DNA of 64,000 nt from assembly GCA_963726455.1 (NCBI GenBank), contig CAVSCK010000004.1:1536001-1600000 (forward strand), read 5' to 3'. Shown here piece after piece: positions 1 to 64,000 of this stretch. The position numbers and the translations under genes were made by a program. The notes under the pieces were generated by a model, which was given only the letters and a program-made list of their open reading frames with translations, did no database searches and had not been told where the DNA came from. Position 1 is the first letter of the stretch, and the number at the start of each line of letters is the position of its first letter. The DNA is from an uncultured bacterium. Lineage in GTDB: Bacteria; Zixibacteria; MSB-5A5; CAIYYT01.

Positions 1-1380
1 GTCAAATCGCGACAACTCCGCGTCATTGCCGCTCAGATTAAGATCGACATTGAGTGGATTGATTGCTGGCGCTCCGCTCGCGTCCTCGTAGGAAAGATTC
101 GCCAGCGACAAATTGCCGTAGAAGCGGGACTGCTCACGGTCGGACGATTTCACAAAGCCCGAAAGCGAGGTCGTCACATCGCCTGCCAGATGAACGTCTT
201 TGTCGACTCGCAGCAACTGGCCTAACACGCGGGCATCACAGGCAATTCGCATCTCACCAGAGAAAGTGGGTTCGCGATAATTGTCGATGGCCAATCGCAA
301 CAGCGCCGGCGCCGCTCCGATGGCGGCTTCCTCGGTGAAAAACGACAGCGACTGCTCATTAAAATCACTCTCTACGAGCCGAGCTTTGAGATTCACATCG
401 GTATCCGGCAACTTGGCGGTGGCGTCAGTCCAGGTGATCTTGCCGCGAACCGTGGTCGTTTTGGTGTCGCTAATATCGCCGCGCAGGTTGATGTCGATCC
501 GCAGGTCGCCGCCAAGAATCATCCCGCGCAGAAACGGGTAGGCCGCTACGATACGTGAATCGCCACAGTCGGCAAGATTCGTATGCTCCGAAATCACGTG
601 CACATTGAGATAGGGCTGGCTGGTCGGCTTGGCGACAGCGCCATCGAGGCGGCCGCGTATTTTGTCAATACGCCAGTCGCAACGATTGATCACCAGTGAA
701 TCTGAAGTTAATGAGTAGTTGCCACTCCAACTAACTTCCGCCGCCGAGGAACTCATCAGAAAGTTTCCCAGCGGTGACCAGGAAAATAACGAGTCGATGC
801 TCACGTCGCCTGCGATTGACGGCTCGGAGCCACTTCCAACTTCCAGGTCGGCGTTGACGTTGCCAAGAACCAAACGGTTTCCGGTGGAATCATTTCGGTA
901 TAACAGACGCGCGTTCCGCAAGCTGACCTGGCGACAGAAAAGCTCATCGTCAGTTCGTCCGCGCACGGCCTGACGGACACGATCCAGTGACAGCGCGCCA
1001 AAGTTATTTGTGCCCACTGAATCCTTGGCCAAATATACTTGCCCACCTTGTATGCTGATCTCTTTCAGCCGAACACTGCCGACCAGCAGGGGGAGCAACT
1101 TGACTTTGGCATCAATGGAAGTTGCGCTCGCCAAAGGTTGGCCGGTAAACGGCGGCGGGTTGAGCACTTTTATGTCATGTACGCGGAGGCCGACCCCGGA
1201 AAAGATTGTCAATTCCGAATTGCCAATCTGGACGGGCTGCTCGAAGATGCTTTCGATTCGGGGTGTTATTTGCGCTGCAATTGCCGCCGGCGACAGTAAT
1301 AACTTGATCAGGACAACGGCGACAACACACAGCGCCACAAGCACTACGGCCGACCACAAGAGCACCTTCTTGAAATTCAT
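1..1380 (-). CDS. AsmA family protein, 3' end runs off the window
   Basis: Manual translation from ATG 1380: MNFKKVLLWSAVVLVALCVVAVVLIKLLL (N-terminal anchor), then beta-rich IDAKVKLLPLLVGSVRLKEISIQGG typical of AsmA; frame open to position 1, so not in the ORF track. Confidence 0.7.
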   Translation of the reverse strand, partial: MNFKKVLLWSAVVLVALCVVAVVLIKLLLSPAAIAAQITPRIESIFEQPVQIGNSELTIFSGVGLRVHDIKVLNPPPFTGQPLASATSIDAKVKLLPLLVGSVRLKEISIQGGQVYLAKDSVGTNNFGALSLDRVRQAVRGRTDDELFCRQVSLRNARLLYRNDSTGNRLVLGNVNADLEVGSGSEPSIAGDVSIDSLFSWSPLGNFLMSSSAAEVSWSGNYSLTSDSLVINRCDWRIDKIRGRLDGAVAKPTSQPYLNVHVISEHTNLADCGDSRIVAAYPFLRGMILGGDLRIDINLRGDISDTKTTTVRGKITWTDATAKLPDTDVNLKARLVESDFNEQSLSFFTEEAAIGAAPALLRLAIDNYREPTFSGEMRIACDARVLGQLLRVDKDVHLAGDVTTSLSGFVKSSDREQSRFYGNLSLANLSYEDASGAPAINPLNVDLNLSGNDAELSRFD

Positions 1381-1536
1381 CGAGGGGCAAAGTAAACAAA
1401 TCGCCGATACGCCGCCACAAATAAACCTCTGACATAACCCGGTGAAGCCCAGACTGCGAAAACGCTTGCCACTTCAGCCATGGTCGAGGTACCTTTCCGG
1501 TGGTACAAGAAGTAAGGAGCTACATCGAGGTCAGCA

Positions 1537-2295
1537 ATGGATATACAATTTCGCGATTACTTCCTGAAACGCTGGAAGCAATACTTTCCCGGCGCCGAAT
1601 TGCCGATAGCGTTCTATTACACTGATGATGCGAGCCGCGCACCGGTTATGCGCGATCCGAATGAATGGGTCTGTTTCATCGGGCAGATGAATAAGATCAG
1701 ACACGGTGAGGCAATGGCGTTTCCGGGTAGTGCGCTTACCTGTGGCGGCAGTAAACGCTATCTCGGTTACACCAAGAATCTGCGCCGCAATTTCGAGTAC
1801 TTCCTGTCTTACGGAATTGAAGGCGAGATGGAAGGCGAGCGCTACAAGAAGACGCCGGAACTGGTGATGCAGCAACTCGACGATCATCCCGCTTACGACG
1901 CGCCCGGCAAGCACCTCGTTTGCAAGCGCTGGGATCTATTGAATGAGAAGGATGAGCCACAAGTCGTGGTCTTCTTTGCGGCGGCATACGCGTTGGCGGG
2001 ATTGTTCACACTCGCCAACTACGACGAGCCGTCATCGCAGGGTGTCATCGCGCCATTTGGCGCAGGTTGCGCGTCGATTATCTACTTCCCTTACATGGAA
2101 GGCAAATCGGATCATCCGCGCGCCGTGCTAGGAATGTTTGACGTGTCCGCCCGCCCGTATGTCGAACCCGGCACGTTGACAATGGGAGTGCCGTGGCAGA
2201 AATTCGTCACGATGGTTAACAACATGGATGAGAGTTTTCTGATTACCGATTCCTGGGATAAAGTCAGACAGCAGATGGCGAAGTCGGCGGGTTAG
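1537..2295 (+). CDS. DUF169 family protein
   Basis: 252-aa ORF; motifs CFIG, LTCGG..YLG, APFGAGCASI, LGMFDVSARP; AAGGAG upstream. Confidence 0.75.
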   Translation: MDIQFRDYFLKRWKQYFPGAELPIAFYYTDDASRAPVMRDPNEWVCFIGQMNKIRHGEAMAFPGSALTCGGSKRYLGYTKNLRRNFEYFLSYGIEGEMEGERYKKTPELVMQQLDDHPAYDAPGKHLVCKRWDLLNEKDEPQVVVFFAAAYALAGLFTLANYDEPSSQGVIAPFGAGCASIIYFPYMEGKSDHPRAVLGMFDVSARPYVEPGTLTMGVPWQKFVTMVNNMDESFLITDSWDKVRQQMAKSAG

Positions 2296-2348
2296 CAGCT
2301 CTTCCCTATTCGAACTATTGCGTGGCACTATCAAAGTCGCAATATGAC

Positions 2349-3029
2349 CTAGATTTCGATACTGTCACCCGACTTCATTATAATGCACTCAGTCGGTTTG
2401 CCCTTCAACATGTCCGCAAATTTTTCAGGATCCTGCTTGATGATGTCGAAAGTGTTGTAATGCATCGGCACAACCTTCTTCGGTTTGAGGAAGTCGACTG
2501 CCTTGGCGGCATCGACAGGCCCCATCGTGAAGTTGTCGCCGATAGGAAGAAGCGCCAGGTCGAGGGGATGCATCTCGCCAATAAGCTGCATGTCCAAAAA
2601 GAGTCCGGTGTCGCCCGCGTGGTAAATGGTCTTGCCGCCGATGTTCACGATCAGTCCGGCCGGATTGCCGCCGTAATCGTTGGGATTTTCGAGCGTCGAA
2701 CCATGATGGGCGATCGTTAACTTGACCCAGCCAAAAGGAAACTTGAAACTGCCACCGATGTGCAGCGGATGCGATGTCAATCCTTGCCGGGTGGCGTACT
2801 GGCTAAGTTCATAATTCGTAATGACGGTGGCCTTGTTGCGTCCGGCAACGAGTGCGGTGTCGCCCCAATGGTCGCCGTGACCGTGTGAGACCAGCACGTA
2901 ATTGACCTTGACGTTTTCCGGTTTCACTTTCGCCATTGGATTGCCATTCAGAAACGGGTCGATGATCAGGTTGTATTCCCCGGAACCGATTTCGAAACAG
3001 GAATGGCCGTGGTATGTTACCTTGGTCAC
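2349..3029 (-). CDS. Metal-dependent hydrolase, metallo-beta-lactamase fold (UPF0173)
   Basis: GHSCF, IDPFL, SHGHGDH, YHAGDT, LPIGDNFTM, PMHYNTF motifs. Confidence 0.92.
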   Translation of the reverse strand: MTKVTYHGHSCFEIGSGEYNLIIDPFLNGNPMAKVKPENVKVNYVLVSHGHGDHWGDTALVAGRNKATVITNYELSQYATRQGLTSHPLHIGGSFKFPFGWVKLTIAHHGSTLENPNDYGGNPAGLIVNIGGKTIYHAGDTGLFLDMQLIGEMHPLDLALLPIGDNFTMGPVDAAKAVDFLKPKKVVPMHYNTFDIIKQDPEKFADMLKGKPTECIIMKSGDSIEI

Positions 3030-3106
3030 TTCAGGTTACCTCCTATTTTCGCTACGCCAAAAGGACACGCATTACCTACGTCGTGGAAAAGGGCCGTCAT
3101 TGGTGC

Positions 3107-4255
3107 TCAGACAAAATCGGGACAAAGTGAGGTCGCGATCAAATCAGAGCGAAACATGCCGCGCGGAGTCAGCCGAATGTGGTCATCCGCGATGGAGAGA
3201 TCGCCAACTTCAGACAGTTTCGCAAGGAGTTTGCCTCGGACCGCGAGGATGTCATAACCGAAGCTTTCACGCAGGTCCCTGGCGTCAAGGCCGCTGGTCA
3301 ATCTCAGAGACAGCATGATCGTTTCCAGCAGACGTTTGCTGCGCGTAATGTCCTCGATTTCGTGCGGCGGCCAATGTCCATGCGACAGATTGCTGATATA
3401 GCCGGGCAGATCGGGCTCATTGCGAATCCGTTTGCCATTTAGTGTCGCGACGGCAGCGGGTCCGAACGCGTAGTAATCTTCCTGTTGCCAATAGGCGAGA
3501 TTGTGGTGGCATTCGTACCCGGGCAGCGCAAAATTGGATATTTCATAGTGGCGGTAGCCGTGGCCTTCCAGATACCGCACTGCCTTTTCATATCGGTCGG
3601 CGACAACATCATCACTCGGCAATGACACCAAACCGCGCAACACTTGATCGTGCAGCGGAACTTCGCCTTCAAGCGTCAAGAGATAAAGTGACAGATGCTT
3701 GGGCTGGAGTGACAGGGCCGTCTCAAGGTCGGTGCTCATACTGGCGTCCGACTCATCCGGCAGGCCGTAGATCAGATCGAGGGAGATATTCTCGAAACCA
3801 ACTTCGCGCGCATCAGAAACTGCCTGCTGCACTTGCTCGGCTGTATGGAGCCGACCCAGGCGTTCCAGATTGTCCGGCTGAAACGACTGTACGCCGAAAG
3901 ACACGCGATTGACTTTGAGATCCTTCAGAATGCGAAGTTTCTCCAGAGAGGCAGACTCAGGATTGGCCTCGACCGAAATCTCGCAACCGTTGTTGAAATC
4001 GAAGTAGTTCGCGAGGGCAGCGAAGGTCCGCTTCCACGAATCGCCCGACAACGTTGTTGGCGTGCCGCCGCCAAAGTAAAGGGTCTTGAGCGGGGCGGGA
4101 AGGCCGCGCTCATCGGACATGCGCCGCGCAATCTCCGATGAAAGCGCTTCGACGTAACGCTGCTCCGTAGCGGAATCATACAGGATACTGTAGAAATCAC
4201 AGTAGGAACAGAATCCCGCGCAAAACGGAACATGGACATAACAGGATGTCGCCAT
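3107..4255 (-). CDS. hemW: Radical SAM heme chaperone HemW (HemN-like)
   Basis: YVHVPFCxxxCxYCDF, FGGGTP, YEISNFA, HNLAYW; start placed at ATG 4255 (MATSCYVHVPFC). Confidence 0.9.
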   Translation of the reverse strand: MATSCYVHVPFCAGFCSYCDFYSILYDSATEQRYVEALSSEIARRMSDERGLPAPLKTLYFGGGTPTTLSGDSWKRTFAALANYFDFNNGCEISVEANPESASLEKLRILKDLKVNRVSFGVQSFQPDNLERLGRLHTAEQVQQAVSDAREVGFENISLDLIYGLPDESDASMSTDLETALSLQPKHLSLYLLTLEGEVPLHDQVLRGLVSLPSDDVVADRYEKAVRYLEGHGYRHYEISNFALPGYECHHNLAYWQQEDYYAFGPAAVATLNGKRIRNEPDLPGYISNLSHGHWPPHEIEDITRSKRLLETIMLSLRLTSGLDARDLRESFGYDILAVRGKLLAKLSEVGDLSIADDHIRLTPRGMFRSDLIATSLCPDFV

Positions 4256-4261
4256 ACTTAC

Positions 4262-4289
4262 AAGATAAATAGGGTCAAGTCTACTGCAA
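4262..4289 (-). promoter_or_regulatory. Putative sigma70 promoter of hemW (TTGCAG-N16-TATCTT), probably leaderless
   Basis: -10 box lies 6 nt before the ATG at 4255; no SD sequence. Confidence 0.45.
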
Positions 4290-4367
4290 ACCATTTGTTA
4301 TACGCTGTTTCGAGCCCAAGCAGTTAGCCCTTGATTTAAGGGAACGTGTTTGGTATCTATTTAAGCT

Positions 4368-6548
4368 ATGAAAGCAGGCGCCACAGCCGGCAAACGCACA
4401 CGACTTAGTCCCACTACCTGGGCGCTGATCATTTTTTCGGCGGCCTTTCTGGTGCGCTTGTTGCACCTCCTCGGCTACTATGCTACGCCGCTGTTCAAGT
4501 ACCTGACCTCTGATTCACTGTTCTATTATCAGGTCGCCACCGAGATCGCCAATGGCCATGCGGTTGGCGACATGATTCTGTTGAAGGCGCCGCTTTATCC
4601 TTATCTCCTGGCGACATTCATCACGATCTTCGGTCCGAATCCGCTCTCACCGTTATTGTTCCAGAATATCGTAGGCGCCTTCGCCTGCGTCATGATCTAT
4701 CTCATTGCGCGCAAGTACTACTCAAATAGAGTTGCAGTGACGGCCGGGCTGGCGGCTGCGGTCTACGGCACGCTGATCTTCTTTGACAACGAATTGGTAC
4801 CCTTTTCGCTCGCGCTCACTTTGAATCTTGTCGCCCTCTGGCAGCTAACGCTCTTTGAGTCTGATCGTGCCAGAAAGCGATTGATAATTTCGGGATTGCT
4901 TGTCGGCCTGTCGGCGGTGCTTAATCCGGCAATCCTATTGTTCGCGGTAGTTGTCGTATTCTGGTTGCACCAGCGAGTGTCCGAAAATCGCAAACAGTGG
5001 CTGCAGCAGTTAATCCCATTCCTGATAGGCATACTGATCTTCCTGGTACCGGCAGCCGCGCGCAATGCGTTTTCCGGCGAGGCGCTCTTGTTCAAGACTT
5101 ACGCCGGCGTGAATTTCGCCGCCGACAACAACCCGCAGGCGAAAGGCGGCGCCCCGGTGTTCGCGGCTGATTCAGGTGGCGTCGGCCAAGGTCTCGAAGC
5201 TGCCGCTACGATCGCCAGTAAACAAGCCGGCACGAAGCTGACCACGTCGGAGTCGGGTTCCTATTGGTTCAAGGAAGGAATCGGCTACGTCTTTTCGCAT
5301 CCGATATCGTGGCTGGGACTTGAAGTTCGCAAGGCCGCCAATCTGGTCTCCGGCTATGAACTCCCGAAAGACCGTCAGGTGTATTTCTCCGCCGAACGTA
5401 GCGGCGTTCTCAAGTTTTTCCTCTGGGACAAGATTTTGGCGTTCCCGTTCGGGTTGATCCTTCCCTTTGCTTTGTTGGCGCCGCTCGCAGCAGCTCCCCT
5501 GAGAAAAGACAAGAGACAATGCGTGATCATCGGCTATGTGTTGTCATTCGGAATCATGATGCTGTTGTTCACGGTGACGGCTCGTTATCGCGCGATCGTG
5601 GTTCCAATAATTTTGATCTGGGCAGCCGCCGGATTCTGGGCGCTGGTCCGCAAATATCAAGAGAAGGATTTCAAATCATTTTATAAGCAGCTTACCATTT
5701 TCGCCGTTGCGCTGGTAATCTGCAATGGCCTCGCGTACATCCCCCAATTGACGCAGCGGGGTGAATCGGAATTCGAGGGATATCTTTTCACCGGCAGCGC
5801 TTATCTCGGTTCCGGGCAATATGCTGATGCGGAACAGGAATTCTTCCAGGCCGTAACTCTCAATCCGCGATCACCGGCTGGATTTATCAACCTGGGATTG
5901 ACCTACGAGAAAATGGGAAAAGATTCATCCGCCGCCGAGTTTTACAAGCGCGCCGTCGCCGCCGACCCATCGTCGGAATTGGCGAAGCGTTCATTAGCGG
6001 GAGTCTATCACCGGCGCGACCGCATCAAGGAACTGGCCGACCTGGTAGTTGCCGAGATCAAGAAGAATCCCCGGGCCGCCTGGGCGTACATAGAGTATGG
6101 CTATGTTCACGAGGTTCTCAAAGAATATTCGATTGCGGTGGAGCAGTACGAACTGGCATTTCAGGCGGATTCGACCAATCCGGAACCGATCTTTCTCGAA
6201 GCCAATTGCTTCCTGAATGCCGACATGCGTCTGGAGGCGGCGGAACAGTATCAGCGTTTCCTCAAGTACGTTCCCAACTCGATCGAAGCGCACGCGAATC
6301 TTGGGCAGATTTACGCCCGCCAGAACAAGCTCGATCAGGCGCTCAGCCAATTTCAGATGGTCGCCAATGCCCAGCCCAACAATCCGGCGGGATACTTCAA
6401 CCTGGCTTCATTAAATCTACAAATGGGCAACTTCGACAAAGCTGAAGAGCTGCTGAACCGCACCGTGGCCCTCGATCCGCAGTTCCCCGGCATCGACCAA
6501 CTCCGGCAGATGATTGAAAGTGAGAAGCGAGCCACAAAGGAGAATTAG
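4368..6548 (+). CDS. GT-C fold (PMT/GT39-like) membrane glycosyltransferase with C-terminal TPR repeats
   Basis: Many TM helices, DSLFY and APLYPY motifs, C-terminal TPRs (NLGLTY, NLGQIY, NLASLN). Confidence 0.75.
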   Translation: MKAGATAGKRTRLSPTTWALIIFSAAFLVRLLHLLGYYATPLFKYLTSDSLFYYQVATEIANGHAVGDMILLKAPLYPYLLATFITIFGPNPLSPLLFQNIVGAFACVMIYLIARKYYSNRVAVTAGLAAAVYGTLIFFDNELVPFSLALTLNLVALWQLTLFESDRARKRLIISGLLVGLSAVLNPAILLFAVVVVFWLHQRVSENRKQWLQQLIPFLIGILIFLVPAAARNAFSGEALLFKTYAGVNFAADNNPQAKGGAPVFAADSGGVGQGLEAAATIASKQAGTKLTTSESGSYWFKEGIGYVFSHPISWLGLEVRKAANLVSGYELPKDRQVYFSAERSGVLKFFLWDKILAFPFGLILPFALLAPLAAAPLRKDKRQCVIIGYVLSFGIMMLLFTVTARYRAIVVPIILIWAAAGFWALVRKYQEKDFKSFYKQLTIFAVALVICNGLAYIPQLTQRGESEFEGYLFTGSAYLGSGQYADAEQEFFQAVTLNPRSPAGFINLGLTYEKMGKDSSAAEFYKRAVAADPSSELAKRSLAGVYHRRDRIKELADLVVAEIKKNPRAAWAYIEYGYVHEVLKEYSIAVEQYELAFQADSTNPEPIFLEANCFLNADMRLEAAEQYQRFLKYVPNSIEAHANLGQIYARQNKLDQALSQFQMVANAQPNNPAGYFNLASLNLQMGNFDKAEELLNRTVALDPQFPGIDQLRQMIESEKRATKEN

Positions 6549-6700
6549 CTCCCTCTTCAATTGCGCCGGGTAGCTCTTCTGAACATCGCACATTCTGTAA
6601 TTATTCCTTGCGCGCTCTGCGAAAACGACGTAGATTGTTTCTGGAATTTACGTTGATCTCCCTATCGCGCAGAAGGTACCACACGCTAAAGGAGGCAATC

Positions 6701-7339
6701 ATGATCGTCCGCATTCTCATCCTCTTATTCATTGGCCTGATAACGCTGACTCTCGACCTACGGGCCGGGCAACCGATTTACTCATTGGCAGGAGGAATAG
6801 GTCTCCCGTCGCAACCGGCAGACTTGAACCGATATTGGAAGGGAGGCTGGCATCTAGCCGGTGGTATCGCGTATCCGCTAACGAAAAAACTATCAGTTGG
6901 AGGACATTTAGCTTACAGCCACATGCCATCCGATGCTGAGGCCGTCTTGAGGGATCTAGGTGATCAAGCCCCCTACATTCGGGTAGAGTCCAAATCATCG
7001 GCGATTCTGACAGTAACTGGGCGAGCCAAGCTAAATTTTGTTGTGCCTGCTCGGTCCACACCGCTTTCCCCATATTTCTTCGGATCACTCGGCTGGTTTC
7101 GACTCACAGAGGGAGGTTGGGAAGTTACTTCAATCACCAGCCCAGATGGCGACGGCCATGTTCGACGCTGGTTTGGACTTGTGGAGTCGGTAATCGGAAC
7201 CGAATTTGGCGCGGGCATGGATGTCTATTTGAAGGGATGGCTGTCTACGTTTGTAGAGGTTGGGGCCGGCATCAGTTTCACAAAGAAAATAACTTATGTT
7301 GAATGGGTTCCGATCAGGTTGGGTATCTCGATTCATTAG
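6701..7339 (+). CDS. Outer-membrane beta-barrel protein
   Basis: GGAGG RBS before ATG 6701, signal peptide, amphipathic strands, C-terminal WVPIRLGISIH. Confidence 0.6.
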   Translation: MIVRILILLFIGLITLTLDLRAGQPIYSLAGGIGLPSQPADLNRYWKGGWHLAGGIAYPLTKKLSVGGHLAYSHMPSDAEAVLRDLGDQAPYIRVESKSSAILTVTGRAKLNFVVPARSTPLSPYFFGSLGWFRLTEGGWEVTSITSPDGDGHVRRWFGLVESVIGTEFGAGMDVYLKGWLSTFVEVGAGISFTKKITYVEWVPIRLGISIH

Positions 7340-7348
7340 GATTAGTCG

Positions 7349-7858
7349 ATGGTTTCGAGAAATAGTATTCTTTTGCTCATCATAATCGTTTGTCTCACCT
7401 GTGCGTCACTGAGTTGTAACGAAAGGAGCGTTGCCGTAAGAGGCGAGATTCCCAACTACCCGAAGGCAGGCAGCTTCGCATGGGTAAACAGCTCGGTGAT
7501 CTATGATACAGCGATTGTCAAGAAACCAGTGTCGCTAATAGTCTTCACGGCCTTCCCGAACGAGTACTGTGATTCTCTCCTGAACAAGTCGCTTCGCGAT
7601 TCGACAGTGATGGGGATAATAGACAAGTGGTATAATGCCTGCATTATCGACGGACATTCAGACAGCCTGATCTCTGTACGGGATACACTTGTTCCCTGCA
7701 GGTACGCTGCAAGGTACATATTTGAAGTCAGCGCATACCCCATAACTCTAGTGTTGGACCGCAATGGCAATGTGTATGATAGACTACCGGGCTACATTTG
7801 GCCGGAAGCATACGCGGCTGTTCTTTACCAGGACTATCTGGATCTGAAAGACCAGTGA
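7349..7858 (+). CDS. Putative lipoprotein with thioredoxin-like fold
   Basis: Lipobox-like LSC; AYPITLVLDRNG..RLPGY resembles a thioredoxin-family C-terminus; CxxC degenerate (NEYC). Confidence 0.5.
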   Translation: MVSRNSILLLIIIVCLTCASLSCNERSVAVRGEIPNYPKAGSFAWVNSSVIYDTAIVKKPVSLIVFTAFPNEYCDSLLNKSLRDSTVMGIIDKWYNACIIDGHSDSLISVRDTLVPCRYAARYIFEVSAYPITLVLDRNGNVYDRLPGYIWPEAYAAVLYQDYLDLKDQ

Positions 7859-7929
7859 CTGTGAAGTCTTAGGTGGGCAAACGGCATCAATGCCGCCGGG
7901 AAATCTCTCGAAAAGCGGTACAAACGTAA

Positions 7930-10053
7930 CTACTTCACACTTGTCAGTACGAATCGCGCATCGACCGCGCGAGTTGCGGCACGGTCGGCGGAGACGATAA
8001 AGGGGTTGACGTCGATTTCGGCGAAGTCAGGAAAATCCAGCACCAGTTGCGACAGCTTCAAAATCGAATCCTCGGCAGAGGCAATGTTGACGGCTTTAGA
8101 ACCGCGAAATCCGGTGAGCAGCTTGTAGCCCTTGAGAGACTCGATCATCTCTTTGACGTCGACATCGGTCAGCGGCGGGATGCGGAAGGAGACGTCTTTC
8201 ATCACTTCGACATAGATGCCGCCCAATCCGAACATGATCAACGGTCCGAATGACGGGTCGGTGGTCATGCCGATCACAGTTTCGATGCCGCCCTGGATCA
8301 TTTCCTGCACCACGACAGAGAATTTTTCTTTGCTTTTCGGGAAGGCCTTTTTGATGCGCTTCTCCATGTCGGCGTACGCCTCGACAACTTCGTCGGGCGT
8401 GCGGAGGTTGATGGCAACGGCGCCAAACTCAGTTTTGTGAAGAATGTGCGGCGTGTTGACCTTGATCACGACCGGCGCGTCGATCCGCGCAGCAATTTTC
8501 CCGGCCTCTTCCTTGCTGTGCGCATACTTGTATGAGGCAACCGGGATATCGTAGCAGGTCAATATTTGCAGCGCCTCGTCGCCGATGATTGCGTCCTTGT
8601 GCTCCTGGCGATGGCGGCTGATGATCTCCGCAACTTTCTTCTTGTCGCCCTTAATCTTCGGCAGTGTCCCTTCCGGGCGCGAAAGCCAGCGACGGTGTTT
8701 GTCGATCAACGCCAACATGGTGGCAACCGACTCCGGGAAAATCATCGCCGGTATATTGTGTTCTTTCAGGCGCTCAAAAGCTCCCGTGCCGTAGGTCACG
8801 CCCATAAAGCAGGCATAAATCGGCAGTTTCGAGATTTGCGCTGTCTCGATGATGGCGTCCGCGACCAAAGTCTGATCGATGGTCACAGGCGGCACGCAGA
8901 TCGCGATGATCGAATCGATGTTGGGATCCTTGATCACGTGCGACAGCGCCTTTTTGAATTCCAAACCGGTAGCGCCGGCAACAAGATCAAGCGGGTTGTT
9001 TACCGGTGTGTCAGGAGGCAAGATCGGTTTGATCGCTGCGACGGTTTTGGGCGAAAATTCGGGCAATTTCATGCCGACACCGACCAATGCATCGGTCGCC
9101 AGAATTCCCGGACCGCCCGCATTCGTAACGATTGCCACGCGGTTGCCTTTGGGGACGGGCATCTTGACCAGGCCATTGGCGACGTCGAACATCTCCTCGA
9201 TCGTGTTCACGCGAATGATACCGGTCTGCTCGAACAACGCATCGACCGACACATCCAGGCCTGCCAGTGCGCCGGTATGGGACGACGCCGCGGCCGCACC
9301 CTTGGTGGTCTTACCCGATTTCACGACAATCACCGGCTTGGTGCGGGTGATCTCGCGGGCGATTCGGCTGAAGATACGCGGATCGGAGAAGTTTTCGAGA
9401 TAGAGCAGGATGATTTCGACGGTCGGATCATCCCGCCAGTATTCCATGATATCGGTGTCTTTGAGGTCGGCCTTGTTACCGATGGAGGCAAACATCGAAA
9501 GACCGAGGTTGATTTCCTGCGCCTGCGCCAGAATTGCCTCGCCGAGCGCGCCGGATTGCGTGATGTAGCCGATCTTGCCGAAGCCGGGACGGATTTTCGA
9601 GAACGTGGCGTCCAGGTGAAATTTCGGATCGGCGTTGATGATGCCGAAACAGTTCGGGCCGATCATACGCATGTTGTATTTATTCAGGATGGCGACGATC
9701 TTGTCTTCAAGTACCGCGCCCGCTTTGCCGGTCTCTTTGAATCCGGCGGTGATCATGAGAATTCCTTTGACGCCTTTTTCGCCGCACTGTTCGACGACTT
9801 CCTCGGTGAGTTCTTTGGGGACAACAACGACCGCTAAATCCACCATATCGGGCACGTCCAGGATGGTGGAATAGCATTTGATCGAGTGGATGACCGATTT
9901 GGTGGGGTTGACCGGGAAGACTTTCCCTTCGAATTCGTAGTCGATGATGTTGTGGAGCAATTCCCTGCCGATTGATCCCTTGCGGTTAGTCGCGCCGATC
10001 ACGGCAATCGACTTGGGCCGGAAGATAAAATCAAGACTCCCTTTCACGGTCAT
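7930..10053 (-). CDS. Acetate/acyl-CoA ligase (ADP-forming), fused alpha/beta
   Basis: CoA-binding PKSIAVIGA, GPNCFG, QSGALG, SHTGALAG phospho-His, TNAGGPG, ATP-grasp HKTE..GP..MFGLGG. Confidence 0.92.
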   Translation of the reverse strand: MTVKGSLDFIFRPKSIAVIGATNRKGSIGRELLHNIIDYEFEGKVFPVNPTKSVIHSIKCYSTILDVPDMVDLAVVVVPKELTEEVVEQCGEKGVKGILMITAGFKETGKAGAVLEDKIVAILNKYNMRMIGPNCFGIINADPKFHLDATFSKIRPGFGKIGYITQSGALGEAILAQAQEINLGLSMFASIGNKADLKDTDIMEYWRDDPTVEIILLYLENFSDPRIFSRIAREITRTKPVIVVKSGKTTKGAAAASSHTGALAGLDVSVDALFEQTGIIRVNTIEEMFDVANGLVKMPVPKGNRVAIVTNAGGPGILATDALVGVGMKLPEFSPKTVAAIKPILPPDTPVNNPLDLVAGATGLEFKKALSHVIKDPNIDSIIAICVPPVTIDQTLVADAIIETAQISKLPIYACFMGVTYGTGAFERLKEHNIPAMIFPESVATMLALIDKHRRWLSRPEGTLPKIKGDKKKVAEIISRHRQEHKDAIIGDEALQILTCYDIPVASYKYAHSKEEAGKIAARIDAPVVIKVNTPHILHKTEFGAVAINLRTPDEVVEAYADMEKRIKKAFPKSKEKFSVVVQEMIQGGIETVIGMTTDPSFGPLIMFGLGGIYVEVMKDVSFRIPPLTDVDVKEMIESLKGYKLLTGFRGSKAVNIASAEDSILKLSQLVLDFPDFAEIDVNPFIVSADRAATRAVDARFVLTSVK

Positions 10054-10338
10054 ATCCTTTCGCAGAAAGGCGTTTCGCCGAGATGATACGTGAGAAGAAG
10101 GGGAAAGGCAAGGTGAATGTTGGCGGAGATGGCGCGAACTCAGTGGCAGATACCACAGCGAAAGCGAAACCTAAGAACTCTCGCTTCAGGCTAGATTAGC
10201 GTGTCGCGCCGAAAATTAAAACTTGACAACATGTCTTGAATTTGCATGAATACTCTCGACGCTGCAAACTGCGCGTCACGTGTCTTAGGTTATCGGCCTA
10301 GATACGGAGTTTAAGAATTACTTAACTCGGAGGTCTAT

Positions 10339-11523
10339 ATGACCAAACTCACCTTTCCTGTCCTGGCCTTCAGGCACATTGATACTCAATTTCTCAACAA
10401 TGGGTTGAAGAACTATTACGCGGTTCTGAATACGCGAGACTTGCCCAATTTCACAGGTTGGCGAAAAATCAATGTCCGTGATCCTAAACTAAAAGGCGCC
10501 GTTCCTCACGCCATAAGAATGAGCTATCGCGAGAAGCCAGACATGTTCATCTTCATGAACCGAGGTATAGTCATTTCTGTTTCTTCCGTCGTGTTCGACA
10601 ACAAGTCCTCTCGAATTACTATCGAACTGAAGGATCCTGATTTGCACGGTCTTCTCGATGGCGGTCACACATACAACATCATTCTCGAGGAGCGCGAGGA
10701 TCAATCGGTTGACCAATACGTGAAAGTAGAAATTCTAGAGGGTCTTTCACACGAAGACATTACGCAGATTGTCGATGCGAGGAATACATCGAATCAAGTG
10801 AGAGACGAAAGCCTAATGAATCTAAGTGGCGAATTCGAGAAATTGAAGAAAGCCCTTGAAGGGGCGCCTTACTTCGAGTCGATAGCATTTAAGGAATACG
10901 AACTTGACAAGAACGGGGATCCTAAGCCTATCGACGTTAGAGAAATCATCGCGATTCTGACAGCGTTTGATCGAGATAACTTCGATGACAAGGTACACCC
11001 AATCAACACTTACAGATCTAAAGCCGCATGTTTAAAACACTTCAAGGAACATCCTGAATCGTACAAGAGGATCTATCCGCTCGCAAAGGAGATATTGGAA
11101 CTCTATGATCACATTCAGGAGAAACTGCCGGAGCTCTACAATCAAGTTAGAGGCCAAACCGGTGACGTCAGTGGTGGAAAGTTCGGGAAAATGACTGGAG
11201 TGACCTTCCATAAGACGTTTCCGAAAACCCACAATTATCTTTTCTTCCTCGACAAGAGGACCAAGTACGGTGTTCCGGACGGCTTTACTTATCCAATCCT
11301 GGGCGGATTCAGAGCTCTGTTGGAAGAGAGGTCTGGCAGATACGTTTGGGGCAAGAGTCTCCATCCAGTCGTACTCTTGAACGGTGAGTTAGGATTGAAG
11401 CTCGCGGATACGATTGGGAATTTTGCATTAGAAGCCCAGAATCCATCTAAGACTGGCAAATCGCCTTTGGTGTGGCAGGCCTGCTATCAGTCGGTTCAAG
11501 TGGCATATCTGACGGCCAAGTAG
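10339..11523 (+). CDS. AIPR (abortive infection phage resistance) family protein
   Basis: FIFMNRGIVI, LLDGGHT and ARNTSNQV match AIPR motifs; GGAGG RBS. Confidence 0.8.
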   Translation: MTKLTFPVLAFRHIDTQFLNNGLKNYYAVLNTRDLPNFTGWRKINVRDPKLKGAVPHAIRMSYREKPDMFIFMNRGIVISVSSVVFDNKSSRITIELKDPDLHGLLDGGHTYNIILEEREDQSVDQYVKVEILEGLSHEDITQIVDARNTSNQVRDESLMNLSGEFEKLKKALEGAPYFESIAFKEYELDKNGDPKPIDVREIIAILTAFDRDNFDDKVHPINTYRSKAACLKHFKEHPESYKRIYPLAKEILELYDHIQEKLPELYNQVRGQTGDVSGGKFGKMTGVTFHKTFPKTHNYLFFLDKRTKYGVPDGFTYPILGGFRALLEERSGRYVWGKSLHPVVLLNGELGLKLADTIGNFALEAQNPSKTGKSPLVWQACYQSVQVAYLTAK

Positions 11524-11556
11524 CTCCGAGGGCTGTTGGTGAGGAGCACAGAAGCC

Positions 11557-11587
11557 CGCGCCGTTGACTAATGACGTCAACGGCGCG
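11557..11587 (+). terminator. 12-bp hairpin downstream of the AIPR gene
   Basis: cgcgccgttgac-7 nt-gtcaacggcgcg; weak U-tract. Confidence 0.45.
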
Positions 11588-11744
11588 TCTGTACTTCGAG
11601 GTAAGCATCACTGCGCTACCCGCCTATCAAGCGGGAACCGCGCATTCCACTTTTCCCTTACCATTCCCCACAAAATTTTGTATCGTAACCGATCTAGAGA
11701 GCAGCATGGCGGTACTTGGCAATTTCGACGGAAGGTAGATAGAT

Positions 11745-13430
11745 ATGGCGACGGAAACGAATCGACCCTCGAATTTCATTCGGGACATCATTGATGAAGA
11801 TATGAAGACCGGCAAGTTCGGCGGCAAGGTGCAAACACGCTTTCCACCGGAACCGAACGGGTATCTTCATATCGGACACGCCAAGTCGATCTGCCTCAAT
11901 TTCGGGCTGGCGCGCGACTACGGCGGCAAATGCAATCTGCGCTTCGATGACACCAACCCGATCAAGGAAGAGTTGGAGTATGTTGATGCAATCAAAGAGG
12001 ATGTGCGCTGGCTCGGCTGGGATTGGGAAGATCGCGAACTGTACGCCTCGGATTACTACGAACAGCTCTACCAGTACGCGATTCAGCTCATCAATAAAGG
12101 GGTCGCATTTGTTTGCGACCTGACCGCCGACCAGATTCGCGAATATCGCGGCACGCTGACGACTCCCGGCAAGGAAAGTCCCTGGCGCAACCGTTCCGTC
12201 GAGGAAAATCTTGATCTGTTCGGCCGCATGAAAGCCGGCGAATTTCCGGATGGCTCCAAAACATTGCGCGCCAAGATCGACATGTCATCGGGCAATATTA
12301 ACCTGCGCGATCCCGTGATGTACCGCATCGTGCGGGCGACGCACCACCGCACCGGCGACACGTGGTGCATCTATCCGATGTATGACTGGGCGCATGGGCA
12401 GAGCGATTCAATCGAGGGAATTACGCATTCGATTTGCACGCTCGAATTTGAGGATCACCGGCCGCTTTACGACTGGTTTGTCGAACGGTTGGGGATTCAC
12501 CATCCACAGCAAATCGAGTTCGCGCGGTTGAATCTCAATTACACGGTCATGAGCAAGCGGAAGCTGTTGGAGTTGGTCAAAGATAACCACGTCAGCGGCT
12601 GGGATGATCCACGTATGCCGACGATCTGCGGATTGCGGCGCCGTGGTTTTACACCGGAGTCGATTCGGAATTTTGCCGACAAGATCGGCGTCGCCAAAGC
12701 CGATTCCACGGTTGATATCGCGCTGCTGGAGGCCTGCCTACGCGAACATCTGAATTTGATCGCGCCGCGCGTGATGGCAGTTTTGCGGCCACTCAGAGTG
12801 GTGATTGACAATTATCCTGACGGCAAAGTCGAGGAACTCGAGGCGGTCAACAATCCGGAGGATCCCAACAGCGGAACCCGGATGATGCCTTTCTCGAAAG
12901 TCATTTATGTCGAGCAGGAGGATTTTCGCGAGGACCCACCCAAGAAGTTTTTCCGTTTGGCGCCCGGACGTGAAGTGAGATTAAAACACGCGTATTACAT
13001 CACCTGCCAGAGTGTGGTCAAGGACGCCAAGACCGGCGAGGTAACCGAATTGCACTGCACCTACGATCCGCAGTCGCGCGGCGGCGGCACGCCCGACAAT
13101 CGCAAGGTCGAGGGCACACTACACTGGGTCTCGGCGCAGCACGCTGTCGATGCCGAAGTTCGCCTGTTCGACCGATTGTTCAGCGTCGAGGATCCTGACC
13201 GCAGCGAAGAAGGCAAGGATTTCAAATCCAACCTTAATCTGAATTCGCTTGAAGTACTGACCGGCTGCAAAGTCGAGCCGTCCTTGAACAACGCTTCATC
13301 CGGCAGCAAGTATCAGTTCCTGCGCCAGGGATATTTCTGTGTCGATCCCGATTCGAAACCGGGCCGACCGGTGTTCAATCGCGCCGTCGGGCTGAGGGAC
13401 AGCTGGGCGAAGATTGAGAAGCGGAAGTAG
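11745..13430 (+). CDS. glnS: Glutamine--tRNA ligase
   Basis: [37 protein letters not shown]. Confidence 0.97.
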
Positions 13431-13529
13431 TGGTTTGGCGATTCGACTCGGGCGCAATTGCACAAGACCGTATATCGAGCGTTACTTCTTCTGACAAGAT
13501 CAGGTGATCGCTAAAGTTAAGGAGATAGA

Positions 13530-14336
13530 GTGACAAGGGCGTGGCAAACTCTGGCGATGGTGATTCTGCTGGCGGGAGATCTGCAGCCAAGACTGGTGTC
13601 GAAATGGCCGTACGAAGTGCCGCCAATTAGCAAGCGAGGGTTCTACCTTCATATCAACATGGATAAGCCGACTTTCAAACGGTATGAAGACATTCGCGTG
13701 ATTTGCTGGTTGGAGAACACAACGGATAAGAGCCAATGTTATAACTCCTGGGATAAGTTGAACTTCGAGTTATTTGAGGAAAGTGGAAGACCGGTAGAGT
13801 CCTGCTTGCCAAACATCGAATACTCCATTGTTCAGCGCGTTGACAAGTGGGGAAAGCCGATCAATAATTACGTCGAGGTTGCTCCCCATGAGTCTGAAAT
13901 GGCGGACACTTTTAATTTGCTTGCGAGTTACGGCTTCGGCCATACCTGGGAATGCTTCTACTTGCCGGTTGGAAAGTACCTCTTAACCTGCTCGAAAACC
14001 TTGTCCGACCGGGTGTTCTTTGAGGTCGTTGAGCCGACAGACTCACTCGAGGCTAGAGCTGTCTGCCTGATGGACCGTGCTCTGGATCAACATCTTACTG
14101 TCCCTGGACACGAAGCGACCGGCCCCTATTTCTGGCCTAATCAAGTGCAGAGATATAGGTTTCTTGCGGAATTGGTGGATTCATTTCCTCACGTCTATTT
14201 CATTCCGTGGGCGAATATGTACCTGCATAGGTCTGCCGGCTATCTGATCGATAGCCCGCAATGGAAAGACTCGGTCACGGACGCTGATCGCGAGAGTTTG
14301 CGAAGACACGGATACGACCCAACTCCAAGCCAATAG
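13530..14336 (+). CDS. Hypothetical exported protein
   Basis: 268-aa ORF with AAGGAG RBS and a hydrophobic N-terminus; no family recognised. Confidence 0.55.
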   Translation: MTRAWQTLAMVILLAGDLQPRLVSKWPYEVPPISKRGFYLHINMDKPTFKRYEDIRVICWLENTTDKSQCYNSWDKLNFELFEESGRPVESCLPNIEYSIVQRVDKWGKPINNYVEVAPHESEMADTFNLLASYGFGHTWECFYLPVGKYLLTCSKTLSDRVFFEVVEPTDSLEARAVCLMDRALDQHLTVPGHEATGPYFWPNQVQRYRFLAELVDSFPHVYFIPWANMYLHRSAGYLIDSPQWKDSVTDADRESLRRHGYDPTPSQ

Positions 14337-14441
14337 AAGGAGTCAGCGTTATCTAATTGCTTCTTGGCGCTGAGATCACTTCCGGCGCCTAACCGATTAT
14401 GCTTGCGAGCTAATCGATTGTTTGGTTGTATAGCTGTTGTC

Positions 14442-15359
14442 ATGCTAACTTCAGTACATTTCTTACTCAGTTACCAGTGTACGTCCGAGTGCGATCACTG
14501 CTTCTTGTATTGTAGTCCGCAGGCGGAAGGGACATTCACGCTCGCGAAGTTGCGACAAGCGTTCGACCAGATTCGCCAGGTGAAGTCAATCACGGAAGTA
14601 TATTTCGAGGGTGGCGAGCCGTTCCTGTTTTATCCGCTGCTGGTGGCGGGAGTCCGCTACGCGTGCCAACAGGGACTTACGGTCGGCATCGTGTCCAACT
14701 CGTACTGGGCGACCTCGGTTGAAGATGCCGAAGCATGGCTGCAACCGCTGGCCGAGTTGGGCATCAGTGACCTGAGTTTGAGCGATGATCTGCTCCACTA
14801 TAACAATGTCGAGAACTCTCCTGCCAAAATGGCTCTTGCCGCTGCCAAAAGACTCGGAATTCCGGCGGACACGATTTGTATCGAGTCGCCGGAGACCGTC
14901 ATTGCCGACGACGCGGAGAACAAGGGGAAACCGATAGTCAAGGGTGGTGTCAAGTTCAGAGGGAGAGCAGTTGAGAAGCTAGCTGAAGGCATTCCGCGGC
15001 AGCCATGGAAGAATCTGACAAGTTGTCCGCATGAGGATTTGGAGAATCCTGAGCGTGTGCACCTGGACGCTTTTGGGAATGTGCATCTCTGTCAGGGCCT
15101 GTTGATGGGGAATATCTGGCAGACACCGCTATCGGAATTGATCCGCACTTACGACCCGAAGAGCCACCCGATTTGTGGCCCACTGCTCAAAGGCGGCCCG
15201 GCGCTCCTCGCCCAAAAATACGGTGTTGCGTTAGAGCCGGAATACATCGAGGAATGTCATTTGTGTTATCTGGTGCGGCGCGCTTTGATCGATCGATTTC
15301 CGGCAGTACTTGGTCCGAGACAAGTCTACGGATTGTCAAAAGCCCCCGCTGTAAGCTAA
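14442..15359 (+). CDS. Radical SAM protein of unknown function
   Basis: CTSECDHC motif, EGGEPF, C-terminal CPH/CQG/ECHLC cysteines. Confidence 0.85.
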   Translation: MLTSVHFLLSYQCTSECDHCFLYCSPQAEGTFTLAKLRQAFDQIRQVKSITEVYFEGGEPFLFYPLLVAGVRYACQQGLTVGIVSNSYWATSVEDAEAWLQPLAELGISDLSLSDDLLHYNNVENSPAKMALAAAKRLGIPADTICIESPETVIADDAENKGKPIVKGGVKFRGRAVEKLAEGIPRQPWKNLTSCPHEDLENPERVHLDAFGNVHLCQGLLMGNIWQTPLSELIRTYDPKSHPICGPLLKGGPALLAQKYGVALEPEYIEECHLCYLVRRALIDRFPAVLGPRQVYGLSKAPAVS

Positions 15360-15361
15360 CA

Positions 15362-15488
15362 ATAAAAAAGAAGCGGCTCCGTCTCCAGAGCCGCAGGACG
15401 CCCACTAACCTGCTTCTGGGAGTTAGTGGTATCACCGTATCGTAATGGTCTATTCAATTCCGTCACGACGGTGACGTCGTAACTCAGC
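15362..15488 (-). ncRNA. Candidate sigma54-dependent small RNA, about 125 nt, three hairpins
   Basis: Hairpins at 15432-15474, 15402-15429 and 15373-15394, the last followed by a U-tract on minus; sigma54-like promoter directly upstream. Confidence 0.5.
15364..15394 (-). terminator. Intrinsic terminator, minus strand
   Basis: gcggctc/gagccgc stem followed by TTCTTTTTT on minus. Confidence 0.7.
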
Positions 15489-15498
15489 ATAATGACTA

Positions 15499-15515
15499 TT
15501 CAAGTTGCGTGCCAA
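15499..15515 (-). promoter_or_regulatory. Sigma54 -24/-12 like promoter TTGGCACGCAACTTGAA
   Basis: TGGCAC-N5-TTG; one mismatch (A for C) at -12. Confidence 0.55.
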
Positions 15516-15938
15516 AATCGCCGGCTTCGTAAGCGTATGATCTATAAAGGGAATGGGGCGCCGAAGATGCAGACGTTTGCAGTTTCGCTCAAATTGAGAG
15601 TGCAACAATCGCCTGATATTTGCTATCTGCCGGACGTTTGTATCAAATCGGTTCGCAAAAATTGGATTGCAGCGGCGGAATAGCGCGCTATCTTTCGGTT
15701 GTAGTTGGACTGCTCTTTTGTGTTGCCGGACGGCAAAATCGCCGGATTTTGGAATTTGTCTGCGCAAAAGGTGGATAAAAACAGGCAACACCGTCCGATG
15801 AATAGAGTATAAGAGTTATCATGCACTGGCCAAGGTGCTTGTCAAAAAGGATTATGCATTTTGTCGCTTGCAACAGACGGGCGGCCAAACAGTTTTCTGG
15901 TTTGTGAATTTCGAATCTCAAGATAATGAGGTGATCTG

Positions 15939-17765
15939 ATGTGCGGAATTGTTGCATATATCGGCCAAAGGCCCGCTTGTGACATCCTGATTAACGGGCT
16001 TAAGCGTTTGGAATACCGTGGCTATGACTCCGCCGGACTGGCGCTGTTGGAGAACGGCCAAATTCTGTTCGAGAAGACTGCGGGCAAGATCAAGGTTCTC
16101 GAAGAGCAACTTGAAGGACGGTCATTTTCGGCCACCGCCGGAATCGCTCATACACGCTGGGCCACACACGGCGTGCCGAACGACATCAACGCGCATCCGC
16201 ACCTCGACTGCTCCGGCAAGATTGCAGTCGTCCACAACGGCATCATTGAAAATTTCAAAACCTTGCGTGCCCTGCTTGAACGGAAGGGCCATGCTTTCGA
16301 AAGCGATACGGACACGGAAGTTATCGCGCACCTGATCGAGGAATACTACGACGACAATCTGACCCGCGCCGTCCAGCTGGCTATGTCACAGGTTGAGGGC
16401 ACTTACGGAATCGCGGTTCTTTGCCTCGACCAGCCGGATGTTATTGTCGCGGCCCGCCATGGTTCGCCTCTGGTCGCCGGTCTGGGCGACGGCGAAAATC
16501 TGGTGGCTTCCGACGTGTCGGCCATGTTGGAGCACACCAAGAAAGTCGTTTACCTCGGTGAGGGCGAAGTCGTCACAATTTCCCGCGACGGAATTCAAAT
16601 AGCGACGATGGACAATTTGCCGGTTTCGCCCAAATATCAAGAGATCGAGTGGGATCTGGTGCAGCTTGAAAAGGGCGGCTTCCAGCACTTCATGGCGAAA
16701 GAGATTTTCGAGCAGCCCACGACAATTCAGAATGCCATTCGCGGCCGGTTGAATTTTAGTGCCGGCACGGCGCGCTTAAACGGTCTCAAATTGCAGGCCG
16801 ATGAATTGCTCCACCTGAAGCGGATTATCATTTCTGCGTGTGGAACTTCCTGGCATTCCGCCTTAATCGGCGAATACATGATCGAAGACCTGGCGCGCAT
16901 CCCGGTCGAGGTTGAATACGCCTCGGAATTCCGATATCGTGCCCCGATTATCGAAGAGGGCACACTTGTCTTCGTCATCAGCCAATCAGGCGAGACGGCT
17001 GATACGCTTGCCGCAATGCGCGAAGCGAAGCAGAAGGGCGCCACGGTGCTGGGAATCTGCAATGTCGTCGGCTCCTCGATTGCGCGCGAATCAGATGGCG
17101 GCATTTACATCCACGCCGGACCGGAAATCGGTGTCGCCTCCACCAAGGCCTTCACGTCGCAGGTAACAGTGCTCGCGCTGTTGACACTGCTATTGGCGCG
17201 CCAGAGAAATATCTCGATTGAGAAAGGCCGGCAGATCATTGACGCCATGGACCGCATCTCCGACCTGGTCGAGGAACAACTGCAAAAAGAAGACGTGATC
17301 AAAGAAATCGCGGGAATGTATTACGACAAGAACAACTTCCTGTATCTTGGGCGCGGCATCAATTTCCCGGTGGCTCTTGAAGGCGCGTTGAAACTCAAGG
17401 AAATCTCATACATCCACGCCGAGGGGTATCCCGCTGCCGAGATGAAGCATGGCCCGATCGCGCTGATTGACGAAAACATGCCGGTCGTCGTGCTTGCGCA
17501 ACAGGATCAGGTGTATGACAAAGTCATCTCCAACATTCAGGAAATCAAGGCGCGTAACGGCCAAGTGATTGCGCTTGCCACCGAGGGCGATTCTGACATT
17601 GCCCGGCTTGCCAATCACGTTATCTACTTGCCGAAGGTGCCATACCACCTGTCACCGATTGTCTCGATCATTCCGCTGCAATTGCTGGCTTATCATATCG
17701 CCGTGCTGCGCGGCTGCGACGTGGATCAGCCGAGAAACCTCGCCAAATCGGTTACAGTGGAATAG
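15939..17765 (+). CDS. glmS: Glutamine--fructose-6-phosphate transaminase
   Basis: MCGIV N-terminus, HTRWATHG, SQSGETADT, PRNLAKSVTVE C-terminus. Confidence 0.98.
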   Translation: MCGIVAYIGQRPACDILINGLKRLEYRGYDSAGLALLENGQILFEKTAGKIKVLEEQLEGRSFSATAGIAHTRWATHGVPNDINAHPHLDCSGKIAVVHNGIIENFKTLRALLERKGHAFESDTDTEVIAHLIEEYYDDNLTRAVQLAMSQVEGTYGIAVLCLDQPDVIVAARHGSPLVAGLGDGENLVASDVSAMLEHTKKVVYLGEGEVVTISRDGIQIATMDNLPVSPKYQEIEWDLVQLEKGGFQHFMAKEIFEQPTTIQNAIRGRLNFSAGTARLNGLKLQADELLHLKRIIISACGTSWHSALIGEYMIEDLARIPVEVEYASEFRYRAPIIEEGTLVFVISQSGETADTLAAMREAKQKGATVLGICNVVGSSIARESDGGIYIHAGPEIGVASTKAFTSQVTVLALLTLLLARQRNISIEKGRQIIDAMDRISDLVEEQLQKEDVIKEIAGMYYDKNNFLYLGRGINFPVALEGALKLKEISYIHAEGYPAAEMKHGPIALIDENMPVVVLAQQDQVYDKVISNIQEIKARNGQVIALATEGDSDIARLANHVIYLPKVPYHLSPIVSIIPLQLLAYHIAVLRGCDVDQPRNLAKSVTVE

Positions 17766-17778
17766 AGGAGTAGGGCGA

Positions 17779-18192
17779 ATGCGTGTCGATATTGCGTGGG
17801 TGAACGCCAAACAATTCGAGGCCACCAACGAGGAGGGGGCACAATTTCGCATGGACAGCAAACGCAAAGCGGGCGGCTCGGGCGATTATGCCAGCCCGAC
17901 CGATCACCTGCTGGCTGCGGCCGGCGGCTGCACGGGAATTGATGTCGTCTCTATCTTGCAGAAGATGCGGCAGGAATTCCGCTCACTCAAGATCGAGGTC
18001 GAGGGCACGCAGGCCGAAGAACATCCGAAGTATTTCACGCATATTCATCTGAGATACATCCTTGAAGGCGACAAGCTCGACCGCAGCAAGGTCGAGCAAG
18101 CTGTTGAATTCTCTCAGGACAAGTATTGTTCCGTGCGGGCGACACTGTCCGACAAATGCAAGGTGACCACCGAAATTGTGATCCTGCCCTGA
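17779..18192 (+). CDS. OsmC family protein
   Basis: GAGGAG RBS; SPTDHLLAAAGGCTGIDV...SQDKYCSV. Confidence 0.88.
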   Translation: MRVDIAWVNAKQFEATNEEGAQFRMDSKRKAGGSGDYASPTDHLLAAAGGCTGIDVVSILQKMRQEFRSLKIEVEGTQAEEHPKYFTHIHLRYILEGDKLDRSKVEQAVEFSQDKYCSVRATLSDKCKVTTEIVILP

Positions 18193-18287
18193 CTTTCTCC
18201 CGACGCTGCAATTACGGCGTCGATTCACTTGCCTAATCCATCCTGCTTTGCTAGTCTTGTAGTGATGAAATTCCCGGCGGGACGTCA

Positions 18288-18824
18288 TTGAACGATTATC
18301 TCGAGTGGGTAAAGACATACCCACTTCTGTCCGCAGCGATCCAATTCGCCATTCTCGGTACTCTTGGCGAAGTCACATCTTTCAGTCTACGTGCAAAGAT
18401 ACCGGCTCTCCCCTGCTCGATCATACAACTAGTTTTCAAAGTTTTCGCCTGGGCGCTATTGGGAATCATAATCAAGTACGGATTTACCGGCATGAAGGGA
18501 TTTACGTCAGCCCTTCTCGAATACAATCTGCTGCCGTCGTTCTTAGCCGATGGAATCGGCTGGGCGTTTGCGGTATCGGTACTGACTAATATTTTATTCG
18601 GGCCGCAGATGATGTTCTTCCACCGGCTCGAAGACAACCTGATTCTGCGGGAATGGAACATGGCGGGGATTACAACGGCCTGGTGGACACTGATTTGGTT
18701 TTGGATACCGGCGCACACGGTCACGTTCAGTCTGCCGACAGACTATCAAATCGGCCTGGCTGCGGTTTGGTCACTGGTACTGGGACTGATTTTGGGGCTA
18801 AGCAAGAAGAAGAAATCAACCTGA
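18288..18824 (+). CDS. Mpv17/PMP22-like membrane protein
   Basis: Multi-TM protein with LGTLGE and WFWIPAHTVTF motifs. Confidence 0.65.
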   Translation: MNDYLEWVKTYPLLSAAIQFAILGTLGEVTSFSLRAKIPALPCSIIQLVFKVFAWALLGIIIKYGFTGMKGFTSALLEYNLLPSFLADGIGWAFAVSVLTNILFGPQMMFFHRLEDNLILREWNMAGITTAWWTLIWFWIPAHTVTFSLPTDYQIGLAAVWSLVLGLILGLSKKKKST

Positions 18825-18836
18825 CGGAGCTACACT

Positions 18837-19271
18837 ATGAAGAACGTTGACACAAAACTGATTGCACCCTGCGGAATCGACTGCTCGATTTGCGAGCTTT
18901 ACAAGACGAATATCACGGATGAATTCGCGGCCACCGTGTCGGAGAGAACAGGAAGGCTAAAAGACAAGCTGCCTTGCGAGGGCTGCAAGCCGGGGCATGG
19001 CAATTGCACGACGATGACCGGCCCCTGCCTGACGTTTGAATGCGTGACCAAGAAAGGTGTCGAATACTGCTTTGAGTGCGACGAATTCCCTTGCGAAAAG
19101 CTTGCCCCGGTCGCCCAGGGAGCCGACCGTTTCCCGCACAATATTAAGGTATACAATCTCTGCCGCATGAAGCTGGTCGGTGTCGAAAAATGGGCGGCCG
19201 AAGAGTCTGAGAAGATCAAGACAAACTACTTCACCGGCAAATTCGGGATCGGCAAAGGGCAGGCGAAGTAG
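18837..19271 (+). CDS. DUF3795 cysteine-rich protein
   Basis: APCGIDCSIC, CEGC, CFECDEFPCEK. Confidence 0.85.
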   Translation: MKNVDTKLIAPCGIDCSICELYKTNITDEFAATVSERTGRLKDKLPCEGCKPGHGNCTTMTGPCLTFECVTKKGVEYCFECDEFPCEKLAPVAQGADRFPHNIKVYNLCRMKLVGVEKWAAEESEKIKTNYFTGKFGIGKGQAK

Positions 19272-19371
19272 CCATCCCAAGCTAAAATAGAGTCGCGGAA
19301 TTTCCCCAAATAATATGCCCGGCAGAAGATTACGTCTGCCAGGCTGTCTTGGAGGGTTGAAAGTCTGACCG

Positions 19372-19956
19372 CTATTTCGCGGCCGGTGCAACAGGTAAAT
19401 GCACCATGTTGTTTACCGGCTTCAGACTCTTCAAATAGGTAAAGATGGCACCAAGTTCGGCGTCCGACGCCTGGCCAATTTCCTGCCACGGCATCGGCGG
19501 TAGAATATCGCGGCCTGTGCCAAGATGCTTACCCGTGCGCAAGGCCTTGATGAATGCGGCCTCGGTCCAAGCGCCGCTACCGGTAGTTTGGTCGGGCGTA
19601 AGATTGGCTGCGAAACTCACACCCCACGGACCTGCCCAGATAGTCATGTCATTGCTTCCCAGGAAGCCCCATTGATCGGGCGCAATGATATTGCCGGGGA
19701 CGTCCGGCAATTTGCCTTCCGAGGGTGAACCACTCAACAGGCGTGAGGCGTCAGGCGCCGGCCCCTGCTGGGTAAATAGCTTCGGTGAGTGGCAGTCATT
19801 GCAGCCGCCCATCAAGACCAGATGTTCGCCGGTCCTGATTAACTGCGCCTGCCGGTCTTTTTCCCCGGTTTTGGGTGTCTGGGCGCTCACGGCGAGAAAT
19901 GCCATCGCTACGATTACGGCAATCGCCGACAGAAACAAAGCCCTCTTTGGAATCAC
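19372..19956 (-). CDS. Periplasmic c-type cytochrome
   Basis: Signal peptide, CNDCH heme motif, ANLTPD, PPMPW; GTG start after GGAGGA. Confidence 0.85.
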   Translation of the reverse strand: MIPKRALFLSAIAVIVAMAFLAVSAQTPKTGEKDRQAQLIRTGEHLVLMGGCNDCHSPKLFTQQGPAPDASRLLSGSPSEGKLPDVPGNIIAPDQWGFLGSNDMTIWAGPWGVSFAANLTPDQTTGSGAWTEAAFIKALRTGKHLGTGRDILPPMPWQEIGQASDAELGAIFTYLKSLKPVNNMVHLPVAPAAK

Positions 19957-20099
19957 GTTTGTTCCTCCTATGTTTGCTTGTTTAACGCAGAGTCCGGCAT
20001 CCGAGTTTGACCGGCGGGCAAGAAAGTTGGGTGTCCTGGCTGGTGCAGGAAGTTGCTCCAATACGACCGCCCCAAAGGCAGTCGCGAACGTATAAATGG

Positions 20100-20127
20100 T
20101 TGACAGTATTGCTCAAACATCTATCTT
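20100..20127 (+). promoter_or_regulatory. Sigma70 promoter TTGACA-N16-TATCTT for the rsbV/W/U-like operon
   Basis: Consensus -35; same layout as the promoter at 34595-34622. Confidence 0.55.
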
Positions 20128-20194
20128 GAGTGCACTGAATCATTAGTGGGCTACGCAGCTTTAGCTGCGACAAGTAGTTAGAAGAAAGGAAGAT

Positions 20195-20543
20195 ATGAAG
20201 CTCAACAGCCGTGAACAGAACGGTGTGATCGTTATTCTGGAACCCAAGGGGAAGATCATGGGCGGGCCGGATGCGACCGTTGCTCAAGGAAGCAATCCGC
20301 GATCATGTCAACCAGTCAAGGAAGAATGTCGTGATCGATCTGAAGGAAGTCGACTGGATGAATTCGACCGGACTGGGAATCATGATTTCCTGCCTGAAGA
20401 CCGTGCGGGAAGCCGGTGGTGACATGAAGCTGGCCAACGTGACCGACAAGATCAAGTCGCTGTTGACGATCACCAAGCTGATCACCGTGTTTGACGCCTA
20501 CAACTCCACCGATGACGCGGTTGCTTCGATCGGAAAACAGTAG
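20195..20543 (+). CDS. STAS anti-sigma factor antagonist (RsbV/SpoIIAA-like), frameshifted near 20280
   Basis: MKLNSREQNGVIVILEPKGKIMGGPDA joins DLKEVDWMNSTGLG in another frame. Confidence 0.85.
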
Positions 20544-20561
20544 TCATTCAGCTCTGACACG

Positions 20562-20991
20562 ATGCTAAAGAAACCGGAGATTCAACAGAACAGGATTACC
20601 ATTCCTTCCGATCCGGCGTTGATTCGGGAGGTTGACGAGTTTGTCGAGTCGAAGCTCAGAGAGCGTCAATCTCACCGACTCCCTCATCGCCGACATTGCC
20701 ATCTGCGCAACCGAGATCGTCAACAACGGCATTAATCACGGCAACAAACAGGATCTGAACAAGACCGTTACCCTCGAACTCAGAGCTGATCCCGAGCAAG
20801 TCGTAATTACCGTCACCGATCAAGGGGAGTCTTTTGACCAGGCCCGAGTCGAGGATCCTGTCGATCCGCGCAATCTGTTGCGGGAAGTCGGCAGAGGCAT
20901 ATTTATCGTGAGGCACTTGATGGACAGCGTGGAGATTCATCGTGCTGACGGCGGGGGAACTGTTGTGACCCTCACCAAGAAAATCGCTTGA
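20562..20991 (+). CDS. Anti-sigma regulatory kinase (RsbW-like), frameshifted near 20650
   Basis: ITIPSDP N-terminus; EIVNNGINHGN, DQGESFD, GRGIFIVRHLMD. Confidence 0.85.
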
Positions 20992-21011
20992 TCCCGGTCT
21001 CGGGAGGTAGA

Positions 21012-23238
21012 GTGAATCTTGAACTGGTAATTGCCGTAGTCTATCTCGCCTGCGCAACCCTTCTCTTCATCATCGCCTTTCTGATTTATCAGGAAGATCA
21101 GCGCAAGCGGATCAACCGCATCACGGCATTGATGTTCGGTTTTGCCGGCTTCGGCCCCTTTTCTATGGCCTGGGGCAACTTGGTGGCGCACACTGTCCTG
21201 ACACGTAGCGCACTGTACAATTCCGTCTACGTCTGGGAATTATTCTTCCCGCAACTCGTGTTCTTTGCGCTCTGCTTCCCAACCGAGACTCGCTTCTATC
21301 ACCGTTTCCCAAGGCTGAAGTACATCATTTTCGTTCCCCATGTCTTTCATCTGCTGCTGACCACGGTGCTGGCTAATCCCGACAAGCTCGTGAAAATGAT
21401 TGATCCCCGGGAAATGGGAACGCTGGGCAAGGCGATTTTTGGTCCTCTCGAACAGGTGGCGATGGTGGTGGGCACGCTGTTTTCGATGCTTTCTGGACAG
21501 TCACACCAAGCTATTTTCGATTGTCAATTTCGTCTATGTGATCGTTGCCGCGATCATCCTGTATCAGGGCACCAAGCGCGTTATTGCGCCCCAATTGCGC
21601 AAACAGGTTGTCGTCGTGATCTACGGCATCATCTCCGCACTCGCCCTGTATGTCGTCGGCCTTCATTCTTCCCAATCTGGGCGTGATGGTACTTTCACGC
21701 GGCCTGACGACGACGCTCACTATCCTGGCGTTGATTCTCGGCTGCGGTTCAATCGTCTGGGCGATCGTGCGCTATCGCTTCATGGATGTCCGCCTGATCG
21801 TGCGGCAGTCGCTGGTCTATTCGGCGACTTCAGCGCTGGTGGTCGGCGCGTACGTGCTGATCATACGCCAGATCGAGCGCATCATCTCCACGCTGTTCGG
21901 AGTCAACGTTCCCGGCGTTGAGATAGTCTTCATTATCGTGGCGCTGATTCTATTCCAGCCAGTGATGAACCAGACTCGACGAACTAATCCGTAAACTGTT
22001 CATTCGCGACAAAGCTGACTTTCGCAACATCTCGCAGAACTTTTCCCGACAAGATCGCCTCGATGTTCGAATTGCGGGAGATATTCGCGCTGGCCTACGA
22101 GGTGCTTCACGACCAAGTACTCATTGAGCAAAGCTACATTTTCATCAAGCAGGACAATCCCTCGCGATTGTGCACGATTGTCGCTGCCCAGGACTTCGAG
22201 CGCGGAGCCGTCTTCACCGTCGAGGATGCTCTGGTTGAGGAAGTGTCGCGCAGCGGCGGCGTGATCAATCTGGACGAGCTGATTGCCAAGTTTCCGACAT
22301 CGAACCTGATCCTGCATCTGGCGGAATTGAAGATCCGCTTTTTGACGCCGCTTGTGTCCGGCGATGAGCTTCTTGGCTGCATGGCGGTCTCCGACAAAGT
22401 CTCCGGTTATCGGTTGAATTACGAGGACGTCACAACGCTGGCGACCATTGCCAACCAGTTGGCGGTGGCAATCACCACTTCGCGGCTATACCAGGAATCG
22501 ATCGAGAAACAACGCCTTGAAGAAGAAATGAACATTGCCCGCACGATTCAGAAGGAGCTCTTGCCACGAGAGTTTCCGCGCGGTGTGGATTTCGAGTTTT
22601 CCGCCTACTCCGAACCGTCACGGCAGGTTGGGGGCGACTATTTTGACTTTATCACGACCCCTCGCAAAACCTTCGGCGTCATCGTTGGAGACGCCTCCGG
22701 CAAAGGAATGCCGGCGGCATTGTTGATCAGCCAGATTCAGGCGGCGATTCGATCGGAAATTCGTCATGAAGTGCATCTGGGCAAGGTGCTTTCCAATGTC
22801 AACGACTTGATCCAGCAATCTTCCGATTCCGAGAAATTCGCGACGCTCTTTTTCGCCGAATTCGATCCGAACACGAAGATCCTGCGATACTCCAATGCCG
22901 GGCACAACTATCCGATCGTTGTCTCGGAGGGATCAACTCACCAGCGTCTTGATTGCGGCGGCACGGTGCTGGGGGCATTCCCGGACATCAACTACGATCA
23001 GGGCGAGGTGCAGTTGCGAAAGAATGATGTTCTGTTATTTTACACCGACGGATTGAGTGAAGCCACCAACGAACATGACGAGCAGTACGGCGAGGATCGC
23101 ATCATGACACTTATAACCACGCACCGCCATCTGACGCCGCGCGAAATTGAGCGCAAGATTATCGAAGACGTGCGCGCTTTCGCCGGAAGTGATAGCTTGT
23201 CTGACGATATGACACTGGTAATTCTGAAAGTAATGTAA
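21012..23238 (+). CDS. Membrane-bound PP2C/SpoIIE phosphatase with GAF domain (RsbU-like), several frameshifts
   Basis: Multi-TM N-terminal fragments, GAF-like region, VGGDYFD, GDASGKG, NAGH, YTDGLSE, DDMT. Confidence 0.85.
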
Positions 23239-23239
23239 G

Positions 23240-23771
23240 ATGCGCATTAAAGATCCGATTTCCAGCTTCAGCAACTGCCCTCTTTGCGCCACGCCGCTGC
23301 GACTGGTCGAGCACGATCACCGCGCTCGCATGGTTTGTCCCGCCTGTGACTTCGTCGATTTTCACAATCCGGCCCCGGCCGCCGGCGCGGTAGTCGTTCG
23401 AGTACGGCAAGCTGCTTTTGGTCAAACGCGCCGCCGAGCCCTACGCCGGTGACTGGTGTATTCCGGCCGGCTTTATGGAGTGGGACGAGTCGCCGCAACA
23501 TTGTACCGAGCGCGAGCTCAAGGAGGAAACGGGACTCGACATAGTCGCTGGAAAGATTTTCAATGTCTATTCCGGCACCGATGATCCGCGCACCAACGCC
23601 GTGTTGATTCTCTATTTCTGCGAGGTTGTCTCAGGTACGGCGGTTGCCGGAGACGATGCCGCTGAAGTAGAATTCTTTGGTCTGAAAGAAATTCCTGGCA
23701 ATATCGCCTTCCAGGCGCATCGCCAGGCAATTGCTGATTTGGTTAGTGGCTACCCGGGATTATTGAATTAG
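23240..23771 (+). CDS. NUDIX hydrolase with N-terminal Zn ribbon, frameshifted near 23400
   Basis: CPLC..CPAC..NPAP, then Nudix box GFMEWDESPQHCTERELKEETGL. Confidence 0.85.
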
Positions 23772-23773
23772 CC

Positions 23774-25232
23774 GTGACACTCAAGCAAAAACTATTCTTC
23801 TCGTTTCTGGTGCTGGCATTCTTGCCGACGGCAGCGCTGTTGATTTTCTCTTACCGTCTGGCGACCGAAGGGGCCGATTTGCTGGCGGCGCGGGGTGTGT
23901 CGCAGACTCTTGATGCCGCCGACAGTCTCGCGGTCAATCTGGTTGACTACGAACAGCAGCGGCTACTCGATGAATGCCGCTTCATCGTCAACGCCGACGA
24001 TTCGTTGCGCAAGCGTCTCGTAGCCGTAGATTCGGCCCTTTGTTTCCTGCGGACAACCGACGCATCGGGAACTGTCGAGTATGGCAGACTACCCGAAGAA
24101 GTTCATGGTATTTTCAGCAGGATTGAGCAGATGAACTTCGATTCGTCCGGTCGTACGCCCGTCGATGACCGCCTCCTGTTGTGGGCAACACTCAAGCAGG
24201 ACGGCAAACGCATTATCGGCGGCAGATACCTTTCCGACACAACTTTCGCTCTCGCCAATCGTGTCATGGACGGTCGCGCCAACTATGTCAGTTTGTCGAA
24301 AAATCTACTGCCGGGCGGGAAGAATCTGCTGCTCAAGATTACCATTGCGCTGATAATTGTCTCGCTGATTGTGTCCCTGCTCGCGGCACAGTCGTTGTCG
24401 TTTGGTTTTTCTGCGCCTCTGGAGCGGCTTGTCGATGCCACGCGCCAAATCAGCCGTGGTGATCTCAAGCACCGCATCCCCGTGACCGGAACGGATGAGA
24501 TCGGCGCCCTGACCAGCCACTTCAATACGATGACCGAGTCGCTGGAAGCCGTGACGCGGAATCTTATCGCCGCCGAAAAGGAGATGATCTGGCGCGAAAA
24601 TGCCCGCACTGTAGCACATGAAATCAAGAACCTGCTGACGCCGGTCAATGTGGCGCTGTACCAGATTCGCCACAAGTTTCTGTCCGAGTCTGGCGCCGAT
24701 CCCTCAGCTCGGCAAGGCGGTTGACGCCTTATCAGGAGAGATCGAGGCCATTTCCGACCTCGCGAAGCAGTTTGCCATCTTTGCCCATCCCGCGAAACTG
24801 GCGCGTACTGATATCGAACTGGCTGCCTTGATCAATCAGGTGATTGCGTTACACGCCGGTTCTGCGGGTGAGCGCTCGATCACCGCGATGATCGAGCCGC
24901 CGACACTGACGGTGTTCGCCGATCACGATCTGCTCAAACGGGTTGTCTCGAATCTGCTCAAGAACAGCATCGAGGCAACTTCAGATAAAGGAATCATCAG
25001 CATCAGGGCGGACGAACAGCCGGACAAGAATGTTCTGGAGGTGTCCGACAACGGAATCGGCGCCGACGACAAGTTGGATCTCACGCAACCATACTTCACT
25101 ACCAAGAAGGCAGGTACCGGGCTGGGTTTGGCGATTGTGAAAAAAGTTTGCGAAGCCCACGGTTGGACGTTTAGTTATGGCAATTTGGAAAAGGGATTTT
25201 TCGCCCTTATCGAAATGCCACGGAGTTTATGA
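23774..25232 (+). CDS. HAMP sensor histidine kinase (NtrY-like), frameshifted near 24680
   Basis: HAMP DEIGAL..FNTM, H-box VAHEIKN, NLLKNS, DNGIG, GTGLGL. Confidence 0.85.
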
Positions 25233-26572
25233 AAAATCGAATCTTCATCGTTGATGACGACGCCGCAATCCGCCGTGCACTTGACTCACTTCTGTGTGAC
25301 AAGGGCTATCAAATCAAAGCGTTCGGCTCCGTTGCCGCTTTCCGTCAAGCAGTGGCAGCCAATTGTGTTGCGGTCTTGCTGTTGGACATTGCCCTTCCCG
25401 ATGATGACGGCCTGACCGCACTTCCAAAAATCAAGGACGAATTCCCCGAACTGGAAATCATCATGATCACCGGCGAGGCAACTATCCAGCGCGCCATTCA
25501 GGCAACCAAGTCCGGCGCCTACGATTTTCTGGAGAAACCGGTTGACCCGGAGCGGTTGCTGTTGACGCTGAGAAATCTCTTCGATGCTATCAACCTGCGC
25601 ACCGAGTTGGCGTCCGAACGTGACGACGAACGCTATCGCATCATCGGTGAATCGAAAGCCGTACGCGACATGATCGCCAAGATAACGGCCGTGGCTGCGA
25701 CAGATTCGACCGTCCTTATACTTGGAGAGAACGGAACCGGCAAGGAGTTGGTCGCCGATCAACTCTGGATGCACTCCAAACGTCGACAGCAGCGGCTGGT
25801 CAAACTCAATTGCGCCGCCCTGCCGCATGAGCTGGCTGAGTCGGAGCTTTTCGGCTACCGCAAGGGCGCTTTCACCGGCGCTGAGCGAAATCGCGACGGC
25901 AAGTTCAAGACAGCCGACGGCGGTACGATCTTCCTTGACGAAATCGCGGAACTGTCCCCGGCAATTCAGGCCAAGCTCTTGCGTGTGCTGGAGAGCGGCG
26001 AAATCGAACCCCTCGGTTCCGACACGATTGAAACCGTCGATGTACGGGTCATCACCGCCACCAATCGCAATCTGGAACAACTGGTGTCGACCGGCAAGTT
26101 CCGCACCGATCTTTACTACCGGCTCAACATTGTGCCAATCGAGGTTCCCCCCTTGCGCGACCGTCGCGAGGACATCCCGATTCTTTTACAGCACTTTCTG
26201 CAACGACTCTCCCGCACTACCGGTCTTGGCGTCAAGAATTTCGTGCCCGATGCCACAGGTTACCTTGCGGGGCTTGAATGGCGCGGCAACATCCGAGAAC
26301 TTCGCAATGTCGTCGAGCGCTGCTATATCATGAGCCGGTCGCCCATAATCGACCTGGATGAACTACAGCGCTTGATCGGCGGCTCCGGCTCTAACGACTT
26401 CGATCAAGAGGAAACCACGAACCAACTGATCGCCGCAGTCGGCCAATTCGAGCGGTCATTTCTCAAGTCCGAGTTGGATAAGTATCAGGGGAATATCAGC
26501 GAGCTGGCACGCGCCCTCGGAATCGACCGCGGCAATCTTTCCAAGAAACTGAAGGCCTACGGTCTCGTGTAA
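25229..26572 (+). CDS. Sigma54-dependent response regulator (NtrX/NtrC family)
   Basis: Receiver domain, GENGTGKE, GAFTGA, WRGNIREL, Fis-type HTH. Confidence 0.95.
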   Translation: MKNRIFIVDDDAAIRRALDSLLCDKGYQIKAFGSVAAFRQAVAANCVAVLLLDIALPDDDGLTALPKIKDEFPELEIIMITGEATIQRAIQATKSGAYDFLEKPVDPERLLLTLRNLFDAINLRTELASERDDERYRIIGESKAVRDMIAKITAVAATDSTVLILGENGTGKELVADQLWMHSKRRQQRLVKLNCAALPHELAESELFGYRKGAFTGAERNRDGKFKTADGGTIFLDEIAELSPAIQAKLLRVLESGEIEPLGSDTIETVDVRVITATNRNLEQLVSTGKFRTDLYYRLNIVPIEVPPLRDRREDIPILLQHFLQRLSRTTGLGVKNFVPDATGYLAGLEWRGNIRELRNVVERCYIMSRSPIIDLDELQRLIGGSGSNDFDQEETTNQLIAAVGQFERSFLKSELDKYQGNISELARALGIDRGNLSKKLKAYGLV

Positions 26573-26700
26573 TTTTCACACGGCTAATGCATCTTAATCA
26601 AGTTCGACTCGTAGAAAGGACACAGAGGGCTACCTGCCATTTAGCAGTTGCATGCAGTTTAGCATGTATAGATAATAGCTGCGACTGACTCCGGCATTTC

Positions 26701-26716
26701 CGGCACGATGATTGCT
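26701..26716 (+). promoter_or_regulatory. Sigma54 promoter CGGCACGATGATTGCT
   Basis: GGCAC-N5-TTGC, 38 nt before ATG 26755 and directly downstream of a sigma54 activator gene. Confidence 0.7.
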
Positions 26717-26754
26717 TTGTCGTAGGTCAGGAAGGTTTAAAGGAGACACACATC

Positions 26755-28464
26755 ATGAAATATCTAATGGGATTGTTGACCATAATCGCCCTGACCACAC
26801 CGGCATTGGCTCAGGATTCCTCTGAAATCAGTCTGGAAGTCATCTTCACGCGCACGAACGGCACTATTCAAGCCGTCGGTGCGAGAGATACGGCCAAGGT
26901 CGAGTTCGCCTTCGCCGAAATCCGCAAATCGGCAAACCAGATCCTGATCCGCGACCGAGTCCTGATCTCCGGCGATTCGCTCTTTGTCGGCAACAGGGTT
27001 TTCGCCCTCGACACGTTGACACCCTATGACGTCAACACTTGCTGCGGCGGTTTCAAATTGACCCTGGCTAAACAGGAAGAACGCGCTCATTCCCGGCGCG
27101 CAGTCGACAGGTTTCGCTATGCCTCGTTCCAGAAAGTAAATGTGCCGCCCGGTGATTTCGTGCGCGGCAACGTGTTCTGTGTCGGTGGCGAGGCGGTGAT
27201 TGAAGGCGAGGTCAACGGTTACGTGGTAGCGCTGTTTGGTGATGTCCGCCTGACCAGCGCCGCAATCTGCCAGCGCGACGTCTTTGCTATCGGGGGCGAA
27301 ATTCACAAACATCGGCAGGCCAGAGTTTACGGCACTTACCAGTCTACCGAGTCCTGGCAACAGGCCAAAGTCCACTACCGCAAGAAAGGCACAGCTGACA
27401 AATCTGCCGTGCACGTCGGACTTGATGCCTCGTACACCCGCGTGGACGGCCTATCCCTGATTCCGAGCGTGACCTTTCAGTCGGAGGAGAAACTGCTTCC
27501 CAAGTTTTTTTTCAAATACGGGTACGGCTTTACGTCCAAAGTCTCCAAGTACCAGCTTGGCTTTGAGCAGACGCTGTTTGACGTCAATCAGACCAAGTTC
27601 GGCGGCTCCGTCTATCGCGTGACGGACACAGAGGACGACTGGATTTGCGATGAGAGTGAGAACAATCTGTATGCGTTGCTGATTCGCGAGGATTTCCGCG
27701 ATTACTATCAGGCAGAAGGCGGCAAGATCTTCGCCGAACAGTCGATCGACTACAATCACACATTTCGGCTGGAGTATTCTTACGAAGCGCTGGGTAATAT
27801 GATGGCACATCCGAGATTGTGGTCCCTATTTGGCGGTGACAAACGCTTCCGCGACAATTTTTCGTCAGTTGACCAGGAGCGTCGTAACGACGGCCTGGAG
27901 TATTACAGCACTAAGAACGAAGCTGTTCTTACCGCTTCGTACGTGCTCAACACCGTCGAAGATCAGCGGGGTTCATTGGCGCGCGCCGGATGGGTTGCCG
28001 GAGTGGAGTACGAACATTCATCCATTCAGCTTGGTTCTGATTTTGACTACGATCGCTACACGCTGGAACTGAGGCGTTATCAACCGCTGACCTATATTCA
28101 GAATCTCAATGTGAGATTATTGTACGGCGGCGCATCCGGCACCCTGCCGTTGCACCGTCTGTTCTATCTTGGCGGGATTCGCACTCTGAGAGCTTACGGC
28201 ATCAAACAGTTCTACGGTTCTCATGTGGCGCTGGCTGACGCCGAATATGTCGTCAACTTCCCCAAGAGCGATGTGGGCGTAGCGTTACTGTTCGATATGG
28301 GCAAGACCGGTTGGAATAACAACTTTCTTTCCAAGGGTGGTTGGCATGGTGACGTCGGAATTGGATTCCGCGCCAGCGAATACTTGCGTCTGGAAGTGAC
28401 CCGACAGATAAACGGAGACACCGACAAACTTCAGTTGAGTGCACTGATAGGCAGAAGTTTCTGA
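26755..28464 (+). CDS. Outer-membrane BamA/TamA-like barrel protein with a beta-helix repeat region
   Basis: Signal peptide; GNVFCVGG/GYVVALFGD/DVFAIGG repeats; FYLGGIRTLRAY; terminal Phe. Confidence 0.7.
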   Translation: MKYLMGLLTIIALTTPALAQDSSEISLEVIFTRTNGTIQAVGARDTAKVEFAFAEIRKSANQILIRDRVLISGDSLFVGNRVFALDTLTPYDVNTCCGGFKLTLAKQEERAHSRRAVDRFRYASFQKVNVPPGDFVRGNVFCVGGEAVIEGEVNGYVVALFGDVRLTSAAICQRDVFAIGGEIHKHRQARVYGTYQSTESWQQAKVHYRKKGTADKSAVHVGLDASYTRVDGLSLIPSVTFQSEEKLLPKFFFKYGYGFTSKVSKYQLGFEQTLFDVNQTKFGGSVYRVTDTEDDWICDESENNLYALLIREDFRDYYQAEGGKIFAEQSIDYNHTFRLEYSYEALGNMMAHPRLWSLFGGDKRFRDNFSSVDQERRNDGLEYYSTKNEAVLTASYVLNTVEDQRGSLARAGWVAGVEYEHSSIQLGSDFDYDRYTLELRRYQPLTYIQNLNVRLLYGGASGTLPLHRLFYLGGIRTLRAYGIKQFYGSHVALADAEYVVNFPKSDVGVALLFDMGKTGWNNNFLSKGGWHGDVGIGFRASEYLRLEVTRQINGDTDKLQLSALIGRSF

Positions 28465-28465
28465 T

Positions 28466-29152
28466 GTGATCAATCGCTACGGCTCGGTCCTCATTCTATT
28501 TTTCGTCTGGCTGTCGCCGGCCCTGGCGGCAGAACGGGAGGTTGCGTCGGTGCCTGCTTCGGTATCCGGCGACACCCTGTTCGTACTGTTTCCGTTCGCA
28601 AGTTTCCTGACCTCAGACGATTCCGCCTCAATAGTCGACGGCGAGCCGGTCAGCGTCATTTGCCGTTTGGAGTTGTGGCAAAAGCGCCGGCTCTGGTTTG
28701 ACCGCATGCGAACAGAGTTAATTGCTTATGCAGTAATAAGTTATGATAGGTGGAGCGAGAAATTCGTGGCCGATGCGCTCACCAGTGCAGACACGGACTC
28801 GTCTTTTGATTCGGCTTACCTCGATTCGCTAGCTGGCACGTTACAGTACTTTCTCACATTCCCGTTTCGGCTCCAGCCGGGCGACTATGCCAAAGAAAGT
28901 TACATGGCATATTCTCTTGAATTACAGTACGTTACACCTGACAAGGTCGGCGAATTGAAAGACTGGCTGTTCGGGGGCAAACATAAAAAGTCCCCCTCGA
29001 TTCAACCCCGCGGCCAGTCCCTGCCTGGAAAACTCTTCAATATAGTGCTCAATTCGACCGGATTCCGCAACCGATCGTACGTTCGCAGCTCATTGCCCTT
29101 CTTCCCCGGACAAATCACCGGCTCCATAAGCTTCCCGGCAGCGCTTAACTAA
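28466..29152 (+). CDS. DUF4390-like exported protein
   Basis: Signal peptide; ELWQKRRLWFD..ISYDRWSEKF; DUF4390 commonly neighbours ntrYX. Confidence 0.55.
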   Translation: MINRYGSVLILFFVWLSPALAAEREVASVPASVSGDTLFVLFPFASFLTSDDSASIVDGEPVSVICRLELWQKRRLWFDRMRTELIAYAVISYDRWSEKFVADALTSADTDSSFDSAYLDSLAGTLQYFLTFPFRLQPGDYAKESYMAYSLELQYVTPDKVGELKDWLFGGKHKKSPSIQPRGQSLPGKLFNIVLNSTGFRNRSYVRSSLPFFPGQITGSISFPAALN

Positions 29153-29225
29153 TTGCCCAAGTAGCCGATACCTTTATTGAAGGTTTGGAAAGCGGAACTT
29201 TTATTCGTCCGTAAAGGATTGTGTT

Positions 29226-30965
29226 ATGCCCTTTCAAGCAAGAAACGTGAACAGTCTGGAAAAGACTGACAAATTTATCCTGCCGGTCAGCAATGAGCAG
29301 GGAAGCATACCGTCCGAGACCAGCGCGGAAGACTTACTCACGCGCATGGAACGTTCGGTGAACACGATCACCCAGGCGCGTCCTCATTTGTCAATGAGCA
29401 AGGCCGCCAATGGCGAGATCAGCAACTATAAGACCCTGCTGGAAATCTCGGCCATGGTCAACAGTTCGCTGGTGACGGATGACATTCTTCAAGTAGTGAT
29501 GAAGCGCGCCATCGAGATGATGAAGGCCGAACGCGGCTTTCTGATGCTTTTGGACGAACATAACCAGTTGCAATTCCGTACCGTATACAATCTCTGCAAA
29601 GAAGAATTGATGCAGGAGGACTTCAAGTTCTCCGGATCAATCGCCAACAAAGTCGCAGCGACCGGCGAATCGGTCTACACCTCCGACGCTCAGAACGACG
29701 AACGCTATTCCAAACAGAAATCGATCGCCGAACTGAACCTTCGCTCCGTCATGTGTGTTCCGCTCAAGATACAGGAAAAGGTCATCGGTGTCATATATCT
29801 GGACAATTCGAGCGAGGCCCGCCTCTTCCTCGAAAGCGATCTCTATTTATTCGAACTCTTTGCCACGCAGGCCGCGATTGCGATCAACAACTCCCGACTG
29901 TACGAGAAGATCGTCCGGCTGAAACGTTTCAACGAAAACGTAGTTTCCAATACGCCGGTCGGCCTGGTCGTACTTAGCGGTAAACTCAGAGTAGCCGTAA
30001 TGAATTCGGCGGCCGAAAAGATTTTCGCCCGCAAGTGCCCGGTTGGGACGGCCCTTGACGCTCTGTTGAACGACAGCACCTACGACCGCTGGCAGCAGAG
30101 TTGCCAGAACGTGATTTCCTCGGGTGTTGACGAGTCAATTTCGCGCTGCTACGTATCCGTCGGCGAAGAGGAAAAGGTCGTCGCCGTGAAATTTTCTCCG
30201 ATGGAAGAAGTCGACCATTATGGTCGCGGCGTGATCGTGGTAATCGAGGACATCACCGAAAAGACGATACTGGAAAATTATGTCACGATCTCCGAAAAAC
30301 TGATCGCCAAGGGCGAAATGGCGGCTTCAATCGGCCACGAGCTGAACAACTTCCTCGCGATCATCTCGAACAATGCCGAACTCATGCAGGTACGGCTCAA
30401 AAAGGGCGAATTCGACAAGCTCGAAAAATCGTCGACCGCAATTCTGGATAACATCGACAAGATCAAACGCTTCACCGATAATCTGATGGATCTCTCGAAA
30501 CTCGATCAGGAACTGGTGGTGTACAACCTCAACCGTCTGATTGACGATCTGCTGTTTACGATCAAGTCACAGCAGCGCTTCAAATCGGTCGGATTTGTGG
30601 TAAGAATGTGCCCCGAGCTGCCCGATTGCGAGATCGATGTCGGCCAAATGCAGCAAGTATTTCTCAACCTGCTGTATAACGCCGCTGACGCTCTCGAAAA
30701 CCGCGAAAGCAAGGCCGAAATTCTGATCACCACTCGCACCGAGGGCGATAGTCTCGTCGCCACCGTTCGTGATTCCGGCTGCGGCGTACCGCCGGAAAAC
30801 ATGGAACGGATATTCGAGTCGCATTTCTCGACCAAGACGCACGGCCACGGCCTGGGGCTGTCCAACTGCAAGAGAATTATCGAGAACCATCACGGCACCA
30901 TTACGGTTGACAGCAAGTTGGGTGAGTACACGGAATTCAAGATTGTTCTGCCGCACAAGCGGTAA
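29226..30965 (+). CDS. Cytoplasmic GAF-PAS histidine kinase
   Basis: GAF (AERGFLML, SVMCVPL, IGVIYLDN), PAS, H-box IGHELNN, NLLYNA, DSGCG, GHGLGL; no TM helix. Confidence 0.92.
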   Translation: MPFQARNVNSLEKTDKFILPVSNEQGSIPSETSAEDLLTRMERSVNTITQARPHLSMSKAANGEISNYKTLLEISAMVNSSLVTDDILQVVMKRAIEMMKAERGFLMLLDEHNQLQFRTVYNLCKEELMQEDFKFSGSIANKVAATGESVYTSDAQNDERYSKQKSIAELNLRSVMCVPLKIQEKVIGVIYLDNSSEARLFLESDLYLFELFATQAAIAINNSRLYEKIVRLKRFNENVVSNTPVGLVVLSGKLRVAVMNSAAEKIFARKCPVGTALDALLNDSTYDRWQQSCQNVISSGVDESISRCYVSVGEEEKVVAVKFSPMEEVDHYGRGVIVVIEDITEKTILENYVTISEKLIAKGEMAASIGHELNNFLAIISNNAELMQVRLKKGEFDKLEKSSTAILDNIDKIKRFTDNLMDLSKLDQELVVYNLNRLIDDLLFTIKSQQRFKSVGFVVRMCPELPDCEIDVGQMQQVFLNLLYNAADALENRESKAEILITTRTEGDSLVATVRDSGCGVPPENMERIFESHFSTKTHGHGLGLSNCKRIIENHHGTITVDSKLGEYTEFKIVLPHKR

Positions 30966-30974
30966 TATATCAGC

Positions 30975-33900
30975 ATGAATATCTTTCCCGAGTCTGCGGG
31001 GCTGCACGGGGCAGAGCTTATTGGGGAGGGCGGCACAGGTCTCGTTTATTCAGCATATGCTGCGCCACAGCAGCGCATTGCCGTCAAAGTTGCCATCAAC
31101 GACAGTCCCGCAACTCGGAAACTGTTCCACACCGAATACACGCTTCTCCGAAGTTTATCGCATCCCGGCATAATCAAACTGCACGATTTCGGTTATACCA
31201 CCGACAACCGCCCCTACTTCGTCATGGAGCTTCTGTCGGGAGGTGACCTGTACAGCTTCACCGACCGCCTGGCTCCCAAAGACCGCTTCCACCCGCTGGG
31301 ACGAATCCTGCCGGCGCTCGAATACCTGCATCGCCTAGATATCATTCACCGCGATCTCAAGGGCGAAAACGTCCTTTTCGATGCCGAGCACCGTCCGCGT
31401 CTGACCGATCTGGGCCTGGCGACCGGCTGCTGCGATAACGATACCGCGCGCGCCGGAACTGTCGAATACATGGCGCCGGAAATTATCGATAAGTGCGAAG
31501 CAACGCCGGCGGCGGACATCTACTCGCTCGGCGTGATGCTCTACCGCATGGCCACCGGACGCCTGCCGTTTACCTCGGATGATCCCTTGCAGATCATTTC
31601 ACTGAAACATGATCACAACGACGTCGACGTAAGCGAACTGAATTCAATTGTAACTCCCCGATTTGCACAGCTCGTTCGCCGCTGCCTCGATCCCGAGCCG
31701 GCACAACGGCCCAAGTCAGTTGGTGATATCGCCGAGCAACTGCAAGTTGACGGACTCATCGACGACAGCGATCTCGATCCATCCACGGCTCGAAGTTATC
31801 TGCACCACTACCTGTGGGCTTACAACGTAAGCTTTATCAAACAGGAAATACCGGCGGTCGAACACGATTTTCTGATCAACGACGCTTATCAGGGAGAAAC
31901 TACGCGTCTCCTCGACGCGATCTCCGATCATTTGCAGATTGCAGGATTCGCTGTATCGCGAACTAGTCAGGCACAAATCACTTATTCGCTCAGCGATGGC
32001 GCGAGCCACGTCGTGCGACTGGGCGGAACCAGCCCGACCTCGCACAATTTCCGTCAAGTCTCGTATGCGGAGCTGGATCGGTTTGCCTTCGATGCCATTC
32101 TCAGGAAGCTTTTTCCGTCCGGATACGATGCCGGTGTGACGGACATGCTGTATCGCCTCAGCGGCGGCAATATGGCCCTGATTAATCTGCTCCTGCTGCA
32201 GTTTGAAGATCAGGGATTGCTCAACGTCAAGGCCGGCAGAATCACGCTGCCACGCGACCAGGTCTTCCGCTTCCAGCCGTCGGAGGAATACTTCGACGCT
32301 GTGGCGTTGATGTTGCCCTCCGTCAATGAGGGTTCACTGGCAGCCGTGTCGCTCTTTGCCGCGGACGCCTTTGACAATCCTCATGATATTGTGGTCGAAA
32401 GCGCAAGTATCAGTGCGATCGATCTCGAGGACCTGATCGTTTCCGGGATTTTGACATCTGACACTTTTCAATTTGTCAAGACCTACTACCGCGAGTATTT
32501 CTACGGCCGCCTGTCGCAGGAAGAGAAAGTATCGCTGCATTGCGAATGGGTTGCCCTGCTGGACAATGGACTGGTAGTCACCGACGTCGATCTCGACGAG
32601 CAGTTGTTCTACCATCTGGCCGGCGCGGGCCGCGCGGAACCGGCTGCCGAAGTCGCGGTTCAGCTTGCCGAGCGTTTCCGCAGCGAACAGAAACCTGATC
32701 GTGCACGCGCATATCTGACGCAAGCGCAGTCGCTCCCGATGAACGAAATTGGGCTTGATCTTCGAGTGAAACTCCTGATGATTTCGGGAGACATCCGCAA
32801 GGACGCCGGCGATTATGACCGCGCTATCTCCGATTATGCCCGCTTGATTCGGCTGGCAACTCGCTCCGGCAACAATGCCATGCTGGCAGAGGCGTACAAG
32901 GATCTCGGCGACGTTTACAAGAGCAAACGTGATTACCGCCGCGGCAACCACGTGCTCGACCACGCCGTCGGGCTTTACGGCAAGCTGGGCGATGAGCTCG
33001 AACTTTCGCACTGCTTCAATAATATCGGCAATATCCAATGGCTGATCGGCGACTTGTCCGGCGCCGCGATCAACTATGAAACGGCACTGGAAGTTCAAAG
33101 GCATCTGGGGGCCCGACGGGACATTGCTTCAACCCTGAGCAATCTTGGCACCGTGAAACTCGTGCAGAAGCACATCGCGGAAGGTATTCGGCTCTGCGAG
33201 GAATCGCTGGCCATCAAACAGGAAATCGGTGACTGGCCGGAGTACGCGCGCACTGCCAACAACCTGGGCGCCATTTATTACGAAATTGAGGACCTGCAGA
33301 AAGCAACAGACTATCTTGAACGAATCGTTGCGCATCAACCTGACCCAGGGTGCGGAAAAGGAAATCCTTTACAATTACGAAAATCTTTACGAGGTCGAGT
33401 GGCGTCGCGGCAACTATCAGAAGGCCGCCGACTGGTTATTCTCCGGATTTCGGCTCGCAAAACAGAACGACTTCTCACACCGCGCGAATTTCGCCACGAT
33501 GCTCGCGTCACTCATGCTCATTACCGGCCGCTACCGCCGCGCCGCCGGACTATTGGACGTTGCCGGGCGTCTGGAGCACAACGTCGATGACCAGACATTA
33601 ACGCTCCGGTTGACGGAAGAGCGCGCCGAATACCATCGTCTTCTTGGCGATCACTCGCGGGCAAGCATATTCACTCTTGAAGCCATGGCGCACGCCGAGA
33701 AGCTCGACGAACCGAAGAGCAAGGCCAGATCATTCCTCACACAGGCGCGATTAGCGGCCGCTGCCCGAGAACAGGAATCGGCGGTTTGGGAATTCCTGCG
33801 GCAGGCGGAGGAAATTCTCGCCGGACTGCCGTTGCAGCGCGAGAAATTGACGATCCGGCTCGATCGCGTCCAGTTCCTGCTGGATTTGGGGTCGCTGTCA

Positions 33901-34293
33901 CTGGCGCAGGAAGTGTTCGAGCAGATCAGATTGATGCCGCAATTCGAGGGCATTAACACGTTTGAAGCGCGGATCAACTACATCAACGGTCAAATTGAAT
34001 CGCACAACAACCGCCACAAGCGCGCAGTCACGCTGTTCCATGACGCTTATATTGCCGCCAAGACTCTTCCCAACCCGGAACAAACCTGGCGATCACTGGC
34101 GGCGCTCGGTGAAACATATCAGACGCTCACCGAATACGAACGCGCCTTCAAGTGCTTTATCGAGGCGTTTGAAACATTGAAAGAACTAGCGGAGGGAATT
34201 GTAGATCCTGCCCTTAAGCAGCGCTATTTGTCGGATCCCGCCAAGCTTAGAATCGCTGAGAAGCTCGAGGAGATGTCAACGCTCGCGACCTAA
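30975..34293 (+). CDS. Hanks-type Ser/Thr kinase with degenerate NTPase region and TPR repeats, frameshifted near 33320
   Basis: GEGGTG, VAVK-like IAVK, HRDLKGEN, DLG, GTVEYMAPE; TPRs NNIG/SNLG/NNLG; continues in ORF 33229-34293. Confidence 0.88.
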
Positions 34294-34329
34294 AAAAAGA
34301 AGAGGACCGTCATGGGGACAGTCCTCTTC
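34292..34329 (-). terminator. Intrinsic terminator of the small peptide gene
   Basis: Minus strand gaagaggac-tgtc..gacg-gtcctcttc plus T7; the 34308/34320 pair is a G-U wobble only on the minus strand. Confidence 0.85.
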
Positions 34330-34357
34330 AATGACCGGTCTGAGGTTGCTGGAGTTA

Positions 34358-34435
34358 CTATTGTCCACCCTGGCTGAAACCACCTGGGGCGACTTTCTCC
34401 TCGAGCACCTCAATCATCAGATTGTATAACTCCAA
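34358..34435 (-). CDS. 25-aa putative precursor peptide MELYNLMIEVLEEKVAPGGFSQGGQ
   Basis: TTG start 5 nt after GGAGGAGGTG (34441-34450), tandem TAG TAA stops, own promoter and terminator, acidic IEVLEEKVAP leader-like motif, adjacent RRE-M50 peptidase. Confidence 0.8.
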   Translation of the reverse strand: MELYNLMIEVLEEKVAPGGFSQGGQ

Positions 34436-34436
34436 A

Positions 34437-34497
34437 ACTTCACCTCCTCCCATGAGTTCAGTGAACCGGTATTCACGGCGCCAAGGTGAAGTGGCGC
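34437..34497 (-). promoter_or_regulatory. Structured 5' UTR with a hairpin loop complementary to the RBS
   Basis: gcgcca-CTTCACCT-tggcgc loop is complementary to AGGTGAAG in the SD region; gtgaa/ttcac hairpin lies between. Confidence 0.5.
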
Positions 34498-34594
34498 ACG
34501 TGTTTTTCTTTTATCGCAGGGCTCCCGTTTTCGGGCCTCCCGATGATACTCGCTGTTTTTGGCAATTATGCCACGTCGATGCAATGTCCATATT

Positions 34595-34622
34595 AAGATA
34601 AAATGGAGTCCGAGTTTGTCAA
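34595..34622 (-). promoter_or_regulatory. Sigma70 promoter TTGACA-N16-TATCTT for the peptide gene
   Basis: Consensus -35 at 34617-34622, -10 at 34595-34600. Confidence 0.6.
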
Positions 34623-34726
34623 GATAAATTTGAGTTTGTAGGTCGATTTTCCTGTACAAACTGGACGTATACCCAACATTTGGTGTTTTGTCGTCTTTTG
34701 CCAGCCCATATATTGATTTCCAGCCC

Positions 34727-36982
34727 CTAAAACCAGGACCAAAATTCGAGTCGGAAGAACCTCGATATCTTCCTAAACAGCAATTCCGACCAGGGAGACT
34801 CGGCCGCAATCGACCTTGGCATACCCCGACATCTCGGGTAGCAGAAAGTGATTTTCGTTCGCGACAGCCGCTACCGCCTTCAATTGAGGTGACATTTTGA
34901 ACTTAAGAACCTTGCCCAAGTGTGGCGTCCCCGGAAAGGCGCTGACCCGCAATTCTACGGCGGCGCCGGGGTTCAGCAGATCAAGATCAGATTCGCGCAG
35001 ATCGACTTCGACCATCAGCGACTCAGTTCGGGCGAGCTGGAACAAGTCACGGGAATCAGCCGCTCCGACCATAACACCGTCAAAGGGGCTGATAATCGTC
35101 GACGCCGCCAGTTGACTCTTCAAATAGTCGACGCGCGCATGTCAGTTTCTCTATGTCGGCATCGATCCTCTCGACCGCGGCCGCCTTGGGAGCTGATTTT
35201 AGCAGTTTAAGTTCGCTTTTCTGGGCATCCCATGACGACGGGGCGATCTTGAACTGCGAAACCGAGCGCTCGTAATCGTCGTCGGAAATCAGCTTCTTCG
35301 AATGCAATTCCTTCACGCGATTGAATTCCTGCCGGGAAGACTCATACACCGCTTCCGCCTGCTGGATATCGGCGCGTTTCGTGGCAACTTCCTCGGCCTT
35401 GGGATCGGACAGCAACAAGCGCCGGTCCGCTTCAGCGCGTTTCAGATCCGACAGCGCCTCAGCCAGCGAACCCGAATTCAGAGTCGAGTTGATCGTTAGG
35501 AGCGTGTCGCCGGCGTGAACGGTATCGCCGATCGGAATATCGCGGTTGAATTTGTGTGATTGCGTAATCGGAAGCTGTAAGCTGGAATATTTGCGAGGTT
35601 TCGAAATCTTCAACGCCGCCGCGGAAATAGCGCCCCTCGATCAAGCTCGGTCCCACGCGCTTGACGACATACGATTCCGCTGCCAGTACACGTGCCGGTC
35701 CGCCGGTTGTCTGACCTACTCGAATCAGAACTGCCGGCCAGTACCACCAAAACAATAATGCCGACATAAATTGCGATGCGCTTCGGTTTCATCCAGACCT
35801 TTTTTCGCTCCCGCCATACGGACGATAAGCGCCTGCGACCATCTAACCAAAAGCCTTTTGAAAATAAGCAAACTCAGAGCGATGAACAACACAAATCCGA
35901 AACCGCTCCATTTCCCTATCAGAAACTCGCCGCCCCGGTAGAGCAGGAAGATTATCAGGAACAGCGAGTAGGCGATCGCCAACAGGCCATACCAACGGTA
36001 AATCCTGCCTTTCACGTGGTGTGGCAATGATGTCCGCAGGTGCGCACCCGAAGAGTTGGTCCTGATGCGCGCCCAGATGTAGCTGAAAGCTTTCTGGCGC
36101 AGGTTCGGGATGCGCAGATAGTCGGCAAGCAGGTAGTAACCGTCCAGCTTGATCGCCGGATTGAGATTAAACGCCGTGGTCGCAAAACAGACGGCAGCGA
36201 TCAAATAGAAGATGCGGTTCAGAAAATAGCCCTCGACGGTCACGCGCCAGAGGAGCGTAAACAGTCCCCAGAGAACCGCCTGCGCCAGAACTCCGGCTAG
36301 CCGTGACCAACAGCCGTTCGCGGCGATTCGGGAACAGGTAGGCGTCCGAGACATTGCAGTAGAAGCAGGGCTGAAAATAGAGCAGCAGGAACCCCATTTC
36401 GCGCACATTGCCGCCATATCGGCGACAAGTCAGCGCGTGGGCAAACTCATGTACGACCGTGATGACAAACAACGAGGCAATAATCGTCACAATATCCGCA
36501 GCCCGAAATATTGCCGTGATGCTGAAAGGAAATCGTTCGATATTCGCGAAGAAGACGATCCCGCCTACAACCACGATTAGTGCCTGCAGCCAGATCGCCG
36601 GCAGCGACATCAGCCAGCGTACTTTGGGATACAGTCGATTGAGAATTTGCTCCGGGTTGAAAGCCTTGAGTGGAATGAAAAGCGCTGATCGCCGCCGCGT
36701 TGTTCTGGCGATGGTGCCTTCGAAAAACCCCAGTTCGCCGATACGGCCAGCGAATTGGTCAACTGCTTCCGGAGTAATTGTCTTATTGAAGGTTTTGATG
36801 AACAGGTCAGCCGCATCTGCCGACGTGCGGGTGCCGTCCAGCGACGCCAGCAGGAAATACTCCGGCTCCCTCAGGCGGATGAATTTGCCTGAGACCGGTT
36901 CTTTGATGGTGTAATAGACAACCCCGTCGACAGCTTCCTGCTGCAGCCGGAGATCATCCTTAATCTTCGGATATGAGATCAT
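34727..36982 (-). CDS. RRE/PqqD-like domain + M50 intramembrane zinc protease + HlyD-type adaptor fusion, about 750 aa, several frameshifts
   Basis: YYTIKEPVSGKFIRL..YFLLASLDGTRT (PqqD-like), HEFAH, FNLNPAIKLDGY, GDTVHAGDTL lipoyl half, coiled coil, ISPFDG, LLPEMSGYAKV; reconstructed end RFFRLEFWSWF with stop at 34727. Confidence 0.85.
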
Positions 36983-37094
36983 GGCGCTTTCCCGTAAGAG
37001 ATAATGCCGGATTGTATGCGCCAGGTCAACGGGAATTGTGGCAATGTGGATTCGCTCTCGCAGGAATCAACCGCGAGGCACAGTCAACTGCCCG

Positions 37095-38294
37095 CTAAAA
37101 CGACAATCGTAGTCGGGCGAATTTCGTACCGCTTAAGGCCATGTTGTCCAGCAAAGGATATTTGGCATAGTCATATGACAGATCAAAACTGCGCACCGTG
37201 CGTCCGGTAAAACCATCGCCCAACTTCAGTAAATTCACATTTTCCAGCCAGAGGATTGCACCGTTGAGACTAAGTCCGAAGCCGTCGGTGTCGAAATTCA
37301 TGCGCCCGTTATCGAGGTTATATTTCCCGGTGCGCACGTAACCGATACCGAGCAAGCCAATTTCCAATCCCCACTTCTTCACACTGACGTCGCTGCCGTA
37401 TAGCTCCTTTTCGGTTTCTGAGGCGAACTGGACCGATATCGCTGTGGCTTCTCTCACTTTGAGCGAGGAATATATCGACAACCCGACTCTGCTGATTTTG
37501 GGCAGTCTATCACTCTGAGCTGCCTGCGGGTAGGTGAACGGGTCTCCAGTATTGAGTTTTGCGTAAGCCACGGAAGGCGTCAACTCAAATCCGAAAGTCC
37601 GCTCGGAATTGCCACCGTTCCACTTATCAGTCAGTATCTTGCCGATGGGAAGCTCAAGGATTGCGCCGATGTCGTGGGCCGTCGCCTTGCCGCCAAGACT
37701 ACTGCCGTGACCTCCAGAAAACGAAGTTAAGTGGGAGACAATCTTTTTGTACGTGTAGCCGATCCCGATTCTAAAGTAATACTCCACTCCCACGGCCGCA
37801 GAGTACATGTCCGCCTTATCGTATGCCTCGATAGACAGGTTTTCAGTCCCTTCATATGCGCCAACATAGATCTTGCCGTAGTCCAATTTGGTCCGCGAAT
37901 ACGCGACAGACGCTGCGTAATTCAGATCGGAATTGGCCCCGTGTGACAGCCAATGGCGCGACACTCCGCCACTGGCGTTGAATGTTGTTGTGTTGAAGTC
38001 ATCAGTAAGCTCTGGGAGCCACTTGGTCTTGGCCGGAGCGGTGATGGCAAAGATTTTCTGCAGGTGCAATAATCCAAGCGAACCGGGATTGTACAGGACC
38101 GATTCCTCATTGACCATGTTGACTACACACTGTCCCATGCCATTAGCCCTGGCGGAATGGGAGATGTTCAAAAACAAGACTCCGGCGCCGCCAACTTTCT
38201 CCTGCGCGCTGATCTGGCCGGTAGCGACCAGCACGGCAATTATCGCCAGCACGGCTACCGGCAAATTGAACCAGGACTTGCTTTTCGAATGCAT
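37095..38294 (-). CDS. PorV/PorQ-like outer-membrane barrel
   Basis: Signal peptide, FLNISHSARANGMG..YNPGSL, terminal Phe. Confidence 0.7.
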   Translation of the reverse strand: MHSKSKSWFNLPVAVLAIIAVLVATGQISAQEKVGGAGVLFLNISHSARANGMGQCVVNMVNEESVLYNPGSLGLLHLQKIFAITAPAKTKWLPELTDDFNTTTFNASGGVSRHWLSHGANSDLNYAASVAYSRTKLDYGKIYVGAYEGTENLSIEAYDKADMYSAAVGVEYYFRIGIGYTYKKIVSHLTSFSGGHGSSLGGKATAHDIGAILELPIGKILTDKWNGGNSERTFGFELTPSVAYAKLNTGDPFTYPQAAQSDRLPKISRVGLSIYSSLKVREATAISVQFASETEKELYGSDVSVKKWGLEIGLLGIGYVRTGKYNLDNGRMNFDTDGFGLSLNGAILWLENVNLLKLGDGFTGRTVRSFDLSYDYAKYPLLDNMALSGTKFARLRLSF

Positions 38295-38440
38295 GTCTAC
38301 CCACCACTTCGCATTGTTACGTAATTGAAAATGGTTCCCGCCATAGAGTGTAATCCAAAGCGAGCAAGGTCATTCTTGATTAGGTACAAGGTTGGGTTTT
38401 GTCGGGAGAAAGTCAAGTCGAAAGAGAGTGCCAGGCCGAC

Positions 38441-38827
38441 CTAGAGAATTCTTCTGAGGATCAGTATGACGCAGACAGCGAAGACCACCCAGAGGAGAAC
38501 GATCACTCCGGCCGCGATGGCTGCGGCGCGCACGGCGGACTGAATTGTCAGCGGCGCCTGCCTACGGCAATCATCCAGAACGTCGCGGGGAATCAAACGC
38601 ACGGCCAGCGCGATGCCGAGCGAGATGATCAGCAGGTCATCGAGGTAGCCGAGAATCGGTATGAAGTCGGGAACGAGGTCGATCGGGCTGAGAGCATAGC
38701 CCACGACAGATGCTACAACCGCCTTGGCGTACCAAGGTGTGCGCGAGTCTTTGGCTGCAAGGTAGAGTGTGTAGGCCTCCAACTTGAGATCGGAACCGAT
38801 CTTGCGCCAGCGACGCAGTTTACCCAT
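38441..38827 (-). CDS. YkvA / DUF1232 membrane protein
   Basis: TPWYAK..YALSPIDLVPDFIPILGYLDD. Confidence 0.92.
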   Translation of the reverse strand: MGKLRRWRKIGSDLKLEAYTLYLAAKDSRTPWYAKAVVASVVGYALSPIDLVPDFIPILGYLDDLLIISLGIALAVRLIPRDVLDDCRRQAPLTIQSAVRAAAIAAGVIVLLWVVFAVCVILILRRIL

Positions 38828-38868
38828 CAGCAGTGATGCTCCGACAGAATATTAACAATACACATTGA

Positions 38869-40758
38869 CTACTTGCCGCGTAGGAATTCTTTGATCTTGT
38901 CCGCGACCGTTGCGGTATCGACAATCGCCGGCGACCGCAGGGAATCAATACAAACATACAGCGACGGCTGGTCGGTTGCGGGAAAATTCATGTCCTTTAA
39001 TACGGAATTATCGACGCCGGGTTCAAATTGAAGAACAATTTCGCGTGAAAAATATGTCTTCCAGAATGACCGCAGCAGACTGCGACGCGTATCATCCGGC
39101 TTGCCCACCACCACGAACGTCAACGGCACGCGGCTGTTCCACAGATGTGCCATCGCCAGCTTGCACAGCCGCAAGTCATCCTCGCGGATCGGCGTGTTAA
39201 ATAGATAATTTACGATTCCCACTGCCAAGTTTTTGTATGCTTCATCGGCGGTAAGATGGTAGAGACGCACGAAAGCCACTACGGCGTCGCAATTGTAGTT
39301 GTACGGCTTGAGGGGAACCGACATTCTTCCCGGAAATCCGGCAACGGAAACTTCGTAATGGACACCGCCGGAATCCGGATCAGCAAGATACTTGATCACG
39401 AAATTGGCGATGTCGCGCGCCCTGGCGAGATAATCCTTATTGCCCAGAGTTTCATAGCCGTCCAATAATGCCTGAATGCAGGCAATTTGATCGGGCAGCA
39501 GTCCGAACTCCGATTGCGAAGGGCGCAGCAGATCATGATACAGTCCGGACGATTCACCTTTGGCCTTGACCAAAATCTGATCCAGCGTCTTTGAAGCATA
39601 TTCTCCGTATTCCTGGCGACCGATCACTCGCATTGCCTTGAAGTAAGCCCTCACGGCAGTGCAGTTGGCATCGGTGTACATGGAACTATCGACTCGAGGC
39701 ACGCCATGTCGGAGACGGCCTTCATCGGACAGTGCGAAATACTGTTGCGGGTCAATCGCTCCGGCGCTGATGACTTCCCCCTGCTGGCTGTTGTAGAAAC
39801 CCCAGCCGTCGCCGCTGCGCAGAAAGCGATCGAGGTAACCAACGGTTAACTCGGCGGCGTGTTTGTATTCTTCATCATTCGAGATCAAGTATGCATCGAG
39901 GTAGTTGCTCAGCAATTTGGCATTGCCATCGAGGAGCTTCTCGTGGCTGGCCCCGCTCCAGTCGGCAAAGGCGGCGTAACGATAGAATCCTCCCCAGGTT
40001 GTATCCAGCAACGCGAGCTGAGCGTTGAAAGTCTTCATGATTTCGTTCTTGAAAAGCAGTCCCCCTTGCGGCCCGGTAGCCGTAAACATGAACTCGTAAA
40101 CGTCGGGCAAAGGGAATTTGGGTTGGGTGCCGAAACCGCCGTAAGTGGAATCGTACTGACGGGTTACCACTTGATCGGCAAGCGCAATCGCCACATCGGA
40201 GGGTTTTTGCGGTTTGCTGGATGTCGCGGCCTGTACGAAGAGCTTCTGCAGCTTGTCTGCCTGTCCCAGCACGACCGCTCGATTATCTTTCCAGTATTTG
40301 TCGATCATGGTCAGCAGGAGACGAAGAGAATCAACCGGCAGATTGTTTCCGCCGCCGATGATGCGGGCATCGGGGGTCAGTATAACGCACGATGGATAGC
40401 CACCGAGGTGATAACGGTCATAAATGTCGGGATAGCGATCGGCATCAATCTTAATCGGCAGATAATTATTGCGAATTTCAGCCGCGATTTTGTCGTTGGC
40501 GAGGACTTCCTGCTCCATCCGAGTGCACTGGCCGCACCAGGCCGCCGAAAGGAACAGTAAGATCGGCTTGTTCACACTCTGTGCTTCGGCGAAGGTGGAA
40601 TCTTCCCAGTTGCGCCAGTTTACTTTATCCGTCAAACCCGGGGAACTGTAAGCCACGAATTTCTTCGCCGCCGGCGCCGGTGTTTGGCACTGAATGATGA
40701 ACGCAGAAGAAACGGCGAGAATTGCCAGCAGAGAAACAACAAATCGAGGACGAATCAC
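38869..40758 (-). CDS. Exported DUF255/YyaL-like protein (thioredoxin domain + alpha-toroid)
   Basis: WCGQC, GGYPS, GGFGTQPKFP, GGFYRY, HEKLL; signal peptide. Confidence 0.85.
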   Translation of the reverse strand: MIRPRFVVSLLAILAVSSAFIIQCQTPAPAAKKFVAYSSPGLTDKVNWRNWEDSTFAEAQSVNKPILLFLSAAWCGQCTRMEQEVLANDKIAAEIRNNYLPIKIDADRYPDIYDRYHLGGYPSCVILTPDARIIGGGNNLPVDSLRLLLTMIDKYWKDNRAVVLGQADKLQKLFVQAATSSKPQKPSDVAIALADQVVTRQYDSTYGGFGTQPKFPLPDVYEFMFTATGPQGGLLFKNEIMKTFNAQLALLDTTWGGFYRYAAFADWSGASHEKLLDGNAKLLSNYLDAYLISNDEEYKHAAELTVGYLDRFLRSGDGWGFYNSQQGEVISAGAIDPQQYFALSDEGRLRHGVPRVDSSMYTDANCTAVRAYFKAMRVIGRQEYGEYASKTLDQILVKAKGESSGLYHDLLRPSQSEFGLLPDQIACIQALLDGYETLGNKDYLARARDIANFVIKYLADPDSGGVHYEVSVAGFPGRMSVPLKPYNYNCDAVVAFVRLYHLTADEAYKNLAVGIVNYLFNTPIREDDLRLCKLAMAHLWNSRVPLTFVVVGKPDDTRRSLLRSFWKTYFSREIVLQFEPGVDNSVLKDMNFPATDQPSLYVCIDSLRSPAIVDTATVADKIKEFLRGK

Positions 40759-40764
40759 GGCGTA

Positions 40765-40792
40765 ATTATACGATTCGCAGCCGGAATGTCAA
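40765..40792 (-). promoter_or_regulatory. Consensus sigma70 promoter TTGACA-N16-TATAAT, probably leaderless
   Basis: Both hexamers match consensus; GTG start lies 6 nt downstream of the -10. Confidence 0.7.
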
Positions 40793-40879
40793 TTTGAGAT
40801 TCCTTCGCGCAAAAGTGCCTAACTCGGCAAATGGCTCTTGGAGCTGTTGGAGACTGGGGACTCGGGTAGCGAAAATGGC

Positions 40880-41650
40880 TCAGTAATTCAGCGCAAATTC
40901 CAGCAACTTGTCAGGCGCCAGCTTACTCACCGCCACACATTCCGCCTCATCGCACGTCCAGATTACATAATGGTAGTATGGACACGAACCGGTATAGTAC
41001 GCCTCGCCCTCATGGTTGACCTTCTTAAACGGCTTCTTGTCAATCGTTCCCTGCGGCAGCACAAAGACCGACACATCTTCTCCGTAAGCCGTGTAATCCA
41101 GGTGGGCTTTGTCGCCACTGGACAGGTGGACAACGCCGGCAGCATGGATGCCGATATCCGGAGTCGACGGTTTGAACAATTCATCCGGGATATCCGGAAT
41201 CGTCGCCATGCTCGCCTTGACCACGTTGGGGTCAGTCGATTGCACATCGAAATTGATCAGATTCTGCAAGCATTTGGTATGTTCATCAGCGAGCGGCTGC
41301 ACCGCAAGCAACACCGCCTGCGGATCGGAATTCTTGCCCCAGGGCACGAATATGACGAAGGCGATGATCACCGCCGCCACGAGCGGCACCAGCAGATACA
41401 TAATGTTGCGGGGTTGGGCCGCGGAGTCGATCTTATCGATTTGCTGGCGAATCCGGTCCTTTAGCTGAGTGACGTCCGGATTGCACGCGATTTTCTTCCG
41501 CACGAACGTATTGAACTCTTCCTCGAGCTCATATTTCTTCAGGCAGTCGGAACAATGCTCCAGATGCCGTTCCAGCCCCTTCTGATCGTCCTCGTTCAAT
41601 TCCTTGTCGAGGTAATCATATAACTTGGCGAGTGCTTCACGACAGTTCAC
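40880..41650 (-). CDS. zf-HC2 anti-sigma factor with TM helix and extracytoplasmic domain
   Basis: [19 protein letters not shown]; TM helix; overlaps the sigma factor stop. Confidence 0.88.
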
Positions 41651-42237
41651 GATTCAGCCGACTCCTTGGATTTGTCGTCGCTACCGTGTGCGTATTCCCA
41701 CAATAACTTCTGCAGGATCTTGCGTCCGCGATGGAGACGGGATTTTACAGTACCAACCTGGATGCCGAGAACATCGGCGATCTCTTGATATGCGAACCCC
41801 TCATAAAATGCCAGAACTACGACGACCCGGAATTCTTCCGGCAGCTTCTCGATTGCCTCTTCCACGTCCTTGTCAAGGATCTTGTTGAAAAAGTCCTTTT
41901 CCGGATCACCGGTATTGGCGGCAGGACCAGTCAACTGAGAGTGCAGGAAATTATCGTCGACATCATCGAACGACACCGAAATCGACTCTTTTTGTTTGGA
42001 TCGATAGGAATTGATGAACGTGTTGGTCATAATCTTGAACAGCCACGCCTTGGCGTTCGTGCCCGCTTCGAAACGGTCAAAGCTCTTGTATGCCTTTAAC
42101 AAGGTCTCCTGAACTAAATCCTCGGCATCTGATGAATTCTTGGTCATCCGCAATGCCGTTCGAAACAGCGCGTCGGTGTGAACCAACGCCTCTGACTCGA
42201 ACAAACTCCTCGCGCTCTTCGTCTTTTTCCCGAACAT
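41647..42237 (-). CDS. ECF RNA polymerase sigma factor (SigH/SigR-like)
   Basis: [44 protein letters not shown]. Confidence 0.92.
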
Positions 42238-42277
42238 AGTCCGATAACTAATAGACGGAGAACCATTTGTCAATAAG

Positions 42278-42303
42278 AACAACTTTTTGAGGAGAAAGGT
42301 TCC
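42278..42303 (-). promoter_or_regulatory. Putative autoregulatory ECF promoter GGAAC-N18-GTT
   Basis: Matches the SigR/SigH-type consensus GGAAY-N18-GTT, 40 nt upstream of the sigma gene. Confidence 0.55.
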
Positions 42304-42513
42304 CGCAAGAGTGCGTACAGCATTGTTCCGTGCTGATTGGGGCTGCTGCAGCCAGATTTGAAGATCTTAGGACTTGAGTTTCCCTGGGTATTCTGTTGGG
42401 GCAGATTTCCCCGTTGAGTCGATAAGCTGGTCGAAACTAGTTGAAATTGTCATGCGAGAAGTGATGCCGGCGCAGTGTTGATGCGCCGGCTCAAAGCATC
42501 TTGAGGTGGGAAA

Positions 42514-43710
42514 CTAAGTTGTCGAAGTGGGCACCGACTGACGGATATGTCCCTTCGGCACGAATACGCGCACGTCTTCGGGAATGTCGCGCCGCTCATC
42601 ATAATTGCGCAAACGCGCCCGCATAGACAGGTTGACTTCCTGATCTTTCGCAGCCACGAGAATTCCGGTCCGCGTGCGAATGTCTTCCGCGAGCACCATC
42701 GAGTTATTGAGGTCGCGCACCTTGACGACGCGCGTTTCCATTTCGACGGCAACAGGTTGGACATCCTTCAAAACCTCAACAATAAGCGGGTTGTATTCAC
42801 TTTCGCGGCGATGCATCTCCCCGGTTGCCTGCGTTGGGTTATCACCACGACATATGAGGGTGTCGAAATCGAGGGCGACCCGCAGAATCTGTGCTCCCAG
42901 CACACCGGGATCTGCAGGAAGTTCTCCGGACGGATCGTCAGTTTTCGGGAAATCCTTGAATGCCTTCAGTTGGCCCGAGATTGTGGCAGTTACGGCGCCC
43001 AGACGGGGAATACGCGCCAACAATTGGGTGCCCAAATCGGGATGGGCATTGTACATCTTCTTTTCGTCGGCCGTAAGCTCATCCCCGGAGAATACTTTCG
43101 CCAGCGTGTCAGCCGGAATAGAAACGCAGCCGATTTGGGACAGCAGCGCCGCCAACTCCAGGCGCCAGACTTTCTCAACTTTCAACAGTCCTGCGATCTG
43201 GCTGCAATAGTTTTTCAGGCGCGATGCGCGACTGAAAGCCATCGGGTTGGTGAGAGCCAAAATGTCCACCAGCACTTGCACACTGCCGTAAAGCGTCTTT
43301 TCCAACAATTCCTTTTCGGCGGTCTTGTGACGGTGCAATTCCAGGGCTGATTGCAAGGCCCATTCGAGCGTGTCCTTGTGGCACGGTTTTTCCAGGAAGC
43401 GAAAGATATTGCCTTCGTTAACCGCATGCATGGCGGTGCCCAAGTCGGCGTTGCCGGTCAGCATGATGCGAACCGTGTTGGGCGCGATGGCCTGTATTTT
43501 CGACAGCAACTGGATGCCGTTCATATCGGGCATGCGCATGTCCGCGACGACAACTGCGTACGGTCCTTCCTGTTCGACTTTATTCAGACCAGCAATACCG
43601 CCTTCAGCCGTGACAATCTGAAATTTGCCGTGAAACTGACGGGCAATTCCGGCTAGGAGGATCGGATCGTCGTCGACAAAGAGTATCTTTTCAGAATTTT
43701 GACTAACCAT
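42514..43710 (-). CDS. Response regulator with degenerate HD-type output domain
   Basis: Receiver (VDDD, DMRMP, KP); LAALLSQIG replaces the HD motif. Confidence 0.85.
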   Translation of the reverse strand: MVSQNSEKILFVDDDPILLAGIARQFHGKFQIVTAEGGIAGLNKVEQEGPYAVVVADMRMPDMNGIQLLSKIQAIAPNTVRIMLTGNADLGTAMHAVNEGNIFRFLEKPCHKDTLEWALQSALELHRHKTAEKELLEKTLYGSVQVLVDILALTNPMAFSRASRLKNYCSQIAGLLKVEKVWRLELAALLSQIGCVSIPADTLAKVFSGDELTADEKKMYNAHPDLGTQLLARIPRLGAVTATISGQLKAFKDFPKTDDPSGELPADPGVLGAQILRVALDFDTLICRGDNPTQATGEMHRRESEYNPLIVEVLKDVQPVAVEMETRVVKVRDLNNSMVLAEDIRTRTGILVAAKDQEVNLSMRARLRNYDERRDIPEDVRVFVPKGHIRQSVPTSTT

Positions 43711-43733
43711 ATCTATTCTCCGCTCAAGCTTAT

Positions 43734-44921
43734 TTACTCTATCATACTGACTTCGCGCAACCGATCAAGACGCTCGGCAAGTTGTAGACGCGTGATATAA
43801 TCCATGTCCAGAAAATCACTCAGATTTGCTCCGGCGCCGGCATTAACGAATGCATTTGCCAGATGGACGGCGGTCAGAACACTGGGCACCATGCTGACGT
43901 TTGCGGCGGGGTTGTGGTGAAACGCCACGGCCTCAACTATCGAATCGGGCAGGCCCCAGATCGAAAGCAGGTGCGCTCCCAAATCGGCATGGCTGACTCC
44001 GGTAATTTGTTTCTCGGCCTCGTGAACTTTGATGTTCAACTGTTTGGACAGTTCCTGTGCCGATTTCATTTCTTTGCGAAAATGAGTGAGCGAAATCAAC
44101 TGACCGATATCATGCATCATTCCGGCCATCAGGGCGTCCTCGCACAGCCGCAGGTCCAATCCCAGTTCCTTGGCTGCCCGCTTGGCGGCAGCACCTACGG
44201 CCAGACTGTGGAAATAGATTGAGTCTACGGAAATACCGCCGAGCGGATTGGTGCTTGATTGCGAGAATATTCCGACCGTGAGCACCAGCGCGCGCACCGT
44301 TTCCAATCCAAGAAGGTTGACGGCCCGCAGGGGGCTCTCCACGCGAGTTGGCAGGCCGAAGAATGCCGAGTTAACAACTTGCAGAATCTTTGCCGTCATG
44401 GCAATGTCCTGGGCAATAATGTCGGCGACGGCCTTTACCGAACCCTCTTCCGACTGCAATTCGGCGACTAGCTTGTTATAGATCGCCGGCGGTGTCGGCA
44501 AAGTCTGGATTTCGGTTAACCGTGCATGCAGAGTCGGGTTGCTCAGCAGACTCTTGAGCGCCAGTGAACGACTGATGGCGTTTCGCAGGGCTTCAGGATC
44601 GCACGGCTTCGCAAGATACTGATGGGCGAATCCGACGGACTGCATGATCAGCTCCCGGTCGGAATGTCCCGAAAGGATAAAGCGTACGGTGCCGGGATAC
44701 TTCTTGTAGATCTCTTTCAGCAGATCGGCGCCGGTCATTCCCGACATTCTCATGTCGGAAACCACCACGTCCGGTACTTCCTTGGCCATCTGGTCGAGAG
44801 CTTCCACGCCGCTGGTGGCAAATCGTAATTCAAATTCGTTGCGGAAAGGATGCATCATGCGGCGCAGGCCGTTCAGGACGTTCTGATCATCGTCGACAAA
44901 TAGGATGCTACGAGTCGGCAT
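43734..44921 (-). CDS. Response regulator with HDOD domain
   Basis: Receiver; ILQVVNSAFFG, AGMMHDIG, HADLGAHLLSIWGLP. Confidence 0.92.
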   Translation of the reverse strand: MPTRSILFVDDDQNVLNGLRRMMHPFRNEFELRFATSGVEALDQMAKEVPDVVVSDMRMSGMTGADLLKEIYKKYPGTVRFILSGHSDRELIMQSVGFAHQYLAKPCDPEALRNAISRSLALKSLLSNPTLHARLTEIQTLPTPPAIYNKLVAELQSEEGSVKAVADIIAQDIAMTAKILQVVNSAFFGLPTRVESPLRAVNLLGLETVRALVLTVGIFSQSSTNPLGGISVDSIYFHSLAVGAAAKRAAKELGLDLRLCEDALMAGMMHDIGQLISLTHFRKEMKSAQELSKQLNIKVHEAEKQITGVSHADLGAHLLSIWGLPDSIVEAVAFHHNPAANVSMVPSVLTAVHLANAFVNAGAGANLSDFLDMDYITRLQLAERLDRLREVSMIE

Positions 44922-47900
44922 GTGCTACCTCCTGTCTGGTTATCGGCAGACGAACATAGAAGGTTGTGCCTTCACCCACCCTGCTGTCGAAAGTGATCGA
45001 GCCCTTGTGTTTCTCGATGACGATGGAGCGTGCAATTGCCAGCCCCTGGCCGGTTCCCCTGCCGACCTGCTTGGTCGTAAAGAAATGCTCGAAGATTCGA
45101 TGCCGGATACTCTCCGGGATACCGCAACCGCTATCGGAAACAGACACGATGACCGTTCCGCCGTCGCGCTTGGTTCTGACAGTGATGGTTCCCCTACCCT
45201 GTGAACCGTCACCGACCTTGTCCTGGATGGCATGGGCGGCATTGATCAGCAGATTGAGGAACACCTGATTGAGATCATTGCGGAAACATTCGATCTGCGG
45301 GAGGTCGACATCCAGTTCCTTGACCACATCCGCCACGTACTTGAGCTCATTTCGTGCGATAGTAACGGTGGTGTCCAGCATCTGGTTGACGTCGGCCAGG
45401 ACCATTTCGCGTTCATCACTGTGCGAGAAGTCTTTCATGGCACGCACGATGGTTGATACTCTGCGGACACCCTCCAGACTTTGTTCGACCGCCTGCGGAA
45501 TCTCCGATTTCAAATAGCTGACGTCGGTGCGCTCTTCTATACTTTTCAACTGAGCCATCTCGTCGCGTTCACCCACTTCGGAAGATATTTTCTCGCGGCA
45601 TTCGCGGTAATGGTCGAGCAAATCAATTATACTGGTGAAAGAATCGGCGAGGAAGCGAATGTTGTCGCCGACGAATTGAATCGGAGTATTGATCTCGTGC
45701 GCAATTCCCGCCGCCAGCGAGCCCACGGCCTCGAGCTTCTGGGCTTGCCGAAGTTGGGATTCGAGTTCCAATTGCTGCGTAATGTCGCGGAGGTGGCAGG
45801 CAACGCCGGTGCCGACAGCCCAGACATGAATGCTGAGGACTGTTTTCGAGTCGCCCCTGACGAAATGCAGGTGTTCGATAATGACCGGCTTGCCGCGTTC
45901 ATGAACTCGCAGGAACAAGTCATGCAGATCGTAGTCCTGAACGCCCTCCATCAGGTGGCGGACATTTCGTCCCACGACATCGGGGCGTTCTTTGCCAAGT
46001 ATTATCAGTGCGGCCGGGTTGGCTTCCGAGCACAAGAATTCGTCTACGTCGCCGTCCTGTGTCATCCGCGCATCCCACAGCGTAAGTCCATCGACCATGC
46101 CGTCGATACTCAAACGTAAGCGTTCATCAGCCCAGCGGGCACGGATTTCCAGTTCGCGTTCTTCAGTGACGTCACGGATGAATAGCACGTAATTTGCAAC
46201 TTCGCCGAAGGAGGAACCGATCGGCGAGATGGTCTGATCCATCACGCGGAACAGGCCGTCCTCGCCTTTGTAGGCGACCGTGTCAGTGCAGGATTCGCCC
46301 TGTTTCAGGCGATCCCAGGGAATTGAATAGAGCTTGTTGGCGTAGATTCGCCGCACCAAAGCCTCGAAATAACGGCCAACCGCTTGGTCGGCGGCCACAC
46401 CGGTAATGGTCGCGAAAGCTCGATTCACGTAAACGATGGTTCCGGCGGCATCCAGCACAACAATGGCTTCCGGGGCGCCGTCGATGACCGACATGAATTT
46501 GGACCGCTCCTCGGCGATGCGATTGCGCTCCGTCATGTCACGGAAGACTCCAAACAGGCCGGTAAAGTGTCCATCATCGTCATATTGCGGAGTCGCAGTT
46601 AAGAGAATATCGCGAAGCTCGTCATCGGTACGTCTGATCCGCAGTTCGCAGGTACGAGGCGAATCCGGCGGGCCATCCAGAATTTCGCGCTTGAACGCTT
46701 CAAACTTGGGACCGTCGAAATATTCCAAGACGGACTTGCCCACCAGTTGACCAGTATCGGCGCCGAAAATCCGCTCAGCAGCAGGATTGGCGAACGTGAA
46801 GCGATCGCCGATGCCGATAGTAGCGGCGCCTTCGCCCTGGCTTTGTATCAGCGTGCGATATCGCTTTTCGCTTTCCCGTAAAGCAACCTCGACTTGCTTG
46901 CGCTCATTGATGTCGATAAGTGTCGCGGCAATACCGGCGACTCTGCCCTCAGGGTCACGGTAGGCCGCTTTGTAATATATGACTTCGCGGTCAGTGCCGT
47001 CCAGGAACTGCAGGCGCGTTTCGTAAAATCGTTTTCCGCCTTCGGCAAGCAACTCCCTGTCGGCCTGCTGAAGTTTCTCCGCTGTGTCTTTGTTCAGCAG
47101 GTCGTAAACCGACTTGCCGACTACCTCGGACTTATCCTTGCCGACAAAGGCCTCAAACGACTTGTTGCAGCCGGTATACCGAAGATTGATGTCCTTGATA
47201 TAGACCGGCGTTGGGATGGTATCTATTACGGTCTGGAGAAACTCCAGTTGTTGACGGACGCGATTGTCGGCGTTCTTGCGATCGGTGATATCGTGAACAT
47301 ATTCTACCACGCCGACGGCTTTTCCGGTGTCACCTATGAGTGGATGCGCGTACAGTTCCAAGCAGCGGTGCTCGCCGGAAGGTGATACATACGGAACTTC
47401 ATGTGTACACGGGGACAAGGTCTCCATCGCCTGAAGCGCCGGACATTCGGCACAGAACTGATCGGTGCCGTGATAGACTTCGTAACACTGTCTGCCGACC
47501 AGCGGCATACGGTGGGAATACCATTGCTCCATGGTCTTGTTGGTGCGAATGATCTTCAGATCGCGGCCTGCAACGCTGATGCCGTCCTGGATGCCGTCCA
47601 TTACTTCCCGCAAGAAATTTTCACTTTCGCGAACGGCGGATTCCGCACGTTCGCGTTCGGCAATCTCATGTTCCAGTTGCTGTTTGTGATCCACTGACTC
47701 CATGACCAGACGCGCCAGTTTCCCGAACTCGTCGAACTTCCGCGCCAGCGAAACAAGAATCTGCGGCCGGTTGGTGGCAAGACTTTCGGATATCAGGGAG
47801 AGCGGACGCCTGACGAGTCGATAGAGCGAAACGGCCAACATTGCCAGAACGGTCAGGAGGAACAACGCTACAATCTCTGCCTGTCTACGCAGTACGGTCT

Positions 47901-48651
47901 CCATGGTGTGGGATTCCGATATCGCATACTTGGAGTCCAAACAAGCTACCGGCTCTCCGTGCAGTCCGTTCAAGGTACTATGAATTGGGACTGCTGTGTC
48001 CGTTCTGTTAGTGAGTGAATCCTGTACAGCAGCCATTCCGACAGTGTCGATGCCGAGAGTCGATCCGGTATAACGAGCGAGACGTTCGAGGTAGGTGGGC
48101 GACCAAAGCCGTCCGACGAAAAGGTAACCTTTGGCCGGCGTCAACCTGAGAGTATCGATTGTCGGCTGAATGGGCGCCTGACGCACCTCGATGATGCCCC
48201 ACCTGGAATTCACGAAAAAGTAGCGGAAACGTGGGCCATTGATTATAAAGCTGCGATCAGCCGATGATACCGGCACAACCGACCTACTGCTATCACCGAA
48301 AGTATTTACGGAATAGACAAGTCGAGTGCTATCGTCATAAACCCAGGCAGCATCGGCGGAAAAACTGCGTAAGGAGGCATCGATATTGACTTGCGCCCAC
48401 TGGAGATCGACGGTTTTGACGAATTGTACCATTTCGTCCCAGCGGCTATAGTCATCGGCGAACGAATTCAGAGATATGCTGCTGAGGTCGACGACGCGGC
48501 TGACGAGTTCCACACGTTCGTCCTTCTCGAATGCCAGATTCCGATCCAGCAATCGATTCTGGTTGCTGAAGGACCAGAGCAGGACTGCGCCAAAAATCGC
48601 CGCAGTCAGAATCAGAATTGCCAGAAGCTTGGTACTAGTCGATGTCAGCAC
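44908..48651 (-). CDS. CHASE4 / multi-PAS sensor histidine kinase
   Basis: DYSRWDE periplasmic CHASE4 motif, several PAS/PAC domains, IAHEINTP, GTGQGL. Confidence 0.92.
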   Translation of the reverse strand: MLTSTSTKLLAILILTAAIFGAVLLWSFSNQNRLLDRNLAFEKDERVELVSRVVDLSSISLNSFADDYSRWDEMVQFVKTVDLQWAQVNIDASLRSFSADAAWVYDDSTRLVYSVNTFGDSSRSVVPVSSADRSFIINGPRFRYFFVNSRWGIIEVRQAPIQPTIDTLRLTPAKGYLFVGRLWSPTYLERLARYTGSTLGIDTVGMAAVQDSLTNRTDTAVPIHSTLNGLHGEPVACLDSKYAISESHTMETVLRRQAEIVALFLLTVLAMLAVSLYRLVRRPLSLISESLATNRPQILVSLARKFDEFGKLARLVMESVDHKQQLEHEIAERERAESAVRESENFLREVMDGIQDGISVAGRDLKIIRTNKTMEQWYSHRMPLVGRQCYEVYHGTDQFCAECPALQAMETLSPCTHEVPYVSPSGEHRCLELYAHPLIGDTGKAVGVVEYVHDITDRKNADNRVRQQLEFLQTVIDTIPTPVYIKDINLRYTGCNKSFEAFVGKDKSEVVGKSVYDLLNKDTAEKLQQADRELLAEGGKRFYETRLQFLDGTDREVIYYKAAYRDPEGRVAGIAATLIDINERKQVEVALRESEKRYRTLIQSQGEGAATIGIGDRFTFANPAAERIFGADTGQLVGKSVLEYFDGPKFEAFKREILDGPPDSPRTCELRIRRTDDELRDILLTATPQYDDDGHFTGLFGVFRDMTERNRIAEERSKFMSVIDGAPEAIVVLDAAGTIVYVNRAFATITGVAADQAVGRYFEALVRRIYANKLYSIPWDRLKQGESCTDTVAYKGEDGLFRVMDQTISPIGSSFGEVANYVLFIRDVTEERELEIRARWADERLRLSIDGMVDGLTLWDARMTQDGDVDEFLCSEANPAALIILGKERPDVVGRNVRHLMEGVQDYDLHDLFLRVHERGKPVIIEHLHFVRGDSKTVLSIHVWAVGTGVACHLRDITQQLELESQLRQAQKLEAVGSLAAGIAHEINTPIQFVGDNIRFLADSFTSIIDLLDHYRECREKISSEVGERDEMAQLKSIEERTDVSYLKSEIPQAVEQSLEGVRRVSTIVRAMKDFSHSDEREMVLADVNQMLDTTVTIARNELKYVADVVKELDVDLPQIECFRNDLNQVFLNLLINAAHAIQDKVGDGSQGRGTITVRTKRDGGTVIVSVSDSGCGIPESIRHRIFEHFFTTKQVGRGTGQGLAIARSIVIEKHKGSITFDSRVGEGTTFYVRLPITRQEVAHADS

Positions 48652-48690
48652 TTCGGCACCTCACCGTAACCCGGGGTCATTAGTGATCGT

Positions 48691-50055
48691 CTATTCCTTG
48701 GTAATGTTGTACTTCTTGACCTTACGCCAGAGCGTGGTTCGCCCGATTCCCAGTTTGCCGGCTGTTATGGAATAGTTCCACTTGTTATCCTTCAAACTGC
48801 GAAGGATGTGATCCCTCTGCATGTCGACCAAGGAGACGTTGCCGGAAACACCGTCGCGCCGGTCAACATCCAGCAATTCGGATTTGGACAGCGGCTTCAT
48901 CAGGAACAGATTGTCCACGTCGATCAGATCGAGGTTCGACAAAGCGACCGCGCGTTTGATCGTGTTTTCCAGTTCGCGGACATTCCCGGGCCAATCATGC
49001 CGGATCAGGCGATCACAAGCGGCATCGCTCAGGCGCTTCACCGGTTTGTTGAAATGCTGGCAGTACTTATGCAGGAAATGATTTGCCAGTGGGATGATAT
49101 CGTCACGCCGCTCGGCGAGAGACGGCAAGTGAATCGAAATGACGTTGAGACGGTAATACAGGTCTTCGCGGAATGTGCCCTGCGCCACCAGGGATTCGAG
49201 ACTTTTGTTGGTGGCGGCAATTACGCGCACGTTGGTTTTGCAGGTTTGGTTCGAGCCGACCGGCCGGATTTCCTCTTCCTGCAGAACGCGCAACAGCTTG
49301 GCCTGAAGGGACGGCGAGGTATCACCGACTTCATCGAGGAAGACGGTGCCACCGTTCGCTTCTTCAAACAGACCCTTCTTATTGGAGGTCGCCGAAGTGA
49401 ATGCACCTTTGACATGGCCGAAAAGCTCGGATTCCAGAAGTAAGTCAGGCATGGCGGAGCAATTTATGGCAACGAATTTACCGTCACGGCGGGCGGAGTT
49501 GTTGTGAATCGCTTTGGCGAACAGCTCCTTACCGGTGCCGGATTCGCCACTGACCAGAACGTTGATTTCCTGCGGAGCTATCTGTTTGACAACGTCGATT
49601 ATCTTGCGCACGGCTTCGGAACTCCCGACGATGTTGTCGAAGTTGTAGGAATCGGCAAATGCCTTGCGCAGATGCTTCAGCTCGTTTTTTAGTTTCTTAT
49701 GGTTGAGCACCTTCTCGGCAACCATCATCAACTCGGCATCCTCGAAGGGCTTGGTCAGATAATCGGATGCGCCACGCTTTATCGCCTGCACGGCGGTGTC
49801 GATTGAACCATAGCCGGTGACCATGATCACTTCGGTTTCCGGCATGACGGTCTTAACGGTGTCGATAATGTCAAGTCCGGAGTCATCGGAGACACGCAGA
49901 TCGGTAATGACAAGGTCGAAGATTCGGTGCTCCAGGATCGCTTTGGCGGCTGTGGCGGTATGGACAACGTCGACGGCGTTGCCGTTACGCTCGAGCAGCA
50001 CTTTGAGAGCGGCAGCCAGGTTCTGATCATCATCGACGACTAGAATGGAGGACAT
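48691..50055 (-). CDS. Sigma54-dependent response regulator (AtoC/ZraR-like)
   Basis: Receiver, [25 protein letters not shown]. Confidence 0.93.
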
Positions 50056-51197
50056 TGCGATTCCCTTTCTATATTCTGATTTTTTTGTTCATCGCGAATC
50101 AAGGGTAAGGATATCGTCACAATCGTGTGGCCGTGCGAGGATACCGCGCGCATCGTACCGCCAAGGTAGCCGACGTAGCGGCGGGCAATTGTCAATCCCA
50201 GTCCGGCATGGCCGCTCTTGGTAGTTTGGAACGGCTGCACGAAAGTGCTATCGAAGTCGTTTTCTGCTATTTCACCAGTGTTCTTGATCAGGATCGTCGC
50301 GCGACTATCGGCCACGCACCAGCGCAATGAGACCTGCCCGTTGCCGGACGCTTCATGCGCATTTCTGAGTACTTCAAAGACTGATCGGTTAAGAAGCTTC
50401 AGATCGGCGGTAATGCGTTGCTCATCAATTTCCGGAACGTAGACGGTGTGACAGGAATTCTCGCAATCGTGCTGATGCACGAGCGACTGAACCGCAGCCC
50501 CCAGCCCCAGTTCACGTAAAGTGATGCGCAACGGTTCGAAGGCCATCAAGTATCTCTTGAGTAGCTCCTCTTGCGTAATCGCCGCGGTTTCAATGATCTT
50601 GGCTAACGTATAGTCATCCGGATGCAAACTCGACAACTCGGTGGTCGCAAGCTGATTACTTGCCGACATGATTGCCGCCAGTGAATTTCGTAGTCGATGC
50701 GCAAACTTGGGGGCGTTATAGGCCGGATCACAATTGCCAGAAACCGGCTCCGACACGCGATCGGACTGGATTGTACCGTGCCGGTTGTCCAATCTATTTG
50801 TAACGGCTGTCGTCGCTTGCGGGCTGGAAGATGTCAATGTCTCCAAGTAATCGCTCAACACCACCGCCGTGGTATCGAAGATGCTTTGACGCGAGTTCTG
50901 CGAAAGATCACTGATGCTGAATCTGAGTGAAAGTACGTGAGCGCCATCTTTGAATGTCAAAGGCAGATCGATGCGCGACTCTTCGGTCTGACGATCACCT
51001 TCAGCGTCGACCTCAACGGGGACAATCTGCATCTCGATTCCGGTAACTCGGAACAAAGCTCCAAGTCGGCGATCGATTTCAACCTGAAACAGATTGTGAG
51101 TCAGCAAACCGGCCAGCGAGCTAAGAATGTCTCGCAGGGATTCCGGTATGTGATTGACTATAAGTGATTGCTTACTGCAATCGGTCGTTGTCATCAA
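50040..51197 (-). CDS. Divergent histidine kinase
   Basis: FAHRLRNSL H-box, EVLRNA, PFQTTK..AGLGL; G1 box altered (NTG). Confidence 0.7.
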   Translation of the reverse strand: MMTTTDCSKQSLIVNHIPESLRDILSSLAGLLTHNLFQVEIDRRLGALFRVTGIEMQIVPVEVDAEGDRQTEESRIDLPLTFKDGAHVLSLRFSISDLSQNSRQSIFDTTAVVLSDYLETLTSSSPQATTAVTNRLDNRHGTIQSDRVSEPVSGNCDPAYNAPKFAHRLRNSLAAIMSASNQLATTELSSLHPDDYTLAKIIETAAITQEELLKRYLMAFEPLRITLRELGLGAAVQSLVHQHDCENSCHTVYVPEIDEQRITADLKLLNRSVFEVLRNAHEASGNGQVSLRWCVADSRATILIKNTGEIAENDFDSTFVQPFQTTKSGHAGLGLTIARRYVGYLGGTMRAVSSHGHTIVTISLPLIRDEQKNQNIERESQCPPF

Positions 51198-51369
51198 AGC
51201 CCAAACGTCCCTGTTTTCAAGTCAGGTTTAGAATTGAAAAGCTTTCTGCTATTTTCCATATCGGAACACCTGCGGAATTATTGAGCGTTCCGAAGAAAAA
51301 AAGCGCGGATTTGGTGGAATAAAGTTCCGGTCAGCGTTGGGGCGCCGATCAAGTCAATTCTGGCCTGCT

Positions 51370-51391
51370 GTAGGAGCGGCTTTAGCCGCGA
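51370..51391 (+). repeat. GTAG-family REP-like palindrome GTAGGAGCGGCTTTAGCCGCGA
   Basis: GTAG head followed by a gcggct/agccgc hairpin; intergenic. Confidence 0.55.
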
Positions 51392-51489
51392 CAATAGCTG
51401 AAACCGCGGCAACTCTGATCACTTCCGAAACAACTTACCGGGACGTCACAGGGCGCCCCATATTTCGCAGACTGGCGGTCAGAACCTGG

Positions 51490-51693
51490 CTATGGCGTGT
51501 GCAGCCAGCCGCTGGTGGTTTGCGGTTGCTCGCGGTCGGCCTGCCCTTTCCAGACTCGGGTGTTGTCGGTTCCGTGCTGGTGGATCAGATAGGCACAATC
51601 GGGCTGGCTGCAGACCCAGTTGGTGCTGCGGTCAGTCAGTAGAGGCAGCAGAATTCCCCTGCCGCATACGGGACATGTGATTGGATCTGCCAT
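51490..51693 (-). CDS. Small Zn-ribbon-like protein, 67 aa
   Basis: GAGGAG RBS; CPVC...CSQPDC. Confidence 0.55.
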   Translation of the reverse strand: MADPITCPVCGRGILLPLLTDRSTNWVCSQPDCAYLIHQHGTDNTRVWKGQADREQPQTTSGWLHTP

Positions 51694-51785
51694 TGACAAT
51701 ATCTCCTCGAAAAATTTCTTTCTTCTGCGTCTGCGTTCGGCAGCTTTGGCGGCAGCCGCCGCGGTACCCCCGCCACTGCTGGCCA

Positions 51786-53777
51786 TCACTTCTTGCCTTT
51801 GAGGTAGCGGTCAAACCACTTCTTGAACCATTCCAGCCGCGCCAATCGGCGATCCGGTCGGCCGCAGCGCGATAGTCCATGCGGTTCATCGGGGAACCGA
51901 ATTAATTCTACCGTTCTGCCGAGCATCTTGAGGGCGATGAACATTTGTTCGGCCTGCTCGATCGGACAGCGAAGGTCGTTCTCCGAGTGGGAGATCAGAA
52001 GCGGTGTCCGGACATTCTTGATATAAGTCAGCGGCGACATCCGGCGATAGCCATCGGGGTTGCTTTGGGGAGTGCCGAAGATTTCTTTCGAAATGTTGAA
52101 ACCGATGTCCGACGATCCGAACATGGACGCGATATTGACTACCGATCGCTGCGAGATCGCGGCTTTGAAGCGATTGGTGTGCGTTACGATCCAGTTGGTC
52201 ATATAGCCACCATAGCTGCCACCCGTGACACCCATCTTCTTTCTGTCGATATAAGGTTGCTTCTCCATGTAGTCTGCAAACGCCATGCAATCGTCAAAGT
52301 CGACGGAACCCCAGTTGTTGGTAATGGTGTCTGCATGTTTCTCGCCATAACCCTGCCCACCTCGGATGTTGGCGAAATAGACCACGTAACCCTGGGCGGC
52401 GAGAAATTGAAATTCGTGGAAGAAGGTATTGCCGTACTGCACGCGCGGGCCGCCATGGATCTCCAAAACTGACGGGTACTTTTTCCTCGCAACAAAATCA
52501 GGTGGCTTCACAATCCAGGCGTGAATCGGATATCCGTCATGTGCTTTGACGATCAACTCTTCCGGTTTGACGATGCTTAGTTCATCGGTCAGCTTTTTGT
52601 TGAGAGTCGTCAGGCGTTGTAGTTTGGCTCTGCCACTGAGATCACACAGGTGTAATTCTGCGGGCATAGTATGATTGGAAACGACCAGCGCCGCTTTGTT
52701 CACCCGACCAGCTAGCGATGCACCCATTATGTGCAACTTTCCCGTCACCACCGGCTCAATTTTGCTGCCGGAACTTGTCACGCGGTAAAGGTGCGTGGAA
52801 CCGGCGTCTGACAAGACGAAATAGATATGGCGTCCATCAGGAGACCAGTGCAACAGGCCGCCTTCATGACCTTCAACAGTGTCGGAGATAGTCATGTCCC
52901 AGGCCATTCGGTCAAGTTTCTTAATCAGATCAACGGGCTCGCCGCCGCGCACGGGGACCTTCCAGACATGATAGTTGGTGACGCCCCAGGAATCATTGGG
53001 ATTGGCATGACCCAGATAAGCGATGAACTTGCCGTCCGGGGAGAATTGCTGCTTGGCGACCGGGCCGGTAGGCGTGGGAATCCGGCGCGCTTTGCCGCCG
53101 CCGGCAGGCATCACAAACAGATCTTGCAGGTCGGAGTCAACGTCGAAATTCCTCTGGATATTGGTAACGTATACGATCCACTTGCCATCAGGCGAATAAG
53201 CAGGAGATTCCTTGTCGCGGCCACCGCGAGTAAGCTGAGTGCCTTTGCCGTCCGCAACATCGAACACCCAGATTTGTCCTTCTTCCTTCGGGAAGAAACC
53301 GTAGTTGTCCATCTTGTAGAAGAGCCGGGTGATGTGCCGATAGACGGGGGCTTCCTTCTTGCCGTCCTTGTCTTTGGGGACTTCGTCTGCCTGCCGAAAG
53401 ACGCCGAGAATCTTCTTCGAATCAGGCGAGAATGATAGCTGCGAGATCGAGCCATCCTTTTCGACCAGGAGTTTGGCCTCGCCGCCATGGCGCGGCATAA
53501 TATACAGCCCCTTCTTGTCGCCACGTTTGGAGGTGAAGGCAATCCACTTGCCGTCAGGTGAGAACACCGGGTGCGAATCGGAGACTTCGCCGAAGGTGAA
53601 CTGGCGCAGGTTGGCGCCGTCGACATTGATCATATAGATGTGCGAGAAGTATTTCTTCTTGTCCTCCGCCACGGTTTTGACCGTGAATGCGATTTCGGTC
53701 TCGTCGGGCGTGATGGCAACACTTTCGATGAATTTGAGCTTGAGCAGATCGGAAGCGGTGATTTTGCGTTTTTTCAT
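51786..53777 (-). CDS. S9 family peptidase (acylaminoacyl/dipeptidyl peptidase)
   Basis: PD40/beta-propeller repeats, IHGGP, GGSYGG, DLRC, EPHGL catalytic triad. Confidence 0.95.
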   Translation of the reverse strand: MKKRKITASDLLKLKFIESVAITPDETEIAFTVKTVAEDKKKYFSHIYMINVDGANLRQFTFGEVSDSHPVFSPDGKWIAFTSKRGDKKGLYIMPRHGGEAKLLVEKDGSISQLSFSPDSKKILGVFRQADEVPKDKDGKKEAPVYRHITRLFYKMDNYGFFPKEEGQIWVFDVADGKGTQLTRGGRDKESPAYSPDGKWIVYVTNIQRNFDVDSDLQDLFVMPAGGGKARRIPTPTGPVAKQQFSPDGKFIAYLGHANPNDSWGVTNYHVWKVPVRGGEPVDLIKKLDRMAWDMTISDTVEGHEGGLLHWSPDGRHIYFVLSDAGSTHLYRVTSSGSKIEPVVTGKLHIMGASLAGRVNKAALVVSNHTMPAELHLCDLSGRAKLQRLTTLNKKLTDELSIVKPEELIVKAHDGYPIHAWIVKPPDFVARKKYPSVLEIHGGPRVQYGNTFFHEFQFLAAQGYVVYFANIRGGQGYGEKHADTITNNWGSVDFDDCMAFADYMEKQPYIDRKKMGVTGGSYGGYMTNWIVTHTNRFKAAISQRSVVNIASMFGSSDIGFNISKEIFGTPQSNPDGYRRMSPLTYIKNVRTPLLISHSENDLRCPIEQAEQMFIALKMLGRTVELIRFPDEPHGLSRCGRPDRRLARLEWFKKWFDRYLKGKK

Positions 53778-53868
53778 AATGACTCCTGAGGCAAATCGGT
53801 TTGCCGCCTGGCTATACAGACTTACAGTTCAGGTATACGGCGGTGACGTTGATTTGACAAACTAAATA

Positions 53869-54429
53869 TCAGGTGAGATGCCCGACCACGATATTGATTC
53901 CGATCGCAATCAGGATCAGTCCGCCCAGCAATTCCATGCGTTTGCCGAAGCGCGCACCCAGAGTGCGGCCGAACAGCATGCCAACGGCAGTCATTGCTGC
54001 GGCGACGATTCCGATGATGACGCTGGGATATAGTATCGAGACTTTGAGAAACGCCATACTCAGTCCGACAGCCAAAGCGTCGAGACTCGTGGCGATGGAC
54101 AGCATAATCAGCGACAGTTTGCGCGTGGGATCGGACATCGCTTTTTCAGCCCCATCATGTCGCCAGGATTCGCGGATCATTTTGATGCCGATGTAGGCGA
54201 GCAAAATAAATGCAATCCAGTGATCGTAGTGCTGAATATAACGGGCAACCTGGCTGCCCACGAGCCAGCCGATGATCGGCATCAAGAACTGGAACAGGCC
54301 GAAGTGAAACGATAGGCGAAACAGCCGTCGCGCCGTCAGCCGTTCCAGGCGGGAGCCCACGGCAATTGAGACGGCAAAGGCATCCATCGCAAGTGCGAGC
54401 GCGAGGCCGAGTATCGTTAGTAAATTCAT
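53869..54429 (-). CDS. mntP: Manganese efflux pump MntP
   Basis: [28 protein letters not shown]. Confidence 0.93.
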
Positions 54430-54659
54430 GCGTCAGCCGGCGCACTCTGCCGGTGAAATTGTCGGTGTCGGGACGGAATTCATCCGGCGAAGATAGACAG
54501 TCGGCCCGAAAGAAAAAAGCACATTCGAGAGACAATGGCGATTCGCCGATGTATAACTATAGATGACAGTCAAGCACGGCACAGAAAGCGCTTGACCAAG
54601 GCGCCCCAAGGGTGCTATTCTGATAATTGACATCTCACTTGATTCCGAAGGAGACATTC

Positions 54660-55367
54660 GTGAAAAGAGCCCTGATTGCGTTAGTTATTCTTTTGCTTCC
54701 AATTTGCCTGTTTACAGTAGTACACGCTCAATCCCTCCACTCATTGAATACCGTGAACGTCGGTGCTTCCGCCACTGTAACCACGGCCAAGGAATTTCAA
54801 GAGAGCGGACAGGGCGACGTGCAGATTCATCTTAACGGCGGCAAGGATAAGGCGATCATCGGGGCTACTAATACTCTCGAAATATGGATTGGCAACGGCG
54901 CCAAGCTCGTGGGCATGAGCGTCGGCTTTGAAGTGAAATCAGTGGCCGCCTTTCGTTGGCTGCAACCGTATGGCACCGCCCCGGCCAGCAACCCGCTGAT
55001 CAAGGAAGAAGGCGATGTCAATGGCGCTTTTGATTTCGGGGGACTGAAGATCAAGCGCGCGGCGGCACCCAGTGCCACTGTTGACTCTCTCCTGTTGGGA
55101 GGAGCCGCCTCGGAGACAGGGTTGCCAAAGCACAAGAAACTGACTCTTTGTTACTCCCTGCAATTCAGAATTCCGTCCTCTGAGACAGCCGCTCCGGGTG
55201 GATTCTGCGTAAAGGACATCTTTGTACCTCCGGCGGGAAGCTGGACATTCAATGACGGCGCCGGTTACACTCCGAATTTCCAGGGACGGCCAGTACTTGA
55301 AGCTCAGAGACCGAACGCTCCGGCTGCCTGTTTTGATATCGTCAAGCAACAGGAAACCGGGAAATAG
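54660..55367 (+). CDS. Secreted protein, paralog of 55560-56372 without the dockerin
   Basis: AAGGAG RBS with GTG start, signal peptide; shares EIW, PYG, FDxGGL, FxDG..YxPNF and PxAPAxCF blocks with the next gene. Confidence 0.7.
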   Translation: MKRALIALVILLLPICLFTVVHAQSLHSLNTVNVGASATVTTAKEFQESGQGDVQIHLNGGKDKAIIGATNTLEIWIGNGAKLVGMSVGFEVKSVAAFRWLQPYGTAPASNPLIKEEGDVNGAFDFGGLKIKRAAAPSATVDSLLLGGAASETGLPKHKKLTLCYSLQFRIPSSETAAPGGFCVKDIFVPPAGSWTFNDGAGYTPNFQGRPVLEAQRPNAPAACFDIVKQQETGK

Positions 55368-55559
55368 CAGCCGCGAGAGAACTGATGCGCGATAAGGCGG
55401 GGATTCCCTGCGCGTGTAGCCCGCGAATTTCCACATAAACCGCTTGCCTTATATTTGCTGTAATAGCATATTGCCTTCGTAGACAACAATATCCAAAGCT
55501 GCACTGTTGAGGACAACAGCGGTCGCTCTTTGTCTGCTTGTTTACAGGAGGGTATCTTC

Positions 55560-56372
55560 ATGAAATCTCGAGTAATGATTGCCGGCACGATGCTTCTTCT
55601 TGCTTTGCTCTTAACATCGCCGGTCATGGCAAATGGAAACGGTAATGTGACTATCAAACTCAACACGAATCTGCCATCCCCGCTGCAAAACATATTGCTG
55701 GTAGACGAATGGAACATGATCGAAATCTGGGTGCAGAACGATGCTCCCCTATATCAAATTTCTCTCGGCTTCAAGCTTGACAACTCTTCCATTGACTCGG
55801 TGCGCTTTCGGACTCCTTATGGAAACCGGCCAATCGGCGGGCCATACTACATTCAGGAGTATGGAGATGCTGTCAACAAATTCGATGTTGGTGGCCTGCA
55901 AGTAACCTTCAGCGAGCGGTTCGACTCTCTTTACATCTCGGGAATTGCCCAGAATGCGCCACTGCCAGCGCACAATTCCTCGACCAAGGTCTATGACTTG
56001 GCTGTGTGGGTATTTGGACAGCCATGGATGTCCGGTGAGAAGTTTGCATGCATCGACAACATCGTATTCCGGTCAGATGGACAATGGTTGTTCGATGATG
56101 GCACTCCTTATGCGCCGAACTTCGCAGGCCAGCCGAACAGCAGTCCGGACAACCCGGATGCTCCAGCGGAATGTTTCACGCTTACTTTCGGCTGCAAAAC
56201 CTGGGGTGATGCCAATGGCGATTGCCTTTGCGATATCTCTGACGCCGTCTTCTTGATTGCCTACATTTTTAGTGGCGGACCGGGGCCCGGGCCTTATGGA
56301 GACGTCAACTTCGACGGCTACGTTGACATTTCCGATGTGGTAGGGGTTATCGAATACATTTTCGGCAAGTGA
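55560..56372 (+). CDS. Secreted protein with C-terminal dockerin type I-like domain
   Basis: Signal peptide; duplicated EF-hand-like GDANGD..DISDAV and GDVNFDGYVDISDVV. Confidence 0.8.
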   Translation: MKSRVMIAGTMLLLALLLTSPVMANGNGNVTIKLNTNLPSPLQNILLVDEWNMIEIWVQNDAPLYQISLGFKLDNSSIDSVRFRTPYGNRPIGGPYYIQEYGDAVNKFDVGGLQVTFSERFDSLYISGIAQNAPLPAHNSSTKVYDLAVWVFGQPWMSGEKFACIDNIVFRSDGQWLFDDGTPYAPNFAGQPNSSPDNPDAPAECFTLTFGCKTWGDANGDCLCDISDAVFLIAYIFSGGPGPGPYGDVNFDGYVDISDVVGVIEYIFGK

Positions 56373-56628
56373 TCGCGCCATACCGCCCAATCTGATGTGA
56401 AGACAGGCGAGATTTCGACCCCGGACAAAGTTTGGCCTCCTCCAACAACCCTGGAGCGGTGCCTGCAAACTCGCACCTGCTCTAATCTTCAGCCGTGTTT
56501 TGCCGCTAAATCGCACGAATGGACAGGGATTTAGCGCAGAGTTTTGCCCTCCTTTGACGCCATTTCAACATATCTAAAGCCGGACACTTTCGGGCTAATT
56601 ATCGCTCCTCCGGCAGGCGAAAAATCGG

Positions 56629-56657
56629 TTGACAAAGACTCGGGCAGGGCTTAATAT
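56629..56657 (+). promoter_or_regulatory. Sigma70 promoter TTGACA-N17-TAATAT
   Basis: Near-consensus hexamers upstream of the FadL-like gene. Confidence 0.55.
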
Positions 56658-56801
56658 TCAAAACCTGTTTACGCAAGTTTGGGGGGATTTGCGTCTCATA
56701 TGTGGGAGGAATAGTAGGAAGATTGTCAATCAGTTAACGCCCATTTCACACAACATTGACCAAGAAACTTATAACTTGTGGCTTTCAATACGGAGAGGAT
56801 A

Positions 56802-58262
56802 ATGGAATTTAGGAGAGTTGCGCTTCTGACGCTGATAGTCGTAGTGCTCTTATCCGGAGTTGTCCTGGCAGGAGGATGGCAGTATCCGGAGATCGGCGCC
56901 AGGGCAAAGGCCATGGGAGGCGCCTATCGCGGCATAGCGGATGATGGTGAAGGTGGCTATTACAATCCGGCCGGACTGGCATTCACAAAGCAAGATATTA
57001 TCAATTTGACCGCCGAGGTCACGACACCAAGGCCAACTGTGACACCGAACTATCAGGCCAACGGCTACGAGTTCGGCTACCTTGACGGGCAGAAACGTTA
57101 TCCCAAGGATAACAGCTATCTGATGGGCGAGGGATCGATCTTCTTCCACCCGAAGAAGAACGATAAGCTGGTGCTGGGACTCGCATTTTATCAGACTTAC
57201 GACCAGAATGCCGATATGAATCTGTTTCAGTTGTCCCCTGCGTACAACAGCACGAAGCAGTTGTCTGATCGAAATCACCACTCGAATTTCGATGTCATCA
57301 CTTTTCAGCCCACTGCAGCGATGAAGTTTTCGCAGGATCGGCTGGCGGTCGGGCTGGGAATTCAAATCAATCGCGGTGACATTTTCGTCGATCAGATTCG
57401 TTTGCTGAACAATCCGTACCCCTACCCTCTCGATATCAGACCGTACGACAAGTTCCCCGAGCTCTATTCGGTAGACGGATTCGGTTATGGAGTGGGCGTC
57501 AACGTCGGAGTTCAATATAAAGCCAGCCCCAAGTTGACAATCGGCGCCAATTATATCTCGTCGTCGAAGATCAAAATGGACGGGGCATCGGAAGAGAATA
57601 TCTATTTCCCAAATAATTCCGCGATAGCTCACATGTACCAGGATCCTCTTTCCAATGCCTTTCAGAAGGAAGTGGACAGCACGTTCAAAGGCAGCCAGAT
57701 TGGGGCCTCAAGCGACTTCGCAGTTGAAATGAAGCTGCCGTCGGAGTTTGGCGTCGGGATGTCGTATCGCTCCAACGAGAAGACACTGTTTGCCTTCGAC
57801 GTCGTCTACACAAGATGGTCGGAATTCCAGGATTTCCAGATCAAATTCACGAATCGCAAGTACGACGGCGCCTACTTTGACACGTGGAGAGCACTGTTCT
57901 CGGACGTTGCCGTTCCGTTCCAGTGGAAGAACACGGTGAGGATCAGCGCCGGCATGGAGAAGATCGTAAACGAACGGTGGACGCTGCGCGGCGGCTACAT
58001 GTTCGATCCATCGCCGATTCCCGATGAGACTCTGAACGAACTGTTTATGGACCCCGGCACCAAGCATCACTTTAACGCCGGCGCCGGATTCAAACTTAAC
58101 GACAAGATTTCGTTTGATGCAGGGCTGGAGCTGGTTGTGTTCGGCAGCCGGACGGTCAGCACTCTTGCCGATGTCAATCATGATGGGTACTGGGACAATT
58201 TTGGTGGGAAGTTCAGCAACATGAGCTTCAACACGGCCTGGGCCCTTAACTACAGGTTTTAG
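56802..58262 (+). CDS. OmpP1/FadL family outer-membrane transporter
   Basis: GARAKAMGGA..YYNPAGL, WSEF, LRGGYMFDPSP, terminal YRF. Confidence 0.88.
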   Translation: MEFRRVALLTLIVVVLLSGVVLAGGWQYPEIGARAKAMGGAYRGIADDGEGGYYNPAGLAFTKQDIINLTAEVTTPRPTVTPNYQANGYEFGYLDGQKRYPKDNSYLMGEGSIFFHPKKNDKLVLGLAFYQTYDQNADMNLFQLSPAYNSTKQLSDRNHHSNFDVITFQPTAAMKFSQDRLAVGLGIQINRGDIFVDQIRLLNNPYPYPLDIRPYDKFPELYSVDGFGYGVGVNVGVQYKASPKLTIGANYISSSKIKMDGASEENIYFPNNSAIAHMYQDPLSNAFQKEVDSTFKGSQIGASSDFAVEMKLPSEFGVGMSYRSNEKTLFAFDVVYTRWSEFQDFQIKFTNRKYDGAYFDTWRALFSDVAVPFQWKNTVRISAGMEKIVNERWTLRGGYMFDPSPIPDETLNELFMDPGTKHHFNAGAGFKLNDKISFDAGLELVVFGSRTVSTLADVNHDGYWDNFGGKFSNMSFNTAWALNYRF

Positions 58263-58275
58263 GTGAGGTGCAGAG

Positions 58276-59468
58276 ATGAAATCGATATATGGATTAATCG
58301 TGATATTGCTGGCGGCACTGATAATGTTCGTCGGCGGCTGTGCCAAACGCAGTAATCCGGCCGTTCCGGATGCTCCGCCGGCCGGTTGGGTGTTTGAAGC
58401 CGATCATCAGTATGCCGGCCTTTCAGACAGCGTAGCTTTCAGCGGTGGTTTCCTGTCGCGTCGAGTGATGATTTACACCCCGGCGGGCTATGGCGACCAG
58501 ATGGTGGGCGACCGTTTTCCGGTGCTCTACTTGCTTCCGGGTTACGACGGCGAACCATCATTCTATTATCAGTATGGCAATGAACTATATTCCATGGCCA
58601 GCAGCGTCCAGCAGGTCGCGGACAAATTGATCGCCGACGGCGAGATCAAGCCAATGATCATCGTTATGCCCGACGCTTCGATTCCTTATGGCGGTTCCTT
58701 CTTTGCGAACTCGTCATTGATCGGGAAATGGGAAGACATGATGGCGCGGGAGCTTGTGACATACGTCGACAGCCCGAATAAGTCGGGGCTGCGTACCTGG
58801 TTGACAAGGAGTCTCGTGCGATATCGGGACATTCCTCCGGCGGTTATGGCGCTATCAGAATCGCAATGAAGAACAGCACGCTTTTCAATTCCGTGTCGGC
58901 CACCGATGCGCCGTTGGCATTTGCCGGTGACGGATCGTTCAAGGGCCTGCAGGAGTTGTTCACCCCCTATCTTTCCGAAAACGGAATCACAACTGATTCG
59001 GCGTTTGAGGCGGCTGATACTCTCGGGTTCCGCCCCGGCCATCCTTACAAGATGTTGATCTATTCTCTGGCCGCGACGTACTCGCCTACCGGCAAGACCG
59101 CTCAAAGTGGCCTCGGTAGTCTGAGAATAGAGCTGCCGTTCAACTACCAGGGAAATCTGGTGGAGTCTGTCTGGAGCCGTTGGATGGCGAACGACCTGTA
59201 TACATGGCTCGACAATTCGACCTACCGTGACGCGCTCAATGGACAGAACATTTATCTGGAGAGTTCGGATCATGATGTCAACCTGTTCAATCGGCAAACG
59301 CAGTTGTTCGAGCAGAAGTTGACGTCGCTGGGTATTAGCTATACTTCGGCTACGTTTACCAAGTACGATGGTTATAATGCCCAATCGCGTTCGTTCCTTT
59401 ACGATCGTTTGGCGTACATCCTCAAGTTCCACGACAAATATCTAAAGGACCGAAACGGAAAGTTCTAA
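58276..59468 (+). CDS. Lipoprotein esterase (alpha/beta hydrolase), frameshifted near 58800
   Basis: Lipobox GGC, IYTPAGY, FPVLYLLPG; ISGHSSGGYG nucleophile elbow in the downstream frame. Confidence 0.8.
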
Positions 59469-59476
59469 GAACGCCG

Positions 59477-59509
59477 GAATGCCGAGCCAAAAGCTCGGCA
59501 TTCTTGTTT
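59477..59509 (+). terminator. Intrinsic terminator
   Basis: gaatgccgagc/gctcggcattc 11-bp stem followed by TTGTTT. Confidence 0.75.
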
Positions 59510-59521
59510 ATGGGGACAAAG

Positions 59522-60256
59522 ATGAGCGAAGATAGTCAATACGATCTTATAGCAGTTGGCGCGCATCCTGATGACGTGGAGGTCGGCACCGGCGGCGTGT
59601 TGTTGAAGATGGCGCAGGCCGGCTACCGCACAGGCATCATTTATCTTACCAAGGGCGAAATGGGTACCGGTGGTACGCCGGAAATTAGGGCAGGTGAGGC
59701 ACTGGCTGCGGCACAGATATTGAAAACCGATCTGCTGGAAACGCTTGATTTGGGCGATACGCGGTTGATGGACTCGCCCGACAGCCGCAACACGGTCGCT
59801 GCCCTGCTGAGGAAGTATCGACCGAAAATCGTCCTGGCGCCGTGGCCACGTGGTGGACATGGCAAGCGCGCATCCCATGCCGATCATCTGGCTGCGGGTA
59901 ACATCGTAGTTAATGCGTGCAATTACGCGACCCTCAGGAAACTTCCGATTTCCGGTGAGCCGTTTCGGGTGCCGGCGCTATTTCACTTCTTTCTGCCGCT
60001 GGAAGAAACGCCGACGTTCGTGGTTGACATCACGAAACAGTTTGACGGTTGGATTGCCGCTCTGAGCGCGCATGAATCGCAATTTCTGAATCCGGATAAG
60101 CCGCGGACACCCGACTACTTGTGGTCGCTGGAGACCATGGCTCGCAGCTACGGATCGATGATCGGCGTCAAATATGGCCAGGGATTCAAAATCGGTGAGC
60201 CGCTGGGTATTGATGACTTATTTTGCCTGCTAAGCGGAGAACGGGCGAAACATTGA
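59522..60256 (+). CDS. bshB1: PIG-L family deacetylase (BshB1-like)
   Basis: AHPDDVE, LTKGEMGT, HADH, FVVDIT, AHESQF. Confidence 0.75.
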   Translation: MSEDSQYDLIAVGAHPDDVEVGTGGVLLKMAQAGYRTGIIYLTKGEMGTGGTPEIRAGEALAAAQILKTDLLETLDLGDTRLMDSPDSRNTVAALLRKYRPKIVLAPWPRGGHGKRASHADHLAAGNIVVNACNYATLRKLPISGEPFRVPALFHFFLPLEETPTFVVDITKQFDGWIAALSAHESQFLNPDKPRTPDYLWSLETMARSYGSMIGVKYGQGFKIGEPLGIDDLFCLLSGERAKH

Positions 60257-60340
60257 TTACCTGACATCGTTTGATCATGTCGTGGGCAAGAAGCTGTAGA
60301 TATCCCCTCTCGTATCGTCGGATCAACACTCTTTACAGAA

Positions 60341-60378
60341 GAAACGCGCCGTCAGGCATTCCCTAACCTGACAGCGCC
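60341..60378 (-). terminator. Terminator of the cupredoxin gene
   Basis: gcgctgtcagg/cctgacggcgc stem followed by GTTTC on minus. Confidence 0.55.
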
Positions 60379-60408
60379 TATTCTACTGTTCATGTTTCAT
60401 AACCGTTG

Positions 60409-60786
60409 TTAATCGGATGTGACTGTGTGACCGATGGCGTCGTCGTTAGTCCAGATTACCGTGGTACCGACGTTGACCGTCACGGTCGGAAGAGCGAAAT
60501 TCATAATAGTGACATTGAGTTGCGTGGCCGACCCGCCGGCAACAACCGTTATCGTGCCGCGCATCGATGGATGCACAGTGCAATGATACGGGAAAGTCCC
60601 TGCCTTCGCAAAAGTGTGCGAAAAGGTTCCATTCTGGCTTATCAACGGTGAATTCAATTCGGGACCGTTGCCGCCACCACCACCACTGTTGTTCGGACTG
60701 TTGGAACTGCTGCTACTACAACCCGCGAGGGCAGCCGCCATCAATAAGGCCGTAAGCAGAATCCAAGTCGATCTGTGCCTTAGCAT
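60409..60786 (-). CDS. Cupredoxin (plastocyanin/amicyanin-like) lipoprotein, circularly permuted
   Basis: Lipobox LAGC; YHCTVHPSM ligand loop precedes GTTVIWTNDDAIGHTVTSD. Confidence 0.85.
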   Translation of the reverse strand: MLRHRSTWILLTALLMAAALAGCSSSSSNSPNNSGGGGGNGPELNSPLISQNGTFSHTFAKAGTFPYHCTVHPSMRGTITVVAGGSATQLNVTIMNFALPTVTVNVGTTVIWTNDDAIGHTVTSD

Positions 60787-60862
60787 AATTACCTTCCTTT
60801 CCAGCCAATTTGAAGACGGCCGGATGATTACGCCCCCATACACCGTCTATGTTGTCGATAAT

Positions 60863-60887
60863 AACAGCGCCTGCCTAACGATGTTCC
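60863..60887 (-). promoter_or_regulatory. Putative ECF promoter GGAAC-N17-GTT upstream of the cupredoxin
   Basis: Same motif as upstream of sodA and the ECF sigma gene. Confidence 0.4.
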
Positions 60888-60930
60888 GGGAATTTGATGT
60901 ATCGGGTAATTCTTCTACAGTATTTTTCGC

Positions 60931-60965
60931 AAAAAGAACAGGGGCGGCCAAATGGCCGCCCCTGT
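60931..60965 (-). terminator. Intrinsic terminator of sodA
   Basis: acaggggcggcca/tggccgcccctgt stem followed by TCTTTTT on minus. Confidence 0.85.
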
Positions 60966-61014
60966 GCATATTACGAAAAGCCGGTCGCAAACAGGGATTT
61001 CCGGCTCCGTGTTC

Positions 61015-61644
61015 CTACCTCGTCACCTTTTCACGCGTCTGGTGCCTGGCGGCGGCGAAGTTCTTGTTCACTTGATCCCAGTTGATCACGTTGAAGAAAG
61101 CCGCGATGTAATCCGCCCGCCGATTCTGATACTTGAGATAGTAAGAGTGCTCCCAAACATCGATGGTAAGTAACGGCGTTTTGCCCTGTGACAGCGGCGA
61201 GTCCTGGTTTTGCGTGGTCATGATTTCCAGATTGCCGCCGGCTTCAACCAGCCAGGCCCAGCCGGAACCAAACAGTCCGGCAGCGGCGGCGCTGAACGAT
61301 TCTTTGAATTTGTCGAAGCTTCCGAACTGGGCGTTGACGGCGTCGCCGATGTCGCCGTGGAGTCGCACGTCCCGTTTCAGCAGGGACCAGAAGAAATTGT
61401 GATTGATCACGCCGCCGCCGTGATTGCGTACGGCATTGCGAATGGCCTCAGGAATGCTGCTGAGATTTATGATCAAGTCTTCAGGGGACTTGGCCTGCAG
61501 GTCGGGATTGTTGGCAATGGCTTCGTTAAGCTTGTTCACGTAAGTCTGATGATGCTTATCGTGATGAAACGTCATCGTTTCCTTGTCGATATACGGTTCA
61601 AGCGAATCGTACGCGTAAGGTAGTGGCATCAATGTGTATGGCAT
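61015..61644 (-). CDS. sodA: Superoxide dismutase, Mn/Fe family (Mn-type signatures)
   Basis: [30 protein letters not shown]. Confidence 0.93.
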
Positions 61645-61681
61645 GTTGATCCTCCGTTATGATATTAGTTTTGCTCTATGC

Positions 61682-61706
61682 AACAACGCTTTGTCGAGTT
61701 TGTTCC
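61682..61706 (-). promoter_or_regulatory. Putative ECF promoter GGAAC-N17-GTT upstream of sodA
   Basis: GGGGAAC-aaactcgacaaagcgtt-GTTG on minus. Confidence 0.45.
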
Positions 61707-61815
61707 CCTGCCACCCATTACCTATAGTTAGATACGAGTTGAACACACTGCTATTTGAGAGGGAAAGAGGTCCGGCATAGCACCGGCAAAAGCTCATGGA
61801 CGGGAAGCCAGTGAG

Positions 61816-62673
61816 TCACCGCTTCCGCAAGACCACTCCGCGACCCTTGCCGTTGTAATCTACGATGGTTTCCAGAATGTCGAAGCGAGCAGAATCCTGT
61901 ACTATTCGGCGAATTTCTGCCACTTGATTCTCACCGATCTCAAAAATCAGCAGCCCTCGCGGTTTAAGGTAACCAGGCGCCTCCTCGATCAACCTGCGGA
62001 TGACACTGAGTCCATCCGGTCCGGCCACCAGCGCCGTACGCGGCTCATATTCACGTACTTCCGGCATTAATCCAGCCAGGTCCGGCTCTGGAATGTAGGG
62101 TGGATTGGAGACGATCAGATCGAAGAGTTCCCCGCGCTCCAGCGGTTCCAGCAGGTTCCCTGTTCTCAAGACTACGCGATTCTCCAGGTTGTGGCCTTTC
62201 ACGTTTTCGCGGGCCAGTTCAAGGGCCGTGGGACTGATATCCGTCGCGATAATGCGAACATCGGGGCGGCTGACTGCCAAGGCAATAGCGATGCAGCCGG
62301 TTCCGGTACCGATATCGGCGGCCAGGGGATCACGCACGTCGACGATTGCATCGAGAGCGCGTTCGACGATTACCTCAGTTTCAGGCCGTGGAATCAGCGC
62401 GGATGGGGTGCACTTTATCGTGAGGCCGAACCATTCGGTTTCGCCGACGATGTATTGTAGCGGTTCGCGATTCAGTTTGCGGGCGATCAGAGAGCGATAT
62501 TCGTCAACGATCGGTTCGGGCACCGGGTCGGAATCCTTCACGTAAAGATCAACGCGGCGAAGCTTCAGGAGATGTCGGATTATGATTTCGGCAGCTACAC
62601 GGGGATTGACAATACTCGCGGATTTAAGCTGTTGTTGCCCCCAATCCAGCAGTTCGCGAATCGTGTGAGCCAT
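61816..62673 (-). CDS. prmC: Release factor glutamine methyltransferase
   Basis: EPLQYIVG, LIPRPETE, DIGTGTG, SNPPY. Confidence 0.96.
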   Translation of the reverse strand: MAHTIRELLDWGQQQLKSASIVNPRVAAEIIIRHLLKLRRVDLYVKDSDPVPEPIVDEYRSLIARKLNREPLQYIVGETEWFGLTIKCTPSALIPRPETEVIVERALDAIVDVRDPLAADIGTGTGCIAIALAVSRPDVRIIATDISPTALELARENVKGHNLENRVVLRTGNLLEPLERGELFDLIVSNPPYIPEPDLAGLMPEVREYEPRTALVAGPDGLSVIRRLIEEAPGYLKPRGLLIFEIGENQVAEIRRIVQDSARFDILETIVDYNGKGRGVVLRKR

Positions 62674-62682
62674 CGCCCGCGA

Positions 62683-62904
62683 TCAGGCCAGGAGCCGGGC
62701 TACATGATCGGGAAAGGAGTCGGCCTGATGATGATAATTGCGATGCAAAGCACAGCCGTGACGTCTGCTTCCGAAAAGCGTGTAGTTTGGCGCGCTCGCT
62801 TCATCGATCTCTTCAGACGGGCCACCAAAGGACAGATCCGGCAACCCCATGACAGCAACACCGCCGACAACCGCTGCGCGTATCAAAAAATCGCGACGCT
62901 GCAT
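62683..62904 (-). CDS. Small protein with twin-arginine-like signal peptide
   Basis: MQRRDFL followed by a hydrophobic stretch; fills the gap between tldD/pmbA and prmC. Confidence 0.5.
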   Translation of the reverse strand: MQRRDFLIRAAVVGGVAVMGLPDLSFGGPSEEIDEASAPNYTLFGSRRHGCALHRNYHHQADSFPDHVARLLA

Positions 62905-62906
62905 GC

Positions 62907-64000
62907 TTAACCTTCCGTTTTCTCAAGAGTGAAATACTTGACTTTCAGCGCCGGCACGAGCATCGCAACGGAATACTGCGGATACAACTGCCGTTCGCTG
63001 GAGACCATATCGACATTGTTGAGCGCTTCCATAATCGACTGACTGATACGCATATTCTTGATCGGTTTGGTGACTACGCCGTTTTCGATCATGAACGTGC
63101 CGTCGCGCGTGGTAGCAGTCACCATTGTCTTCATCGGGTTGAGGTAGTTCACATACCAGAAGTGGGTGATGTAGACACCCTTGACCGTCGATTTGACCAT
63201 CTCTGCCAGCGAGGTCGTACCGGCATCCATCACCATATGCTTGGGATAGGGGCCAAAACTATTGTTCGGCGGAAGCGCATGACCGGTGGACTCGACTCCG
63301 GCCAGACGGGCATAATACGAGTTATAGACTGCGCCTCTGGCAATCCCCTTCTCGATTAACGGCACCCGCTTGCGAGGAACGCCTTCGTAATCGAACGGCA
63401 CGCCCAGCATCTGCGGATGGAATGGGTCTTCGGTGATCGTGATATTTTCGCCACAAATCTTTTCGCCGATCTTGCCGGACATGAAGGAGCGTTTCTCAAC
63501 GAACGTCTTGCCGCCGAATCCCATGAACGCGAAGAACAGTAGTAACTGCCCGACAGCGGCGGGTTCAAGAATCACAGCATACTGGCCTGAATCGTACGGC
63601 ACCGGATCGGTAGAGCGCACGGCTTTATCCACGGCCGTCGTCGCCAACAGATCAGGATTTACGCGCTTGAAACTGCGGTCATAACCGATACTCCAGCCAG
63701 CGTTGTCTTTATTGCCCGTGACCGTCATCGACAGCTCGGACTTGGTACTACTATTGAACTGCTCGACGCCGAGTGAATTGACTACCGCCAATGTTTCGGT
63801 CGAGGTGCGAAACGCTCCGGCGGCCTGCAGGTCAGCTTTGTTGGATTTATCTATGACTTTCTTGACGGCATCGGCTCGTTGCTGCGGCGTACAGTCGGCG
63901 GTATCTTTGAAATAGGTCGTCGTCTTTTCGACCGGTTGCGGCGACGGCAGCGAACTGAACTGCTCATCAGCAGGCATCAATTGACTAATATCGCAGGCAT
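62907..64000 (-). CDS. TldD/PmbA family protein, 5' end outside the window
   Basis: YAVILEPAAVG, PFDYEG, STGHA, TRDGTF.IENG. Confidence 0.9.
   Translation of the reverse strand, partial: ACDISQLMPADEQFSSLPSPQPVEKTTTYFKDTADCTPQQRADAVKKVIDKSNKADLQAAGAFRTSTETLAVVNSLGVEQFNSSTKSELSMTVTGNKDNAGWSIGYDRSFKRVNPDLLATTAVDKAVRSTDPVPYDSGQYAVILEPAAVGQLLLFFAFMGFGGKTFVEKRSFMSGKIGEKICGENITITEDPFHPQMLGVPFDYEGVPRKRVPLIEKGIARGAVYNSYYARLAGVESTGHALPPNNSFGPYPKHMVMDAGTTSLAEMVKSTVKGVYITHFWYVNYLNPMKTMVTATTRDGTFMIENGVVTKPIKNMRISQSIMEALNNVDMVSSERQLYPQYSVAMLVPALKVKYFTLEKTEG

Follow-up and report, generated by a model that had tools for sequence, protein, structure and literature searches.

A candidate leader-guided peptide module beside a convergent kinase operon in Candidatus Zixiibacteriota

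The window, a stretch of 64,000 nucleotides from an uncultured bacterium, carries a 25-codon gene for a small precursor peptide, which is situated between a gene fusing an RRE-like domain, an M50 protease and a HlyD-type adaptor, and a kinase operon that runs towards it. The relatives with this locus belong to Candidatus Zixiibacteriota, a candidate phylum, and the peptide, the fusion and the Ser/Thr kinase were all found in 178 of 251 genomes. We consider it rather probable that these genes form a leader-guided peptide module, near-universal in the phylum, whose peptide is cut and exported and works as one functional unit with the kinases. The computations established that the small gene is real, defined the domain make-up of its neighbours, their co-occurrence and their synteny, and yielded a leader–protease complex which passed its controls.

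The precursor gene (34358–34435, minus strand) consists of 25 codons including a TTG start (34435–34433) and is closed by a TAG stop (34358–34360). Its product begins with a conserved leader of 17 residues, the last two of which are Ala-Pro, and continues with a Gly-rich tail of 8 residues. A strong ribosome-binding site, GGAGGAGGTG (34441–34450, minus strand), lies 5 nt ahead of the start codon, and a AGGAGGTGA-type site precedes the small ORF in every locus examined, where the start is kept as well. An intrinsic terminator (34299–34329, minus strand), composed of a 13-pair hairpin with 7 G-C pairs and the following T7, separates the stop of the peptide gene from that of the kinase gene; in relatives a hairpin occupies the same place with different letters. 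The small ORF, Shine–Dalgarno sequence and terminator of the first-pass annotation were thereby recovered, while its promoter was recovered in part. The promoter-like site TTGACA-16-TATCTT (34595–34622, minus strand; 10/12 positions matched) falls in the 291-nt spacer separating the fusion gene from the peptide gene, and its TTGACA is invariant across 7 aligned relatives, but the site is weak when taken alone, because shuffles of the region contain on average 0.7 such sites versus the one found. The peptide ORF is also flanked by palindromic ACCGGT motifs and a hairpin. The 85 nt ahead of the small ORF showed no pairs in a consensus RNA structure of 12 loci, and an Rfam search gave chance-level matches only (E 0.28 and 0.71).

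The data showed a coding pattern of substitution in the small ORF. The differences at codon positions 1, 2 and 3, counted pairwise over a 14-codon block in 40 distinct sequences, were 2681, 1832 and 6590, and the invariant peptide residues use many synonymous codons across the phylum (four to six for Leu, four for Pro). In alignments of 16 and 42 rows the residues L, E, L, E and P were invariant, and the consensus of the 42-row alignment was MxxYxLxIEVLExRIAPxGxSQGGQ, with precursors of 21–35 residues whose last residue is Gln, Gly, Asp, Ser, Val or Pro. The peptide profile matched in 201/251 genomes, with per-genome E values down to 7e-16, and in the genome studied here the leader is found in this peptide alone (E 7e-7; next best 1.7). 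Judged from these sequence comparisons, the 25-codon ORF is a real, translated gene that is selected as a peptide. About 80% of the genomes sampled from the phylum have it, mostly as a single copy, and its tail is conserved across families, which is unlike the distribution of patchy RiPP clusters and unlike diversifying pheromone types. A scan of 42 peptides against NCBIfam (E <= 10) gave as its sole match NF033737, the ammosamide/lymphostin leader model, which was matched weakly by 3/42 (best E 0.019), and two peptides compared with NCBIfam had no match at E <= 0.1. No other curated precursor or leader family, LEPR-XLL among them, was matched.

The fusion gene (34727–36982, minus strand) lies upstream of the peptide gene and contains the motifs HEFAH (36437–36451) and NPAIKLDG (36139–36162), both on the minus strand. 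The fusion announced by the first-pass annotation is intact in relatives, where it forms one open frame of 749–790 aa, and HExxH and NxxPxxxxDG are invariant in 21 orthologues; in the genome studied here the gene is interrupted by five frame changes (near 36300, 35740, 35540, 35140 and 34782), is read in five pieces, and the changes do not coincide with long homopolymers. The Ser/Thr kinase gene contains one frame change, near 33316. Outside the locus 5 frame changes were counted in 31 genes (13,956 aligned residues), all within 3 genes, which indicates that clusters of frame changes occur elsewhere in this assembly. The fusion gene of this particular genome may be dead or mis-assembled.

The domain order of the fusion was examined by profile searches and structure prediction. 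Three intact orthologues scored 232.8, 214.9 and 228.3 bits against the daptide protease model NF041824 and covered its positions 8–370 of 379, with scores that did not reach the curated cut-off of 300 bits, and two of the pieces from this genome scored 133.6 and 68.5 bits. The scores against NF058609 (YydH/LiaK) were 47.7–50.3 bits, below the cut-off of 225, and the Pfam PqqD match was marginal (E 0.026). In the structure model (mean pLDDT 80.8) an RRE-like fold is followed by the M50 core and then by the adaptor, and residues 13–83 form three successive strands and then three helices (pLDDT 82–87). The fusion has both the N-terminal RRE and the M50 catalytic motifs by which daptide metalloproteases are recognized. 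The solved structures closest to its C-terminus were MacA and EmrA (E 8e-16 to 3e-14), the match extending over about 330 columns and including long helical hairpins, and HlyD/RND-adaptor matches were found also in the C-terminal pieces from this genome. The seven hydrophobic segments predict a topology in which the N-terminus with the RRE is cytoplasmic and the C-terminus periplasmic.

As had been expected for a true precursor, homologous fusions carry small ORFs downstream, in 44 of 80 loci and in 14 of 29 in a smaller set. Among the neighbor gene clusters common to at least 8 of the 80 loci, there were no TolC, ABC pump, importer or tailoring genes, and specifically no aminotransferase, methyltransferase, decarboxylase or radical-SAM genes; the clusters included a CLC channel, a TPR protein, a DAO oxidoreductase, an Ig-repeat giant protein, and thioredoxin-like, GAF-HisKA, vWA and other proteins. 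The earlier remark that tailoring enzymes and ABC transporters are lacking next to these genes agrees with the fact that none is conserved among these 80 loci. As regards type 1 secretion or peptidase-ABC systems, an adaptor-like domain is present and a conserved ABC neighbor is absent. This genome has about six TolC-family genes, all of them unlinked to the locus. A PorV/PorQ-like outer-membrane gene upstream of the fusion (37095–38294) was excluded from the system, because relatives do not have it at that place.

To describe the contact between leader and protease, residues 1–420 of the fusion from one relative (G035) were modeled together with its own 33-residue peptide. The complex had an ipSAE value of 0.70 (runs 0.67–0.71), while the best control had 0.01; 58 of 80 solved complexes attain the ipSAE mark used, as do 2 of 110 mismatched pairs. 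The runs shared at least 86% of contacts, and the pLDDT of the partner was 59–62. In the model, peptide residues 1–19 contact residues 36–44 and 68–87 of the RRE as well as residues 193, 194, 197, 214–230 and 283–298 of the protease, an arrangement in which the RRE strand holds the conserved leader and the Ala-Pro junction sits at HExxH. This result is consistent with the pairing of RRE and leader that had been proposed, and the pass may stem from likeness to solved RRE–leader complexes.

The convergent operon and its domains were confirmed. A cytoplasmic histidine kinase with GAF, PAS, HisKA and HATPase domains (29226–30965, plus strand) lies directly upstream of a Ser/Thr protein kinase (Pkinase domain) with a long TPR array (30975–34293, plus strand), which converges on the peptide gene, the gap between the kinase stop and the peptide stop being 65 nt in this genome. 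The Ser/Thr kinase has an unannotated middle part and no membrane segment, and its catalytic residues are invariant in 20 orthologues. The histidine kinase is conserved beside it in 43/80 loci. The context genes of this operon encode an Omp85-superfamily outer-membrane protein (26755–28464) and a DUF4390-like protein (28466–29152), both on the plus strand; an Omp85-like gene was found upstream of the histidine kinase in 12/14 kinase-carrying loci, and the DUF4390-like gene was matched in 3.

To see how consistently these genes occur together, their presence was compared across the 251 genomes. Peptide and fusion were both found in 198, neither in 38, the fusion only in 12 and the peptide only in 3, where peptide presence was counted at E <= 0.001 and the 12 fusion genomes have no peptide match at that level. 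The joint absence of the two spans several families. All three genes were not found in 34 genomes, and the kinase occurred without peptide and fusion in only 4, of which two were 84–86% complete, one was in 620 contigs and one had a weak fusion match. The kinase threshold (E <= 1e-80) leads to undercounting, because 3/3 "kinase-negative" genomes (G122, G097 and G133) carry a divergent kinase of 1165–1180 residues, convergent on the peptide and behind a histidine kinase; one further locus fetched, that of G049, ends at a contig edge. Since genomes of one phylum are kin, all these counts overstate independence.

In the 98 genomes where all three genes were placed, they were adjacent in 71; in 21 the fusion has been relocated and the peptide remains beside the kinase, and in 5 it remains beside the fusion. 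The stop-to-stop gap was 27–115 nt in 38 loci holding peptide and kinase, with an 11-nt overlap in a single case (L142). The synteny expected by the first-pass annotation thus holds in most placed genomes, but the kinase is separate from the peptide in at least four (G081, G045, G167 and G038). The Ser/Thr kinase is also missing beside the small ORFs of the L134, L097 and L106 types; in L134-type loci the peptide is multiplied to four copies, and the histidine kinase still converges on the small ORFs. Co-variation of distance matrices, computed for 34 loci including one mis-parsed row (L142), was weak, with partial r values for the tail versus the TPR array of 0.14 (p 0.09, M50 controlled) and 0.18 (p 0.016, kinase domain controlled), and values of 0.11–0.15 (p 0.09 and 0.045) for the leader versus the RRE. 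The link to the kinase had been said to rest on adjacency only, which no longer applies now that co-occurrence and synteny have been added: it exceeds adjacency in one genome, though it is not absolute.

In the explanation that we favor, the small gene would give a precursor of 21–35 residues, the front half of which would serve as a recognition tag. Within the cytoplasmic RRE-like domain, the tag would dock as a strand on the three-stranded sheet and so bring the invariant Ala-Pro junction to the HExxH/NxxPxxxxDG zinc site of the M50 domain, where the protease would cut at the junction and release the short tail, Gly-rich, unmodified and about 8 residues long. The MacA/EmrA-like C-terminal adaptor would be held in the periplasm by the seven membrane segments, and the tail or the whole peptide would most likely exit through the fusion and a TolC-type duct encoded elsewhere, without an ABC pump. 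The Ser/Thr kinase-TPR protein and the GAF-PAS histidine kinase would be the receptor of the peptide after re-uptake, or else would control its production. We infer that the peptide is cleaved, where exactly the cut falls, and that it is exported and sensed. As the kinase has no membrane segment, sensing of an exported peptide would need re-uptake, and no re-uptake gene was found linked to the locus. The proposed route also has no energy source for export, and the conserved tail, which contrasts with diversifying pheromone systems, counts against it. The more specific proposal, that an unmodified signal of about 8 residues is released without a pump and read by the TPR array of the kinase as a near-universal core trait of the phylum, is possible but somewhat unlikely.

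The kinases could be neighbors by history or general regulators, with the peptide cut, exported and acting outside in some other way. The convergent orientation, which means that there is no shared transcript, is consistent with this, as are the organization of the Omp85-like, DUF4390-like, histidine kinase and Ser/Thr kinase genes as a conserved operon of their own, the lineages where kinase and peptide are apart, the loss of the kinase in L134-type loci with their four peptide copies, and the weak co-variation. We nevertheless regard it as unlikely, because the kinase is so rarely found without both partners, the three are jointly unfound in 34 genomes, and the peptide stays within 27–115 nt of the kinase stop across families, even after the fusion has moved. 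It is also conceivable, if distinctly unlikely, that the peptide stays inside the cell, where the periplasmic adaptor would sense or dock, for instance with an outer-membrane partner, and gate the M50 domain, and the released tail or leader would bind the TPR kinase. This reading would agree with the cytoplasmic location of both kinases and, by predicted topology, of the RRE, with the lack of pump, importer and TolC genes among the conserved neighbors, with the Omp85-superfamily gene heading the kinase operon, and with the conserved tail, which suits one fixed receptor. We know of no precedent for such an intracellular messenger, and the C-terminal domain resembles the TolC-docking adaptors MacA and EmrA over about 330 columns with helical hairpins. 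In addition, relatives of the fusion are tied to secretion in one study (PMC4452313).

An antimicrobial cluster for a modified RiPP, daptide-like or of another kind, with its tailoring genes elsewhere, would agree with the daptide leader peptidase being the best family match of the protease, ahead of YydH/LiaK, and with the 3/42 peptides weakly matching the ammosamide/lymphostin leader model (best E 0.019). The protease scores are under both curated cut-offs (215–233 versus 300, and 48–50 versus 225 bits), tailoring genes are not among the clusters common to at least 8/80 loci, the peptide does not end in Thr, and a mostly single-copy gene with a conserved tail, carried by about 80% of the genomes sampled from the phylum, is at odds with the patchiness of antibiotic clusters, all of which makes this origin highly improbable. 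An accidental reading frame, or a non-coding element with a regulatory role in the spacer, is a next to negligible possibility for the small ORF: it is very short and has a hairpin and palindromic ACCGGT motifs alongside, but its codon-position pattern and synonymous codon use contradict this, as do the conserved ribosome-binding site and start, the profile E values down to 7e-16, and the complex model.

The favored module shares parts with several known systems. Its fusion resembles the daptide protease MpaP/DapP in the N-terminal RRE fold, the M50 core, the HExxH and NxxPxxxxDG motifs, the alignment to nearly the whole NF041824 model, and the short precursor encoded nearby. The daptide leader, like the one here, closes with Pro(−1) and has a Leu(−7) that is essential (bioRxiv 10.1101/2023.03.08.531785). 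On the other hand, the fusion adds a periplasmic adaptor of about 330 residues and scores under the cut-off, there are no MpaB/C/D/M-type tailoring genes and no terminal Thr, and the host is double-membraned and has a kinase partner; the tailoring set of the daptide class (a DUF-RRE accessory protein, an oxidative decarboxylase, an aminotransferase and a methyltransferase) was absent from the clusters common to at least 8/80 loci. The SHP/Rgg and other RRNPP systems of Bacillota have a short unmodified peptide, the M50 protease Eep and an adjacent cytoplasmic TPR-type receptor (PMC7564271; PMC11323143), a logic that the proposed module would share in its unmodified short peptide, its M50 maturation and its candidate TPR receptor next door. 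The TPR array beside a short peptide gene belongs in this genome to a kinase effector, with no HTH/DNA-binding or phosphatase effector, and with generic TPR matches only. The protease here, in contrast to Eep, comes with a leader-binding domain and an adaptor of its own. Neither an ABC exporter such as PptAB nor an Opp importer is linked to the locus, and RRNPP systems have been described as Gram-positive.

An M50-like membrane domain joined to HlyD-type domains is known from the "secondary SecA_DEAD" module, for which the authors propose M50/HlyD as the inner-membrane part of an ABC-less, type-1-like secretion (PLoS One 2015, PMC4452313). The SecA_DEAD, GAF-HlyD and further HlyD genes of that module are absent from the conserved neighbors here, and the word PqqD is absent from that paper, whose available text names no leader-tagged cargo. 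The M50 intramembrane protease YydH/EpeP/LiaK has been proposed both to cleave and to export a small peptide (PMC10885120); its model NF058609 is matched weakly, that family has no adaptor domain, and there is no radical-SAM epimerase here. MacA and EmrA are similar to the C-terminal 330 residues of the fusion, including the TolC-docking helical hairpin, but they use a separate ABC or MFS pump, while the adaptor is here fused to the protease. Literature searches on the parts of the system found no account of it, and the supplements of PMC4452313 and of the daptide paper may list relatives of the fusion. What is new is the family of peptides together with the kinase as its partner, and the whole looks like a peptide-signalling circuit in a double-membraned bacterium that is apparently undescribed. 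The first interpretation is partly supported: small ORFs beside the homologous fusions, kinase synteny, the complex model and the lack of conserved tailoring or ABC genes all speak in its favor.

It is textbook knowledge that Gram-positive bacteria use dedicated peptide signals and cytoplasmic TPR receptors for them. To our knowledge, such signals are almost unknown in double-membraned bacteria. The system is minimal, with one peptide gene, one processing protein, one candidate receptor kinase and an unmodified peptide, and because no peptide chemistry is involved, synthetic peptide and heterologous expression would allow each step to be tested, although the phylum is uncultured. The widespread, as yet unassigned RRE-M50-adaptor proteins would gain a simple natural substrate with a predicted 8-residue cargo, which would allow one to ask whether cargo can be moved by an adaptor-fused intramembrane protease in the absence of an ABC pump. 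Should the kinase link be real, the peptide would be a new class of ligand for bacterial Ser/Thr kinases, and the circuit would be an RRNPP-like logic wired to protein phosphorylation.

The small open reading frame that the first-pass annotation had placed in this locus was located on the minus strand, where its 25 codons run from a TTG start at 34435 to a TAG stop at 34358–34360. The ribosome-binding site, GGAGGAGGTG, lies 5 nt before the start, and a terminator-type hairpin of 13 pairs with a T7 tail is found on the same strand at 34299–34329; hence the claimed frame, Shine–Dalgarno sequence and terminator are all present. A promoter-like minus-strand sequence, TTGACA-16-TATCTT at 34595–34622, matches 10 of 12 positions, but this single site compares with 0.7 expected from shuffles of the region, which is barely above chance. 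The fusion gene, at 34727–36982 (minus), encodes the motifs HEFAH (36437–36451, minus) and NPAIKLDG (36139–36162, minus) of an M50 protease, and a HlyD-type C-terminus. These parts agree with the first-pass account of a corrected fusion, although it is only after correction of the reading frame that they join in the source genome, G000. The two genes said to point head-on at the peptide gene, for a GAF-PAS histidine kinase (29226–30965) and for a Ser/Thr kinase with a TPR array (30975–34293, with one frame change near 33316), are both found on the plus strand, convergent on the peptide gene. As judged from these features of the window, the first-pass description is therefore correct.

Other elements were observed around the small ORF. 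About 30 nt before its ribosome-binding site there is a hairpin (34478–34497), which has counterparts of different sequence at the corresponding position in relatives. Palindromic ACCGGT motifs (34464–34470 and 34334–34339) border the ORF at either end and do not vary among 7 aligned family members. No consensus RNA structure was obtained before the small ORF on a wider set of loci, and there was no Rfam match. These elements could represent a processing or stability element, or alternatively the binding site of a regulator.

The search for small ORFs beside homologous fusion genes was positive in two sets of loci. In 14 of 29 fetched loci an ORF with the same motif lies 154–639 nt downstream of the fusion gene on the same strand, and in a second, independent set a profile match with E < 0.001 was found in 44 of 80 loci, always on the strand of the fusion. 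Each listed copy of the peptide is preceded by a AGGAGGTGA-type ribosome-binding site. When 40 distinct DNA sequences were compared pairwise over the 14-codon leader block, the differences at the three codon positions numbered 2681, 1832 and 6590, respectively, and the invariant Leu positions are encoded by 4 and 6 synonymous codons and the invariant Pro by 4. At the level of sequence, this codon-position pattern is that of selection on a peptide, and the peptide is almost certainly translated. With the threshold at E ≤ 1, 36 of 41 near relatives gave a profile match, one of which (E 0.9) is noise; in the phylum-wide sample the peptide was matched in 201 of 251 genomes, mostly as a single copy in each. 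In G000 the leader profile found one ORF at E 7e-7, and the next best among 110,709 frames was at E 1.7. In the alignment of 42 copies, whose consensus is MxxYxLxIEVLExRIAPxGxSQGGQ, the L..E.LE....P frame is invariant, and a Tyr, an Ala and a Ser are nearly so. The front of the peptide is more constant in this alignment than the tail, which is usually a Gly-rich octamer, sometimes extended, and is replaced in a few lineages by other short tails. The peptide did not match any curated family; the leader model of the ammosamide/lymphostin class (NF033737), a class that a review reports to use TldD/E or M50 proteases (PMC10885120), gave a weak match in 3 of the 42 peptides, the best at E 0.019.

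In relatives, the intact fusion protein is 749–790 residues long. Three intact orthologues matched the daptide leader-peptidase model NF041824 over positions 8–370 of 379 with 215–233 bits, for a cut-off of 300, and the epipeptide protease model also matched three intact orthologues weakly, while many adaptor models matched the C-terminal third. The HExxH and NxxPxxxxDG motifs are invariant in 21 orthologues. In the AlphaFold2 model of the fusion (mean pLDDT 80.8), residues 13–83 are predicted to form three strands and three helices in the arrangement of an RRE/PqqD domain, followed by the M50 helices with a hairpin at 196–209, the last membrane helix at 399–418, and an adaptor domain of beta barrels and long helical hairpins, whose best matches among solved structures are MacA and EmrA. 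Seven hydrophobic segments were found in the protein, and since basic residues precede the first and the last of them, we infer that the RRE would be cytoplasmic and the adaptor periplasmic. Look-alike clusters in the ESM Atlas, which serve as leads only, have 690–920 residues with Peptidase_M50, adaptor and sometimes PqqD families, and come most commonly from Pseudomonadota, Planctomycetota and Acidobacteriota.

The occurrence of the peptide was compared with that of the fusion over the 251 genomes, in which the fusion was counted at E ≤ 1e-100 only (8 weak matches were dropped) and the genome lists were transcribed by hand. There were 198 genomes with both, 38 in which neither was found, 12 with the fusion only and 3 with the peptide only, related genomes not being independent; by their family labels, the genomes with neither belong to at least six families. 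A complex was then modeled from residues 1–420 of the fusion of genome G035 (21 aligned rows) and its own 33-residue peptide (42 rows). The predicted complex scored 0.70 (0.67, 0.71 and 0.70 in separate runs) versus 0.01 for the best of three controls, so the RRE:leader modeling proposed as a check came out in favor of the pairing; 58 of 80 solved complexes attain the pass mark, as do 2 of 110 mismatched pairs, although the model was built on our own alignments and likeness to solved complexes can yield a pass. The runs had at least 86% of contacts in common, with a partner pLDDT of 59–62. In the model, peptide residues 5–10 would pair with fusion residues 36–41, a conserved R-L-R-E-P-E strand, and the peptide up to residue 19 would reach residues 193, 194 and 197 of the HExxH motif and 283–298 at the second zinc motif. 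This would put the Ala-Pro junction (residues 15–16) at the active site, with the scissile bond below the resolution of the model. By analogy with the daptide leader, in which position −1 is Pro and an essential Leu occupies position −7 (bioRxiv 10.1101/2023.03.08.531785), our best guess is a cut after Pro. The peptide is probably the substrate of the fusion.

The catalytic set of the Ser/Thr kinase is complete and invariant in 20 orthologues; residues ~260–530 are without annotation, the TPR array, including a MalT-like TPR match, extends from ~536 to the end, and no hydrophobic segment was found in the protein. A total of 65 loci extend at least 1500 nt past the fusion; of these, 38 had both peptide and kinase, 23 neither, 3 the peptide only, and 1 the kinase only, the last holding a degenerate small ORF (E 0.017). 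The stop codons of peptide and kinase are 27–115 nt apart, with one overlap of 11 nt, and of the 30 peptide matches in near relatives, 29 are faced by a convergent kinase 3′ end and 19 adjoin the fusion. The proposed co-occurrence with the kinase–TPR gene was borne out over the phylum sample, where all three genes were found in 178 of 251 genomes and none in 34; the remaining genomes had fusion and peptide (20), fusion and kinase with no peptide match (9), peptide and kinase (3), the kinase alone (4) or the fusion alone (3). The class of 20 is inflated, because all three of the examined "kinase-negative" genomes hold a divergent kinase of 1165–1180 residues convergent on the peptide gene.

Placement was compared in the 98 genomes that gave positions for all three genes: they were together in 71, while the peptide was beside the kinase only in 21, beside the fusion only in 5 and beside neither in 1. 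Contig ends coincide with at least five cases among the 21 and two among the 5, so that these separations may reflect breaks in the assembly, and one of the 21 (G051) has the peptide 1044 nt from the fusion, just past the 1000-nt limit used. Thus both partners are linked to the peptide gene, the kinase somewhat more closely than the fusion. This link can be broken. In genomes of the type of locus L134 the Ser/Thr kinase is gone and the histidine kinase adjoins the small ORFs, so that it becomes the convergent neighbor. At L134:8488–9581 (plus) four tandem small ORFs have the same leader and a different short tail, and yet other tails were seen in the related loci L097, L104 and L106, with no kinase found beside the small ORFs of L097 and L106. 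In genomes G081 and G045 the peptide is beside the fusion; the kinase orthologue is on another contig in G081 (G081:C1:269260, G081:C5:124028) and 8 kb away in G045 (G045:C1:1305251, 1313245). We lean modestly toward a functional link of the peptide to the kinase module, while it is rather unlikely that the TPR array of the kinase is the receptor.

Among clustered ORFs of 80 loci, the only widely shared neighbors were the histidine kinase (43 loci) and the Ser/Thr kinase (41 loci), the next clusters, of a CLC channel, a TPR protein, an oxidoreductase and the like, being shared by at most 16. No ABC transporter, second adaptor, SecA-like ATPase, TolC or tailoring enzyme was among the shared neighbors of these 80 loci, which agrees with the first-pass remark that no tailoring enzyme or ABC transporter is adjacent. 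About six TolC-family genes are located elsewhere in G000. The chances that the peptide is exported appear evenly balanced.

The kinase operon starts with genes for an Omp85-superfamily outer-membrane protein and a DUF4390-like protein (26755–29152; the latter match, E 0.00036, is below the cut-off), and so an outer-membrane protein shares an operon with two cytoplasmic kinases. The Omp85-like gene precedes the histidine kinase in 12 of 14 loci of kinase-carrying relatives, and the DUF4390-like protein was matched in 3. The genes for a HAMP histidine kinase and an NtrC-type sigma-54 activator (23774–26572) lie between the NUDIX and Omp85-like genes and look like an insertion, because the NUDIX gene adjoins the Omp85-like gene in six relatives' loci. 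Upstream of the fusion is a gene for a PorV/PorQ-family-like outer-membrane barrel (37095–38294, minus; 37.9 bits, cut-off 90), which was not found at the same place in the loci of relatives. The PorV/PorQ-like and Omp85-like proteins fit a double-membraned cell. The titles of the best 80 related loci are mostly Candidatus Zixiibacteriota, Zixibacteria or GN15, and many are "uncultured Ignavibacteria."

The fusion gene of G000 is split into five pieces, the frame changing near 36300, 35740, 35540, 35140 and 34782. This makes five frame changes in 2.26 kb, as compared to one in the kinase and none in the remaining three genes of its operon; the peptide gene is intact. No long homopolymers were found at the frame-change sites, and a look-up of sequencing runs for 33000–37100 gave none. 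Elsewhere in G000, 5 frame changes among 31 conserved genes are clustered in 3 genes, and three window genes are split in two overlapping same-strand frames (23774–25232, 15939–18192 and 20988–21921), one of which is by Pfam the HAMP histidine kinase. The assembly therefore contains local clusters of frame errors or of decay, and local consensus errors and real decay into scattered pseudogenes are about equally probable.

Daptides came to light by way of an RRE domain at the N-terminus of an intramembrane site-2 protease, an arrangement that the window's protein shares, and their leader is removed by MpaP (bioRxiv 10.1101/2023.03.08.531785). The M50 protease EpeP is thought, according to a review, to both cut and export its own peptide (PMC10885120). 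A comparative-genomics study of 2015 assigned an M50/HlyD fusion to a type-1-like module that lacks a pump and includes a secondary SecA_DEAD protein; the word PqqD is absent from the text of that paper (PMC4452313). The nearest functional analogy is SHP/Rgg signaling, in which Eep is the M50 protease and PptAB the exporter (PMC7564271; PMC11323143). Literature searches returned no paper on the peptide family, the fusion pairing in Zixibacteria, or the kinase partner. The comparative evidence, drawn from sequences, supports the finding well and indicates that it is real. The locus belongs with systems of the RRE–site-2-protease and M50–adaptor kind, from which it is distinguished by its minimal make-up, its tiny unmodified candidate cargo, its phylum-wide spread and its conserved Ser/Thr-kinase–TPR partner.

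Follow-up and report, generated by a model that had tools for sequence, protein, structure and literature searches.

A conserved, unannotated 25-codon gene of the Zixibacteria, adjacent to a fused RRE/site-2 protease/HlyD-type gene, as a probable mini-precursor with a daptide-like leader

The window analysed here, a stretch of 64,000 nucleotides from an uncultured member of the Zixibacteria, contains a very small gene on its minus strand, situated between two larger ones (Table 1). Directly upstream and on the same strand lies a gene whose intact relatives encode a fusion of an RRE, a site-2 (M50) metalloprotease and an HlyD-type adaptor, whereas the downstream neighbour, a putative cytoplasmic Ser/Thr kinase gene with TPR repeats, is convergent. 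A sequence-only reading of the locus had listed a TTG start, an SD, the double stop TAG-TAA and a terminator 28 nt downstream. All these elements are indeed there, but the strand had not been given: the gene is encoded by the minus strand.

Table 1. Positions of the peptide gene, its signals and its two flanking genes in the window
Feature	Position	Strand	Basis or remark
Fused RRE / site-2 (M50) metalloprotease / HlyD-type adaptor gene	34727..36982	-	homology; intact relatives
Promoter-like TTGACA-16-TATCTT	34595..34622	-	10/12 matches; ~160 nt 5' of start codon
GC-rich 5' UTR hairpin GCGCCA..TGGCGC	34478..34497	-	flagged on + strand in hairpin scan
Ribosome-binding site GGAGGAGGTG	34441..34450	-	sequence and alignment; 5 nt 5' of TTG
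25-residue peptide CDS MELYNLMIEVLEEKVAPGGFSQGGQ (TTG read as M)	34361..34435	-	sequence
TTG start codon (likely), first of 25 codons	34435-34433	-	
Leader, 17 residues	34435-34385	-	
Tail GGFSQGGQ, 8 residues	34384-34361	-	
Double stop (TAG 34360-34358, TAA 34357-34355)	34355..34360	-	sequence
Intrinsic terminator: 13-bp stem, loop of 5, T7	34299..34329	-	28 nt after TAG
Convergent Ser/Thr kinase gene with TPR repeats (Pkinase, TPR)	30975..34293	+	Pfam

The TTG codon is the likely start of the peptide gene. An alternative in-frame ATG at 34453 would yield 31 aa, and the TTG is preferred because that ATG overlaps the ribosome-binding site and is replaced by ATA in the relatives. In an alignment of nine loci, which represent the peptide's own family, the sequence GGAGGAGGTGA is unchanged in 9/9, and an SD of the (A)GGAGGTGA type precedes the aligned ATG, GTG or TTG by 5-9 nt in all 23 copies that were aligned in total. 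The terminator is bidirectional and common to the peptide gene and the convergent gene, and its hairpin and T-run are retained across the nine family sequences. The promoter-like site, taken alone, is at chance level (1 found versus 0.9 expected); its TTGAC is unchanged in 9/9 family loci, about 190-215 nt before the start in the alignment. Since TTGAC, SD and terminator are conserved in the nine loci, the peptide gene appears to have its own transcription unit.

The untranslated parts of this unit show some further structure. At the place of the GC-rich hairpin in the 5' UTR the relatives likewise carry a hairpin, but with another sequence, e.g. CACCGGCG..CCGGTG, so that structure rather than sequence seems to be conserved. 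The palindrome ACCGGT(T) occurs twice on the minus strand, at ~34470 (~20-35 nt 5' of the ribosome-binding site) and at ~34338, just past the stops; in the downstream copy CCGGT is unchanged in 9/9 family members. The ORF might be enclosed by pairing of the two copies, which might alternatively be binding sites for a dimeric regulator. An Rfam scan of the region from 33.5 to 35.5 kb at E <= 10 returned chance-level matches only (best E 1).

The same small ORF was recovered from 21 further genomes by searching the 100-560 nt past the stop of the protease-like gene. A 25-position peptide profile, built from the 23 copies and run against six-frame translations, has matches in 236 of 285 Zixibacteria genomes (E <= 0.01 per genome, with the best matches at 1e-13 to 1e-15), in 167 of the 198 genomes that are >=90% complete and <=5% contaminated, and in 108/130 genera, mostly one per genome; these numbers include related genomes, which are not independent. 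The earlier proposal to scan the rest of this genome for LEEKxAP small ORFs was followed, and the pattern scan returned the window copy only; the profile search likewise gave a single match (G000). In the 23 copies the non-majority bases are distributed over codon positions 1, 2 and 3 as 70, 52 and 172, mean dN is 0.30 against a mean dS of 1.30 (103 usable of 253 pairs), and the invariant residues show synonymous codon variation. These patterns indicate that the 25-codon ORF is a real and conserved protein-coding gene that has gone unannotated. The gene callers are nearly blind to it: a 50-aa stop-to-stop query retrieved a single protein, of 44 aa, among 5.8 billion. Searches of NCBIfam and Pfam with the Zixibacteria peptide and with 10 and 7 precursors from other phyla identified no relevant family; the sole match, to UreE, was at chance level (E 0.086).

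The alignment of the 23 copies yields the consensus MxxYxLxIExLEEKVAPxGxSxGGQ, in which L6, E9, L11, E12, A16 and P17 are invariant and G23-G24, near the C-terminus, nearly so. The tail that follows AP comprises 6-8 residues and differs by lineage (xGxSxGGQ, S[RK][YW]G.., GGGGSGGQ), the first type being found in most lineages of the phylum. In one genus tandem arrays of 2-7 copies lie directly downstream of the fused gene, all with the same leader and with tails of the type S[RK][YW]G[AS][ED], such as SRYGAE, SKYGIG, SRWGAD and SKYGSSR. Two copies occur in a further genus, where the tails include GGGGSGGQG, GGGGSVGG and GLGSGGQQ, and one family extends the tail by ..NLWGGGGWG after GGQ. The combination of a conserved leader and a variable tail, which the sequence-only reading had put forward as a test of a precursor, is therefore encountered across the relatives, and the break in conservation falls exactly after AP. 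The xGxSxGGQ tail, too, is rather well conserved in most of the phylum, and RiPP cores do not usually behave in this way. A cleavage after AP is predicted, because conservation drops exactly at that point and because daptides have a P at -1.

The upstream gene encodes the putative leader peptidase and exporter of the peptide. In the window the ORFs 36982..36167 and 36417..35725 (both on the minus strand) match NF041824, the model 'daptide biosynthesis intramembrane metalloprotease', at 1e-38 and 5e-19, and two more ORFs match HlyD-type adaptors; in the relatives these parts form one intact protein of about 749-823 aa. NF041824 is the best-matching family for the fused protein. The intact homologue of the same genus matches this model at E 7e-69 and 232.7 bits over residues 47-402, the equivalog cut-off being 300, and by this score the fused protein counts as homologous to the daptide leader peptidase, but not as its equivalog. 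The same homologue matches HlyD-type models over approximately residues 500-740. The motifs HExxH and NxxPxxxxDG, which characterise site-2 (M50) proteases and there belong to two separate membrane helix regions, are invariant in 27/27 relatives, and HEFAH is present in the window fragment.

The N-terminal domain (residues 1-125; AF2 mean pLDDT 80.9) is modelled as three strands and three helices. Its top Foldseek matches in the PDB are leader-binding RREs, namely TbiB1 (5V1U, with leader; E 1.2e-3), PqqD (5SXY) and lasso B1 (6JX3; TM 0.70), followed by the RREs of ThcOx, TruD and PbtF. The similarity to PqqD by sequence profile alone reaches only E 0.75, and the assignment as a PqqD-like winged-helix RRE is based on the predicted fold. 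With seven hydrophobic helices ahead of it, the adaptor would be periplasmic, provided that the RRE is on the cytoplasmic side. In the databases these proteins are named 'putative peptide zinc metalloprotease protein' (JGI), 'HlyD family efflux transporter periplasmic adaptor subunit' or 'hypothetical'; the JGI label is presumably linked to YydH. In the paper texts searched, no description was found of an RRE-site-2-protease-HlyD fusion or of these leaders, nor was a passage on M50 or HlyD found in the text of a candidate paper, PMC3482391. A gene for a PorV/PorQ-like outer-membrane beta-barrel (37095-38294, minus strand; NF033709 at 1.5e-9, below cut-off) is located directly upstream of the fused gene in the window. 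It was considered as a conserved partner and rejected, as tblastn gave no match in the fetched loci, many of which have only ~500 nt of upstream flank.

In the assembly of this genome the fused gene is split into successive frames. Compared with the gene of the same genus it carries +1 insertions at ~36302, 35823, 35732, 35540, 35142 and 34785, and in addition one compensated pair of changes; the kinase gene is frameshifted near 33317. The seven apparent frameshifts cluster in ~3 kb (33300-36310), while no other long ORF of the window (up to 1247 aa) is interrupted, and one may ask whether the locus is a decaying relic in this organism, with the protease-adaptor and kinase genes as pseudogenes and the peptide gene surviving by its small size. 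We regard this as possible, but as the less probable explanation. The six changes in the fused gene are exclusively +1 insertions, with no deletion among them, whereas natural gene decay is dominated by deletions; this suggests that the six represent a local patch of consensus error in a 5-contig assembly. None of the six lies in a homopolymer run. Moreover, the correctly framed segments are still 62-88% identical to the same-genus protein, and the peptide gene retains an intact promoter, SD, ORF and terminator. A near-identical copy, sought in metagenomes to judge the frameshifts, was not found, the best match having 73% identity. The peptide system may be defunct in this particular genome.

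The peptide gene and the fused gene are linked both in position and in occurrence. Among the 30 best peptide matches, which were found without reference to the protease, the fused gene is directly upstream in 24 and not adjacent in six. Of 61 genomes, 51 contain the fused gene (48 identified by the N-terminal query and three by the C-terminal half beside the peptide), and the peptide is present in 51/51; in the other ten, which include two whole families, neither the fused gene nor the peptide was found.

A complex was modelled between residues 1-430 of the intact protein of one genome (G035) and its own 33-aa peptide, both with alignments. It scored 0.67 (runs: 0.69, 0.67 and 0.66) against 0.01 for the best of three controls, and passed a mark that is reached by 58 of 80 solved complexes and by 2 of 110 mismatched pairs. 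At least 67% of the contacts are common to the runs, with a partner pLDDT of only 54. Residues 1-18 of the peptide contact the RRE at 28, 36-44, 47 and 68-87 (strand and helix), as well as the catalytic motifs at 190, 193, 194, 197 and 283-298. The leader is thus predicted to bind the RRE and to reach the active site, although the pass may be due in part to the likeness to solved RRE-leader complexes.

On this basis we propose, with a probability of roughly 70%, that the small gene encodes a leader-plus-tail mini-precursor that undergoes RRE-guided site-2 cleavage by the adjacent fused protein. The gene would be expressed from its own promoter to the terminator, and the 17-residue acidic leader of the resulting mini-precursor (with Y4, L6, E9, L11, E12, A16 and P17) would be recognised by the N-terminal RRE of the fused protein. 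Once bound, the peptide would be led into the intramembrane HExxH / NxxPxxxxDG site, where a cut at or next to A16-P17, comparable to the P(-1) of daptides, would free the tail GGFSQGGQ. The fused adaptor would couple this cleavage to passage across the envelope, and the tail would probably be released without further modification. The sequence-only reading had already suggested a distinct precursor family that reuses the leader/protease logic of daptides, and the conserved leader, the adjacent protease, the co-occurrence in the 61 genomes and the complex model agree well with that suggestion.

A different role could be envisaged from the kinase side of the locus. The kinase-TPR gene is convergent with the peptide gene within 600 nt in 25/30 of the independently found loci, and a convergent gene is still present in the six loci in which the fused gene is not adjacent: a kinase-TPR gene in five of these, as detected by tblastn (G001, G008, G010, G012 and G013), and a 474-aa ORF of no assigned family in the sixth (G059). 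Because no hydrophobic segment was found in the kinase-TPR protein, its TPR domain is predicted to be cytoplasmic. The peptide might accordingly be a real small protein that is not a substrate at all, and that binds uncleaved to the RRE or to the TPR domain of the kinase as a regulator or adaptor, either gating the protease towards a different substrate or acting as a cytoplasmic ligand of the kinase. The similar tail and the single copy across most of the phylum would be in line with such a role. We nevertheless consider it quite unlikely. Conservation breaks exactly after AP; the tandem arrays with differing tails in one genus and the multiple copies with long variable cores in other phyla (see below) fit substrates better; residues up to 18 of the modelled peptide contact the catalytic motifs; and the presence or absence of the peptide tracks the protease gene. 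Signalling genes in general are recurrent neighbours of the peptide gene. In the window a GAF-PAS histidine kinase gene (29226-30965, plus strand) adjoins the kinase-TPR gene, and in the genus without a kinase-TPR neighbour (L174, L175 and L180) a homologue of this GAF-PAS kinase lies immediately beside the peptide arrays.

The sequence-only reading had also offered PGG as a double-glycine site, in which case the peptide would be a bacteriocin precursor of the C39 / PCAT type that is cut after PGG. An HlyD-type adaptor belongs to the known double-glycine export systems of diderms, the window copy does have GG after AP, and G23-G24 is nearly invariant. GG follows AP in only 2/23 copies, however, the others having AG, AS, SP, IG, VG, LG, IR, GS or GR, and in most copies only 0-1 residue would remain beyond a cut at the C-terminal GG. 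Furthermore, 20 ORFs between 26.7 and 53.8 kb (all scanned with Pfam, ten also with NCBIfam) comprise kinases, regulators, Omp85, a thioredoxin-like protein, a sigma/anti-sigma pair and an S9 peptidase; a tailoring enzyme, C39 peptidase or ABC transporter was not found among them. The double-glycine site is consequently highly improbable. In principle, the proposed system does resemble colicin V and other double-glycine ABC systems with HlyD-type adaptors, in that leader removal is coupled to an envelope-spanning adaptor. It differs from them in having a zinc site-2 protease rather than a C39 cysteine protease, in lacking an ATPase domain, and in a leader that ends in AP instead of GG. Neither a transporter ATPase nor an outer-membrane channel was found to be conserved beside the peptide and fused genes. 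That the ORF could be a chance reading frame within a small RNA or within the upstream gene's 3' region, as the ~160 nt 5' leader with its hairpin, the flanking palindromes and the near absence of gene calls might suggest, is hardly credible in view of the frame, start position and SD kept in 23/23 copies, the synonymous variation at invariant residues, the third-position excess and the lack of an Rfam family.

The closest known system is that of the daptides. In the daptide study (Ren et al., Nat Commun 2023), the precursor MpaA has the leader ELExMEAP with P at -1, an aliphatic core and a C-terminal Thr that is invariant and is the site of amine modification; tailoring is by MpaB/C/D/M, and the peptidase is MpaP, an RRE-fused site-2 peptidase. 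The Zixibacteria peptide shares the acidic leader, the common pattern being E(-8) L(-7) [ED](-6) .. A(-2) P(-1), and itself reads E/V(-8) L(-7) E(-6) E(-5) K(-4) V(-3) A(-2) P(-1). The resemblance to ELExMEAP noted from the window copy extends to the aligned copies, with L, E, A and P of the motif invariant in 23/23, whereas position -4 is K/R here and M in the daptide leader. Both systems also include a protease in which an N-terminal RRE is joined to an M50 / site-2 core, for which the daptide protease model gives the best score, and short ORFs that are missed by gene callers.

The Zixibacteria peptide is nevertheless not a daptide. The earlier judgement that its tail is of a non-daptide kind is borne out by the relatives: none of the 23 copies ends in Thr (the last residue is Q, H, V, G, A, N or S), and instead of a long branched-aliphatic, hydrophobic core there is a Gly/Ser/Gln-rich tail of 6-8 residues. 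Genes of the MpaB/C/D/M type (an oxidative decarboxylase pair, an aminotransferase and a methyltransferase) or an ABC transporter were not found in the 20 neighbouring ORFs. The previous statement that daptide enzymes are lacking nearby accordingly holds for the tailoring enzymes, but not for the protease, a homologue of which, frameshifted in this genome, adjoins the peptide gene and had not been noticed. This homologue is fused to an HlyD-type periplasmic adaptor and, as mentioned for the intact relative, scores 232.7 bits, below the cut-off of 300. Moreover, the peptide is mostly single-copy and near-universal in one phylum, and its hosts belong to diderm phyla, whereas the daptide hosts are Actinomycetota or Bacillota. 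A RiPP, strictly taken, carries a post-translational modification beyond proteolysis. A gene for such tailoring was not found to be conserved next to the locus, and enzymes encoded elsewhere may still modify the peptide. Most likely, and by analogy, the peptide works like a daptide at the step of recognition and cleavage.

The epipeptide protease YydH/LiaK (NF058609) likewise resides in the membrane, has HExxH and serves the maturation of a small ribosomal peptide. The fused protein matches its model weakly (7e-13 and 48.8 bits, with a cut-off of 225), and a radical-SAM epimerase or a YydIJ-type transporter, as in the YydH/LiaK system, was not seen nearby. YydH is not known to carry an RRE or HlyD fusion.

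As to the function of the short product, a signal or a housekeeping peptide seems more likely than a strain-specific antibiotic, because the gene is near-universal, mostly single-copy and located between signalling kinases. Bacillota use short oligopeptide pheromones of 5-8 residues together with cytoplasmic TPR receptors (RRNPP). The present system resembles these in its very short C-terminal product and in having a small precursor gene beside a cytoplasmic TPR protein. It differs in that the peptide has no signal peptide, that the neighbour is a Ser/Thr kinase and not a transcription factor or phosphatase, that the peptide and kinase genes are convergent, and that no import system was identified; any link to RRNPP is speculative. 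One could imagine that the oligopeptides of 6-8 residues serve as cell-cell or envelope-to-cytoplasm signals, which are produced by a one-protein device for maturation and export (with longer cores in many other diderm phyla) and are read by the TPR Ser/Thr kinase and the GAF-PAS kinase, as a diderm counterpart of RRNPP. We consider this specific scenario unlikely as it stands. More generally, uncultured bacteria may have in this system a candidate for signalling by short peptides.

Relatives of the fused protein are not confined to the Zixibacteria. At least 577 were found in MAGs beyond the phylum, labelled as Acidobacteriota, Gemmatimonadota, Planctomycetota, Verrucomicrobiota, Eisenbacteria, Rokubacteria and others. 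With the profile trained on the Zixibacteria, 31 of 80 fetched loci contain 1-5 small ORFs at E < 1e-3, and 24 of 50 metagenome loci carry a copy of the peptide. Outside the loci of the Zixibacteria type, the small ORFs mostly lie just upstream of the fused gene. The precursors of the other phyla share the leader MKxLxLxVEELE[EQ]RIAP, and their cores, 20-40 residues long, are rich in Gly, Asn, Pro and Ser. Ten ORFs flanking three of these loci, scanned with Pfam, comprise sensor kinases, a glycosyltransferase, a lysyl-oxidase-like protein and others without a match; a shared tailoring enzyme or transporter was not found among them.

If the proposed processing is correct, the daptide logic of a leader and an RRE-site-2 protease, so far described only in Actinomycetota and Bacillota and in connection with C-terminal amine chemistry, would extend to many diderm phyla, to unrelated cores and to a new protease-adaptor fusion. 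It would then be served in the Zixibacteria by precursor genes that are invisible to annotation though nearly universal in the phylum, and by a compact system of one enzyme gene and one substrate gene of 25 codons, in which leader-guided intramembrane proteolysis coupled to export could be studied.

Several types of precursor occur per cluster in a number of the loci from other phyla (L119, L120, L121, L128, L130, L138, L155 and L171), and some core types, e.g. ..GNPGNNNPP[RL]NNTNNPGNEGTGGQVSTG.. and ..GIGGTPGTG.SNS.GHGTEVS.GS.PQPEPGR, recur nearly unchanged across differently labelled phyla. Judged by their sequences, these precursors appear to be conserved paralogue sets rather than hypervariable bacteriocins. 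Finally, a leader-like ..LE[DE]RIAP.. is found, as a weak match (E 2.4 and 3.7), in two large ORFs beside the fused gene, of 438 aa (L161:2025-3338, plus strand) and 735 aa (L167:6524-8728, plus strand). Should these matches be genuine, large proteins may also be among the substrates of the system in Planctomycetota-like and Oligoflexia-labelled MAGs.
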